A DNA stretch of 64,000 nucleotides, taken from Gekko japonicus. Its lineage: Eukaryota. A program made the position numbers and the translations under genes. The number at the start of each line of letters is the position of its first letter. Position 1 is the stretch's first letter. Location of the stretch: assembly GCF_001447785.1 (NCBI RefSeq), contig NW_015165838.1, forward strand, positions 906,594 to 970,593. The letters run 5' to 3'. A model generated the notes under the pieces. It did not search any database. It had not been told where the DNA came from and saw only the letters and a program-made list of their open reading frames with translations. Shown in pieces: positions 1 to 64,000 of the stretch.

Positions 1-1790
1 TTTTTAAAAATCATATTTTGGGCGTGGAACAGGGGTCACTGGGGTGTGTGTGGGGTATTGGTGAATTTCCTGCATTGTGCAGGGGGTTGGACTAGATGAC
101 CCTGGAGGTCCCTTCCCACTCTATGAGTCTATAATTCACCCAGGCTGGCTGTGGGCACGCCAGCACCTCTGTCAGGCAGAAGCACCTGAGGTCCTCCCCC
201 TCCCCTTCACCCGACTTGGAGGCGAAGGGAAGGGAGAGGGGGGAAAGTGGATCCCAGGTGCTTCTGCCTGTGGGAGGGGCTGGTGCACACTTCCGGTGAT
301 GTCAGGGTGTGTGGCATATGCTAATAAGTTATGCTAATGAGCTCCTGCAGGTCTTTTTCTACGAAATGACCCCTGGGTAAGAGGAAATAGTGGGGGAGGG
401 GAAAATGAAACACCCTCTGCATGTTCTTGTCAATACCTGTGACCCATGATAGTTATGGAACCTCCAGAATTACAAGCTCTGAATGCCAAAAGATACCAGA
501 GACAAACAACAGGGAATGCCATCACCCTTATACCCTACTTAAGGCATCTGCTCTGCTGTTGTTGGAAACAAAATGCTGAATTAGATGAAATTCTGATTTG
601 TCCCAGAAGGGATTTTCTTTCTTCCTAAACCATTGGATTTATTTCTCAGTGAGTGCGCATAGGCTCGGTGGGCTAGTTACTGGATGTTCATTATACACTG
701 TATGATGTTTACCTTACTGTGTTTGCCAGTTCTTTCCTCTTCTTTGTCACAGTAGACTTTGGCCCAAGTTGAAAACCAGTTTTGCATTTAGTACTGTGTG
801 CAATACATCTACTCTACTAGCTACCGACTTTGGCTTTTCCACTGTGCCCTGAAACATCTCCCCCACTTTCTTATATTGAACATCCAGTTTGACGAAGATT
901 TTTTGAAGAACTCAGATGATTGCTTGCTGTTTTATAATATTTTGGTTGGTCCTCATTCATGACTTTGTGGATTCCTATACGTGACCTTAGGGGAGTTTTC
1001 TGAAACCAACACAACTACCGATAACCTCAGTCTATTTTAAATAATTTTGAATGTAGCTGTCTAAAGAGGGATGTTGTAAAACATGATTTTCAAATTGGAC
1101 TTTGCTTGGGGGGGGGCATGCTCCTTTTTCTACACCCATCAGATAATATTACCCATACTGGCTCTTTACTTTCAATCCATCTCCAGTCTATCACATTTTA
1201 ATTTTCCATTCTGCCTTGTAGGGACCTGTATCCCACTATGGCAGGAGGGATGTTTTATTAACTAGTAGCTTTTCTGCCTACAAAATGGGAATGTCAATCT
1301 ACCACTCCCCTTTGTTCCAGCTATCTTTGATGCAACCTGAAAACTGGTTATGGACTTGGCCACTGTCCAGTCCAATTAAGTCACATCCTGCATTCCATTT
1401 TAAGATGATAAGTTACAGACCTGGGACTTTCCCACAATGTCCTAAAACACCTCCTACACCTACACATTTTTGTACTGGACACCCAGCCTGAGGAAGTGTT
1501 CTGGATTTTGCAGTATTAACTTACACTGTGTATATAACACCGCTCTTGAGGCCATCTGGAAGTGCCTCCCAAAATAGAACTGTACAATAAAATCACAGTC
1601 ATACCAAAAAACAACCCAGGGGCATAACAGTGTAAAACAACATTCAGCGGTTTACAGTGATATTCATCAGACAATCCTATGGCCTGACACATAGCATCAA
1701 AACAGCTTTAAAAGATGAAACCTCTAAAAGTCTGGGTAAAAAGAAATGTTTTGGCTTGGCACTTAAAAGTCAATAACGTAGGTGCCAGGT

Positions 1791-2067
1791 GACCCTAAGG
1801 GGTAAGGCAATCCAGAGGAGTAATACCTTTATGACATTATTTTTTTTATTAATAGTTTATTGAATTTTTCACAAAGTATAATCACCTAACCTTATAATTT
1901 GACATTAAATACATAACATCGAACATAAAGACCCTAAGGGGTAAGGCAATCCAGAGGAGTAATATCTTTATGACATTATTTTTTTATTAATAGTTTATTG
2001 AATTTTTCACAAAGTATAATCACCTAACCTTATAATTTGACATTAAATACATAACATCGAACATAAA
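1791..2067 (+). repeat. Tandem duplication, 2 x ~139 bp
   Basis: 1791-1929 and 1930-2067 differ by 1 substitution and 1 T. Confidence 0.95.
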
Positions 2068-2219
2068 CAGTATACTAAGTTATCATGTAAAGGTGTAAAA
2101 CATGTACAAAGATTCAACATCTGCAAACTATGTGCAATAGAAATCAGAGTAACCAAACATCAATCTTGTGAGTATGTAATAACTTGGTGTTTCAGAGTTC
2201 CGTGTTTCTTAGAGAGATA
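1979..2219 (-). mobile_element. 5'-truncated poly(A) retroposon (L1-like 3' UTR)
   Basis: Poly(T) plus TTTATT on the + strand; TSD TTATGACATTA at 1968-1978 and 2220-2230. Confidence 0.65.
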
Positions 2220-2429
2220 TTATGACATTACTTTTTGACTCAGAAGTAAGTGTTCTGAAGTAAGTGCGCAAAGAAATGTAGCTATGCAGCTCCAACCAAT
2301 GCACATGAACTCACTCAGAATTGTTGAATTCAATGAAGCCTATTCATAAGAAAGTGAGCACAACTTTGCAGCCTCCATTGCTGCTAGCTTCCCTAGTCTA
2401 ACACCATTCTATCACCTTAATAGTGACAC

Positions 2430-2780
2430 CACAACGAATTCGCCCACTCTCTGGGCAATCACACCCACACCGCCCACAATTTCTTCCTCCTTCGCGCCAT
2501 ATTTGTCTGTCTCTTGACTCAGGAGGTGGGGTTGCAGGGAAAGCGACCAATCCGGAAGCTGTATGCAAATCACACGTCGCATGTGTTTGTTTTTGTTTCC
2601 TGTTGCCGTCGTTCTTTACTGTACGGACCAGAGTAGGAGGTGATGTGCGTTTGGGGAATGCGGAATCCTGTCTCTGTCTGCTAATGGACGAAGGCTAAAC
2701 GCTGCTTAGATGCCCATTCTAAGCGTGAGCAGACGCCACAACAAAACACATTTCTTTCGGAGTAAATACAAGGTTTGTGG
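2430..2780 (+). promoter_or_regulatory. Probable PLCXD1 promoter and non-coding first exon
   Basis: Local CpG enrichment; GC box at about 2470; CCAAT 2547-2551, ETS CCGGAAG 2552-2558 and octamer ATGCAAAT 2563-2570; candidate donor AAG|gtttgt at 2773. The coding exon at 8249 has an acceptor, so an upstream exon is needed. Confidence 0.5.
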
Positions 2781-4540
2781 GCCGCAAAATCCGAGTTTTG
2801 GGAAATCGCGTGGCTTGCTTTGAAAATGAGCAGTGACTGATTTTGGTTCCTGGCATGTACTGCTTTTGCTGTTTTCCCCCTTTATTTCTCCTGAACAGGT
2901 AATTGCTGCAGTTTTCTGCCTTTTTAGAACAGAGTAAGAAAATATTATTTGATTTGTCTCTGTGGCCGATTTTGTTTTCCTAGCTGAATGTGTGTCACGA
3001 CACACTTTTGTATGCCACAGATATTTAACTGGGGTATATTAAAATAATGATAAGGTAGAGCCGGTAACATATCCTATTTATTTGAAAGGAAGAGAGAGGG
3101 TTGTTTTTCCACGTGTTTCAGCAAGAAAAAGAGGGGAGCGTCTTGAATTCGTGAACAAGTTAGTTATGTATAGTAATAATAATATAAACTTTTTTTCTGT
3201 ACAAGGTTTTAAAAGGGGGCTCTTCTTACAGTCAGGGTAGCCTTTTGGGGTAAATGCAGTTTGGTAGAGATTTGGGGCTTACACTTATTTTTGTCAGTAT
3301 AATGTTTTTGGAGCCCTGTATGTATGAAAAAGCTTTTCTTTCTTTAAAAACTTTCTGAAACTTTCTGCCCTAAATAACTTTTCTGATGAAGAAGGCTGGG
3401 ATGGTCAATAGAGGAAATCTAGCAGAGTTTCTGAGATTGTGAAATTATGGAGATCCTTTTTTGTTTTACTGAGAACAGCAGCATTGTTAAGGCATTTGGA
3501 AACAGAAACATGGGAACAACTTGTAAGTTACACTTTCATGTGTACTCACAAGGCGTCTGTAATACATTAAGATGTAAAGTATGAATGAGATGAGGTGTGT
3601 TTCCTGCAGGTCCTCAGAGTACCAGAACTGCTTGCAGCTTCCTTGGCAGGTATCTGTTAGCTAGCAAGCAAGTGCTTGTGCCGTATAGGATGCCCTATCC
3701 TCTTAAGACCACAGCGAGACACTTAATGTGCAAGCTTTTATTTCCAAAATGTATAGATCACCTCTCCGGAGAGGTCTGATAAGATACGAAACAAATAGAA
3801 GGGAAACCATGTTAAGTAAACAGAAATAAAGATTACAGTTTGAAACTTTTAAAGTGAGTTTTAGGATCAAAATTAATTGATCCTATTTACCTGGCTGTAT
3901 TTCGGGCTGGTGTACACATTATAATGTCCTCAGGTTTGTTGGGGAAGAACTTGAGGACTTTGTATGGGAGTTTCATTCCCTTCTTAGTTTAGTTTTGCAC
4001 GCCTTACAGATAGATAGCTACATTCTGGCCTCCCGCTTTGACAAGTAGAGAGATTTCTCACAGGAATTGACAGGAATCCCAAGCATCCTTAGGTGGAAAA
4101 GAGTTCCTCTTTGAGTGGTCCAGCAGTGGCATTTCATAGAATCATAGAGTTGGAAGGGACCTCCAGGGTCATCTAGTCCAACCCCTTGCACAATGCAGGA
4201 AGTTCACAAATACCTCCCCCTCTACACCCACAGTGACTGCTGTTCCGTGCCCAGTGGTCCATGTAATAACCCTGATCTAGAAGTTCTTCTTTGCAGCAGT
4301 CAGCCTGCTAGGGCACAGGAGGACTTTCCCCAATAAACCGATGTGCATGCACGACTGAACAGATGATCGCCTGCTGGCATAAGGGTAGAGAGCACCTGGA
4401 TCCCACATCCTCACCCCTGAATCAGTATAGTCAAAGTGGATTGTACCAGTATGTGCATGCACCCAGTAAGTTCTGGATACAGGGGGATCCTCCCCCAAAC
4501 ACATCTTCTTGGGATCTAGAAGAACCATATGTCCACAGAA

Positions 4541-4760
4541 GAGAGCCAGTGTGGCATAGTGGTCAACAGTGTCAGACTAGTATCAGGAAGACCCAGGTTT
4601 GAATCCCTATTTGTGCCATGGAAAGTTGCTGGGTGACCTTGGGCCAGTCACACTCTCTCAGCCCAACCTACCTCACAGGTTTGTTGGAGAGGAGAATTAA
4701 GAAAGCTGCTTTGAGTCCCCATTGTGAAGAAAGGCGGGGTATAAATGAATTAAATAAATA
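4541..4760 (+). mobile_element. Squam3/MIR-like SINE (older copy)
   Basis: GAGCCAGTGTGGCATAGTGG head, CORE-like middle, GGCGGGGTATAAAT..AATAAATAAA tail. Confidence 0.75.
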
Positions 4761-5209
4761 ACTTTCTGTGCACACTTCATCTTTGTTGACCCCCTGAGCT
4801 GTGACTCTCTGACCCCAACACTATTGCACTGATGACTAGTGTAGGGAAAAATAGGGAAGACACTGACCTATTTAGGAAACAATAGGATCGGCATGGATGA
4901 GGGGATTTATGGAAGTAGGTCAATAAAGTGGCATCTGATACAGTTGCAGCTGTCAAGCTTTCCTGTGTTCAGGCCTGATATGGAGTCAGGAGGAGTTTGG
5001 CTTATGTGGAGTCTTACTTTGTGCTGTGCACAAAAGAATAATATATGCATGGACTGCTTTTGCTATCCTTATATAGGGATTGTCTATTAAGTTACATGCC
5101 TGAACCATGTTTATTTATATTGGTTTCTGAGAAGATCTGATCTGAACTATTCTTAAAATATATTTTGGTTTTGGAGCACTGTTTTTCCCCTTCCTTGATT
5201 TGATTAGAG

Positions 5210-5628
5210 CCCAGGTGTCAAACTCGTTTGTTACGAGGGCTGGATCTGACATAAATGTGACTTTGTTGGACCGGGCCATGTGTGCCATAAGACATAATGC
5301 CAGGTACCGGTGATATAAGCCGTATAAAGGACAGTAGCTTGTAGCTCCGAGTTGGTGCATCCTCACTGCAAGGTCCATGGGTTGGGAGGGGGTGTAGAGG
5401 AAAACCCACATGGGTGGACTGGAGAGCCAGTGACTCAGCATTGGCCAGATGCCCCCATGCTGCTTGACTGCTGCAAATGAGGTTGTTCCGCCATGCTGAA
5501 GCCACAATTGGAGTGGCTCCACCTGCTCCCCCTCCTCGAGCAGTCTTCTGTTCCCTCTCTTGCACCAGTTGCTTGTGGGCCCTGGACAGGCCAGTTCTGG
5601 CCCTCGGGACTTATGTTTGACACCCCTG
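5210..5628. mobile_element. Non-autonomous hAT (Charlie-like) DNA transposon
   Basis: Terminal inverted repeats (TIRs) ..GGTGTCAAAC / GTTTGACACCCCTG; 8-bp TSD (G/A)ATTAGAG. Confidence 0.75.
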
Positions 5629-5730
5629 AATTAGAGCATCATTTGCAGATTCCAAAATGCTCTTTATAGTTGCCTTTGGATCTGTCTGTCTTAATTTAAT
5701 TAAAAGGTGTCTTGAAAAAAGAGAGAAGGA

Positions 5731-5925
5731 GAAGAGATTGTATTTATACCCCGCCCTTCACATGGAGTCCCCGAGCGGATTATAATTCCTTTCCCTTCCC
5801 CTCCCTGCAAGAGACACCCTGTGAGGTAGGTGGGGCTGAGAGAGCTCTTCGAGAATAGCTCTGAGAGAACTGTGACTGACTCAAGGTCACCCCAGCAGCT
5901 GCATGTGGAGGAGTGGTGAATCAGT
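5731..5925 (-). mobile_element. Squam3-like SINE, 5'-truncated
   Basis: Tail and core match the other copies. Confidence 0.7.
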
Positions 5926-6810
5926 CCTCGTCCTGCTTCTGCACACCCTTCTGACTTGCCTGCTGCTCATGGCTCACAAGTGCCTCCCGCCGCTGCTTCG
6001 GTGCCTGAGGGCCCACCTGGCTACTCAGATTGCCTGATGCTGAACCAGCCCCTTTGGGGGCTTTCTGGGGTAGGCCTTTCCACTCCCCCCAGGACATGAT
6101 CCTTTTAAGAGAGGATGCTCGAGATTGAACCTGGGAAGACCAGCTGGGGCAGGGTCCAGCCAGTGTACGTGAGTTTTTTAAATTTTTATTTTAGTGCCTC
6201 CCGACTTATTCAAGGTCCCCCCCCAAATTAAAAAGAAAAATTCTGGCTATGGGCCTGCTCTAACTGCAGTTCCAACTGCAGCCCTGAAATGGTGCTCCTG
6301 GGGGAAGGAGGACCCATAGAAATTACTTGGAGGGAGTCAACCACAGGAGGGGGAGATGGTGAAGATTGCTGCTCTTCAGACAGACACTTTAGTTGGGATC
6401 TAACACTGATTCCAAACAAGTGATGTACACTTGCTCAGGACAAGAAAAATACTAATTTGATTAATCTGTCCTCATTATTTTTTTTAAAAAATAAAAATAT
6501 ATATTCAAACATTTGGTTTCCTTTCTTTCTTTAGAACATTTACATCCTGCATGTCTGTCCAGTTGGAGCTGCCGTGGTGGCTTTTCTTGTGTTTTGCCTT
6601 GGCCAAGCAGTGGGAATCAAACAAAACTAGGTTGTCTGAATGCATTGTATAAGTTACAGACAGCACAGCCACCATTTGTAGGACACTGATTTTCACGGTT
6701 ATTGACTGTCTGGTGGGCCAACAGGCTCCATCGTATTGTGTCCTTTCAGACAAACCATGCCACCCGATTTCCAAGGCTACCACAAAAGACAATTCTCATT
6801 TGGAAAAACA

Positions 6811-7088
6811 AGAAGAAGAGATTAGATTTATACCCCGCCCTTCACTACCCAAAGGAGTCTCAGAGAGGCTTACAAGCTCCTTCCCCTCCCCCTCCCCACA
6901 ACAGACACCCTGTGAGGTAGGTGGGGCTGAGAGAGCTCTTGACAGAAACTGCTCTTTTTCAAGGACAGCTCTTATCAGAACTACAGTTTGCCCACGGTCA
7001 TCCAGCCAGGTGCAAGTGGAGGAGTGGGGAATCAAACCCGGTTCTCCCAGATTAGAGTCCGTGCACTTAACCACTACACTACACCAAG
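6811..7088 (-). mobile_element. tRNA-derived SINE with L2-type tail (Squam3-like)
   Basis: On the minus strand, A box TGTAGTGGTTAAG, B box GGTTTGATTCCC and a (TCT)n tail; multiple copies in the window. Confidence 0.85.
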
Positions 7089-8251
7089 CAACAACAACTG
7101 ATTCTCTAACTTATCTATTTAAAAGAGAAGTCTGTATATAATTAGATGGCTAACCTAGTCCTATAAATTGTCTTTAGAAGCAGTGATGTGAACAATGACT
7201 GGGGCGAAGACTGTAAAGGCTGCCTGTCGCTCACTACCTAGCCTTTCCCTGTTTGCCGAACAAATTCTTAAAATGACTTCTAAACGGAAGCAATGGCACG
7301 GTGATGCATACCATTCCAGCCCCTGTAACAGCCCTTAATGATGCCATGTGTCTTTGGGGCTTAAGCATGGTGTCATACATGAATTCTGGTATTGGGGTAG
7401 GCACAAATGCTCCAGCTGGTCCCTTTTTTCCTGCACAGAGCAGGAACCTAACAGCACAGCCTCCTGTTGGATTGGGGTACACATTACTTGGGAGATCTGT
7501 GATTGAATCTCCTGTGCTGTCTTTAGCTAAGAAGCAGTCCGGGGGAGGGGGAGTGAACATAAATAAAGCTGCTTTACCCTGAGCCAGACTCTTGGTCTGT
7601 CAAAGTCAGTATTGTCTATTTTGACTAGCAGGGGCTCCATCGGGTCTCAGGTGCAGATCTTTCACATCACCTGTTATCTAACCCTTTTAATGGAGACACT
7701 GGGGATTGAGCCAGGGATCTTCGGCATGGAAAGCTGGAGCCTTGTGCCATGCCCCCTCCCCCGTGGTTGCTGGCTGAAGACTCCCCCACCCCTCCATTTC
7801 CCTGATAGAAATCATCTCTCAGAAATGCTGTTAAGGGAATAGCGACTGGGACAGGGTTAAACTCTTCCTCTCTCAGAAAATGTTGGGAGATCCACTCTTG
7901 GCTGTCCTGCACAACGTGGACCTGGGGTTCATAAGAACATAAGAGACGCCAATGTTGGATCAGGCCAAAGGCCCATCCCGTCGTCCAACACTCTCTGTCA
8001 CACAGTGGCCAAAAATACCAGTGCCATCAGGAGGTCCACCACTGGGGCCAGGACATTAGAAGCCCTCCCACTGCTGACCCCCCCCCAAGCACCAAGAAGA
8101 CAGAGCAGTTCAAATCCTGCATGCATGCAAGACAAATAAAATGCTTTTAATTGGATTTCATGGGAGCTCTTTATTATTCACATGGTGAGTCTGACATTTG
8201 CTAGCAAGTCTGAGTTTACTGGTACTCTTCATTTAGCTTATTTTCTAGAAC

Positions 8252-8381
8252 ATGCGGCGCAGGAAGAAAACGAAGAATCGTCCAAAAAAGCCCATTCCTC
8301 TGTGCCATGAACTTGCTTACTGGATGTCTCGCTTGCCAGAATGTCTCTGGACCATTCCTCTTTCCAACCTATCACTTCCAG
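8252..8381 (+). CDS. PLCXD1: PLCXD1 coding exon 1 (MRRRKKTKNRPKK...LSNLSLP-G)
   Basis: Acceptor ttttctag ends at 8248, ATG at 8252, donor G|gtatat at 8382. Confidence 0.88.
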
Positions 8382-11300
8382 GTATATAGTACTTCCTTTA
8401 AAGCAGTCTAATATTGTTTAAACATTATTTTGCACTTACTGCTTAGGAATAATTTTCTTATTGGCTTTTGGACAGTGATATAATTGGGAAATACATACGA
8501 GCAGGCCAGATTACAGAAACTTCTAGAACTAGGAATGTCATATAACTGAAATATTCCTTGCCCTCTCATTTTCATAACCAAGCTTCTCAAGTCAAAGGGT
8601 GGAAATTATCAAATCTGACAAACACTGTCACTCTTTAATGTGTAGGCAAAGGCCATAATGTTAATGCTGTGTGCAGTTCGCTAAACATGTATCAAGAAAG
8701 TAAGGCCCATTAAGGAATCCTGTCTCAAAGCAGTCAAATGGGAAGATGCACTAGAGACCACCAAAATGCCTTCTCACACTGCTCTTCACCTCAATCACCC
8801 TCTGACAAGCATTCCAACCCTGGGAGAGTGTGATGGCTCCTGTCTGTCATCCCTATCTCTAATTTTAACCACAGATACCTCTCTTTGAGACTGGGGCACT
8901 CACTGCGGCAATGAAGTAACCAACAGAAAAGGATATTTAAGAACATAAAAGAAGCCAATGTTGGATCAGGCCAGTGGCTCATCCAGTCTAACACTCTGTC
9001 ACACAGTGGCCAAAAATATCAGGTGCCATCAGGAGGTCCACCAGTTGGGCCAGTTTTTCTGCCAGATTCTTGGATTTATGACAGTGCCACTAAGCTGTTC
9101 ATTGTTGGTGGTTCAAGTTTTGACATACTGTACCACCAAATTTTCATAAACAAGGTGGCAAACATGGGTTTGAAGAGACTGTGCCAGAAGCTGTGATTGT
9201 TGGCAACGTGTGCGTGTGTGCGCACCTGTGCAAAGTTGGCTGCGACTCCACCACACTTTGCACAAGGCTGCAATTTGTATGTGGGAGGAATCCTCTGGCA
9301 GAAGCTCTGGAGAGCTTTTTTAGTTTTGTACCACTAAATTGAAAAAAAAAAGGACTATTTTCTCTGATGTCCTAGCACAGCTGCATAGTAATGCTAATTT
9401 CCTGCCCTTCCTTGCTAATTTGTGTGTTTTCTCTTTGTGATTCTCTAATTTGATTAAATTCCTGCACACTGGTCATGATCTTTGCAGTTTTTTAAAGCCT
9501 GTCCTGTGTGGATGGCACTCTGTCTTCTAAATGGATCAATCCTAAGTGATTCTTCAGTTTGGCAGTTTGCAGAAGGTCTATGTGGCTCAGCTGCTATTTT
9601 AATGTTAGGCTTCCAGAGACTGCCAAAATGGTTCTCTCCCAATCTTTGTTCACTAAAGCATTAAAGGGGGAAATGCTTTCAGAGCTTTAGGCTTCCCACC
9701 CTAGCATCTCTCTTTACATCTTGTGTCAGTTTCGTTCCACGCTAATGATCCCCCCTTTATTTTGTTTGAATGCAGCACTGAAATCCTTTTTTTTTTTTTA
9801 CACTGGAGATGTTGCCATTTGCCTCCCCTCCAATCCACCTTTCAAGTCAATACCAGGAGAGAACTAAACCTTGCACAGCTCCCTTTAAACATTCCCTCCA
9901 TTGTTTTAAATTAAAAATTTGAAAATGAGGGATAAATGGAGCTTGTACATCGATGAAGAGGGAAGGATGGTGAAAGGTGCAGAGTGGGTGAAATGACCTT
10001 GATGTGGGTGGGGGAGTGACCTTCGAAGGGCGGCAAAAGGGCAGGGAGAAATCCGAGGGAAACAAAACAAGGGAAAAATTGGCACAAAAGCACTCTTAGA
10101 AAACCTGGAGAAATGGCAACCAAAAAGTCAACTGAGTGCTGGAGGAAAACCAATGCAGAACAACCAAGAAAACCCAACGGACATGCATGGTGAAAGCGAG
10201 GGAAAACACCCATGCATAATAGGCCTCAGTCAAGGAAGCCTCAGTTTGCAAGACCTGAGGGAGACTGTTAATGATAGGACGATTTGGAGGCCATTCATTC
10301 ATAGAGTTGCCATGAGTCAGAAACAACTTGATGGCACCCCCCCCCTTCTCGGAGAGTGTACACATTACAAGGTCCTTGTGTTTGTTGGGGAAGAACCTGA
10401 GGACTTTATATCACATGTGTAATGGGAGTTTTGTGCCTCCCAGATGCATGCTACCTCTTTTCTGGCTTTGAACTTGGCATACAGGGAGAAACTGTTATTG
10501 GCTGTTTTGTAAAAATCATATTACTTGTGTGACTACATGTAAGAGTGTCTCTGTGGGTCTGTTTGAGGACACAAAATCCTTGAGTTCTCCCCCAACAAAC
10601 ATGAGGATTTTGTAATGTCTAGATTAAGCCTGATGAGAGAGTGAGAGGCCAAAAGGATGATCGGCAGAGGAGAGAGCCAGAGTGAGGAATGAAAGGACGA
10701 TTGTGAACATGGGATAGTTTACATGACTAGGAGGCACAGAAGTGAGGAATTTGTTGACAGTCTTAGTCATGTTGTAGACCTCAAGGACTTCATTCTTCTG
10801 ATTCAAAGCCTTCCTGCTCTACATCTTGAGACAGAAGCTGACAAATCGTGATTCTGGTATAAGAAGATCTCCCTTTGAACTGAACTGGTACCTGGATAAT
10901 GTCTGAATATTTGGGAAATGTTTATGCAATTTGTGTGTTTAGGCTAGGAGCATTTGAAGGGTGGACAAAAAGTTTGAATTAGTTTAATTTTAAGTTTTAT
11001 ATTGTTAGGGAGCCATGATACTATGACATACAGCCTTGATGAAACTTCAACAGTAAGCGTAAATGAATCCAAGCTGCTGGAACTTATGGACAAACATATG
11101 CACTGGATAATACATCCTATTGTTTTGAGGTGGTGCATAACACAGGTAAACAAATCTTCCATTTTTAATGTCTTATTCTGAATTGTTTAATTTACTAGAC
11201 CTGTCATATTGTGAAGCTTGTTTTTAATGGTAGCTAATGTGGTCACTCTCTAGTCGTTGCTGTAAAATGAGAAAAAGAACCAGTGCATAAAACAGAGCAC

Positions 11301-14300
11301 TAAACCTTTGTTTTCAACAAGGCAGCTTGTTGCCTTCTCCTTCTGCCATGTATGTAAGTAGCTTGTCATGTGTGAAGCATAGTATATTGTAGTCAGGGTT
11401 GCCAACTCCAGGTTGGAAAACGCCTGGGGAGGTCAGGGTTTGTGGTGGGGTGGGACCTAATCCTATACATACACACACACACACACACATATACATATAT
11501 GCCCAAGCGTATTGGCACTTTCCAACTCTCCCATTGGCTGTGCTGTGTACTTCATTAGCCCATCAACTGCCACTCAAGAGTACTCACATGCCATTGGCTG
11601 GGTGCTGGGTCCGATCCCCCCCCCAGTCAGCTTGGCCACCCTTTCCTGTCAGAATAAACTGCCAAAACAGCTGTCTCTCACAACGAAGGTGATTCTCCGG
11701 CTTGGCTCCTCCATGGCTGGCTGGCTGGCTACTTAAGTGAGCCACCAAGCCATCAAACCATTCTCTTCTCCTCCTGCTGTGGGGCTCACTTTCCCCTCAG
11801 TGGCTGTTGCTAGGCAACCAAGCTTGGTTCTGTCAGTAAAAAGGCAGGGGCAGGAGGCCCTTTCCAGGCCTACTTTGGCCTTTGTGGGGAACTCATTGGG
11901 GCAAGTCCTGACTTGGGTTGCCAACTCGAGTTTGGGAAATTCCTGGAGATTTTGTGGTGGAGTCTACAGTTTGGGGAGGGGAGAGGCCTCAGCTGAATAG
12001 AATGCCATAGAGACCACCCTCCAGAGCAGTTATTTTCTCCAGGGGGAGAGAGATCTGTTGTCTGGAGATCAGTTGTGATACTAGGCGATCTTCAGGCTCC
12101 ACTTGGAGGTTGGCTACCCTAGGCCTGGCAGACTTGATGACACCTGACTGACATTACTTTATGAGGCCTGGCTGCTTGCTCCTATTCACCACCAGCAGCC
12201 CCCTGCCTCCTGGACAGCCAGTGTGGCATAGCAGCGCTTCAGAGCAGAGTCTGCAAGACCCAGGTTCTTGCTGTGGAAGCTGAGTGGGTGATTTCAGACC
12301 AGTCAGAGTTTTAGCCTAACCTACCTCACAGGGTTGTTGTGCAGATCTAAAGGGGAAAGGAGAATGATGTAAGCTGCTTTGATCCTCACTGCGGAGAAAG
12401 ACTGTACTTTTCCTAGGTAGAGGGTGCAGGGAGGGGGGAGGACTTGGAAAGCTGAAGTCAGAGGGGCAGATAAAGGTAGGTTGATAGTTGGCTGAGAAGG
12501 AGATAAGGGGGGGTGGCGTCAGAGCGGAATGCAATGGACGCTTGAACGTTAAGCTCCCCAGACCCTTCCCCCAAAACGCATCTAAGCCGACATTCACCAA
12601 GCCTGCACAACTTTCAGTGGTACCCCAAGATATGGGAAGAAATTCTGGACCGAAAACAAGAAACGCTACAACTGTGAGTAAAGGGGTCCCCTCTTACTTT
12701 CCGAAAACAGAGAGACCTGGGCCTCCTAGAAGCACTCCCGGTAACCCTTCTAAAATGGCGTTGGGCGGCACAAACCAACAGCCGGAAGGCCTTACAGTAT
12801 CCCGGCAAGAGTTCCATAACTCCCTACAAGCCCTGGAAAAGAATATGTCCACCACCATTGCTGATGTTGTAATTGACTACAGTGTGTATTTATTTAACTT
12901 TCGACTTGCTACCCTGCTCAAACCCCCCACCGGGGGTCTCTGAGCGGCTCTACAGTTAATCATTACCTTTACCTAAGGCCACATATATATGCTGGGGTGG
13001 GGACTGTCCTAGCAGCACCCAGTGGAGGGACGTTCTGGATTGGCTCGTCGGCACGGCTTCTTCTGGCTTCTCAATAGAGAATATTGTTCTCAATAGAGTT
13101 TCAGTTGTTAATTCTTACTGGTGTAACTTTCACATGATTTGGGAGTCTAAAGAAGGTTAATTCTGTAACCGAATAAAGCATAATAAAAACATAAAGCAGT
13201 TAAAAATATTAGTTAAAATGCAGAATTAAGAAACCCAGCCAAATCATAAAAGCAGAGATCATTGAGCAGCTTAAAATAACAGTCTTCAAACTAAAAGCAC
13301 CCTAGAAAATGGTGTTAAAACTACTTGACTCATCTGACCAATGTTTTAATTACATTTTTAAGGTCTTGCATGTATTTTGCGTTCTTGTCCAGTAGGAGGT
13401 GCAGGGGTTCCGCCACTGCGGGCTTCAGGGGGAGAAACGAATGATAAAAATTTAATAGGCTGAGGAAGGCCTGTAGTTCGGACTTGGATGTAGGCGGAGG
13501 AGCTTGAGTGATCGCCTGTGTCTTGTCCTCAGTGGGGTGAATTCCCGCGCTGTCCACCGCAAACCCCAGGAACTCCACCCTGGGCACTTCCTGAAGACAT
13601 TTTTCACGTTTGACCTTTAAGCCGGCAGAGTCAAACCTGTGTAGCACTGCTCGTAGTTGTTCCGCGAAGGCCGAGGCATCCGAAGCCGTAATGAGCATGT
13701 CATCTAAAAATGGCTGATCTCCCGGAATTCTTTTCAGGAGAGAATCCATAAAAGATTGAAAAATGCCTGGCGTGAACGACACCCCAAACTGCAGACGATG
13801 TACCTTGAAAGCCCCCTTGTGTGTCACTATCGTTTGGGCTTCAGCAGTGGCAGCATCCACCGGCAGTTGCTGGTAGGCCTGGGTCAAGTCCAGTTTGCCG
13901 AAGATCCGAGCCCCCACCAGTGCGGCTAACACATGGCTGACCACCGGTACAGGATAAGCGTGGTCCTGGAGGGCTTTATTCAATATGCACTTATAGTCGG
14001 TACAAACTCACATGTTGCTGTTAGGCTTTACCGGGGTGACTATCGGCGTCTCCCACTGTGCTGAAGCGACGGGCTCTAACACCCCCTGGTCCACCAAGCA
14101 ATCAATCTCTGCCTTGATCTTTGGCCTCATAGCAATAGGGGGGGTGTCTGGCCTTGACCCTGATGGGGCGGACGGCTGGGTCGAGATCGAGGGATATGGG
14201 GGCCACGGTGGAGCAGCCGAGCGTGCTGTCAAAAACCCTGGGGAATTCATTACACACATCCGCAAAGTCCTCAGCTTGAATCTGGTTTATTCCTGTGATC

Positions 14301-17300
14301 GTTATCCCCAGAGGCCTGAAGTCCCAGTAAGCTGGAGAGCCTCCCCCCCCCCAGCAAGTCCAATTGTCCGCAAAAGTTTTTAAATTGCACCGTAAACTTG
14401 CCCCAGCCCCACACCGCCACAGGGTTCTTGTTAAAGTCCCTTAACTTAAATCCCTGTGGCTTACGCAGAGGGGGTCCCCCCGTGGGCAGAGCGAGCGCAG
14501 CGTCTCCTCAGAAATAATGGAGAAGGACGACCCAGAGTCTATCTCCATGCTGCAGGGGGACCCCTCTATTAACACCGTTATGTGCACCTTATTGGGGCTA
14601 TCGGGGGGCAAGTTACATACCTGGTGCTGCTGGTGGTGGGCTGAGAGGGTATGAAGGTTTGTGTGGTGATCTGCCGAGGTCTGGTGGGTTGAAGTCTTCT
14701 GGGGCTGTCCACAGGAGCGGCAGACTCTGGCGAGATGGCCCGGCTTGTTACAGGTGCGGCAGACAGCGTCTCTGAATTGGCAAACCCGGCGTTCATGCGC
14801 CTCACTGCTACTGGCGCAGGATGGTGATGAAGAGGAGGCCTTCGCCGAGGAAGGTTCCACCAGGCGATGCTGCTGTTGGGATGAGCGGCGGCATACCTGA
14901 AGCACTTCCCTGTCTTTGGAGTTGTCCGACTCGAGGGCTGCTTGAATGCGATGTACCGCCTTTACGTGGTGGTCTTTTTTTTTTAAGCCCCCGGAGGGGA
15001 TTTTTTAAAATAATACTACATAAACTACCAAGAAAAAATAGGGTTAGGGGGACTACATTTAGGGAGAAAGAAAAGATAACCCAAACTAAGCTAAAAACCC
15101 AAGGTTAGGAGATCATTCCCTGTTAAAATGCTGTTAGTAAAAAAAAGGCTGTTAATAAACAATATACTTTGTGAGGTCCTTTGTAAGCTTATATGTTAGA
15201 TTGTCACTTGTTATGAGAAGATTTCCCGAGCGTCTCCTCCAGCTCGCTTCATAAAGGCAATTTGCAAAGTCCTTCCGCCTTTACATCTATACTAAAACTC
15301 TCTAAATTCTTGATAGCTTCTTAGACGTTCACTGCAGCCCAATCTTCTTCCATCCAAAGGAATAGAACCACTAATCTTAAGCCTCTTCCGCTCTGGTCTC
15401 GGGGTCCAGTGGCTTCTCAAAGGTTTTTTGATTATGAAGGGCACCTCCAGTTCTTTTTCCTCAGCAGACTTTAAGATGACACTTTCTAAGAACACTCGCA
15501 GGGAAGAAGTTAAATCCTTGTAAATTTTTCCTGTTTCTCTTGTACTTTTTCTTCTTTTCTCATTGAGATCGCTGCTTAATTTAGTGTCCATCTCATTCTC
15601 TCTTTTTTTTAAAATGAAGTTTTTTATTTTTTCCAAATTAATACAACAAAAAGCACATAAGCAAATAACACATGCTCTAATAACAGTAGGAAGATGTACA
15701 TAAGCAGGTTGTAGGGGTTGGATGCACAACAATAGACAGACAGCCGATAGAACTAAACGAGGTCTTGTTAAGAAACCTGGGGATTTAAGTTGTTACACTG
15801 GGCTTCTGCTTCTCCATCTCATTCTCTTTGAGAGCCCTCAATTCAGTTTTTTCTCCGATCGCCTCCTGGAGATGCCAAGACACAAATTGTTGATTTATCT
15901 TGGCAAGCTGCTAGTTAATACCAACAAGTTGCTCCAAGATCGGCTTGATGGCTTCTGCTACTAGTGCAGTGATGTCAACTTCCCTTCTTCTCCTCGGAGT
16001 TTTCGCAATCTTTTTTAGGGTATCTGCCATCTCAACGTTTTATTTTCAATAAAGTCTCTTTCTTCCTGGCTCTGCAAATTGCATACGCTGTTAAAAGCTC
16101 ATGGAAATCTCCCACAACAGGTTTACACGCTTGCAAATAAAGTCTTTCAGAAGTACCCATTTACAACTGTCTCTCTCTCTCCCCCTCCCCTCTTCCGTTT
16201 ATGTAAACGCGTCAAAAAGGCACCCCCCTCCAATTGCTTAAGGGGTTTCAGGGGGGGGGGATTTCGCTTCAAGTATCCATTTACAATCGTTTCTCTCTCC
16301 TTCCCCCTCCTTGTTTATGTAAGTGCATTGAGAGGCGTCCCTCTCTCAGCACGTTATCGCTCAGAAAGTTTTTCCTTTGAGGGGGAGGGATTTTGCTGTG
16401 CAGTACGCCTCCCCAGAGAGCTGGGGAAGGCATCCACCATCGTTTTGTCATAGAAACTGCCTCCTTTACGTGGTGGTCTTGATGCGCCTTTTTGTAGGCT
16501 GCGGCCTCTCGGAGCGCCTTATCTAGGTCTGGGTCGTCCTGGCTAACCAGTTTCCTCCGAAGCTTGGGTTCCCGGAGACCCAAGAGAAACTGGTTTAGCA
16601 AGGTGTCCACCAGGTCAGGAAAAGAGCACCTGGTGGCCGCCTGCCGGAGCCCAGCCAAGAACGCGTAAGAAGACTCGTTTGGACCCCGGACCCGCGCAAA
16701 GAAGTCCATGTGCTCCGCAAACTTTGTGGGTTTAGGTGAGAGGTGGTTGGACAGCGCTTTCACCAACACCACATAGGTCTTGTCCTTGGTCTGCTTAGGA
16801 GCAATTAGGTCCTTGAGTAGCAAGACGGTGTCTATACCACAGGACCGGAGGAGGTGGATCTTCTTCTTACCTGGGTCTACGATGTCATGGCAGTTGAAGT
16901 AGCTCTCCAGGATCTCAAGTCAGGTCTCCCACTATGCAGGGTGGGAGAGGTCGAAGGTGGCGATGCTTTCCTGGGATGTAGCCATCGTATTGCTTCCACA
17001 TGTTGGGTGAAGCTTGGGAACGGAGGCGGCGGCTGGAGCTAGGCATGGAGCGTTGCTGCTCTCGGGGTCAGCAGGGTGAGGTACGGAGCAAGGAGCAACT
17101 GGAGAACCGGGGCACGAAGCGGAACGGTGTGTGGCAGTCTCGGTGCTGGGATTTTTTGTTTTTGGATTTTGATCCTGCATGACTATAAATGATTTTTCTC
17201 TGCCTAGTAAAAGTGCCAGATTTTCTGTAGCAGAAAGCAGAGCGCTCCAATTTTAATGGAGCTTGAGTAATTCCACCTCATATAATCTTTTTATGTAAAC

Positions 17301-20300
17301 CACCTCATATATTTACCGAGGAAAGAGGAATAAACATGGTGAATAAGGCACAAATAGCAGGTCTTAAGATGTTTGATGCTTGTGATGTGCCTGCTGTCAA
17401 ACTTACTTCAACAGTGATGGGGCAGTGCCTTTATAACAAAGCTTCCAAGTCGCACCATCATTGCTGTCATGTCTTGGAGGCACTTCCACATCACGGTCTT
17501 CAGGCCATTCATGAATGGGCCAAACCTCAGGCCCTTGTGTATGAAAAGATGCTTACTTAGTAACTACTGGTACCAGTACCTGTGCCTCAGGAGTACTTTA
17601 CAGGCATTCATAAAATTGGGCTGTTAATCTATGATGTATTTCTTAAGGTTCTTACAACCAGTTAATTGTGTGCCAGTTCTTTATAATTATTTTTTTCTTT
17701 ATTTTTTTGTCTTCTGAGAGTGCATTCCAAACAAAAAGACAAGACCTCAGTGTTTCTTAGTCATTGTTCAAATTGAAATAGTAACCCCCAACTCTAAAAA
17801 ATGCAGATCGATTCAGACAGGTAGCCATGTTGGCCTGAAGCAGCAGAACAAAGCTTATACCTTGAATAAAACTTTGTTGGTCTTAAAGGTGCCACTGGAC
17901 TCAAACTTTGTTCTTTAAAAAATTCAGAAAGAGCATTAAGCATGCATTCTGGACTTTTTTTTTCAAATTATGCAGGAGCTGACTGTGTTGGAGCAACTGG
18001 ATGCTGGAATTAGGTACTTTGACTTTAGGATTGCTCACAAGCCTGATGAACCTTCTACGACTTTGCACTTTGTTCATATGCTATATACTACAGCTGTTGT
18101 AGAGGTACAGTTTCTAATTCTAATGAAAACAGACTTTTTAATTTAAGACCATTTCTGGTAGTTGATGTGCAACTAGCATCTGTATAATGTCGTGTGCGAT
18201 CCAGTTTCTGCGGCCAATGCTCTGGCTGAACTCTTACTGTGTACCAGGCATGGCTAACTTGCGAGTGAGAACTAGCCCAGCTGACCAGATTCTGTGGTGG
18301 AAAGCATCTGCAGTTGCCATAGCTTGTTGTAGAAATATATTTCTGATGTGATCTGCCTTGAGTCTCAGTGAGAAAGGTGGATTATAAATAACATAAGTAA
18401 AGAAATAAAAATAGTTGGTGGCAGATCAGAAATTCGTAGGTGTGCTCAGATCCTTGATATGCATGCTAGTGGCACCTTACACCTAGTTTCCAGGGTCCAG
18501 CTGGCAGAGGTTTTATTCAGTACACGTTTATTCCTCCAAGAAACTCAGGATAGCACATACCATCCTATCCTCTTCCATCGTATCCTCACAGGTAAGTTAA
18601 GCGGAGAAAGAGTGACTTGTCCAAGGATATTTAGCTAGCCTTATGGGACGGTGGTCACTTGAACCCAGGTCTCCCACTTTAACCACTGCATCAGGCTAGC
18701 TTTCTCTGTCCGTTGGGTATTGCAAGTGGTTTTTGGAGCTTTTTAAAGCTGAGTGCTAGCTGAAGACCAGTAGGGCCTGGAACACGCATTGATTATTTCC
18801 CCTATTCTGTGTCAGATGTCTTTGAGTAAAAGGATGAAGTAAAGTTCTTTCCAGTGTAGAAATACGGGACACAGTCCACTGAGTAGTTCTCTTATACAAG
18901 TGAAATGCAGCTGGGCTGAAGCACATTACTGTGCATTTGTATGAAACGTCTTCATTTTAGTGGTGCTTGCCTAGGAAGACTGCCCAGAGGTTGTACCCTA
19001 AGACTTCATCGACATCAAAGTGCCATCAGACTCTAATAGTACAACCTTTGGGCAATTTTCCCATGCAAACATAGTCTGAATGGGGTTGGATGAATTGTTC
19101 ACAACTGGAGAGGTATCAACAGTCAGAGGTTATCCTTGTGATAGATGAGAGCAGATGGGGGAGGGCATTTATGAAGACTGACCAGCTCTGAGGCCCCACC
19201 AGGGCTCGGAGAAACCTTACCTGGCTGGATAGTCATGAGTGAAAATGTGGAATCATGTTGATATGTTAGACACCTCCCTGTTGGCTGAGCAAATTCTGGT
19301 GGGCTCTGTGTTCTAGAATCCAAGGCTCAGATGTGTTAAGGCTTTTTTAGACACATGGGAGGGAGACCTGAAAAGAAGCTGCCTTTCCCATGCAGGTGTG
19401 TATGCGACTGTGGGAGGACAGTGTGGCCAGGAGAAGGATGGCCTCCTCTTTATGCATCCACCCATTTAAATCTCCCCTTGGGGGGTGGGATCAGATGCTC
19501 AGGATGTATGAATCTCAAGTAGGTTAGCTATATTTCCATGTTTCCCTTTTTTAAAGTCTGTACTCTAATCCTGTACCCCAGCCTTGCCCTGGATGGCCCA
19601 GTCTAGCCTGATCTTGTCAGATCTCAGAAGCTTTGCAGGATTGGCCTTTGTTAGTACTTGGACAGGAGGCCACCAGGGAAGTCCAGAGTTGCAATGCAGA
19701 GGCAGGCGATGGCAAAACACCTCTGAACATCTCTTGCCTTGGAAACTCCATGGAGTAGCCTTAATCGGCACCAACTTGATGTCACTTTCCACCCCCACCC
19801 TAATCCTGCAAGCTGTAATTACTTAGGAGTTATGCCTGTAGAAATAAGGTTGTATTAGTTAAGAAAGGGCATTCCTACCTAACAGGCCTTACTGCTGGCT
19901 CACACTACAATTGCAGTCTCCTTTGGCTTGCTGCTTCTGGCAGCCAAACTAGAGCTGGGGCAGCAGCCAGGAGGTGGTGGCCGCTACTGAAGGAAATGGC
20001 TCTGAACTCTCCTTAAGCTGATATTGGGAGTGGGGAGCATGAGGGATTTCTGCTGAATGTTATCTCCCTCAGCCAAAAAATAACTTCTGTCTCTTGGTTG
20101 CTTGAGAACTATTTGCCTGAGTAGGGAGAGAGGGTAGCCTGCTGGAGCAAAAAAATCACAATCCCTGTATCCAGTTTCAGTGTTTTGTTATCATTCAATA
20201 GCCCGATTCAGGGGGGAAAAGTTACACTTTGTTTCCTCTAAAAACTGCAATTGTGGCTGAGTTTCTTTAGGCTGGGGCCACATAGTATGCATGAGTTATG

Positions 20301-23300
20301 ACAGTGTGAAGTTGAATGGTGCATGCTTCATAGTGCTAATGCTCAAAGCATTAGGTCTCAAGACGTTTTACAAGTGACCATCAGTCAGATGAGTTCTGAG
20401 CTAATTAAAAATTCAGCAGTGTCCACGTTGACTCAGGAATGCTGAGAGACAACCAGTTTGTATTAAATTTACTGTCTGGAAGTTATTAAGATTCCATCAG
20501 GAGGCTCAAGAACAATTATAGTCCCTCAAACATCTCCAGCCCTAAGGGTCCAAAATTTGAATCATATAACATATTTGGGATTCTCTTTATTGGTGTCCTT
20601 CTTTTTAAAGGGCTTGGAACAATGGCTTCTAAATAGTTAAAAATGTGATTCTAGCATTCTTACAGGGCAATCTATGCAGAGTTACTCCATTCTAAATACA
20701 GAGGCTGTAATCTGCTTACATCTAATCCCGTCTGAGCAGCCATCTATTGGAGTAACTATTACTGCTGTCTGCTCATTTTTTAAAGATGAGGTAATTATAG
20801 GTTAGATGGAACAACTTATTTTTCACAATTCAGAATTAGATTGTGACCAAGTCATGGAAATACATTCTCTTAATGAGGTGGTTGAAATCCACTTAAATCT
20901 GGCTGTCACGACTCAGGTGGGGTGTCACCTGATGCTGCCACCACTCTGGTTTTAGGAGCCCTTAAGAAGGCCCAGAGCATCCTCCCAAGGCCCTCAGGCC
21001 TCCCTTGTTTGGCCGAATAATATGCATGAGGACCAGGCAGAGTAAATGACAAAAGGTTTATTTTTACAGGAGGTCAGCCCAATATGGGAAACAAAATGCC
21101 CTAACGTGACTAGACTCAAAGTCCCTAGTTCACTGTCTCAGTTGGGCCTTCTTCTCAGGGGGAGGGTCTCTCCCAGCAGCAGCCTTCCCTCTGGCCCTGC
21201 TCTCTTGGAAGAAAGAACAGCTCTTCTTCTGTACCAGGTCTTTTATTATAAGTCCCCTTTCTCTGTGATTGGCTAAAATTGGCACCAAAACCTCTCAGGG
21301 ACTTCTGGAAGTTATAGGCCTGGCCTCCTCCCACTGTTACTCAGGCTACCTGTGCCTGCTAGGCCTCTTCTTGCACAGCCCAGATCATGACACTGCCCTA
21401 TAATGCACTATCCCAAAAGCCACTTGCTGCCTGCCTTTCAAGCCTTCTACTGCTAATTTGTACCAAATCATTATTTCAGGCTATATACTCATGATGTCTT
21501 TCATTGCTGCCATGAATTAAATCATAGCTGAGAATCTTCTGCAGTGATGAATGGGCTGGCCCCCACCAAGTTTGGAAACCTTGCCCTCTGTGATATGTAG
21601 GTTTCAGGGAGATTAACTGACCGGATGGCTGTGCTCATGGCATTTTTTTGAGCTGCCAACAATCTGGATTTCCTTTTTAATAAAAAACCATTATGCTAAT
21701 AGTTAAAAAGATGGTTCTTGAGCCAGTTTCATCTGAACTTGGAATGGAACTATCTTGTAGGAGCAACAGTCAGTGATGCACTGATGGAGCTACATTCTTC
21801 AGTGAAACAAAATGGGGAAGAGGTGTGTACCCGTTGCAGTTCCCACTAGTCAAGGGATTGTTAGATTAGGGTTTGTGTTTTTTGAGATAACTGTGAGGAG
21901 ATTCTAATGGATCAGATGAAGGACTTGAGCACTTAACTTGCTGTTCCTTTTCAGAGTATCCAAACCATGATCCTCTCTATTCACAGATGCCTTTTGCTAA
22001 CAATTTTTTTTTTTGGGGGGGAGTCCTGAATATTTATTTAGTGGAGTCCTGAATAATATACTGCAGGTAGTATTCTCTTGAATTGGCTATTACTCCTTCT
22101 GTTGGTACTTCAGTAAGCATACTGCTGATCCTTTGTCTCAGCATGCAGTGGGAACGGGTTGAGGTGGTAAGGGTCAATACTCTGGTATTCATGTTGACAT
22201 CCGTGCACGCATAGGTTTCCAAATTTATTTTTGCGAGCTAGACAGTTAATCCGCATGCAGAAGAGGAATTTGCCATAATGGAAACGAACAGCGAGTATGT
22301 AATGGAACTTCCAATGAACTTTAGATCATACCATGGGAATCTAGTGTACTAAATTTAACATCAATGTTCTCTACCCAATATACTACATTTGTGGGGAATT
22401 TGCAGGATTTTGCCTCTCTATTACAGAAAATTGTATTTGACCTGGGCTAAATCTTGATCCCCCGTTATAACACCACATTTGTTAGAAGAGATAAGTATTG
22501 AACTATGCAACAGTAATTTGTTCCTAAATTGTGAGGAATTGATTATTAATTGATATCAATCTTGAAGAATTATTTTTCTGTATGCCCAGAACTGACTTGA
22601 TGTTAATATAATTTGAGGATGGTTTAATGTGGGCCTGAGTGTTCAAAGAGAATTTTGAACTCAGATAGCTGATTTTGGGTGGTGGCATGTGACTGCCAGT
22701 CTCAGAATTTGGTTTTGGGCAATACTACTAATTTCTCTGTAGCCTGTTGAAATTATATAGGGACAAGTGGGGAAAGGCGGTACTCATGGGGAGGAGAATC
22801 CTGATTTTGGGTGGTGGCATGTGACTGCCAGTCTCAGAATTTGGTTTTGGGCAATACTACTAATTTCTCTGTAGCCTGTTGAAATTATATAGGGACAAGT
22901 GGGGAAAGGCGGTACTCATGGGGAGGAGAACTCCCCCCATTGCTGCCATTTTCCCACACCTAATTCTCTCCTTATGGCTCAGTGGGAGGGCTGGGAGATT
23001 CATGGTGTGGGGGGAAATCCCACATTGCCAAGCCTGGTGCCGCTCCAAGCCTACCACCTACTATTGAGCCCCGCGTCCTCCACCACCACAGCTGGGCTCC
23101 AGGTGGCTGCCAGCATCCTCTGCTGCCATGGCTGGGCCCAGAACGGTTGCCGGCATCCACAGCTGGGCTGGACTGGAGCGGCTCCATTCTGTTCTGGTAA
23201 GAGCATTTTCTGTGCGTGCATGTGCAGACAACGCAATGTATTGGGGGGATTTAACCCTCCCTATATATTTTTGTTTCGATTTCAGATTTTTCTGCTAACC

Positions 23301-26300
23301 TCAGGAATCTCCCAAGTTTGAAGAAAAATCTGTTTAGTGTCAGTGTGGTCCCGATTCCATGGATTTAGGTATCTGCATATGGGGACCCACACATGGCTAT
23401 TAGTATATAGATGACACTAGCAATTAAAATTAGCATATTATTTCATATCCTAATTTTCCCCATCTAAACATATACTTGAGATACTGCCTGATTATAGGCT
23501 GCTGTTTATTTCCGCTACTCTGCAGCACAGAACGATTTATCTCACTTCTTTTGTGTTGATTGTTGTAGGATGTCCTGTGGGATATTTTACGGTGGTTGAA
23601 AACCCATCCCTGTGAGGTCATCATTCTAGCTTTCAGAAACTTTGATGGATTGGACGAGGACCATCATCGTCATCTGGTGTGTTGTATAAAGAAGATCTTC
23701 TGTTGTAGACTGTGTCCTAGAAATGTAAGTTATTTGGAATCCTTGGTTTTGAGCTTTCAAGGATATAAATGTCTTACTCACAGTAGCCGGTTTGGGATGT
23801 TATACTGAAGTAAATAGTACCACTCACAATGCAAACCAGACCTTTGCTCTAAATGAATGGGACTCTGTACGGATTAATCTCAATGTCAGTATCCTTTTTG
23901 CAAGCAGAAAATTAAAAACCTACAATGTGATTCAGAATCAGGCATTGAGCACTGAAGTCTTGATGCCCAAACCGTACCCTGCATATTAGACCATCTTCCC
24001 TGTGCCATGATCCCAAGTGTGTAAAGACAGGCTCTAGTTAGCAAGCCACTCTTCTTGTGCTTGGAGAAGCTCACCTTTTTCTTTTTCTTTTGCTGTTTCA
24101 GCGGTGTCAGGATTCAGCTGTGGTATTGAAACAGAATTCCAGGACTGAGTCTAGACACAAATTAAGCCTTGGTTTAGTTGAAATGATTAAGATGCAAAGT
24201 GCATGGGAAACAATTACGTTCTGTTACCTGGATGTTTAAATATCTGCATCATGCTTTGGTTTTAAATTCTTATTTCATGTAATTTTTTACACGTTTGGAT
24301 ACTCTTCAGCATCCCATTAGAATGAATCCCTCCTCACTTTGATGCAGCATGCGTCAAAGTAAGGAATTCACCTATTTCAGCAAGACAGTTGAAAAAAATT
24401 AACCATCAAAACCTTTACTTTTAAATGAAAACTTACCTCCAAAGTGAAGACCAAGTCTCTCCTCTCCTATATCTGAAATATTTTCAGGGTTCATGTGGAA
24501 ATTCAGTATCTGGCCAAATTAAGGCACTAATGATGATCTAGTTCTCATGAGAGCAACAGCATTTACTCAAGACTGCCATGTTCCCATTTCTGTAGGTTGT
24601 ATCACAGCTATAGGCCAAGGCTGTATGAATTTTGTTGCAATTAGAACTGTGCTTATGTAGAAAAGCAGAGCTCTTCTCTTTTTGACTGTCTTTCAGATCT
24701 TAACTGGGGAATGACCACTCAGTTTAGCATTGGTAATCTAACCGTACAGAGACTTTGTTGTGGGGAGGGGAAAGAGGGAGGAAAGACCTCAGGTATTGAG
24801 GTGTGGGTAGTGGAGCTGGCCAGCTTGAGGGGGCGATGTATATAATAACTCAGGGATTTCAGGAAGGTTAGTTGTATTTTTTGAGAAGCTCTGAACAAAA
24901 TCTGTATGGGAGACACAGAGTAAGATGTTCTGACAAGGGTCCTCCTCCTTTTTTTCTTCTAATATTGTTGGAGATAAGAAACAATGGGTGATTGATTTTG
25001 CTTGAAAATAGACAAACGTTTTACAAAAGAAATTCTGAAGCACTTCATTTAAGAAAGGCTGTGTTTTAACTGTCTAGCAAATGGCTGAAGGCCTTTTGTG
25101 AAGTTAGGAAATCCACATACATGACAAAAAAAACTCCTACAAGCTTATGGATGATTCTTAGCATTCAGACAACATGCCTCTTTTGCCATGTAGCCTTTCC
25201 TGTACATAGATTTTAAAATACAGTCAGGGAAGTATAATAAAAATGGCATGCCTTAGCATTTGAATTTCTGTACAGTTGCCATAAACGTAAGACAACTTCA
25301 TCGGCTGTGGTCCTACAAGTACAGTGCAACGCTTCTCTTCCAGGTGGTTCCAACCCTACAGCATATGTGGGCCCATGGCTATCAGGTTATTGTCTCATAT
25401 GAAGACATTCTACAAGTGGCATTGCACTCTGAGTTGTGGCCGGCACTTCCATACTGGTGGGGAAATAAGACTACAGCAAAAAAACTTATCTGGTATTTGG
25501 AGCTGAGGAAACGTGGTGGACGCCCAGGTATCCGTTGCATTTTTGTTTTTGCAAATCATGTGCCAAGGCTCTGTGACTTTATCTTGTTCTAGACTGTCAA
25601 AAATCTACATGTTTTAATTGTTTGCAATGCAATATCTATTCAATGACACAAACCCAGACATCACAGCTCTGGTCACTAGGTTCTTGGCTGAAGCGGTTAA
25701 AGATAGATACAAGCTTTCTGTATGAACAGCCTTATTTTGCTGTCTCTGTAATGCCTTCTTGCTCATATTTTATCACACCATGTATTTTATTGATATGCCA
25801 TTAAAAGGTATTTGATTTGATTTAACTTCATCTTGTTCTAGACTGTCAAAGATCTACATGCTTTGTTTGCAAACAAGGATTACCATAAGGCTTGATCAGA
25901 GCCATATAGTATATAACTTTAAAGGAAGTTTGGTTTTTCTCTGATCACGCTTTGGTGAGGTGGGTGAATGGTATAACCAAACCCCTTTGTTTAATTATTT
26001 TTGGACAGTCTGGATATGTGCATGGACACTGTTAGAATGCATTTGGGGAGATTCAGCGGCCCTCCATTAGATCTGTAGAGATACTTTATGCTATTTCTTT
26101 ATCCTTTAAAAAAGTGTAAAAATTAACAAAACAAAGACATGAAAACAGCTGATTCTACTGGGCTGTGTTTGTACCAGTTATTCAGTATTGGAGAGCCAAT
26201 GTGATGTAGTGTAGAGTGCTGGATCTGAACGTAGAAGACAATGCAGCGTTTGGACAATGTTGTTCCTGCAGGTAAGGTGCATACTGCCAAGTAGAATGGC

Positions 26301-27201
26301 CCTACCCTGCTTTTTGAAGTGGCGAGATGTTGTGGTTATCCATGTTGGATGTCCAACTATGTCACCTACTCTGCCACTTGATACAGAAGACGAGGAGAGA
26401 ATCTACTGGTGACTCCAGCCTGCCATGTCATGAGATTACTTACAAGTATCTCTGGACTGCTTTCAATGTGCACGGGCTGCAAATGCAGCAATGTATTGGC
26501 ACGAGGATAGTTTGTTCTTTTATCTTTAAATTAAGATAAAGGCATGAAAACTCCTTTGTGAATATATGGTCAAACTGAGAGAACATAGATCTCCCAGCAT
26601 CTTTTAAAAGCTAAATTGCTGCAGGTAGACCCAAGTTAGAATTGAGGCTATCGAGGAGAGGGGGCATCTTTTTCCTTCCTGAACTCCTTAGAGTAGGAGG
26701 GGGAAGAGAGGTTGATGGGTGAACTGTGCAAGAGTGGGAGGATTAAACCCTCTTTCTGAGAGGCCCTGATGCCTGAAATGTACCTTCTAAAGAAACTGAG
26801 AAAACGCAAACCTTGATTACCCAAGTATTGCATCTGTTATGACCCAAAGTGTTAGTAATGCCCACAGGAGGGCATATGACAGACACAGTGGTGACTTTTT
26901 GTTTTGTTTTCATGCAGGAGGATTATTTGTTGCAGGAATCAACCTTACTGGAGATTTGCCATACATTCTGTCACGTCTACATTATTCTATAAAGAAAATG
27001 ACCCTCCGTGCCCTTCCATTACTGAATCGCTGGATAAAGAAGCAGCGACCCGGAGCAGAGAAAGACTGCATTAATATAATTGCTGGGGACTTCATAGAAA
27101 GAAGTAATTTCGTGCAGAATGTGATCAATCTTAATGAAAAACTTATTCCAAAGGAGCACTTCCCAAATATGCTGCCTTTGCTCAGCTCTGGAAAAACTTG
27201 A
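8252..27201 (+). CDS. PLCXD1: PI-PLC X domain-containing protein 1 (PLCXD1-type), join(8252..8381,11009..11145,17976..18104,23569..23724,25344..25527,26918..27201), 339 aa
   Basis: All six exons are bounded by GT-AG and phase-compatible (130+137+129+156+184+284=1020 nt). PLCXD motifs WMS..LW.IPL.NLSLPGSHD, EQLDAGIRYFDFRIAH, FVHM, HP.EVIIL, WWGN, GLFVAGINLT and INIIAGDF are present. The gene is convergent with GTPBP6 as in human. Confidence 0.92.
10240..10340 (+). mobile_element. RTE LINE 3' end
   Basis: SLQDLRETVNDRTIWRPFIHRVAMSQKQLDG, a typical RTE C-terminus. Confidence 0.65.
11009..11145 (+). CDS. PLCXD1: PLCXD1 coding exon 2 (GSHDTMTYSLD...RWCITQ)
   Basis: gttag|GG ... CAG|gtaaac; 137 nt; contains the catalytic-type His of SHD. 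Confidence 0.93.
11913..12121. mobile_element. hAT MITE with TAGGGTTGCCA TIRs
   Basis: TIRs; degenerate 8-bp TSD GTCCTGAC/GGCCTGGC; homologous to 57287-57497. Confidence 0.7.
12216..12400 (+). mobile_element. Degenerate Squam3/MIR-like SINE
   Basis: CAGCCAGTGTGGCATAG head and CCTACCTCACAGGGTTGTTGTG core. Confidence 0.6.
12507..12870 (+). mobile_element. L1-clade LINE 5' UTR plus ORF1 N-terminus, 3'-truncated
   Basis: Starts with a G-run GGGGGGGTGGCG; GC-rich UTR; ATG at 12632 gives MGRNSGPKT...SKMA...LQALEKNM, typical of reptile/amphibian L1 ORF1 starts. Confidence 0.55.
13378..17178 (-). mobile_element. Decayed Ty3/Gypsy LTR retrotransposon internal region (gag-protease-RT), no LTRs, interrupted by a retroposon at 14977-16462
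   Basis: gag (LKDLIAP...LSNHLSPK...LRQAATRCSF), zinc knuckle CRTCNKPGHLARVC, protease MEIDSGSSFSII, RT KLDLTQAYQQL/RLQFGV/FLDD; several stops and frameshifts. Confidence 0.92.
14977..16462 (-). mobile_element. L1-mobilised ORF1-only (HAL1-like) retroposon nested in the Gypsy gag
   Basis: 18-bp direct repeat CCTTTACGTGGTGGTCTT at 14959-14976 and 16463-16480; poly(A) on the minus strand; decayed coiled-coil ORF1-like frame from ATG 16030; no RT. Confidence 0.7.
17976..18104 (+). CDS. PLCXD1: PLCXD1 coding exon 3 (ELTVLEQLDAGIRYFDFRIAH...TAVVE)
   Basis: tgcag|GAG ... GAG|gtacag; 129 nt. Confidence 0.93.
19583..19790 (+). mobile_element. 5S rRNA-derived SINE with RTE-type tail
   Basis: 5S-like GCCTGATCTTGTCAGATCTCAGAAGC...GTTAGTACTTGGA head, followed by a GGCAGGCGATGGCAAA..ACCTCTG RTE-type tail; a degenerate copy lies at about 29020-29290. 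Confidence 0.7.
20904..21392 (-). mobile_element. Solo LTR (Gypsy/ERV type), 489 bp
   Basis: TGTCACG...CATGACA termini; near-perfect 5-bp TSD CTGGC/CTGCC; on the minus strand CCAAT (about 21270), TATA (about 21245) and AATAAA (about 21060) are in the expected order. Confidence 0.75.
22669..22930 (+). repeat. Tandem duplication, 2 x 130 bp with a TC filler
   Basis: 22669-22798 is identical to 22801-22930. Confidence 0.95.
23569..23724 (+). CDS. PLCXD1: PLCXD1 coding exon 4 (DVLWDILRWLKTHPCEV...LCPRN)
   Basis: tgtag|GAT ... AAT|gtaagt; 156 nt. Confidence 0.93.
25344..25527 (+). CDS. PLCXD1: PLCXD1 coding exon 5 (VVPTLQHMW...GGRP-G)
   Basis: ttccag|GTG ... CAG|gtatcc; 184 nt. Confidence 0.93.
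26918..27201 (+). CDS. PLCXD1: PLCXD1 last coding exon (GGLFVAGINLT...SSGKT*)
   Basis: tgcag|GA; stop TGA at 27199-27201. Confidence 0.92.
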
Positions 27202-30200
27202 GTACTGTGAGACTTTGAACATAGTTTACCTTCCTCACAGGAATGCTGTGAAGATCTTGTTTTTAACAACAAATGATAAGTTTAAAAAACCTCTAGTTAA
27301 GGATGAATTCCTAACTCCATGAATTTGTCTGGAGACACACTTAAAAGTGCAGTTCTTTTTGCACTGCTTCCCAGGAAACCAAGCACTTTCATGTATCACT
27401 TTTGCTATTTTTTTAATCCAAACATCCTGTTTGCAGTGATTGGTGCTTGCTGTGTCAGAGAATCTGACCGTGTGCTCCTACCAACTAAGTAGCTCACACC
27501 GATTATCTCTTCAGAGAGAAGTGGAAGCCATTCTTTTTCCAAACACAGATGACACCACCAGAATTGACAGGGCCAGCCATCTTTTTGGAGCTGTGTGTGC
27601 TACCAATTCAGAAGGAGAACTTTGACTGAGAAACATGCAGTGCTCAATGCTGGGATCCCACAACAGAAGCTAGGCAGAAAGAAATTATCCAAAATTCAGC
27701 CTCTACTAAAGGAACGAATGAAACCAATTTAATATGATTTTCAGAAAGGAACAGGGTAGGAGAGAAGGAAGCAAGCCAGGAGATGAGTGAGTCTAACTAC
27801 TATCATCGATAAACAGTAGACAGCATTCTTAAAGCCAAAAGTACAAAGGAACAAGCTCAGCTGATCAAAGTGACATCCCACCAACTTTCTAGTAGAGGCA
27901 TCATATACTTTGAAGTAGTCCCTTGGCAAGCTTGGCAGTTATGAGAGAAGAGAGAAATCCTCTTTTGGACTGGGTAATGAGCAGGAAGCAGAGGACTAGA
28001 GTAAATGGACAGTTCTCACAACACAGGGGAGCAAGCAGTGAGTTTCCACAACCCGATGTTTTGAAACAAGTGCAATTTAACTTATTCAGTCCATGAGTCG
28101 GATGAAGGCGGAGTCGGATGACGCAACTGCGGGGCGACGCGGCGCGGCTGGAGCCCGAAGGGACGAGTAGCCGGAAAAAGCTGCAGTCCAGAGCAGAGCG
28201 CGCCGACGGAGGATCCACCAAGAAGCCCGCCGATGGTCGCTGATTGCCCGGAGCACCGAGACTGCGCCTGAGCCGCCAAGGAGAGAAAAAGCCGCCGTCC
28301 GGGTGCTGCTAGGTAACCCCTCCCCGCACAAATTGTGGCCCTAGTTAGGATTCGACTACAGATGTAGTCTAATGTAAACCGCTCTGAGACCCATTAGGGG
28401 TCATGGGCGGTATAGAAATCACATGTAAATAAATAAAAAAAAATAGTTATAAGTGAACTGTGAGATGGTTGTATTTGCAGATTAAATGTATGCAAGCCAA
28501 ACTGTGAAGAAATCTTCTGTGAACTCCAATTTAGGTGAATGGGCAGGACCTTGTCAGACTCAGTTTATCTGAGTGTAAAAATGAGGATGCCTGGCCAATA
28601 AATCCTGATGACATAGGTAGTGAATGGGTAGGAAAAAGTTCCTATGGATATTTCAAAGAAAGTGTCAATTAAGCATGAAGTAAATAGCATGGCCAGTATT
28701 GTAATGGTATATGTAAATCTGGGTTGCAGGAAGAATACTGTAGCACTGTAAAAGAGCGGAAGATAGTAATGATTTGGGGGCAGGGGTGAAGAGAGAATGA
28801 CAGGTTTATAAAGTACATATGAAGTAGAGAATGTTTTTAATCCTCCTTGTACAATGCTTGAAAGTGTTATCTAATTAATGGACTGGTTTGAACTTCGACC
28901 ATTGTTCTTAAGTCTCTCAGATAATATAATATTTAAAATGAAGGTACAATAAACAGATTTTGGGGTGCCTGCTGATGTACACTATTTTGATATTCTTAAC
29001 CATAGAACATAGGAAGGGAGGCAGCATGGTACAGCCCAGTCTTGTCAGCTGAGGAGGATTGATGCTTGGATGGGGAACCATAAGAACATAAGAACATAAG
29101 AGACGCCAATGTTGGATCAGGCCAAAGGCCCATCCAGTCCAACACTCTGTGTCACACAGTGGCCAGAAATACCAGTGCCATCAGGAGGTCCAGCAGAGGA
29201 AGGCAATGGTAAACCACCTCTGCTTCTTAATTGCCTTGAAAGTCCCTTGCTGGGGTTTCCGTAAGTTGGTTGTGACTCGGTAGCACTTATGTATGTAACT
29301 ACAGAACAAAACAGTTTAGCTGATTGTGTATCCTCTTGTCCGGAGAAAAGGCATTCTAAAGAAGCCCTTTCTCCACTGACAGTCAATTGAAGGGTTTGTG
29401 AACATTGCACTGAGTGACCAGAGCCAGCTGAGAAGCATCACCTCCACTGCTGGATCCGCATTAAAGAACCACTGCTCTACATTTTGAGAATGGATGTAAA
29501 CAACAGTTTTTCAGTGTAACTGTTTGATGTTTATTTGCCGTATTTGTAATTTAAGTAGCATTCCTAAAGTAAAACAAATAGATGAATTACAGAGTATGGA
29601 GCCAAATTTATCTCTTTTAAGTGTGCATTGATATATTTTGTCTCTTCTCCCTTATGGATGGCATGTTTTACTAAAAAGATCTTCTTCATGCTGGATTGAC
29701 TGGTAGAAGCAGCTGCTCTGTTTCCACATAGGGGCTTTTAAAGTCCCCATTTCTAGTGGTGGTACCTTGCAGAGTCCTCAACCAAGGTTATGTGGGGAGC
29801 TCTGGAGAACAAGCAGATTTGGCCTCCGTACCTCCTCGTACAGTAGTGGAAGGGCTTTACATTGGGATATTGGACAGAAAAAGTATCTGATACATTGTGA
29901 CTGGTATAAGCATCATTATTAATTGGCACCATCTATAGCAAATGTTTACTGGCTTAAATGGGTGGCCACAGAAAGCAGTTTCTGATGACCTAATTTTTAT
30001 TGTGGCAGCCCTTAAATAGTGGGGATGGAACAGCACAATTGCTGTAGATCTGAAAGCCTGAAACAGGAGTCATGAATCCATATGGAAGTGTCTGAATTAC
30101 ATCATCTCAGAGAAAATGTGAAGCATTTTAAAAATACAGTTCAGCTTTACATTCCTTATCCTTGTTGCAGTAAAAAATCACAGAGTCCGTGAGTATTCTT

Positions 30201-30945
30201 CTTAAACAGCACGCACATTATCCATTATTAGACTTGCATTAAAAAAAGTATTTTGCGTGTTTCAGTATTAAATGTATTTTAGTAACCTTAGGAAAAGGCA
30301 GGACTTTGTTTGCTTTGCTAATATTTAAAGGGGGATGAAAATAAATCCATCTAGATATTCCCCCACCAATCAAGCTCACAAATAATTGTTACATTTTGGA
30401 CAGCAACAGTCTACCTGTGGCTCAGTAGCAGAGCATATGCTTTGCATGGAAAAAAGTTCCAGGCTCAGTTCCCTGCCATCTCCAGTAAAGCAGACGATGT
30501 GAAAGAGACTAAGAGAGCTGCTAGCAGGCAGAGCAGATCGTGTTGACCTTGACAGACCAGTGCTACCCATAGTTTACCTGTTGCATGCTCTCTTTTGGTA
30601 ACTTACCGTGTGAACTGTTTTAATGAGCTCATTTAGGGATGCTAACTCATTTGCTGCTATTAGTAACTGAACTTCTAATCTCTTGACAAATGCTGTTCAC
30701 TGCAGGCAAGATTCCGAAGATTCCACCTCATGGTTTTCATTACTTCTGAAGCCTGCATTGGGGGCAGGGGATGTCTAGACTAATTTATTTGCTTCCTCTT
30801 TTAAATATTCACAGATCTGCAAAGCAAACAAAGTGTTGCTTTTATATGCAAGGCTACTTACTCATGGTTAAATGTGTGTGCTGTTTAAAATGAATAAGAG
30901 CTACACAGTCATGGAGTCCCATGATTTTTGACTTTAGCAAGGAAG

Positions 30946-31590
30946 GTAAGGAATGCAAAGCCGAACTGTGTTTTTAAAATGCTTTCTATTTTATCTGAGA
31001 TGGTGCACAACTTCTGTTAGAAATGAGCTGGCTTAGGGTGGTGTGCCATTTTGCAACTCCCCCGAAGTGAAGACCCACCCTCCTACCTTCAGAATTTATG
31101 TTCAATGTGTTAGTCATGCTTTGCTATGCATGCAGGGGGTCACTGGTTAACGAGGTCAAAAAGGAATTTTACCCAGGCCTTGATTGGCTCTGAGGCACTG
31201 GGGTTTTTGCCTTTCCCCATAGCAAAGGAAGTGTACCTTTGTGCTGGTATCGAGGCATTGGCTAGGGAACTTAGTGCAGGTTGTGGAGGAAGGGGGAGTC
31301 CCCTTATGGGGATCTGGTAGAGGTAGGGTGCAGGACAGCCAACCTTGGGGTTAGCCACATCCCCAGGAGGAGGAGGAGAAGGATGGCTAGGAATAGCGCT
31401 TCCAGCCCTAACACCAGCCCTCTGTTACCCTCAACAGGCAGATAGGAGATGGCGCTATACCAAAAACCTGAGGAACCCATAATCAATAAAGTTGTGGGCT
31501 GCTTCCTCCCAGTGCAATGTGTCTGTGTCATCCCACTCCAGGCGACGGAGAGAGCTGAGGGTTAGATGACTTAGATATCCAAACCTTACA
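30946..31590 (+). mobile_element. Probable solo LTR between the two gene 3' ends
   Basis: (T)GTAAGG...CCTTACA inverted termini, GAAG on both flanks, and AATAAA at 31485-31490 followed by a GT-rich U5-like tract. Confidence 0.45.
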
Positions 31591-32618
31591 GAAGGTCTTG
31601 CTGCATAATTCCTTCACAAAAAAAATACCTATAACAGTCAGTGTTTCCAGTAGGAAATGATAGCTTGTAGGATTAGTGATCTGAAAAACAGCAGCAGTAG
31701 TGGCATTTCAACAGTTGCCAGAAAGTGAAGAATAAAATGCTGCTTGGATACTCTGATTCTTAGAGGCACAGATAACTGTTACTACTCAAAAATAATCTTG
31801 CAGAAACCTGATAAAGCTTATTGAGCAGACCAACCCAACATTTGTAGCTGCCAATCACATAGAGAGAAAACGGTTCAGTTTATAAAGTACACAAAAAGGA
31901 CAGTACAAAATATGTCTACAGGATGGAAAACAACACTTCTGGTTCTGGAGAACTGCTATAGGTGTACATTTCCAGTTCTAACGTACAATCTATGATCCAG
32001 TGGAGGTACAGGTAACTAGTGGAAACTATACTTTCAAGTGGAAGCTTCTCTTAGCTAAACACAGCCTTGCATCCAGGCTTAAGAACAAGCCAGTCTCCTA
32101 GGGTTTTGTCTTCTCTTTTCAGAGTCTCTTATCACATTACTTGGCCTCTAGAAACTGTAACATGAAATCAACAAAGTAAAAAGCCCAGTATATTTTATGT
32201 TCTTATAACAGATTCATAGTGCAACTTTCTGTGGGGATCAAAGAAATTGCTGCTAAGATTCTGAGTTTGGTTTCAGTTGATGCATTTGCACACACAGTTG
32301 TATCTAAAGGAGCCCAGCACTGCCTGCAGGAACAAGAGCGTATTGCCTGCCACGGTTTTGAGATATAAAAGAAATTCTGAAGGAAGTATTTCACTTTTCT
32401 GTTGTACAAGATACTTCAGCATTTGTGCAGTGGGCATGTTTTTAGTTTCTGCTATATAAATTCCTTTTGCTTATATATTAAGTGAAGGAAAGTAGTCAGG
32501 GAAGGAACACTCAATAACCAGCCCTGCCTGTCTGCTAGAATAACTGGCCATTCTGTAGAGACTGGATATTTTTACTACAGATGGGGTTGAAACCTCCAAA
32601 GTTTGGGGGCAAAACATC

Positions 32619-32624
32619 TTTATT
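32619..32624 (-). terminator. Candidate GTPBP6 polyadenylation signal AATAAA
   Basis: TTTATT on the + strand, about 190 nt downstream of the stop codon. Confidence 0.5.
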
Positions 32625-32811
32625 CCTTTTGTGCAACTCCAAGCAAACGTTGAAAGTTTTGTAACATTGTCATAGAGAGGTTGTTTTCTCCCCAGAGGTA
32701 GTGTGTCAGCATTTCATGACAAGCACAAGCTGACCAGTTCAAAACAAATACAGTGAAAGTCTGTATACCAGTGGAGTACTCAGCATTTTACCGCCATTAA
32801 AAATTTTCTTG

Positions 32812-32971
32812 TTACTCAGGATTCTTCTTCCTCACAGAAGAACAACGTGACAGGGGAAACAGTCTTTTGTATCTACCCAACACAGAGTCACTAATAATCA
32901 CCTTCACACTGGCTGTACCATCTTCAGGATTCACATCCATCTCTTGCACTGTTGTTTCTTTGTAAAGCCAA
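32812..32971 (-). CDS. GTPBP6: GTPBP6 last coding exon
   Basis: WLYKETTVQE...YKRLFP...KNPE*; TAA at 32814-32812. Confidence 0.92.
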
Positions 32972-35900
32972 CTGAAATAATAAAACCTAGTCAGTGTCTG
33001 GTAGAAGTTCAGTGCTGCTGGAGTTGTGTTTTGAGATGGGTAAGTTTTGCGATGTGAGCTGCATGCTTAGGTTCCCTTTCTGGCTGAACTGATTATCTGT
33101 GCAGCTTTTTAAAAGGTTGTTTTGACAGCAGCTGCCACCACAACACATGGATTTTTACTGCACGGCTGAAGATAAGACATGTGTATGCAAGAAAATATTT
33201 TTAAATAATATGCTCATTTTAAAAAGCATCCTGTTATACAGAGTGTCTGACTGAAATGTTGGAGAGTTACTGTTAATATTATGCATGACCTCACTTCCTG
33301 ACATCTTGTGGACATACCCACCACCAATGTTCCCTCTAAGCTGTGGAGTCTTGTGAGCAAAAATTCTACTTTGTGAGCTACTGGCATTAAAGTTGTGAGC
33401 GAGCAATCTGGCTGCTGCATAAGTTAGTTTGCTCTGGAGCCGTCCTTCCTGAGCTAAGACAAAAAAGTGTGAGCCAGAGGCTAAAAAACTGTGAGCTAGC
33501 TCACACTAACTCAGCTTAGAGGGAACACTGCCCACCACCCTGTGTCAGAATTCCAAAGATGCTTGCAAACCCAAAAAGGCTATCGACCCATTTTAAGGCT
33601 TTAAAGGTCAAAACTAACGTTTTAAATTGGTCCTAGCAACAAACTGCTAACCAGCATAATTAGCAGAGAAAAGGAATAATGCTGCACCAGGCCAGCTCGG
33701 TTAGCCAGTACACTGCTGCCCTGCGCCAGTTTTAGACATTTAGAATGATATAGACCCTGATCGTGATGCAGGGATGTAAATGGACACAGCCAGAAACTTA
33801 TCAGCTGCAGGCTTGTTCTTCGTGTAAGTCTTGCTTTCTATGCTGACATCAACACAAGGGGCATTAAATAGTTCCCAGGGCAGGTTATATCCTGCTATCC
33901 GAGAGTGGCTTAAACAGCTATGTAACCCCTTTTCTTATTTCCCCCCTAAAGCACCGCTGTGCCTGAGAAATAGAACCGTGATTCTTACATACCAGCCACC
34001 CCTGCTCTCCCCTGGCTAAGTTGTAGCTGTCGTTTACCTGAGCTGAGGTCCAGCTAAATTGACTTGAATTGTCAGAATGTTCTTCCCAGTTATTTTCAAA
34101 ACTGTCCTCTCAATTTCCTCTTTCAAGTTGTCTAATCCATACCCCAGGAGAGCAGAAATGGCTATGGCATTTGGTTCAGTAGAATGATAACTAGGAGAAA
34201 ACAACAGACAGAAAGGCAACCTTAGTGCAAGGAGCAACTTAGTTGAGACGAGAAGAAGAAGGGATTGGATTTATACCCTGCCCTTCACTCGGAGTCTCAG
34301 AGCAGCTTACAAACTCCTTTCCCTTCCCCTCCCCACAACAGACACCCTGTGAGGTAGGTGGGGCTGAGAGAGCTCTTGCCAGAAACTGCTCTTTTTCAAG
34401 AACACCTCTTATCAGAACTATGGCTTGTCCAAGGTCATCTAGTAGCTGCAAGTGCAGGAGTGTGGAATCAAACCCAGTTCTCCAAGATTAGAGTCCGCGC
34501 ACTTAACCACTACACCAAACAGGAGTGTAGTGGTAAACTGCACTTCCTACTGGAAGTTTTTTCTTTCAGAAACAAAATGCACTACACAGCAAACATTTCA
34601 TCCCTTTCTTCCATTCTGAAAGAAAAAATAATATTTGTGACCTGCAGATGATTGTATTATTTAATGCTGAACTGGAGGAGAATATTCTAGGACATAGGTC
34701 TATGGTATGATTTTAGGAAATTTCTATCGGGGATAATTCATGAGCACCAGATACAGCCAGAAGGGTGGGAATATTCATATATGAATTCAACTTTCTGCAT
34801 GTTCACCTTGTTGGTACTGAATACCAATAATACTAAGGCATCCCTTCTCTTTTACAACATGCCTTTCTACTACAGCAGCTCCTCTATCTCCCCTTTAAGG
34901 ATTGTACTAGTCTATACGCTTTATGAGCTGTCTCTTATCTTTTCATCTTCTGAGGGCAAATGTGAACCATTCCTAAGGGTTACAGAAAAAGCAGCTCATT
35001 CATAAACCAGTTTGGGGAGGGGCCGTGGCTTAGTGGTAGAGCATCTGTTTGGTATGGAGAAGGTCCCAGGTTCAATCCCCGGTATCTCCAGTTAAATGAT
35101 CTGGCAATAGATGATGGGAAAGACCTGCCTGAGACCCTGGAGAGCTGCTGCCAGTCTGAGTAGACACTTGATGGACCAAGGGTCTGATTCAGTATAAGGC
35201 AGTTTCATGTGTTCAAGCTAAGGAGAATTTCAGGCCACGACCTAGCTCATGTTTTACCATGTTTAAAACTCAAGGAAATCACTGATAGGTAAAACAGTCT
35301 ATAAGGACCGTCTCATTTGCAAGGGGCTTTGAAATGGGTTTAAGCTGAAGACATTTTCTTGGGGAGGGGTGTAAATGGAGTTTCTACTGTACAGTTATGT
35401 TTTTAATTTTGGAATTATAAGCTGCCTTCAGCCACAAGGGAAAGGCTGGGGGAGAAATATTTTAAAGGATAAATAAATGTTATTCTACATTTATTCTGCC
35501 TCAGTGGTTTGAATGTGAATGCCTTAACTCTGGGACACAAACTGGACTCCTGTTCCAGTGCAACACAGCGGGGCTGCAACACTGCACCAGAAACACAGCC
35601 AAGAATTCTGGCACAAATTGACTTCATTCTGAAGACGTTGAACTGATTTAATCTGTGGACTGGGCTGGCTAAAACATGGAATGAAATGATATTTCAGAAA
35701 CGTCCACTCTATCTCTTACCTGTCTACCAAATCCACTTTGTTGTGAACTTCAATAATTGACTCCAGTAGCTGGCTGGGAAGGCTGAGGTTCCTGAGAACG
35801 GACAAAACACTTTCCTTCTGGAGGCTGGTCTCTGGATGGCTAATATCCCTCACGTGGACAATTACGTCCTAGCAAAGGAAACAGACAACATGAATGCATG

Positions 35901-38900
35901 AATCATTTGCTTTTTAAAACAGAGGCAAGAAAGCAGAATAAAACAAGTTCAGCTTTACTACTTGACAAGACAGATAGTTAAAACTGAGCTTGAGGCTGAA
36001 GGCATCTTGTAATTCCAAAATTAAAAATGTTAATTCCAAAATTAAAAATTAATTAAAGATTTAAAAAGATATACTGTCTGTAGTATGACTCCCTCTCATG
36101 CTAGGAAGTAGGAACTGTTTTCCTGCCTATCATAATTATTAAAGATTCTAATGGAAAATTAAACTCCACTTTCTTATTCCAAAGTTAAAGAGAAGTCTTT
36201 AAACAGAAAGGAAAATAACTTGAAAATGCGATTGAAAATGTCCATGTGTTAACAGCTTCCAAAATTCACACACAAATGGAAAACATTTTCCATCTTGCTC
36301 TTAAAGTCACACAACTACTCTTACAAGGCATTCACCTGTGCAGAAATGCAGCGTGGAGGTGGTGTGTGAGCATGCTTGATTACTTCTAATCTCCACGAAG
36401 GCTAAAACTGGCAAATAGCTCAGACTATCAGTGTCCTTTTCTGGAAAGTCTGCTCAGAACCATTGGCCATGCTGTATTACTGACACCAGAACAACTAGTA
36501 TGAGTCCATCCATTCAGAGATGGTTCAAAATGGCATCGCAATAATGTTCTGTTGCAAAAAAAAAATCCTGTGTGTCTAAAGTCCTCTCCACACAAAAGTT
36601 GTCCACACAAACAGATAAGAAAGCCCGTACTTTGCAATCACGTTATCAGAGAGGACATGTTCAGTACAGAGCAGTGATGAAATTAGTGTAGGAAGGCAGG
36701 ATACAACCTTCAATCATTGGCTTTGGACAAGTCAAAATGAAACCTATGAATACTCTGGAGCAAGTGCAATATGTACTGGGATCACAATATTTTGCACCAA
36801 TGTGAAGGGCAGGTCCCTCCCCCCCAGATGTGTGTCAAGCTGGCGTTTAGAATCCATCCATGTACCTACCGAGTAGGCTACGTCTTCTAGTGTAGCTGAA
36901 AATGATTCAATAAGGTCATGGGGCAACTGAGAGAGAAATCCAATGGTATCAACATAAAGAACAGTCAGGCGTGATGGCAGACAGCCAGCATGAGCTGTAA
37001 TGTCCAGTGTGGCAAACAGGCGATCTTGAGGCTGTAATCCTGAATCTCCAGTGAGGGCCTTGATCAGAGTCGTTTTCCCTAGCAGAAGTCAAAGCGATAG
37101 AAGATATGAACTGAACACTTGTGATTCACATAAACTGAACTGCTGCACTAAAAGAGGTAACAGGATATACACAGATTTGCAGCACAAACTCACCCTCAGA
37201 TTAATAGCTGGCATTTCCACCTTCTTGAAATCTGCCATGAACACATAATTTTAGTGTTGCAAACAAGCTTTCAGGGAGTGGTCACTTGTTTCCCTGTCTA
37301 GATGCTTCCCCACTACCCCCACCAATTACTAAGACAAAGCATACATTTGTACCTGAGAAAACAACTGAGGCCAGTGGGTCTGTGAGCCTTGCCATGAGTT
37401 TTGGTGATGGGGAATGGGAGGTGCTGTGGCTCAGTGGTAGAACATCTGCTTGGCATGCAGAAGATCCCAGGTTCAATCCCCAGTACCTAGAGTTAAAAGA
37501 TCTGGCAGTAGGTGATGTGAAAGACTTCTGCCTGAGACCTTGGGAGAGCCGTTGCCAGTCTGAGCAGACAATACTGACCTGATTCAGTATAAGGCAGCTT
37601 CATGTGTTCAAGTGCAGCAGGCCACTCCCCACAAACACTCCAGCACCACACGTGCCGCTTCCTTCAGCTACTCACCAATGCCAAGCAGATAGTGGCATCG
37701 ATAGCAAAGGGAAAGCTGTTTGTGGGGCTGCATTTGTAATCTTAGCATAAGAGTGGGAGTTCCACAAATCGATCTACAGAAAGCTTTTTAAAAACATTCA
37801 TAAATAATAGTTGAAGGGGCCACAATGTAGGCAAAAAAGAGGGTCTAATCCTTCCCCTATGCACTACATTCCTGACCACAAGAGTTCCCTTAGAGTGACT
37901 ATTCTCTCCCCCCCCCCGGGGGGGGGGGGGAGGAAACCCGGAGTCTGCACTTTCTAGAGTTAAAAGATCTGGCAGTAGGTGATGTGAAAGACTTCTGCCT
38001 GAGACCTTGGGAGAGCCGTTGCCAGTCTGAGCAGACAATACTGACCTGATTCAGTATAAGGCAGCTTCATGTGTTCAAGTGCAGCAGGCCACTCCCCACA
38101 AACACTCCAGCACCACACGTGCCGCTTCCTTCAGCTACTCACCAATGCCAAGCAGATAGTGGCATTGATAGCAAAGGGAAAGCTCTTCGTGGGGCTGTAT
38201 TTGTAATCTTAGCATAAGAGTGGGAGTTCCACAAATTGATCTCCAGAAAGCTTTTTAAAAACATTCATAAACAATAGTTGCAGGCGCCACAATGTAGGCA
38301 AAAAAAGGGTCTAATCCTTCCCCTATGCACTGCATTCCTGACCACAAGAGTTCCCTTAGAGTGACTATTCTCTCCCCCCTCCGGGGGGGGGGGGGGGGTG
38401 GGAAACCATACTGCACTTTCAGTGGGGCTAACAGCCTGTGGATTTGCAGGACAGGAAAAGGGGTGGGTGGGAGAAATGAAGGTTACTGATCCAAGTGGCT
38501 ATACACAAAAACACTCAGAGAAATCTCCCTGCATCTTGTCTGATTTTGCCCTTTGCAGCAAATGCAGCCCTCAACTTTTTCTTAGCCTGCATTATTTTGA
38601 CTTGTAGCAGCCACGTTTGCATGTACGCCATATATCCATCTGCCTGCTGATTATGCTACTGCTGCTCCAAGTAGAAAGCACCAGAAATATAGGCCTATAG
38701 AGGCGATTATACTTTCTGTGTCTTTCAGGCAGCTACAACCCGAACTGCAAGGAGTTGCTTTATGTTTCCCAGGCCAGTCAGCAGAGCTTAGCACTCTGCC
38801 CCTCCTCTCTGGGATGTTAGGCAAATATAATTTCCCAGTCAGCTGCTTGCCTCAGGGCTGTACTACATGTCCCAGGTGAAATACAAACAGTAAGAACCAT

Positions 38901-41900
38901 GATGTTTTGTCAGTACTTAGCTCAAGATAGTTGACATCTACTGCCACTGCTTGTTATCCATGCTAAATCCCTACTTTACCCCCTAATTAACTGCTTTGGT
39001 TGCTCCTTAGATACCAGTTTGCAACTACACAGAGTTAAAGGCCGCAATTCTCTTACAGCACAACAGCCAAAGGCTGAATGGCAAAGGATGTGCAAGCCTT
39101 ACACTATAAGTCAGTTCAATTTGGAGAGCTATACTTCACAGAACTGACAAGTCTCCACATTTACTTATTTGGTTTTCCCTGTCAATCGACCTGACAAGCA
39201 AGAACAAGATTCAAAAGCATGGACACCACCCCCAAATGTTCAAGAGTAGACTGACAGATTTGTGGCCTCAGGTGGTGTGCACAGTGCTTTATGGCAACTA
39301 TTTCCGGCATGCCATGAAGACATTTGGCCAAAAGAAGAGACAACATGAGCTTCTACCACTTTAGTATTTAAAACAGGACACTTAAATGCTTAAACTCTTT
39401 GGCTATTAATAGCACACATGCCTGGCCAGTAGTTTCATAATGATCACCATAATAAAAAATGATCAACACCCACCCCCACCTAGAAAGCATAACCAGAAGG
39501 CAGAGGCACAGTTTGATAGCCAAAAAGTAAAAGCTAGTTATTATATATAGTAAATCAGAAGTTCACACAGCATTTTTAAAATGGCAAAAACTTACAAAAA
39601 ATGGCAAAACAGGATCAAAACAGCACACAAATATTTCTGCGTTCCCCACTGGCAGAGCTGTTCTGAGGCAGGGTTCAAAGCTTACCTAGAAAAACCACTT
39701 CATCCTTACCTCATAGCTTAAGCCGTGTTTGTCCAACGTGGAATTCAAAAGCACTTCAGTACCCATTGTTTGTGATTGACTGAGGGCTGAAATTTGAATT
39801 TGTGCATGCAGCACATACCCTCATGTTACAAAATTTCACATCCGGATTTGAGAATCACTTAATGGATTTTTTGACTTCTTTTGAGTCGAGCGAGCAAAAT
39901 TTGGGGCATTTGGTGCAACAGCTGGTAGTAAAGAAGCCATTTGCAGTATATGTGACATTTGTCCCAAGGGTTTGCTTTTCAAGTGCCCAAATGTTTTCAT
40001 TTTCCACTCTTAGTGTCTCCGATTGACATCCAAAGAACCCCATGTGCACTTAGAAAGGGCTACGTGGTTATGATGGGAGGGAGGATTCATGATTTCTCCC
40101 TCTCACTGAGGCTTCTTGTGTCATGGACATTCGGGGGTAATTTTCCAAAGGATTCGAGGGGCAAGGGTGTGTGTGAGAGTCATGATGGTGAAAAGCTCCA
40201 GAGCACAAGAAGAACATCATACTTTGGATCTGGGCCTGGCTTGAAAGTTAAACATCTGACAGGCTGTTTAACTGTCCTTAATTTTTCCTTGGAATTTTCA
40301 TTAACATCAATGGGTACTGCCATTCACCCAGACGGCAGAGTTTTAGAAGCGCAAGATACTCTATTAATGACCAAGAAAGCACCTCCTACATTCTTAGGAA
40401 ACCTCCATTAACATATGTAGGTTTAAAGTCCAGAAAATAATATATGGAAGGTCTTTCACTTAAAAAGAACCTTGCACATTCTTCTCATTTAATATCATCA
40501 TTTTGTCTTGCAACCTACCACAATTAGTGTAGCCCATTACCGAAATAATAGGAAATTCACGCTTCAACCGCTGTCTTCTAAGTAAGGATCTTTTTTGTCT
40601 GAGCTTCTCAAGGGCCCTTCGAATTTTAAGTTCCTTTTCTTTTAAGAGGCGAAGTTGTATTTCCATGAACGTTTCACCTGAAAAGCATAAAGCAATAATC
40701 ATTTGGACACAGAAACAAAAAACACTATACCACTAGAAGGGAAAGTTTTGCAAAAACTCCTGAACTGCTTCCAGTTCTCACTTTCACGATTTCATGGCTA
40801 TGTAATTTTTTTTTGTTAAACATCTCAGTAATCTTTTCAGGTCATATCCATCTTATTGTGATAATTTAAATTATGTAACTGATAACTACGATACAATAGA
40901 AAAAAACAGCATTTTATGAAACAAAGCTGAAAGTAATACCATCGTTTGAAGGTACTAGACAAATGATGTCATAAAAAGCATATTGCCCAAACCCACAGTA
41001 GCTAGGATAACTTTTGTTTCCTACGGTGTGATTTTAAACAGGCCTCCTAGGAATCTCACTCAGGTCAATTCAATGGGGCTCACTCCCAAAAGACTTCTTT
41101 GGATTCTGCTGTTCATTTTCTAGTATTCATGTGCATTTTTCAGAAAAGATAAATGAAAAGGATGTTCGATTCCTTTGTACCCACTCACATTTCCTGAGAT
41201 ATATCAGAGAACCAATTCCAACTCCCCCCCCATATTTACACCTTCCAAAGAAATAACAAACCACCTCCCATTAATACTATGTAAAAACTGGAGCTTAGTT
41301 CCAAATAAATGTATTTATGAATGAGGTACAATTTAAGTGTGAAATCAGAAAGACTGCTACATCTTGAAGATTTGAAATAACGCACAGCACAAGTTGCTTA
41401 AGAACTGTTGATTTTGAAATGGCAATTATGAAATTGTGGAAAACGAAGCATACTAAAACTGAAAATTTAGCTTGTTAGCAACTGCAAGGATGGTCTTGGC
41501 TAGTTGTTGGAAGACAAATATTCTTCCAAGTAAATTGGATTGGTTCAGGAAAACTTGGGAGATAGTGTTATTTAGGTTTACCACTTTGGCTAATATGAAA
41601 GAAATTAAAAGTTGGGAAGCATATTCAATTCCACTGTTATATTTGCGAGTCAAAAAAGAAGTTTGGTTGTATATATGTGTCTGCTTTGAATTATATTTAG
41701 TAATGTAAGTAGCTACTTATTTTGTATTAATCATGTATGATATAATTATTAAAAAAACTGGAAGTTTTTTCTTTTTAAAAAGGAAACTCATGTCTGAAAA
41801 TTGAGCTTTGTGATATTGTTCATTAAAAATTCAGGTGATCACAACAGTGATGGTCTTTGACTGGCTATGTAAGTCCACCTGAGATCTTCCAACAAGTACA

Positions 41901-44900
41901 CTCTACCTGAACCCATAATGTATCTTGATCCACCCCTCTGTTGATCCATCTGAGCGACCTCATTTCTCACATTAGTCCTGTAAAAGAAAGAAATAATACT
42001 TTTGCATTACAAGCGTCTAACCATACAAGCGGCGAATCATTAAATTACAATAGCTCCAATTCTCCTAAAGTCAATACTCAGGTGTTATTGAAATCAGTGA
42101 AACATACTGCTGTGTGATACCAACACGTACTTTTGTGTGACTGTGCTGGGCCTCTTATTCCAAATAGTACTCTCACACATCATGAAATATGTCCAGGTCC
42201 AGCCCCAAACCAGGGCCAGCTGAAACATTTCATGGTTTGCAAAAGCTATAAATAAGGCCCTTAAAGGAAAGACACTGCCCCAGTTTAATGTATTGTAGAA
42301 CTAACTTTCATACGTTTAAAAGAATAAATTGAATTGTAAATGATAATGCAATGTAAGAGGTCTCTCTCTCTCTCTCTGTATCTATATCTACCTAGATGTA
42401 TATCTGGATATGATTACATACTCAACTAAAGATACTTGCAGAAAACTATTTAAAAACAAAACATAAACAGAAGGCTTCAACATATGCCAAGCTACCTCCT
42501 ACACAGAAAGGCTTCTGGTCTTGTGCTTCAATCAACTGCATGGAGGTAACACGAGGTCCTTCTAGAACCCAAATACATTATCAATTAAAATAAAGACCTC
42601 ACAGTATGTTCCTATATGTTGCATGGGGCCCAGTCATTCATAGAGCTGCGCTATACTAAATGATTCACAAACTTACTTGGATAAAATATTAGGGACTGTG
42701 GTCTATGCTACTGTGTTTAGCTTGCTGAAAATTTTTACTATCTAATATTTTTGCATTGTTTAATGTGTCATGTTAACACCTGCGCTTTGCTTCAGTTTGG
42801 TTTTTAGAATTCTGGTTGGCTCTACAACTCAAATCCTATTTTATTGTTTACTGAATGTCCCATCCTGTTGACTGCCTTAGAACATAAGAGAAGCCAATGT
42901 TGGATCAGGCCAATGGCCCATCTAGTCCAATACTCTGTCACACAGTGGCCAAAAATACCAGGTGCCATCAGGGGGTCCAGCATACTAGGAGCCCTCCCAC
43001 TGTTGCTCCCCCCAAGCACCAAGAATATAGTGCATCACTTGCCCCAGCCTGAGAGTTCCTATCTATGCCTTGTGGCTAATAGCCACTGATGGACTTCTGC
43101 TCCATATGCTTATCTAATCCCCTCTTAAGGCCGTCCATGCTTGTAGCTGCCAACACCTTCTGTGGCAGTGAATTTCATGTGTTAATTACTCGTTGGGTGA
43201 AGAAGTACTTCCTTTTATCCGTTCTAATGCTCAGCAATTTCATGGCGTGCCCATGAGTTCTTGTATTGTGAGAAAGGGAGAAAAGTACTTTCTCTACTTG
43301 CTCTATCCCATGCATAATCTTATTGACTCACTCTGTGCAATCAGCTTTGCATCCAAGTGAGAAAGGCAGACTGTAAACAACATAAAGTAAAATATGTCTC
43401 CTTCAGTGTGCACCTCCTGATAATAAATTAGCTTTCACAGGATTCTAGCCCATGACTGTCATATTTAAAAGAGAGGAATAATTAAGACACACCTAGTTGC
43501 TTGGGATCAATTAATTCTTTTATGTATATTCCTTCAAAAGGCAAGTTAAATTAACTTATACACTTATGAATGATGAACTAAACAAAACATCCCATTCTAT
43601 TCTAAGTTATATAATGCAGTTAAGCATCCTGTGCGAGAGGAGCAAGATGACCCAAATCATTGTTCTAGTCACTGGTTGTGTTAAGTATTCAGATATAATG
43701 AAGAAACCAGAATTTGTTTGTGATTTAGGAATTCTTCGTTACAAACTTGTTATGGCTTCTGAATCTGGGAAGTTTTAAAAATTGGACTCTGTCTTAGGCA
43801 AGGTCAAACTACAATTAAAGCATCCAAATTTAGAGGTCATAACAAATTTTGATTAGCCTGAAGACTTCCTAAATCAGAGGTCTCTACTCTACACATGGAA
43901 AGGATTTAGGAATTCTTCGTTACAAACTTGTTATGGCTTCTGAATCTGGGAAGTTTTAAAAATTGGACTCTGTCTTAGGCAAGGTCAAACTACAATTAAA
44001 GCATCCAAATTTAGAGGTCATAACAAATTTTGATTAGCCTGAAGACTTCCTAAATCAGGGGTCTCTACTCTACACATGGAAAGGATGTATGTGCAAAAAG
44101 GAAGGGAATGGAGTGTACGAACACGAGGATTTCAAGTTGTTCACATGACAGATTATGGTTTGTTCGCAATATCTGAATGCAGTACTTTTTCCGAACTGCT
44201 TTTGCTATTCTGTTGAGATAATGAAATGCTACTTGTACTGCTTCTAATACCTTAGAATTGGTATTTCAGCCAATGCTATCTGAAGTTTTGCTTCCTTAGT
44301 CCGAGCGTTGCGACGGAAAATATGAAGAACAACTGAATATCTGTCGAACACCTCCACTCCCCAAGCTTCTTCAAATGCTTTCTTTAAAAAAGGGGAAAAA
44401 AAGATTTGTACGTTGTCTGTTGAACAGCCAGTATATGGAACTTTAATAAATTGTCCCTGTGAAATTAGCATCACCTGACAGATACCTACAGCAGGATAAT
44501 TTTAGGAGAGAGGTCCTTTTCTCTTCAGCACGGAAGCAAGAAGCCCAAGGTCTCAGTGGTCAAGCAGAATTAGAATACAGAGATAAAGTTGCTCCTTTAA
44601 AAAAATTCTTCCATTCCTTTCTTTAACCATCTGACTATCTCATGCAGAAGAGGTAGAAAAGAACTTTGTGCTTACTTTCCTGTAACCCTGTATCCATGAG
44701 CTGGCCTGTGAGTTGCTTTACCTGAACCAAAGCCACCTTCTCATGACTGGCTTGTTCCTCTCCAGCATAATAAACAAATACTTGCTACAAGATCATACTG
44801 AGCATTTCCCAGCCCTCACCATCGAACTACCAAATGTATGGTATGAGAACTCACAACAGTATGCCACATTTAATGATATGTGTATATATATATTATGCCA

Positions 44901-47900
44901 CAGACAAGAAACTCATCATAAGAAAATACTTGAAGCTACAGTTACAGAATGTTTAGACCAGCTGTGCCCACGATCATTAAAAAGGCAATAGTAAAAAGAT
45001 AGTAACATAGGGGTATAGTCAGATTTTGATCTATGTACGCAAATCTTGGGAGTAATTTACTTGTGAAGCAATCAAGGTTATTGTATAGACCAATTATAAG
45101 CACATCTACTCATTGAATTCAATTGGGCTCACTCCCAAATTGATATGCATAGGACGGAAGTGCCAAACCCTTTGGATAACAAATTTATAATAACCCAGAA
45201 TTAAATCTGGCTTGCTAATTTCTGAGTGTCTCATTGACATGCAGATTTAGGCACATTTCTACTTTATGGATACTATAAAAACACAATACAAATGCAGACT
45301 TCAAAACATGAAGGCAGACTTGTTTTAATATCAAATTTTGTAGTTACCTTAGTGGGGAGAGAGAGTCTTTCTACATTCACAAAGACTGCTGATATATGTG
45401 GCAATTCTTCAATCTTGTCTAAAAGAAAATTACTAAGATATATCATTTTGCAGCTGTTACTATTAAAATTGAACTAACAGTACTGAAAAGCTACATTCTT
45501 TGCTTGCAGGAAAGATATAGGCAGACATCATGAGAGTATGTATCCTTCCACTAAACATCACAAGTTTCACCAAGTTCAACAGCACCTGTGCTCAAGTAAG
45601 TGTGCATAGGACCAGTATTCCCTCTAAGCTAAGTTAGTGTGAGTTAGCTTACAGTCTCTTAGCCTCTGGCTCACACATTTTTGTCTCAGCTCGGGAAGGG
45701 ATGGCTCCAGAGCAAACTAATTTATGCAGTAGCCCAATCGCTCGCTCACAACTTTAATGCCTGTCGCTCACAAAGTAGAACTTTTGCTCACAAGACTCCA
45801 CAGCTTAGAGGGAACAGTGCATAGTACTGCAGCCTGCAATACTATACTTGCAGTTTATGGAATAAATATTGTTTGACAAACAACATTGGGAAGACTATAT
45901 AATGATTTCACTGCAAGGACCAATATCTACAAAACCAAAATATTCAAAAACTCTGTGTCTCTGAGCCGATCCAATCATATTGTTTGCACTTAATATTTCA
46001 TCCTTTGCAGGTTCAGTTCTGATCTTTAAAGTTTATTTTGCACAATCAAGACACTCCATGGTACCACCTCAGATAACGTACTATTATCTCACAATTAGCC
46101 AGTTGCTTTCCTGGAATAAAAATTCCTTCTAGGCAAATAGCTTCCCATCATATTCATATAACTCCCGTCTTGTTCCATTGGCTGCCAATTTATTTCCATG
46201 TCCAATCCAAGGTACAGGTACTGAGGCCAGCATATTTGAAAGACCACCTGCTCCCAGATGAACCTACCTGTCCACTCTGGACATCTTCGTAGACCCCGTC
46301 CAGGGTGTCCCCACCATCTGAACATTTTAAATTGCTCCTGCTGTCATAGCTTTCACTTTTGCTCTCTACTGCTAACCTTCTATCTGCTGTCTTCACCTTG
46401 TGTGTTTTATCAGTTTTAGTTGATTTGTTGCTACTTTTAAAAAATACTTTTGTGAACTGCATTCAGTATTAGATTTGACACAGAAAAGCAGGATACAAAT
46501 GATTTAAATACACAGCAGCTATAACAAACAGAATCCTTATGAGATTTCCCTCAGGCTCAAGATTTACAGACAGGCCAAAAACCATTCGGAATGCTACAAT
46601 TCACACACGTCAGTCCGACAATTCCTGTGTTTAAAGGAGGAATAAAGACCACAACCAGCATCCAAAGAGCTACTTCTGGCACTTCCAGGGTGGGCATGCT
46701 GATTTTTTTTAAAAAAAATACCATCCTCCCTCTGAACTCAAACCTTCCATGCAACAACATATTGCAAATCAATTAAGGTCAGTTTCAAATAAGATATTCA
46801 GGTGGGGCAGCTGTGTTGGTCTGAAGCAAACAAAGTCTGAGTCCAGTGGCACCTTTAAGACTAACAAAGTTTTATTCAGAGTATAAGCTTTCGTATGCAT
46901 ACATGCTTCCTCAGATGGAATGAAATGGAATCCGCCTGCCTGCCTGTCTATCTAGTATTGTTCATATGGCTATCACCTTAAGCAGAAATTAGAACAAAAA
47001 ACATTTTAAAAGACCTTACTCAGTATTATTTCTCTTATATTTGATTACCGCACCTATGAATTTTGCCACTGAGAGAGTGACACGATCATTTGTATCCGAT
47101 AGTAGCCATGACACCTGGGCTCGCACATTTAGCAATTCCGTATCTTTAAATAAAGGGGTGACTAAATTAGCCCTCAACTCATCGAATATAGGGCACTCCA
47201 TAATAATATGTTTGATGGTTCGACTGTATTGTATGAGCATCTGCATGTTCTATTAGAGTATGATACTTTATTATATTTGCCCTCCAAAACCAGCAAGGGA
47301 AGAACGTTCAGTCTTGCCAAAGTAAAAGCTCTTCTTAGTTTTGGGACTGTCAATTGATAAAAATATTTCGGCAGCTGCATCGGGAGGGCAATTCCCAAAT
47401 GGAGTGTTGAACATACCCTGTTGTGCCCTAATAGACGTACTTGTAACATCCAATTTCCTTACAGATTGTTAAATTTGTCTTATAATGTCTTTAGTTCCCG
47501 TATTCTTAATCATATCATTTGTTATTCCTAGGCATTTCATTTTATTTTCCAATAGTTGATCCCATTGGCTATAATATTTATCTGCCTGGATAAGCTCAAG
47601 TAGAATAGATCCTCCCTCAGGTTTTAAAACTACTTTAAAGAGAAATGCTTTAATCCAAGCTCTAGCTTCCATCAATAATTTGTCTAGTTCCACTCTCAGT
47701 GCTTTTTGGAAATCGGGAAAAGGGACTGGGGAATTCACCAGTCCGTACATATAAGGCAGAGGGTGAACAGTAAATTAGCATACAGCATAATGAAGATGGT
47801 TAATAGATTCGAGGGCCAAACAGGAATAACAAGCTTTGTTTATATGGTTACCATTTGTTTGGGTTTAATTCAGGGGGGGAAACCTAGTGAAGCAAATAAA

Positions 47901-50900
47901 TAAGGGTACTTGAGAGGAGACGGATGGAGTGTAATGGCAGGGTCTCAGTTCATTACTCTCAACCTTTCCACAATTAAGGATACAACTGCTCATTAGTCTC
48001 TAATTCTGACAAATTTATTTCCTTCAGAATTATCGACTTCATTATTATTACTATTGATCCTATTTGGTTGTGCCTTAATTTTCAGGTGTTACAAATATAC
48101 AGCAAAGTAACTCAACCGTTTTTTTCAGCTAAATGCTGTAATAATCTGCTGTACAATCAGTTTGGTGCCTCCTTTGATCACTAAAATTATGGTTGCTGAA
48201 TGGAAGTTTCCATTCATTCCATCAAAACCACCCATATCTTTGCATTCACCACCTCAGCACACGTTTGACATATAGTTAGTGAATACACATGATGTGACCA
48301 ACCATGATCTCATGCTGAAAAGGCCATGAATACTTATCCATGAATACACGGATGCATGTAGATATGTTTGTCATCTAGTGAATAGTAGAATGTAATGTCT
48401 ATGGACAGAGGTTCTATGGACAGAGGTTCGTGACATTGAACATAAGACAGCAATCACCATCATCCCAAAGAAAAAGAAATGCAAGAAAGCAAAGTGGCTG
48501 TCTGATGAGACTTTACAAATAGCAGAAAAAAGAAGGAAAGCGAAAGGCAAAGGTGAAAAGGAAAGATTTACCCAACTGAATGCAGATTTCCAGAGAACAG
48601 CAAGGAGAGATAAGGAGGCCTTCCTGTATGAACAATGCAAAGTAATAGAGGAAAACAATAGAATGGGAAGGACTAGAGATCTCTTCAACAAAATTGGAGA
48701 AATCAAGGGAGCGTTCCATGATAAAGGACAAAAACGGTAGGAACCTAACAGAAGCATAAGAGATTAGGAAAAGATGGCAAGAATACACAGAAGAACTATA
48801 CAAGAAGGACCTCAAAGTCCTTGACAACCACAATGGTGTAATCACTGACCTTGAGCCACACATCCTGGAATGTGAAGTCAAATGGACCTTAGAAAGCATT
48901 ACTAACAACAAAGCTAGTGGAGGTGATGGTATCCCAGCTGAGCTATTCAAAGTCTTAAAAGAAGATGCTGTTAAAAGTGCTGCACTCAATTTGCCAGCAA
49001 ATTTGGAAAACACAATAGTGGCCACAGGATTGGAAAAGGTCAGTATACATCCCAATCCCAAAGAAGGGCAATGCCAAGGAATGTTCAAACTATCACACAA
49101 TTGCACTCATTTCACACACTAGCAAGGTCATGCTAAAGATCCTACAAGCTAGGCTTCAGCAGTACATGGATAGAGAACTGCCAGAAGTACAAGCTGGGTT
49201 TCAAAGAGGTAGAGGAACTAGAGATCAAATTGCCACCATTCGCTGGATTATGGAGAAAGCAAGAGAGTACCAGAAAAAAGATCTACTTCTGCTTCATTGA
49301 CTACGTTAGTCTTTGATTGTGTGGATCACAACAAACTATGGCAAGTCCTTAAAGAGATGGGAGTACCAGATCACTTCACATGTCTCTTGAGAAATCTGTA
49401 TAAGGGTCAAGAAGCGACAGAACAGAATATGGAACAACTGATTGGTTTAGCATAGGAAAAGGAGTACGACAAGGATGTATATTGTCACCTTGCTTATTTA
49501 ATTTATATGCAGAGTACATCATGCGAAATGCCGGCCTGGATGAGTCAGAAGCCGGAATTAAGATTGCTGGGACAACAACCTCAGATATGCATCCCCCCTC
49601 TTTTCAAAAAAAAAAATTAAAAGATGCATATCTGAGGTTGTTGATGACCGTGAAAAAACTGGAGAAATCCAAACAAGAGCTTAAAGAAGTGGATGCCAAC
49701 ACCAAGAAGCTGAAAAAAACAACTGCAGCTGATGGAGAAGACTCTTGAGAGTCCCTTGGACTGCAAGGAGATCAAATCAGTCAATCCTAAAATAAGTCAA
49801 CCCTGACTGTTCCCTCTAAGGTCAGATACTGAAGCTCAAATACTTTGGCCACCAAAGGAGAAGGGAGTACTCACTGGAGAAGACCCTGATGCTGGGAAAG
49901 ACTGAAGGTCAAAGAAGAAGGGGACGGCAAAGGATGAGATGGTTAGACAGTGTCAGAGATGAAAAAAACATGAAATTAAGCAAACTCCAGAGCACGAAGG
50001 AAGACAGGACGGCCTGGCGTGATGTGGTCCATGGGGTCGCAAAGAGTTGGACTTGACTGTGTGACTGAACAACAACAACAATAAAAAGAATGTAATGTAA
50101 TTTGGAATGGTAGATTGGAATGTATTTCTCTGGTCTGGTGACAGAGGAGACATAGCACTGCACAACCAATCACCCCACCTTAAAGAAAAGGATTCTGTTA
50201 GTTACTCCATGCTTGAGTGGAGACAGATGGAGCATAACAACAGGGACTCAGTTAATTACTCTCAGCATTCCACAATTAAGAAGGATACATTTACATATCA
50301 ATCTCCAATTTTGATATATTTATTTGCTTCACTATGTTTTCCCTTGGAATTAAACCTAAACAAATGGCATCCATATAAACTAAGGTTGTTATTCCTATTT
50401 AGTCCTTAAATCTGTTAAGCATCTTCATTATGTTGTATGCTAATTTACTACTCACCCTCTACCTATATGTATGGACTGGTAATTTCCAATTTTGTTTCTG
50501 TTTCTGTCTTGACTCTAATTGGCCCTTCCTGGGAACTAAACCCCTATCCTCTCTTTTTCAAAATGTAATGGTTGAGGAAATTTTGTTTCACTGCATCTGA
50601 AGAAGTGTGCTTGTACATGTAGGCTTATATCTTGAATAGAACTTTGTTGGTCTTAAAGGTGCCACTGGACTCAGACTTTGTGCAGTTTCAAAAGAGGTGA
50701 GCCATTTGGCATGGAGAACTGGCTCCTTCAGAAATGCAAATCTGAATTTGCCAAGAGTGTGCATTAACTGTGCATCTTTCCTTCAATCCAGGTGAACATG
50801 TTGCAGGATCAAGCATCAGTTTCACATACAAACGTGAAAGGTCGAGAGTCATTGGCAGCATCTGAGGATGGGAATGCAATGATATACTGCAGTCAGTGAT

Positions 50901-53467
50901 CTTTATTCTACCACTCCATTAGGCCAAGTCTGAAGGTTTCTCCCAAACTAAGGACCCTTCTCCCTGGTTAAGGGTTTGCCCTCCAATGAAAGCATCCCTT
51001 AGGCTGGGGGAACTCTCCTTATGCAAAGGCAAAAAAAGAGTTGGTTTTTATATCCTGTTTTTCTTTACCCTATGGAATCTTTAAGTGGCTTACAATTGCT
51101 TTCCCTTCCTCTTCCCACAGCAGTCACTTTGTGAGGTAGGTGGGGCTGAGAGAGCTCTAAGAGAACTGTGACTGGCTCAAGTTCACCCAGTAGGCTTCAT
51201 GTGGAGGAGTGGAGAATCAAACCTGGTTCTCCAGATTTAGTCTGCCACTCTTAACCACTGCACTGCATTGGCTCCATAATAACTTATCAACAGAATACAT
51301 TCTCTCACCTAATAGTGCAAAACATCTTCCATTACATGAGTTATTTAAACTAGTCTCTAATTCACAGATACTTAATTGGCAAGCTTAAATGTCTGCGATT
51401 CTAAACCTGCTAGGCTTGTTCACATATTTCACAGCCAATTATTTACACAGAACTTTACAGCTTTCTATGAAGCGTTCTAATTTATGGATATTCCATATAA
51501 CTGTTTGAAATAATCTGCAATGCAAAATTCAAGTAGATTCTTAAGTCTATTGTAACATTAACTATTGACAGGATTACATGATGCACAATTACAAAGTAAT
51601 AGCAGAGAAAAACTTGCTTCAGAACTTGGATTTTCCCCTTACCAGTCAGAAGCTGGAAATTCCCTTTACCAAAGATAAGAACCTGGTCAGCATTTTTTGT
51701 AGAAAGAATTATTTTATCTACAACTGTCCAGTCTTGAATGGTGTTTATGAGCGCAACAGCCTCAGCAAGTTGAAGTTCAGCTGTAACATCATAAAACAAG
51801 ATATTAGTACAGTCCTAATGATAAGTTTCCATAAGCACTCAATTATAATACAAAACTGGTGAAATTAGTACCTGAAAAGTTAAGTCAGAGACAAAACTCT
51901 AACCTATAACTTCAGCACAGTAGGAATTTGTCAACAAGTTTTCCATCTATCAATAAGTACACATGTACATATATAATCCACAAGCCACACCACTATAAAT
52001 ATTTAAATCAATAAAAATGAACACAGATTCAAGTAGCAGATATGTATTTACAAACCAGTTTCACATTTTCCTTCAAAGATTAATGTAACACTAGGAATAC
52101 TGTTTTAAAGCATAGAAATTAACATTAACATTAATAAATGTTTCAAAGATTTCACTTTGAAAGTGGTTAAGAGGCAGGAATGAACTAAGGAGTGAAAATG
52201 GCCTCGGGGAGTATGCCAACTCGCTTTACCCCACAGCACTACACTCTAGTGCTTCTGGAGTTTTTCAGTTCAGCTGTATTAATGATGGGTATTAGTTCAT
52301 TGACTTGCTGCCTCATGAAAACTATTAGCAGAGCAGGACACCAATTATCATCAGCAACTAAGCGTCTAAGCTAAAGGTCCTTGAGGCTCTGGGAGAGTTG
52401 CTAGAACTTGGTTATAGTTGCTCCTAACACCCACCAGTCTTCAACTGCAGTGGCCCACCAGGAAATTCCCCTGTAAGTTAATTTTATTTTTATTTATTTA
52501 TTATTAAATTTATACCCCGCCCTCCCCACAAGGGAGTCAATCTACCCCTGTTGAGAGGACCGCTAATACATTTGGCAGATTTGTCAACATAAAAGCCTGC
52601 AAAGGTTGTGTTGTCTTCCTTCTTCAGTACCAACACTGCCACACTATTCACTGAAACAGAAGAATCCCCAAAGATATATTTAAAAAACACTAGCGTACAG
52701 GACAAACCATTTAGTGACATGGAAACACCTGTGTCACACACGTTTGTCCAAACACAAGAATCAAGATTAATTCCTGCAAGTTCTTCTGCACAGGGGCAGG
52801 AACACCACGCCTTGTATCAACTCGCGTTCACTTTTACCTGTGCGGCTACATACCCGCACCATATACAGAAATCAATCGTTTTGGTTTTGCCACCCTGTGC
52901 AAGAGTAACGGTTCAGAAGGTGCACATAAAACTCAGCTGCAGCAATTTCCCCGCCTGGCGCTAGTATTCACGCAACACAGCTAAGGCTACAGTTGCCACT
53001 TGGACAACAAAGCCTCATAGGAACCGGCTATAAACACGAGTTTATAGCTGCCTGGCAACGTGCATCACACCTGTGGTTAGCCGAGCCTTGCCTGGCCCCC
53101 ATTTCACAGCTGGATGCACCACAAACACTCTCTGGACGCCAAATGGCAGAGAGGGCAGCGCCGATTCCAGCAGCTCGTCCTCAATCTCAAGTTCTCCGTC
53201 CTCCTCCTCCTCTTCTTCCTCCTCCTCCTCCTCCTCGCCTTCCTCTTCGTCGTCTTGGTCACCGCCGAGTCCTGTCCCCCACCTACCACCACCCTTATCT
53301 TGCTTTCCTCGAGTGGGCCCATTGCTCGACCCCAGGAAGCGGTAGCTGACGACACTGGCGTGCAAAAGCTTGGCAGGGCGACGCACCAGGCAACAAGCAG
53401 GTGCCAAAGGGAAAAGCGCGCGGAACCCCCGACGCAGCTGCAGTAGCTGCCGCCACCGAGAACCCAT
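32812..53467 (-). CDS. GTPBP6: GTP-binding protein 6 (mitochondrial HflX-family GTPase), complement join(53071..53467,51643..51780,45348..45418,44251..44381,41907..41977,40519..40677,36870..37078,35720..35868,34038..34190,32812..32971), 545 aa
   Basis: Ten GT-AG exons total 1638 nt in one open frame. HflX motifs are FDRYSVVLHIFRRNARTKEAKLQ, G1 GYTNCGKT, G2 LFATLD, G3 DTIG, G4 NKVD and G5 SAL. The Arg/Leu-rich N-terminus resembles a mitochondrial presequence. Confidence 0.95.
33325..33530 (+). mobile_element. hAT MITE (TIR CAGTGTTCCCTCTAAGCT)
   Basis: TIRs plus a perfect 8-bp TSD CCCACCAC (33317-33324, 33531-33538); a second copy starts at 45613. Confidence 0.85.
34038..34190 (-). CDS. GTPBP6: GTPBP6 exon 9
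   Basis: YHSTEPNAIAISALLGYGL...AGPQL; 153 nt. Confidence 0.93.
34253..34519 (-). mobile_element. Squam3-like SINE
   Basis: Closely similar to 6811-7088. Confidence 0.85.
35018..35214 (+). mobile_element. tRNA-derived SINE with CR1-like tail (Squam2-like)
   Basis: A box TGGCTTAGTGG and B box GGTTCAATCCC; other copies at 37417-37610, 7560-7745 (-), 30415-30500 and the window end. Confidence 0.75.
35720..35868 (-). CDS. GTPBP6: GTPBP6 exon 8
   Basis: DVIVHVRDISHP...VHNKVDLVD; 149 nt. Confidence 0.94.
36870..37078 (-). CDS. GTPBP6: GTPBP6 exon 7
   Basis: GKTTLIKALTG...LFATLD...DTIGFLSQLPH...DVAYS; 209 nt. Confidence 0.95.
37417..37610 (+). mobile_element. Squam2-like SINE; its 3' half is copied in the tandem duplication
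   Basis: Matches 35018-35214. Confidence 0.75.
37487..38420 (+). repeat. Tandem duplication, 2 x ~467 bp
   Basis: 37487-37953 and 37954-38420 differ by about ten substitutions, concentrated in the 3' half. Confidence 0.93.
40519..40677 (-). CDS. GTPBP6: GTPBP6 exon 6
   Basis: GETFMEIQ...ISVMGYTNC; 159 nt. Confidence 0.94.
41907..41977 (-). CDS. GTPBP6: GTPBP6 exon 5
   Basis: TNVRNEVAQMDQQRGGSRYIMGS; 71 nt. Confidence 0.92.
42878..43320 (-). mobile_element. CR1 LINE 3' fragment
   Basis: TTATGTTCT-type terminus plus ORF2 end (GAAGTACTTCCTTTT). Shorter copies at 7930-8105, 8938-9050 and 29080-29192; another CR1 3' type at 66-132 and 4136-4202. Confidence 0.8.
43722..44086 (+). repeat. Tandem duplication, 2 x 181 bp with GAT microhomology
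   Basis: 43722-43902 and 43903-44083 differ by one substitution. Confidence 0.95.
44251..44381 (-). CDS. GTPBP6: GTPBP6 exon 4
   Basis: KAFEEAWGVEVFDRY...AEIPILR; 131 nt. Confidence 0.94.
45348..45418 (-). CDS. GTPBP6: GTPBP6 exon 3
   Basis: DKIEELPHISAVFVNVERLSLPTK; 71 nt, GT-AG. Confidence 0.92.
45613..45819 (-). mobile_element. hAT MITE, same family as 33325-33530, opposite orientation
   Basis: TIRs; TSD CATAGGAC/CATAGTAC; inserted inside an older hairpin repeat. Confidence 0.85.
46150..46515 (+). mobile_element. L2 LINE 3' fragment
   Basis: TCCATTGGCTGCCAATT...TCCAAGGTAC...TTGAAAGACCACCTGCTCCC, resembling the L2 ORF2 end, then a T-rich 3' UTR. Confidence 0.55.
47010..47760 (-). mobile_element. 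Non-LTR retrotransposon ORF2 C-terminal fragment (RTE-X-like)
   Basis: LTVPKLRRAFTLARLNVLP..LEGKY...RTC.C...TIKHIIMECP...LR: a C-terminal CCHC domain broken by frameshifts. Confidence 0.65.
48399..50086 (+). mobile_element. Bov-B (RTE) LINE, 5'-truncated and internally deleted
   Basis: Bov-B ORF-like sequence (IPKKKKCKKAKWLS; GRGTRDQIA; LSPCLFNLYAEYIMRNAGL), (CAA)n tail, and TSD AGAATGTAATGT at 48387-48398 and 50087-50098. Confidence 0.92.
51040..51275 (-). mobile_element. Squam3-like SINE (shorter subfamily)
   Basis: Same head and tail, lacking the internal insertion. Confidence 0.75.
51643..51780 (-). CDS. GTPBP6: GTPBP6 exon 2
   Basis: AELQLAEAVALI...IFGKGNFQLLT; 138 nt, GT-AG. Confidence 0.93.
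53071..53467 (-). CDS. GTPBP6: GTPBP6 exon 1
   Basis: ATG at 53467 (MGSRWRQ...); encodes QRVFVVHPAVKWGPGK; donor G|gtgtga. Confidence 0.88.
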
Positions 53468-53960
53468 CAGGATTTCTGTGTGTAACACTCATTAAGTTCC
53501 CCCAGGCGCTGCGGTCCTCTCTCAAAACAAGTCCCCAACTAAACGAAAGCCACTCTGGTTGTTCTTCCTTCCCTCATGTACAGCGCAGGCGTCAGAAGCT
53601 TCTAAGCTCTGCCTACCACGTCACCTTCTGTCCCGAGCAGAAACAGAAAGGGGAGGGGGGAGGCTCTCAGTGGCGCTCCTTCGCAGAGACGGATGGCTCC
53701 AAAATCTGCTTCTATTAGACAAGCCGCGGCACGTGATCTAGGAAACCTTGGAACTCTCCCGTCCTTAGGATCGTCCGGCGAGCGGCTGCTGTGGGCGGGT
53801 TCGTCGCTGCTGCTGCTGCTGCTGTGATTGACGACGGGTATGCGCCTTTCCTTTCTTGACAGGCACCGGGCCCAAGACTCGGCCGGTGCAGCCCGCTGGG
53901 TAGGGGGGCTCGCGGGGTCAGCAATGCTGCCCGAATGTTGCTCCTGGGGTGAGGAGGACC
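53100..53960. promoter_or_regulatory. CpG-rich bidirectional promoter shared by GTPBP6 (-) and the STAG-like gene (+), including a probable non-coding STAG exon 1 ending at 53837
   Basis: CpG density is high relative to the rest of the window. Motifs: NRF1-like GCGCAGGCG 53583-53591, CCACGTCA 53616-53623, E-box CACGTG 53730-53735. Donor CGG|gtatgc at 53838. Confidence 0.7.
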
Positions 53961-55992
53961 CTCAGCTTGCAAGGCTTCGGCTTCTCTTGTTGCAGTTTTG
54001 TGCTTGACATCCTCCCTATGCATGCATTTCACTGTACTCTCGCTTTCTCCCGCGCTCTTCTTCTATTGCAACAAATGTCTCTTTCTTCTGCCCGGCTTTT
54101 TACGGAAGTTCACGTTGCATCCTGTCCATGCATTCTTCCCTTGTGCTGACGCCCTTCTTGCAAGGCGCTTGGGTCTTTTGACAGTTGCATGACAGAAATT
54201 CAAGCGTTAACCTGCCCTTGCTTTCTCTCTGGTGTGAAATCAACACCCAGTGATTTTCTACCTGTCATGCACTGTTAAAGGCATAGGGACGCTGCTTCAC
54301 TTCCCAAAAAGTGACCTGGCTGCCCTTTAGGGTGTGCTTCTGAAATTTTTTTGCATCATCACTGATGCTAGGATACACTTTGCAACATAGATGCAAGGCA
54401 TCACATTCTGAAGTTCCTTCTGTATTTTGATTCCATGCTCCTTAGATTTGCATTCATGAGCAGTTTCTGTTGCATTCTCTTATAGATGTGTCTGCATTGA
54501 ATCTACTTTGGTAAAATTACACATACATATTGATATCATTTTCTTTGTATTATATCTCACCGCAATACAGTGCTTTAAACTTTAAAGGAAGGTAGGTATG
54601 GATTGCAAGTAAAACAGAACTTCCTGATCATAAGAGCAGTTCACTCTGAACAAGTCTTACTAGTTTGGTTCTTGGAAGTTTAAAACAAACATTTGATGTC
54701 TTCTGTTTCATGGCACAAAGGTGGAATAGATGAACTGTGCCTTCGTATAGTAAAAGGCCACCTTTTCAATGCTGTGTCTTGGCTTTCATTTAGAAAAGTT
54801 GGCCACCTTTCGAATGAAACAGCAGATTATTTTCTAGTGGGGTTCTAGAGCAGGAACAAAGAAAATGTTTTCTAGCTAAGGCTGTCAAATAACAGGCTAT
54901 CCAAACTTTAGTTTAAACAGCAGTCAGGATCAACAACCAGTTAGGTTTTATTGATTTTTGTACGTTGTATACTGTCAGAAATTAATATCCGGCTTTTCTA
55001 GCAAAACAACTACTATGTTTTGCTATCCTCTGTCTTCTGTGGAACCTGTGTTATTGTGGGTGGAGAGAGGATGTGTAATTGGGGGGAGAGGTTCCTGTTT
55101 GGTTTTATTCCGCTCATTCTAATTTGTTTTGTTTTTTAGTGTAGCTGGTTTTTTATTGTAATGCATTTTATTTTAATTGCTTTAATGGCTTTTTATGGTG
55201 CAAAAAAGCAGCATTTAAATATTTTAATAAACAAATAGACAATAGGCTTGGTGTAATTCACATCTGCTAGTACTTCTGCTCTCACTTGTATGATGAGAGA
55301 CAGAGCTTAATTCAGTACAGCATGCTTCCACTCAAAATCATTAAGACTTTACATGGTGTAGTACGCTGAATACTGGCCTTGGACTAATGAGACTCAAGTT
55401 GCTTGTCCAGTTATACAGTTTGATGTGATGTCCTTCAGCAGTTAACTTTTCTTAGCCAAACAGAGCTCATAAGGCTGTTTTGGAGATAAAATAGGATAAC
55501 TCCAAATATGTCACCCTGAAAAAGTTGGAAATAAACATGTAACAAATGGAAAGATCTATTTATCTTTTTGATAAACCTTTTTTTTCCAGCCCAAGGAAAA
55601 AATCTTGCTAACTCCATTGTTGGTCTACTGCATTTTGAACACTAATGGTTTCCAAAATGGTATTTTACTGAAGGAGATTTTTGACTGATAGGATCATTCA
55701 CAAGTTTTGCCCCATGGGTTTGCTGCTAAAATAAAAAATAAGAATTTTTTTAGAATCTAGAATTTTGGCATTTAGTTTTAGAATTTCTGCTGTTAACATA
55801 TATTTTAAATGCTATAATTTGAGGTTTGTCCTGTCTTGCTTCTTTTTATTTTGTGCAGTTTTGCTGTTTGCTTCTCTTGATGGAGACCTGAAGAACATGA
55901 ATCTGGATCTCTGCTGCTTATATTCATTTTCATGCTGAAGTGTCTACTAAGGCTAAACTTGCTTTATGTGCTGCTGAGAGAATGTAGTGGCA

Positions 55993-56036
55993 ATGATAGC
56001 TGAACCCAATTCCGTTGTTAATCTCCCCAACCACAA
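55993..56036 (+). CDS. STAG-like first coding exon part ([15 protein letters not shown]); exon probably starts at 55859
   Basis: Strong acceptor tctttttattttgtgcag ending at 55858; GCAATGA start context; donor AA|gtaaga. Confidence 0.72.
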
Positions 56037-59000
56037 GTAAGAACTGAAAAGCAGGGCACAAACTGTACAGTGATGTTTTTATTGCACAGTCTGGGTCATG
56101 TATTTCCTGTGTTTTTGGAGGGTTGCAGGGGTGTGCGTGTATACGTTCTTGTTTAGGAATCACACTGACAATTGTAAATGGGCTAGTGGGCTACATCAGA
56201 AAAATGATACACACGTGCTTCCAGGGACATGTGGATACAGCCTCTAAGAAAGAGGATAGATGGCACATTTCAGTAGTGGTCTCAGGGGGTTCTTCAGCTG
56301 TGGTATGATTCTGTCTTGGCCAGATGTCCTAAAGCCAGACCATATATTACACCAAGCTGCATGCAGTATTAACCCAATGGCCGCTGTTTCTCTCCAAAGC
56401 ATCAATGGAAGAGGAAAAATCAATGGTTTTCAGCAAAGGGGCAGTCGTGTGTGTGTAACCCTTCCTTTTTACTCTAGAATAAGATCCTCCTTCCTCTGTG
56501 AGCAGCGGGAACATATGGGTTGTTGGTTGATGTATAGCTTTGATTCTTGGTTCTTTTTAAGAAAAGGGATTGCTGTGCTTGTCACTGTGGCTTCCCTTAT
56601 GGTCTCTTCACAGCTTGGGCAATTTCTAGGGGAGAAATGAATTCTGCATGCCTCTCATTTTATGTAAGTGATGGGAGGGGGTGAGCTGTGTGTGGTGGTT
56701 GAACTGAGACACAGTTTGTGTCCCCCTTCCTTGAGCACTTTGGAAATACAAAAACAGAGAGTTGCCACAGTGGTATCCCAGGTTGCTAGTGTGGCCACTC
56801 TTTATTTTTTTGATGTTTCTGAGGTCTTGTAAGGCTTGCAAAATGAGTTTCAATGCAAATGTCAGTCATGGTTCTGGAAGCTTGATTATAGTTCTGTGTC
56901 TGCTTCCTCAAGGAGCTAAGCAGAATCGAGGAGCTATGGCTTGCAGTGAACTGTCAAACCATCATGGTGTCTTCCTTGGCAAACTATAGATCTGTTTGTT
57001 GCTCTGCTTCTGGAGGCCTCTGCTCCATAGTAATGGGACTGCTGAGCGGGTGGAAAGTGAAAGCACGTAAGCAACTCTGGCTTGCACACTTGTAGGTTCA
57101 GATTGTAATTTGGGTTCTGTGATCAGTGCAAACTCATCTTTTAGCACGATCCTTGTCTCATGCGGCCTTGCCACCCTTTGAGCATCCTGATTTTGGGCCT
57201 AAAATAAGTGTGAGCCGAGCTATTCAGTTTTCATAGTGGTGCCTTTTCATGATTGTTTGTCCAGATGATGTGGGAACTGCTGTGGATAGGGTTGCCAACC
57301 TCCAGGTGGCACCTGGAGATCTTCTGCTATTACAGTTGATCTCCAGATGACCCCTGGAGGTTGCTTTGGAGGGTGGACTCTATGGCATTGTACCCTGTAG
57401 AGGTCACTCCCCTCCCCAAACCACAGCCTTCCCAGGCTTCACTCCCCAAATCTCCAGGTATTTCCAGGTATTTCCCAACCCAAAGCTGGCAACCCTAGTT
57501 GTGGCTGAAAGACAGTCTATAAACACCATAAGGAAATAAACACAATGATATTTGATGTAGGGGTTGGTCAGCAGCTCGGGTTTTAGAGGCTGTACCTGTG
57601 TTTCACCTGAATCTTTCCCTCCCCCTTCTCACTAATTTACAGTGCAGTCCTAAGCAGAGTTACATCCCTCTAAGTCAGCTGAAGTCCATGGGTGTCATTC
57701 TGTTTAGGAGTGCATTGTGAATGACCATGGGTTGCTAAAATAGGCTTGATGGGCCTGATGTGCCCTGAAGGCCTTAGGGTACCCACACCTGCTTTGATGC
57801 ACATTTTATATTTGTATGTTCAGGAGCAAATCAGTGGATGAATTTGATTGAGGCTGGCTGTTATGGAGGCCTGAGCATTTTAGCCCTATGATATATAGTC
57901 ACATGTACAGTCTGAGCCAGTGCTCAGAAGTAAGCTCCACTAAGTTCAGTGAGACTTACTCCCAATGAAGTGTGCATAGGAAGTGTGGCCTTAATTTGAC
58001 CAACTGGAGAGTTCCTGTCTTTTTGTTGCAATGTCTAATAAACAGTATCAGAGGTGAACTGTTTAGTGTCTGCATTCGAGACCAGGAGCACCTTAGAAAC
58101 CAACAAGATTTCCAAGGTATCAGCTTTTGGGAGTCAAATTTCCCTTCCTCAGATACTGACGAAGGCAGCTTTGACTCGCAGAAGTTTATACCCTGGAAAT
58201 CTTGTGGGTCTTTAAGAGCAACTCAAATATTGCTCTTCCACTGCAGTCCAATATGGCTCCCCACCTGAAAATGTTTAATGTTAGCATCTTTTATTTTACA
58301 CCCACAATGGCTGAACATACTATGTTTTATAGTAATCTGTTAAACCAGTAGTAGCTGGTTTCATGTCTGTTGTGACTGGCAGTTGCCCTTCAAGATCTCA
58401 GTTACAGAACTTTCCCAGACCAGCTTCAACCAGACATACCAGGGATGAAATCTGTTATTGTTTCTTTTGAATTTATTTCGGTAACTCGAAACATTATGTA
58501 AGTACTTACTGCCTGGGGGCACTGTGAATAAATTGCTAACTGGTATGTGGGAAGGTGTGGGAAAATCTAGTGTGAAAATGAGACTTGTAATTAGTGTACA
58601 TGTATATAAATTAGGGTGAGGCAGGCTCTGTTTGGATTTGCTGTTTCTTGTGTTATCATATACGCACAAGCCTGAACAGATGAACTAAACTGTAGTAGTC
58701 TAGGGGTCCTTAAAGCAAGAATTTGGAAAAAATTGTATTGGAGGTTAATACAACCTGTGTTTTATTTTGAATGGTTCTACAACATTTGTATAACTGAGAT
58801 GATGAAAAAACACGTCCTTTTCTAGGAGCAGATGGATGTACACTAGATTTCAGAGGGTCTTCACTGAGATTGTTTTTATTTATTCTTACAGTTTTTGCAA
58901 CCAATAGCAAACTGAGATGATTTAGTGCATGGGCCAAGCTAGATATTACATAGGAAGTGCATGGAGAATTTTCTGTCTGAGAAACCATATAAATGAAAAG

Positions 59001-62000
59001 AAGCCATGAGAGGCTGCAGTCGAGTAGAGAGGTGGCTACGTCTTACCCCTTTCTGCCTTTTTTTCTGCTGAAAACAATCCACCCCTTATTTACCACATAT
59101 GGAGAAGAAGAGAGGGGGACCCCAGTTTTCTTAGTTCTGAAGGAAAAAAGCAGCCAGGGAGGGTTGTTTTTCCCCCAACAGAAAATAGCTGCTCTTCCAT
59201 TGCCAATTACAGTTTCCCCCAGCCACATTTCAGTTTTTGAAAAGTCTGTAAACTGCTCTTGCATCTCCTCTGCTATGTCTAATTTTGTCCCATGTTGGCT
59301 TGGTTCCAATGTGATATAATAGCAAAACTGTGGTTTGCTGCTACTTGTATTAGCCTGTGGAATTTTCAGGCATGCATACTTCCCCTCCCCTGACAAATCT
59401 AATGAGTTATTTCCATTTTTACTACTAACCATATTTAGCCACAGAACAAAGTTTGAGTCCAGTGGCACCTCTAAGACCAACAAAGTTTAATTCTGTGTGT
59501 AAGCTTTCATGCACATGCATACCCAAACTTTATTCTGTTGCTTCAGACCAACACGCACTACCCATCTGAATCCATATTTAGCCATATATCTGAATAAACA
59601 AACAGTGCTTTCTGCTTTCCCTGTAAACCAGGATTTCATACTGGAAACAAGTCACTGGCTGCATTCAGATATCACAACAAACAGGCGTTTGTCCACGTTG
59701 GGCATTAATGCTACTTATAGCTTTCTTCCCCTTACTCTTTCCTTCCTCCTCATATACAGAGTATTATTGAAGCCTTCTGGGGTTTGGGAAGGCTTGAATT
59801 AAACTCCAGATTTCCATGGCATTCTAAAATCCAGGTTTGGTTTGGTGGGCAAGCTCCAGTTTTTCCAGGCACCTGCATTTGGATCTGATGTGACTTGGGG
59901 TTTAGCTCAGGCTCTGTGTGCGAGTAAGGACTGAGTGGGAAGAGCAAAGGGAGCCCAAGAGCACAGCAGCTAACAGTGTTCATGCCTGGCAGAGGCATGC
60001 TGTTTAGAATCTTGGTTTGTGAAAAAGCTCAAACCATAGTTTGCCATTTGGGCTGTACAGGCAAACTCTAGTTTGCAGTAGAAGTGAAGCAGCTGCGTGC
60101 AAGAAGGGACGGAGCATGCAAGTCTAAGGATTCACTAGGGTTGTTCACATAGTCATAAAATTGTGTTTCATGTTGTCTCAACCTAGGCCTTGTGTGTATC
60201 TTTGGATTTGTGTTAAACATGCTAATTAATACAAGAGTCCCTGTTTGATAAACATAGGAAGTCCTGGATTGAGAAACTATTTGCTGCAATATTTAGTATT
60301 TATTTTCAGGATTGGGGTATCGGTTCTTTTAAGCAGACACACCTCAGATATGTTACTCCCTTTGTTCACATCTTTATGTCATCTTTTTTCCTCCAATGAC
60401 TTAGAGAAAATGGGATCCATGAGGAGATTGTCCCTGAACCCACTGCTCAAAATGGCAACTGTTTAAGAAATGGCAGTGTTAAAACTATTGTAAGTTTCTG
60501 TTATGTTTGTGAATTTTTTAATTGTACAAGAGAAAATAGGTCTGTCTAGGTTTCATTGATCTGAACATGTGATAAGATGTGTCTGTTAACAGTAAATAGA
60601 TGAAACTGGCAAATGTTGACATTCATATGTGAACGCTGACAATTCCAGGTGAATTTTGTGAAAGGCTGAAAATAGATATTTATTTCTCCACTTTTCAGAC
60701 TCTTAAGCAGTGAATGCTGTTGTTAGCATTCAGCATTGAATGGGTCTGATACAGGGATATCCAATTTTAGGGCAGGATATTGGACTAGGTAGCCGACTGG
60801 GTATCTCTCATGGCTATGAATGTATGGTTTTCCTGTGACTGGAGCATTTGCAGGAAACATTATCAGGCATTTAGTTTCACAGAGCCTTGAGTTCTGAGGT
60901 TAAAAGGGTTTATTGGGCATGTTTTTGGGCTGGTTGACACATGCATATTTATCACATGGAATTCTTGGGCTATATTCAGACATTCAGGCCTATGTCTACC
61001 TCTTTCTTATGGTTGGGATAGGGTTACCAGAGCCCTCCAGTGGAGGCAGGGGTCCCCTGCTGCCAGGCCCCACTGCTGATCAGCTGGCTGGTGGCGGGAA
61101 CTCCCCCCCCCAATAGTTTTTATCCAAATACTAGAGTGTTGCCCCAACATCCCTGATGTGATGATGTTCCTTCCGGGTCAAGTGGACAGTGGTGTGGGCA
61201 CATCACTGCATGTCAGCCGGGCCTTCCTCATACTCCTGGTAAGTCCCCCCCCAATTTGCCGCTGGGGATGAGCCTTGGCTTGGCAGCACAGGTATCCATT
61301 ACTACAGTCCTGTTCTCCAACATGCAAAAAAAATGTAATTGCGAGCCCAAATGTAGGAACTAGGCTCACAGTTATGAAATAACTTTTTTTGCAATATATG
61401 TGGTTCATTCTTGTGTGGAAATCACCATTAGAGGTTCTGTCTACTATCTGCTGGTTTCAGCTAATTCTACTATTAAACTCAGTCGTTTCATAAGTGGGTG
61501 ACTCTCTGCACCCTTAGGAAATGGAACAAAGAGCTTTGAATATCACATTGTATAGAGCAGATATCCTACCAATTTTGTGAAGTTGTCTTCTGCGTGCTAC
61601 TTGTCATTGTTATGCTTGGTGAGTGTGTGTGTATGTATGTATTGTGAATTTGATTATGTAGATGCGAGTCTGAGGAGATTAAATTGTGCAAGTAAAGCAA
61701 GAAAAAACAAAATAATACAATGATAAATGGCATAACACAAATCTAAGATTACCTATGCATGGCCTTCCTTAAAGTGTGAAAACCATTTCTTCTGCCTGAC
61801 AACAGTAACAGGTGTTAATTCTGTATTATTGCCAGTGTGTAAAGATGTGATGGATGGCAATAGTACTGATTTAACAAATTAAATAAGCACTGGTGGATTG
61901 ATCTGTAAATGTTCCACCTTTATTTTTAACTCCCTTATCTTTCTGTCTTTCTCATACCCATAGATAAGAAAGGTTGGCCCAAGAGAGAGGAGAGATGATC

Positions 62001-62681
62001 TTGCCCCATTTTCCTCTTCACTTCTGCCTCTGTACCGCATGCCTTTTTGTTTGCTTGGATCCCATGATCTTGGACTTACCTTTTTGGAGAGTCAAAAGGG
62101 GCCTTTCTTCCCCCTTGTGCCAGCAGAGCAGCTTGTAGGCTTCATGCTTACTCTTCTGTGCTAAGCATCAAGACATTTCTAGGCCATTAAGCACCTGCCC
62201 GTCATTATGTTTCTCTCTTTGCAGTTGCTTTGAAAGAATTATGTACCTATCAGATGAATGAAACCCTTTGTCTTCTCGCTTACCATTGTTAGTTAAGGAA
62301 TACGTTTGATCTTTATTGCTTTAGAAAGGGAAAAGAAAAATCCGTGAGCAGTGTGAAAACAGAAGACGAAACTCTTCCAGTAGCAGAAGGTCGAACCAGC
62401 CACAAAATGGAGATGTGGTTGAAGCAGTTACCTTATTTGAAGTGGTTAGCATGGGCAAAAGAGCTATGCAGGTACATCAACTTCCTGAGCTGACTAGACT
62501 TTTGTATGTGAAATAGTGAAAGGCTGCTAGCAATTGGTGTGCTTCTAGTTTTTGATCTCTGGCTTTTTTTGTCATCCGTTTTAGTCTGTGGTCGATGACT
62601 GGGTTGAAGCTTATAAGAAAGATCGTGATGTGGCCCTTCTGGACCTTATCAATTTCTTCATTCAGTGCTCAGGCAGCCAAG
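55993..62681 (+). CDS. Cohesin subunit SA-2-like (STAG1/STAG2-family stromalin), 5' partial: join(55993..56036,60405..60489,62325..62471,62585..62681), continues beyond window
   Basis: The translation ends ...[15 protein letters not shown]|[33 protein letters not shown], matching STAG1/2 [43 protein letters not shown]. The first coding exon is 44 nt and starts MIA, as in STAG2. Intron phases 2,0,0,1 are compatible. Confidence 0.85.
57287..57497. mobile_element. hAT MITE with TAGGGTTGCCA TIRs
   Basis: TAGGGTTGCCA...TGGCAACCCTA; degenerate TSD GCTGTGGA/GTTGTGGC. Confidence 0.75.
59435..59572. mobile_element. Penelope-like terminal-repeat fragment
   Basis: AGAACAAAGTTTGAGTCCAGTGGCACC..AAGACCAACAAAGTT motif; related copies at about 17812-17915, 46797-46930, 50593-50685 and 58060-58265. 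Confidence 0.55.
60405..60489 (+). CDS. STAG-like coding exon 2 ([28 protein letters not shown])
   Basis: Long pyrimidine tract plus ttag|A; ATT|gtaagt. It is the best stop-free phase 2-to-0 exon I found, and it lies in a low-conservation region. Confidence 0.68.
62325..62471 (+). CDS. STAG-like coding exon 3 (KGKRKIREQ...[13 protein letters not shown])
   Basis: ctttag|AAA ... CAG|gtacat; 147 nt. Confidence 0.88.
62585..62681 (+). CDS. STAG-like coding exon 4 ([10 protein letters not shown]...QCSGSQ-G)
   Basis: ttttag|TCT ... G|gtaaat; 97 nt, the conserved size of this STAG exon. Confidence 0.92.
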
Positions 62682-62837
62682 GTAAATCTTTTTCCTCTGG
62701 CCAGTTTCCTTTTGAGGGAGAGTGCGTACAAGTTGTTTGGAGCAGGGCTGATTCTTTAAATGATTGCGTTATTCAGAATCTGGCTTATTATCTCCTAATG
62801 AGTCCACATAAATGAATGAACCTCCAATTTGAATAAT

Positions 62838-63113
62838 AATAAGAAGAGATTGGATTTATACCCCACCCTTCACTTGGAGTTTCAGAGCGGCTTACAAACT
62901 CCTCTCCCTTCCCCTCCCCACAACAGACACCCTGTGAGGTGGGTGGGGCTGAGAGAACTCTGACACAAACTGCTCTTTTTCAAGGACAGCTGTGCCAGAG
63001 CTTGTGACTGACCCAAGGTCACATTAGCAGGTGCAAGTGGAGGAGTGGGGACTCAAACCCGATTCTCCCAGATTAGAGTCCGCACACTTAACCACTACAC
63101 CAAACTGGCTCTC
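62838..63113 (-). mobile_element. Squam3-like SINE
   Basis: Same family; TSD ATTTGAATAAT at 62827-62837 and 63114-63124. Confidence 0.88.
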
Positions 63114-64000
63114 ATTTGAATAATGGGATTGCAGGAAAGAGGCAAACAAATGGAATGTTCACAAGTTATATTAGTCTTTGGAGCTCATGTTTAAGAAATT
63201 AATACAGAATTGAGTTATGTAAAGGATAACGAATGAAAATGATTTGATAAGGGGTGGCAAGTTAGAAATGTTTGGTGGTATGCTACCCTGCCAGTGTAAC
63301 TTGCTGGTCAATGTGGATCTTCCCTCTACTCCTTTATCCCAGCGGCCCCTTTTGAACTATGAAAAGATTATGCTGGAGGTCATTGGACGCTCATGGGTTT
63401 TGATGCAGGTCAGGGGTAATTGGGTAAAATTTGCCCCTTCTCCCTCTTCTGAGGACAGAGCCTCAGGACCTCAAAGAATAGAAGAGGGAGGAGGGCTGAT
63501 TTGGCTTTTCCCCCTCCACCCCCCGCTCCATAGTGCAGATCTCCGGTCTGAGAGGTTTTTTGTCCCCATGGGTCATGTATCCTTAGGTATCAGCTTTTGG
63601 AGGGGTCCATGATGCTTGTTTGCTAGTGTATTCCACTGAAGGTTAGAAAGATACACACAACTGTGTTGCCTTTTGGAATTAATCACTTTTGATTCATAGA
63701 CAGAGTTGTTACCAAATCTTTCTGATAGTTAAAGCAGAGGAGAGACTGAGAAGAGAGTGTGTAAAAAGAACACATGAAGCTGCCTAACACTGAGTCGGTA
63801 TTGTTTGCTCTCTGACTTGTCACATGTCTTCAGAGTCACATTTTATTTGATTTTATATCGTCCTTTCTCCAGATCGGTGGGAGGTGAATAAAATTAGATT
63901 TAAGTAGCTTGCATAAATTTAAAAACAAACACAGTATCACTTTTATGGAGAAGCTGGAGACTGAATCTGGGATCTTTTGCAGGCAAAGTAGATGCTCTGC

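What the first reader, a model, noticed from the sequence alone, without database searches (positions are those of the whole stretch)
55859..62681. Candidate fourth vertebrate stromalin (STAG) paralogue at the PLCXD1-GTPBP6 (PAR1-syntenic) locus
Seen: four phase-compatible exons (44, 85, 147 and 97 coding nt) encode [24 protein letters not shown]...-KGKRKIREQ...[46 protein letters not shown]. Known: human has three STAG genes (STAG1 at 3q22 near PPP2R3A, STAG2 at Xq25, STAG3 at 7q22) and none between GTPBP6 and PPP2R3B in PAR1. From memory, STAG2's first coding exon is 44 nt and starts MIA, while STAG1's is 29 nt. The conserved block here is STAG1/2-like rather than STAG3-like, yet it differs from both at positions that are very conserved (S and R in [20 protein letters not shown]), and the N-terminus cannot be aligned. 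Inference: this is a separate ohnologue retained in sauropsids and lost in placental mammals. PAR1 and 3q share PPP2R3B/A, SHOX/SHOX2 and PLCXD1/2 paralogues. Such a gene would give an extra cohesin variant with its own disordered N-terminus. It may already be annotated as 'SA-2-like' without having been characterised.
Basis: partly seen in the sequence, partly recalled or inferred. Interest (0 to 1): 0.8.

Follow-up and report, generated by a model that had tools for sequence, protein, structure and literature searches.

The report
Fourth vertebrate cohesin STAG gene, gecko
The window holds the first four exons of an expressed gecko gene for a fourth type of cohesin STAG subunit, which databases label "SA-2-like"; most vertebrate groups sampled carry it, but among placental mammals only carnivores and pangolins turned up, and no paper I could search describes it.

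Summary
Four AG/GT-bounded exons (55993-56036, 60405-60489, 62325-62471, 62585-62681) match residues 1-124 of RefSeq XP_015266465.1, "cohesin subunit SA-2-like" of Gekko japonicus (1199 aa), at 100% identity. RNA-seq shows the exons spliced together. PLCXD1-like exons (+) and GTPBP6 (-) lie upstream, and a CpG island sits between GTPBP6 and this gene.

The protein belongs to its own clade, here called SA2L (support 100/100). The clade contains teleosts, lungfish, amphibians, sauropsids, echidna, marsupials, carnivores and pangolins, and its inner order follows the species tree. It is separate from STAG2, a STAG1 fragment and STAG3. An origin inside gnathostome STAG2 is rejected (AU p = 6e-7). 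True STAG2 co-exists with SA2L in the same species.

SA2L carries a conserved 24-residue insert that the other paralogues lack. It diverges roughly five times as much as STAG2 and keeps all the ligand-pocket residues tested.

Two points are wrong or unproven. The gene is not lost in all placentals. A 2R origin fits the data but is not shown.

The gene is already annotated. No searchable paper describes it as a fourth STAG. Its tissue of expression and its function are untested.

The parts
55859..55992 (+). Presumed 5' UTR part of the first coding exon (acceptor ...tgtgcag|tttt at 55858/55859)
   Evidence: Sequence only. The RNA contig of run X8 extends 519 nt upstream of exon 2, which is more than this piece plus the 44 coding nt, so at least one further 5' exon or a longer exon exists. 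Reads did not check this stretch.
55993..56036 (+). Coding exon 1, 44 nt, [14 protein letters not shown] + 2 nt, donor GTAAGA
   Evidence: It is 100% identical to P0179 residues 1-14. The MIAE start is shared by SA2L from lungfish to marsupials and resembles the MIAA start of STAG2.
60405..60489 (+). Coding exon 2, 85 nt, (K)[28 protein letters not shown]
   Evidence: It is 100% identical to P0179 residues 16-43. RNA-seq covers it, and the joint 60489>62325 is seen in 4 runs.
62325..62471 (+). Coding exon 3, 147 nt, basic serine-rich stretch followed by [15 protein letters not shown]
   Evidence: It is 100% identical to P0179 residues 44-92. It aligns to human SA-1 residues 63-99. RNA joints are seen on both sides.
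62585..62681 (+). Coding exon 4, 97 nt, [32 protein letters not shown] + 1 nt
   Evidence: It is 100% identical to P0179 residues 93-124. It scores 51-53 bits against human SA-1 and SA-2. The X8 contig joins it to exon 3.
52750..54250 (.). CpG island between GTPBP6 (-) and the STAG gene (+), probably a two-way promoter
   Evidence: GC 0.52-0.60 and CpG o/e about 0.7, against 0.0-0.3 in the flanks. Promoter activity is inferred.
53045..53467 (-). ORF that holds GTPBP6 coding exon 1 (Met at about 53467, acidic run)
   Evidence: ORF list. It resembles the human GTPBP6 N-terminus as I recall it. Pfam gave only low-complexity hits.
51485..51814 (-). ORF that holds a GTPBP6 exon (HflX-type N-terminal domain)
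   Evidence: Weak Pfam GTP-bdg_N match, E = 0.034.
36747..37088 (-). ORF that holds a GTPBP6 GTPase exon (GKTTL...DTIGF)
   Evidence: Pfam MMR_HSR1, 24.5 bits, above the cut-off of 21.9. Motif scan.
35719..35868 (-). ORF that holds a GTPBP6 exon with NKVD
   Evidence: Motif scan.
10978..11178 (+). ORF that holds a PLCXD1-like exon (GSHDTMTY)
   Evidence: Motif scan. The name rests on my recall of human PLCXD1. Pfam found nothing.
25257..25589 (+). ORF that holds a PLCXD1-like exon (VIVSYED...PYWWGN)
   Evidence: The name rests on recall.
26800..27198 (+). ORF that holds the last PLCXD1-like exon (GLFVAGINLT...IIAGDF)
   Evidence: The Atlas feature search gives 'PI-PLC X 1 domain-containing protein' clusters at 0.93 and 0.91, which is a lead only.

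Best explanation
Window 55993-62681 (+) holds the first four coding exons of the gecko orthologue of a fourth vertebrate STAG (SCC3/SA) gene. RefSeq calls it 'cohesin subunit SA-2-like'; I call it SA2L here. The gene is intact, transcribed and spliced, and it runs off the end of the window.

SA2L is its own orthogroup. It arose before the split between sharks and bony vertebrates. It is present in teleosts, lungfish, amphibians, sauropsids, echidna, marsupials, carnivores and pangolins. Its sequence diverges about five times as much as STAG2's.

The group is marked by a 24-residue insert (LQYKKFMAYPWILTVTWPVDMDNE) placed just before the STAG domain. The insert is better conserved than the rest of the protein.

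Inferred mechanism: SA2L is an alternative SA subunit of cohesin. Its HEAT body binds a kleisin (RAD21, REC8 or RAD21L) and offers the same composite pocket for YxF-type ligands (CTCF, SGO1, WAPL) as SA1 and SA2. The insert and the clade-specific disordered N- and C-terminal tails would give it its own partners or regulation. The cell type in which it acts is not known.
For: Shown:
- Exons, splice sites and a 100% match to a 1199-aa RefSeq model.
- Spliced RNA in four runs.
- Pfam STAG, SCD and HEAT_SCC3-SA domains in orthologues, and precomputed for P0179.
- 1200 bits to human SA-2 and 1177 bits to SA-1.
- An AlphaFold model whose body (about residues 85-1085) is confident and matches SA2-SCC1 structures at TM 0.84 and 55% identity.
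- CES pocket residues named in PMC10279526 (SA2 Y297, W334, L329, L366, F367, R370). Y297, L329, W334 and F367 are unchanged in all 29 SA2L sequences aligned. L366 is L in 27 and V in 2. R370 is R in 26 and K in 3.
- SA2L clade at 100/100 in a careful ML tree of 41 rows x 1196 columns, and SH-aLRT 100 in a quick PMSF tree. Its inner order follows the species tree.
- AU test rejects SA2L inside bony-vertebrate STAG2 (p = 6e-7).
- True STAG2 and SA2L occur in the same species: Sphaerodactylus, Pelobates fuscus and Lonchura.
- The loose insert motif is in 134 held proteins, all from the SA2L searches. None of the STAG2-search hits (P0294 and later) has it, and the frog STAG3 and crinoid SA rows aligned lack it too.
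- Mean pairwise identity among the 29 SA2L is 79% in the insert and 63% in the body.
- Gecko-frog identity is 57% for SA2L and 92% for STAG2.
Against: - No experiment or co-purification links SA2L to cohesin. The function is inferred from homology.
- Only 4 of the gene's exons lie in the window. The rest rests on the RefSeq model and the 1407-nt RNA contig.
- The insert is modelled with low confidence (pLDDT under 50, a weak beta-hairpin), so its role is a guess.
- STAG1 is represented in the tree only by a fragment of about 215 residues. STAG3 is represented only by frogs and a pike, with a long-branch warning.
- Fast evolution and loss in many placentals could also mean weak constraint.
Confidence: 0.82

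Rival explanations
1. SA2L is not a 2R ohnologue. It is a single-gene or segmental duplicate of STAG2 or STAG1, made on the vertebrate or gnathostome stem and later moved next to GTPBP6.
For: The deep order is unresolved. SA2L+STAG2 alone and SA2L+STAG1 fragment alone are each not rejected (p-AU 0.24), and SA2L with STAG1+STAG2 gives p-AU 0.47. No shark or lamprey SA2L was seen, though none was specifically sought.
Against: The ML tree puts SA2L outside STAG1+STAG2 (95/93) and weakly with STAG3 (65/15). The gene sits beside PLCXD1 and GTPBP6. From memory, that block (PLCXD1, PPP2R3B, SHOX) has paralogues (PLCXD2, PPP2R3A, SHOX2) near STAG1 on human 3q, as expected for an ohnologue. This was not tested here.
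Confidence: 0.3
2. It is the sauropsid orthologue of meiotic STAG3, misnamed SA-2-like because STAG3 evolves fast.
For: It evolves fast, like STAG3. The ML tree weakly joins SA2L and STAG3 (65/15). The motif 'PGSYWKKF' resembles human STAG3 as I recall it.
Against: Frog SA-3 and frog SA2L share only 40% identity, and SA-3 lacks the insert. STAG3 (frogs + pike) and SA2L (which also holds frogs and teleosts) are separate clades at 100/99 and 100/100. The duplication therefore predates bony vertebrates.
Confidence: 0.03
3. It is this species' only STAG2 (or STAG1), moved to the GTPBP6 locus.
For: NCBI names some members plainly 'SA-2' (Anolis carolinensis, Zootoca, Chelonia, Lonchura).
Against: Gekko SA2L is 55.5% identical to gecko STAG2, while gecko and opossum STAG2 are 96.7% identical. 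True STAG2 and SA2L co-exist in Sphaerodactylus, Pelobates fuscus and Lonchura. AU rejects nesting in STAG2.
Confidence: 0.02
4. It is a decaying or non-functional copy (pseudogene or transcribed relic).
For: High divergence. It was not found in most placentals, and only short fragments are annotated in platypus.
Against: Full-length open models of about 1160-1240 aa exist in well over a hundred species. The tree follows the species tree. Pocket residues are kept and the insert is 79% conserved. The RNA is spliced.
Confidence: 0.03

Closest known systems
STAG2 / cohesin subunit SA-2 (human Xq25)
   Same: Same domains (STAG, SCD, HEAT_SCC3-SA) and same fold: TM 0.84 and 54-55% identity to SA2-SCC1 structures. 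The CES pocket residues are kept. The start is MIA with a 44-nt first coding exon, and the exon 3/4 border is the same.
   Different: It forms a separate clade, and nesting in STAG2 is rejected. It has a 24-residue insert after the FDEE(T/S)G motif. Its sequence diverges about five times as much. The N- and C-terminal tails cannot be aligned, and the conserved acidic C-terminal end of STAG1/2 is missing. Its neighbours are GTPBP6 and PLCXD1-like exons. For STAG2, a fused XIAP-STAG2 gene model in sturgeon points to XIAP as the neighbour.
STAG1 / cohesin subunit SA-1 (human 3q22)
   Same: Nearly as similar as STAG2 (1177 against 1200 bits). Exon 3 aligns best to SA-1 residues 63-99.
   Different: The STAG1 fragment groups with STAG2, not with SA2L (95/93). 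The frog STAG1 fragment has the basic run KRKRGRPGRP, which I take from memory to be the STAG1 AT-hook; SA2L has no GRP core in its N-terminus. STAG1 has no insert.
STAG3 / cohesin subunit SA-3 (meiotic)
   Same: Both are fast-evolving STAG paralogues. The ML tree weakly makes them sisters (65/15).
   Different: 42% identity to frog SA-3. STAG3 has no insert. The two are separate clades, each holding both frogs and ray-finned fish. Germline expression of SA2L is not known.
Teleost stag2a / 'cohesin subunit SA-2a'
   Same: It is also called a second Stag2. In zebrafish it is described as more divergent than Stag2b, maternal and enriched in the ovary (PMC7750468).
   Different: Proteins that NCBI names SA-2a (Pygocentrus, Oryzias) sit inside true STAG2 as a teleost duplicate and lack the insert. 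Teleost SA2L (Sebastes, carp, Neosynchiropus) is a further gene. Equating the 'SA-2a' name with zebrafish stag2a is my inference.

Membership tests
Cohesin SA/STAG (SCC3) family | STAG domain (PF08514), stromalin conservative domain (PF21581) and SCC3/SA HEAT domain (PF24571) | tested here: met
   All three score E = 1e-29 to 1e-85 in the snake, frog and lungfish orthologues. They are precomputed for the Gekko protein P0179. The four exons in the window lie upstream of these domains, and Pfam finds nothing in them alone.
Cohesin SA/STAG (SCC3) family | Elongated HEAT-repeat fold of SA1/SA2/Scc3 | tested here: met
   AlphaFold model with mean pLDDT 71 and a mostly confident body, many 10-residue blocks at 80-96. 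Foldseek best matches are SA2-SCC1 and SA1 cohesin structures at TMt 0.84, then yeast Scc3 at 0.67-0.68.
Cohesin SA/STAG (SCC3) family | Conserved essential surface residues that form the YxF pocket with the kleisin (SA2 Y297, W334, L329, L366, F367, R370; PMC10279526) | tested here: met
   All are present in P0179. Among the 29 SA2L sequences, four are unchanged, L366 is V in 2 and R370 is K in 3.
Cohesin SA/STAG (SCC3) family | Physical association with SMC1/SMC3 and a kleisin | not testable with these tools
   Needs co-immunoprecipitation or reconstitution.
STAG2 orthogroup | Groups inside the clade of gnathostome STAG2 | tested here: not met
   SA2L forms a separate clade at 100/100. Forcing SA2L together with bony-vertebrate STAG2 costs 72 lnL units, p-AU 6e-7.
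STAG2 orthogroup | A single STAG2-type gene per genome outside teleosts | tested here: not met
   STAG2 and SA2L are both annotated in Sphaerodactylus townsendi, Pelobates fuscus and Lonchura striata. This was not checked in Gekko itself.
STAG3 orthogroup | Groups with proteins named SA-3 | tested here: not met
   Frog and pike SA-3 form their own clade at 100/99. They share 40-42% identity with SA2L and have no insert. No mammalian STAG3 was in the tree.
STAG1 orthogroup | Groups with STAG1; N-terminal AT-hook | tested here: not met
   The frog STAG1 fragment joins STAG2 (95/93), not SA2L. The SA2L N-terminus has no GRP core. STAG1 was represented only by a fragment of about 215 residues, and SA2L+STAG1 is not rejected by AU (p = 0.24).
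2R ohnologue of STAG1/2/3 | The duplication predates the gnathostome radiation | tested here: inconclusive
   An origin after the shark split is rejected. The order of the deep clades is open. No chondrichthyan or cyclostome SA2L was sought or seen.
2R ohnologue of STAG1/2/3 | Lies in a chromosome block paralogous to those of the other STAG genes | not tested
   The window shows PLCXD1-like exons, then GTPBP6, then SA2L.

The most novel reading that the evidence does not exclude
SA2L is a true fourth ohnologue that forms a distinct cohesin variant with a specialised role, for instance in the germline or early embryo. Its conserved 24-residue insert would be a new partner-binding element. Loss of the gene in human, mouse and most other placentals, while it persists in dogs, cats, pangolins, marsupials, birds, reptiles, frogs and fish, would explain why the cohesin field counts only three STAG genes.
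Probability: 0.35. Interest if true: 0.75.

Novelty: new member of a known kind. Interest (0 to 1): 0.6.

Why it matters
Cohesin variants are defined by their SA subunit. STAG1 and STAG2 differ in loop extrusion, CTCF anchoring and cohesion, and STAG3 is meiotic. A 2023 review still counts two somatic Stag paralogues for vertebrate classes other than zebrafish (PMC10003631).

A fourth, well-conserved orthogroup has three consequences:
- Chicken, Xenopus-like frogs, lizards, dogs and cats may have a cohesin variant that human and mouse lack.
- 'STAG2' annotations and antibodies in those species may mix two genes.
- The insert gives a testable handle for new cohesin partners.

The gene is also a clean case of differential loss of an ancient paralogue. 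In placentals it probably sits in the pseudoautosomal region, which is inferred only from GC-driven amino-acid make-up and X-sized scaffolds.

Tried and rejected
- Pfam on single exons and on the PLCXD1-like ORFs gave nothing useful. The PLCXD1 name rests on recalled sequence plus a weak Atlas lead.
- Hypothesis 'SA2L = sauropsid STAG3': rejected.
- Hypothesis 'SA2L = zebrafish stag2a': proteins named SA-2a fall inside true STAG2 and lack the insert, so probably not. Whether zebrafish has SA2L is unknown; carp does.
I therefore have no look at the rest of the gecko gene, at PPP2R3B downstream, or at synteny in other species.
- The search of earlier findings had nothing on STAG, PPP2R3B, SHOX or XIAP in this genome.
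- Paper searches for SA-2-like, STAG2-like, STAG4, STAG2L, and PAR plus cohesin found nothing relevant. One search was swamped by 'fourth stage'.
- No full-length STAG1 could be obtained within the three protein searches.
- The PMSF 'careful' tree did not finish in time. I used a quick PMSF tree and a careful LG+G4 tree, and they agree.
They were compared exon by exon.
- No human sequence was fetched or compared.
Full report
**Observation**

The four exons are real. With AG acceptors and GT donors they span 55993-56036 (44 nt), 60405-60489 (85), 62325-62471 (147) and 62585-62681 (97). Nothing exon-like follows up to base 64000, so the gene leaves the window.

Exon 4 scores 51-53 bits against human SA-1 and SA-2. 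Exon 3 ends exactly where the human proteins have the same exon border, at SA-1 99|100 and SA-2 96|97.

**Expression**

One sequencing-run search found DNA and RNA runs of the same organism, with coded names. Reads laid on 56700-62699 gave these results:
- The exon 2 to exon 3 joint (60489>62325, GT..AG) appears in three raw RNA-seq runs (3, 1 and 3 reads).
- It also appears in a 1407-nt contig of a fourth run, at depth 74.
- That contig also joins exon 3 to exon 4. It continues 558 nt downstream of exon 4 and 519 nt upstream of exon 2.
- The exon 3/4 joint has contig support only.

Exon 4 is very like human STAG1/2, and the tool drops human-like reads, so the low raw depth there means little. 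Exon 1 and the 5' UTR lay outside the 6000 letters allowed.

**Identity of the gene**

Exon 4 against 1.8 billion cluster representatives gave a 1196-aa cobra protein at 94% identity, plus frog, lungfish, bird and teleost proteins. Their sources call them 'cohesin subunit SA-2-like'.

A word search with the cobra protein listed 120 clusters. All are sauropsid, and nearly all carry that name.

Exon-by-exon BLAST against everything fetched showed that all four exons are 100% identical to residues 1-14, 16-43, 44-92 and 93-124 of P0179. This is XP_015266465.1 of Gekko japonicus, 1199 aa.

**Surroundings**

- On the minus strand, 35719-53467 holds GTPBP6 exons: MMR_HSR1 above Pfam's cut-off, a weak GTP-bdg_N match, and DTIGF and NKVD motifs.
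- On the plus strand, 10978-27198 holds three PLCXD1-like exons. That name rests on my recall of the human protein plus an Atlas lead. Pfam was silent.
- A CpG island at about 52750-54250 lies between the GTPBP6 start and the STAG gene. It is probably a shared two-way promoter.

**Is it a separate paralogue?**

A search with a true finch STAG2 (P0278, a model with an internal duplication) returned STAG2 from sharks to mammals. The hits included STAG2 of Sphaerodactylus townsendi and Pelobates fuscus. Both species also have SA2L, as does Lonchura.

I built two ML trees with crinoid and mollusc outgroups. One was a quick PMSF tree of 37 rows. The other was a careful LG+G4 tree of 41 rows and 1196 columns. 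They agree on these points:
- SA2L is one clade (SH-aLRT 100, and 100/100).
- Its inner order follows the species tree: teleosts, lungfish, amphibians, then mammals (echidna, marsupials, pangolin plus carnivores) beside sauropsids.
- STAG2 plus a frog STAG1 fragment form another clade (96, and 95/93).
- Frog SA-3 plus a pike protein form a third clade (99, and 100/99).
- The order of the three clades is open.

AU tests gave the following:
- SA2L placed inside bony-vertebrate STAG2, with sharks outside, is rejected (lnL difference 72, p = 6e-7).
- SA2L+STAG3 is the ML arrangement, at support 65/15.
- SA2L with STAG1+STAG2 gives p = 0.47.
- SA2L with STAG2 alone, or with the STAG1 fragment alone, gives p = 0.24.

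The gene is therefore an old, distinct orthogroup that predates the gnathostome crown. That it is a 2R ohnologue fits but is not shown.

The tree has limits. STAG1 was represented by about 215 residues. STAG3 was represented by frogs and a pike, with a long-branch warning. The Ferae and echidna rows have an odd amino-acid make-up.

**Distribution**

A search with the meerkat protein found full-length SA2L in:
- Carnivora: cats, foxes, otters, stoat, sea lion, walrus.
- Pangolins.
- Three marsupials.
- Echidna.

Platypus has only short annotated fragments.

No other placental order ranked above the sauropsid hits, which were 40-46% identical. That suggests, but does not prove, loss or lack of annotation elsewhere, human and mouse included. 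'Lost in placental mammals' is therefore wrong as stated.

Ferae and echidna proteins are rich in G, A, R and P (0.26-0.31 against 0.18 elsewhere). The carnivore genes lie on scaffolds of X-like size. This fits a pseudoautosomal, GC-biased location, by inference only.

**What marks the family**

- All SA2L proteins aligned, from teleost to mammal, carry a 24-residue insert, LQYKKFMAYPWILTVTWPVDMDNE in gecko. It sits between the FDEETG motif and DYPL, just before the STAG domain.
- STAG2, teleost SA-2a, frog STAG3 and the crinoid SA lack it. The carp model also lacks it, and is probably missing the exon.
- Among 29 SA2L sequences the insert is 79% identical on average, against 63% for the body, 46% for the N-terminal tail and 37% for the C-terminal tail.
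- SA2L diverges roughly five times as much as STAG2. Gecko-frog identity is 57% against 92%, and gecko-marsupial identity is 56.5% against 96.7%.
- Gekko SA2L is 55.5% identical to gecko STAG2 and 42% identical to frog STAG3.

**Likely function**

Orthologues have STAG, SCD and HEAT_SCC3-SA domains.

The AlphaFold model of the Gekko protein has a confident HEAT body, disordered residues 1-78 and 1087-1199, and a low-confidence hairpin for the insert. Its best structural matches are SA2-SCC1 and SA1 cohesin structures, at TM 0.84.

PMC10279526 names the residues that form the composite ligand pocket: SA2 Y297, W334, L329, L366, F367 and R370. All are kept in P0179. Four are unchanged across all 29 SA2L sequences, with V for L366 in 2 and K for R370 in 3.

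I infer an alternative cohesin SA subunit that binds a kleisin and YxF-type ligands. The insert and tails would confer specificity. The tissue of expression is unknown, because the run labels were coded and gave no tissue.

**Literature**

No searchable paper mentions 'cohesin subunit SA-2-like', STAG2-like or STAG2L. The single 'STAG4' hit is an unrelated oocyte paper that I did not open. No paper links a cohesin gene with the PAR genes.

The zebrafish work treats four Stags: 1a, 1b, 2a and 2b (PMC7750468). A 2023 review says other vertebrate classes have two (PMC10003631).

The library holds only open-access text, and gene-tree databases could not be consulted.

**Verdict**

The core of the interpretation, a separate fourth STAG paralogue at the GTPBP6 locus that is annotated but uncharacterised, is supported. 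The claimed loss in placentals is wrong in part, and 2R origin remains open. The gene is a new member of a known family, and it carries a conserved clade-specific insert that deserves experiments.

Noticed in passing
window 57290-57500 and 59440-59560: Two short stretches in intron 1 have very high RNA depth, many variant letters and many loose ends in all runs. They look like copies of dispersed repeats (SINE-like), not parts of this gene.
   Followed up: no
window 48396-50053 (+): A run of ORFs with reverse-transcriptase-like text (…AKWLSDETLQIAEKRRKAKGKGEKERFTQLNADFQRTARRDKEAFL…). It resembles Bov-B/RTE LINEs as I recall them and lies inside a GTPBP6 intron.
   Followed up: no
window 13333-14007 (-): A 225-aa ORF with a Ty3/gypsy-type reverse-transcriptase look. 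It lies next to the L1/Gypsy finding that the scan noted at 14959-16480.
   Followed up: no
window 60439: The RNA contig of run X8 reads T where the window has C, which changes Pro to Ser in exon 2 (VPEPTAQ to VPESTAQ). Ser is the residue in Sphaerodactylus. It is either a polymorphism or a slightly different source animal.
   Followed up: partly
window 62672-62674 (codon 123 of the protein): Gekko has Ser in CSG-S-QG where at least 90% of the 37 aligned STAG-family proteins have Cys. A Logan ORF from a related animal (P0001), with the same intron read-through, also has Cys.
   Followed up: partly
P0053 (Acipenser sinensis, 765 aa): A gene model that fuses a region I take for XIAP-type BIR repeats to STAG2 pieces. 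It points to XIAP-STAG2 adjacency in sturgeon, as in human Xq25.
   Followed up: no
P0278 / P0294 (Lonchura striata STAG2, 1484 / 1475 aa): True STAG2 models that repeat about 250 residues internally. This is probably an assembly or model artefact.
   Followed up: no
P0051, P0057 (Ornithorhynchus): Platypus has only 146- and 284-aa 'SA-2-like' fragments, while echidna has a 1203-aa protein. The cause may be decay or an assembly gap in platypus.
   Followed up: no
window 53100-53300: A long GAG/GAA-type run in GTPBP6 exon 1 encodes an acidic stretch on the minus strand and poly-Ser on the plus strand. It produces spurious Pfam hits.
   Followed up: no
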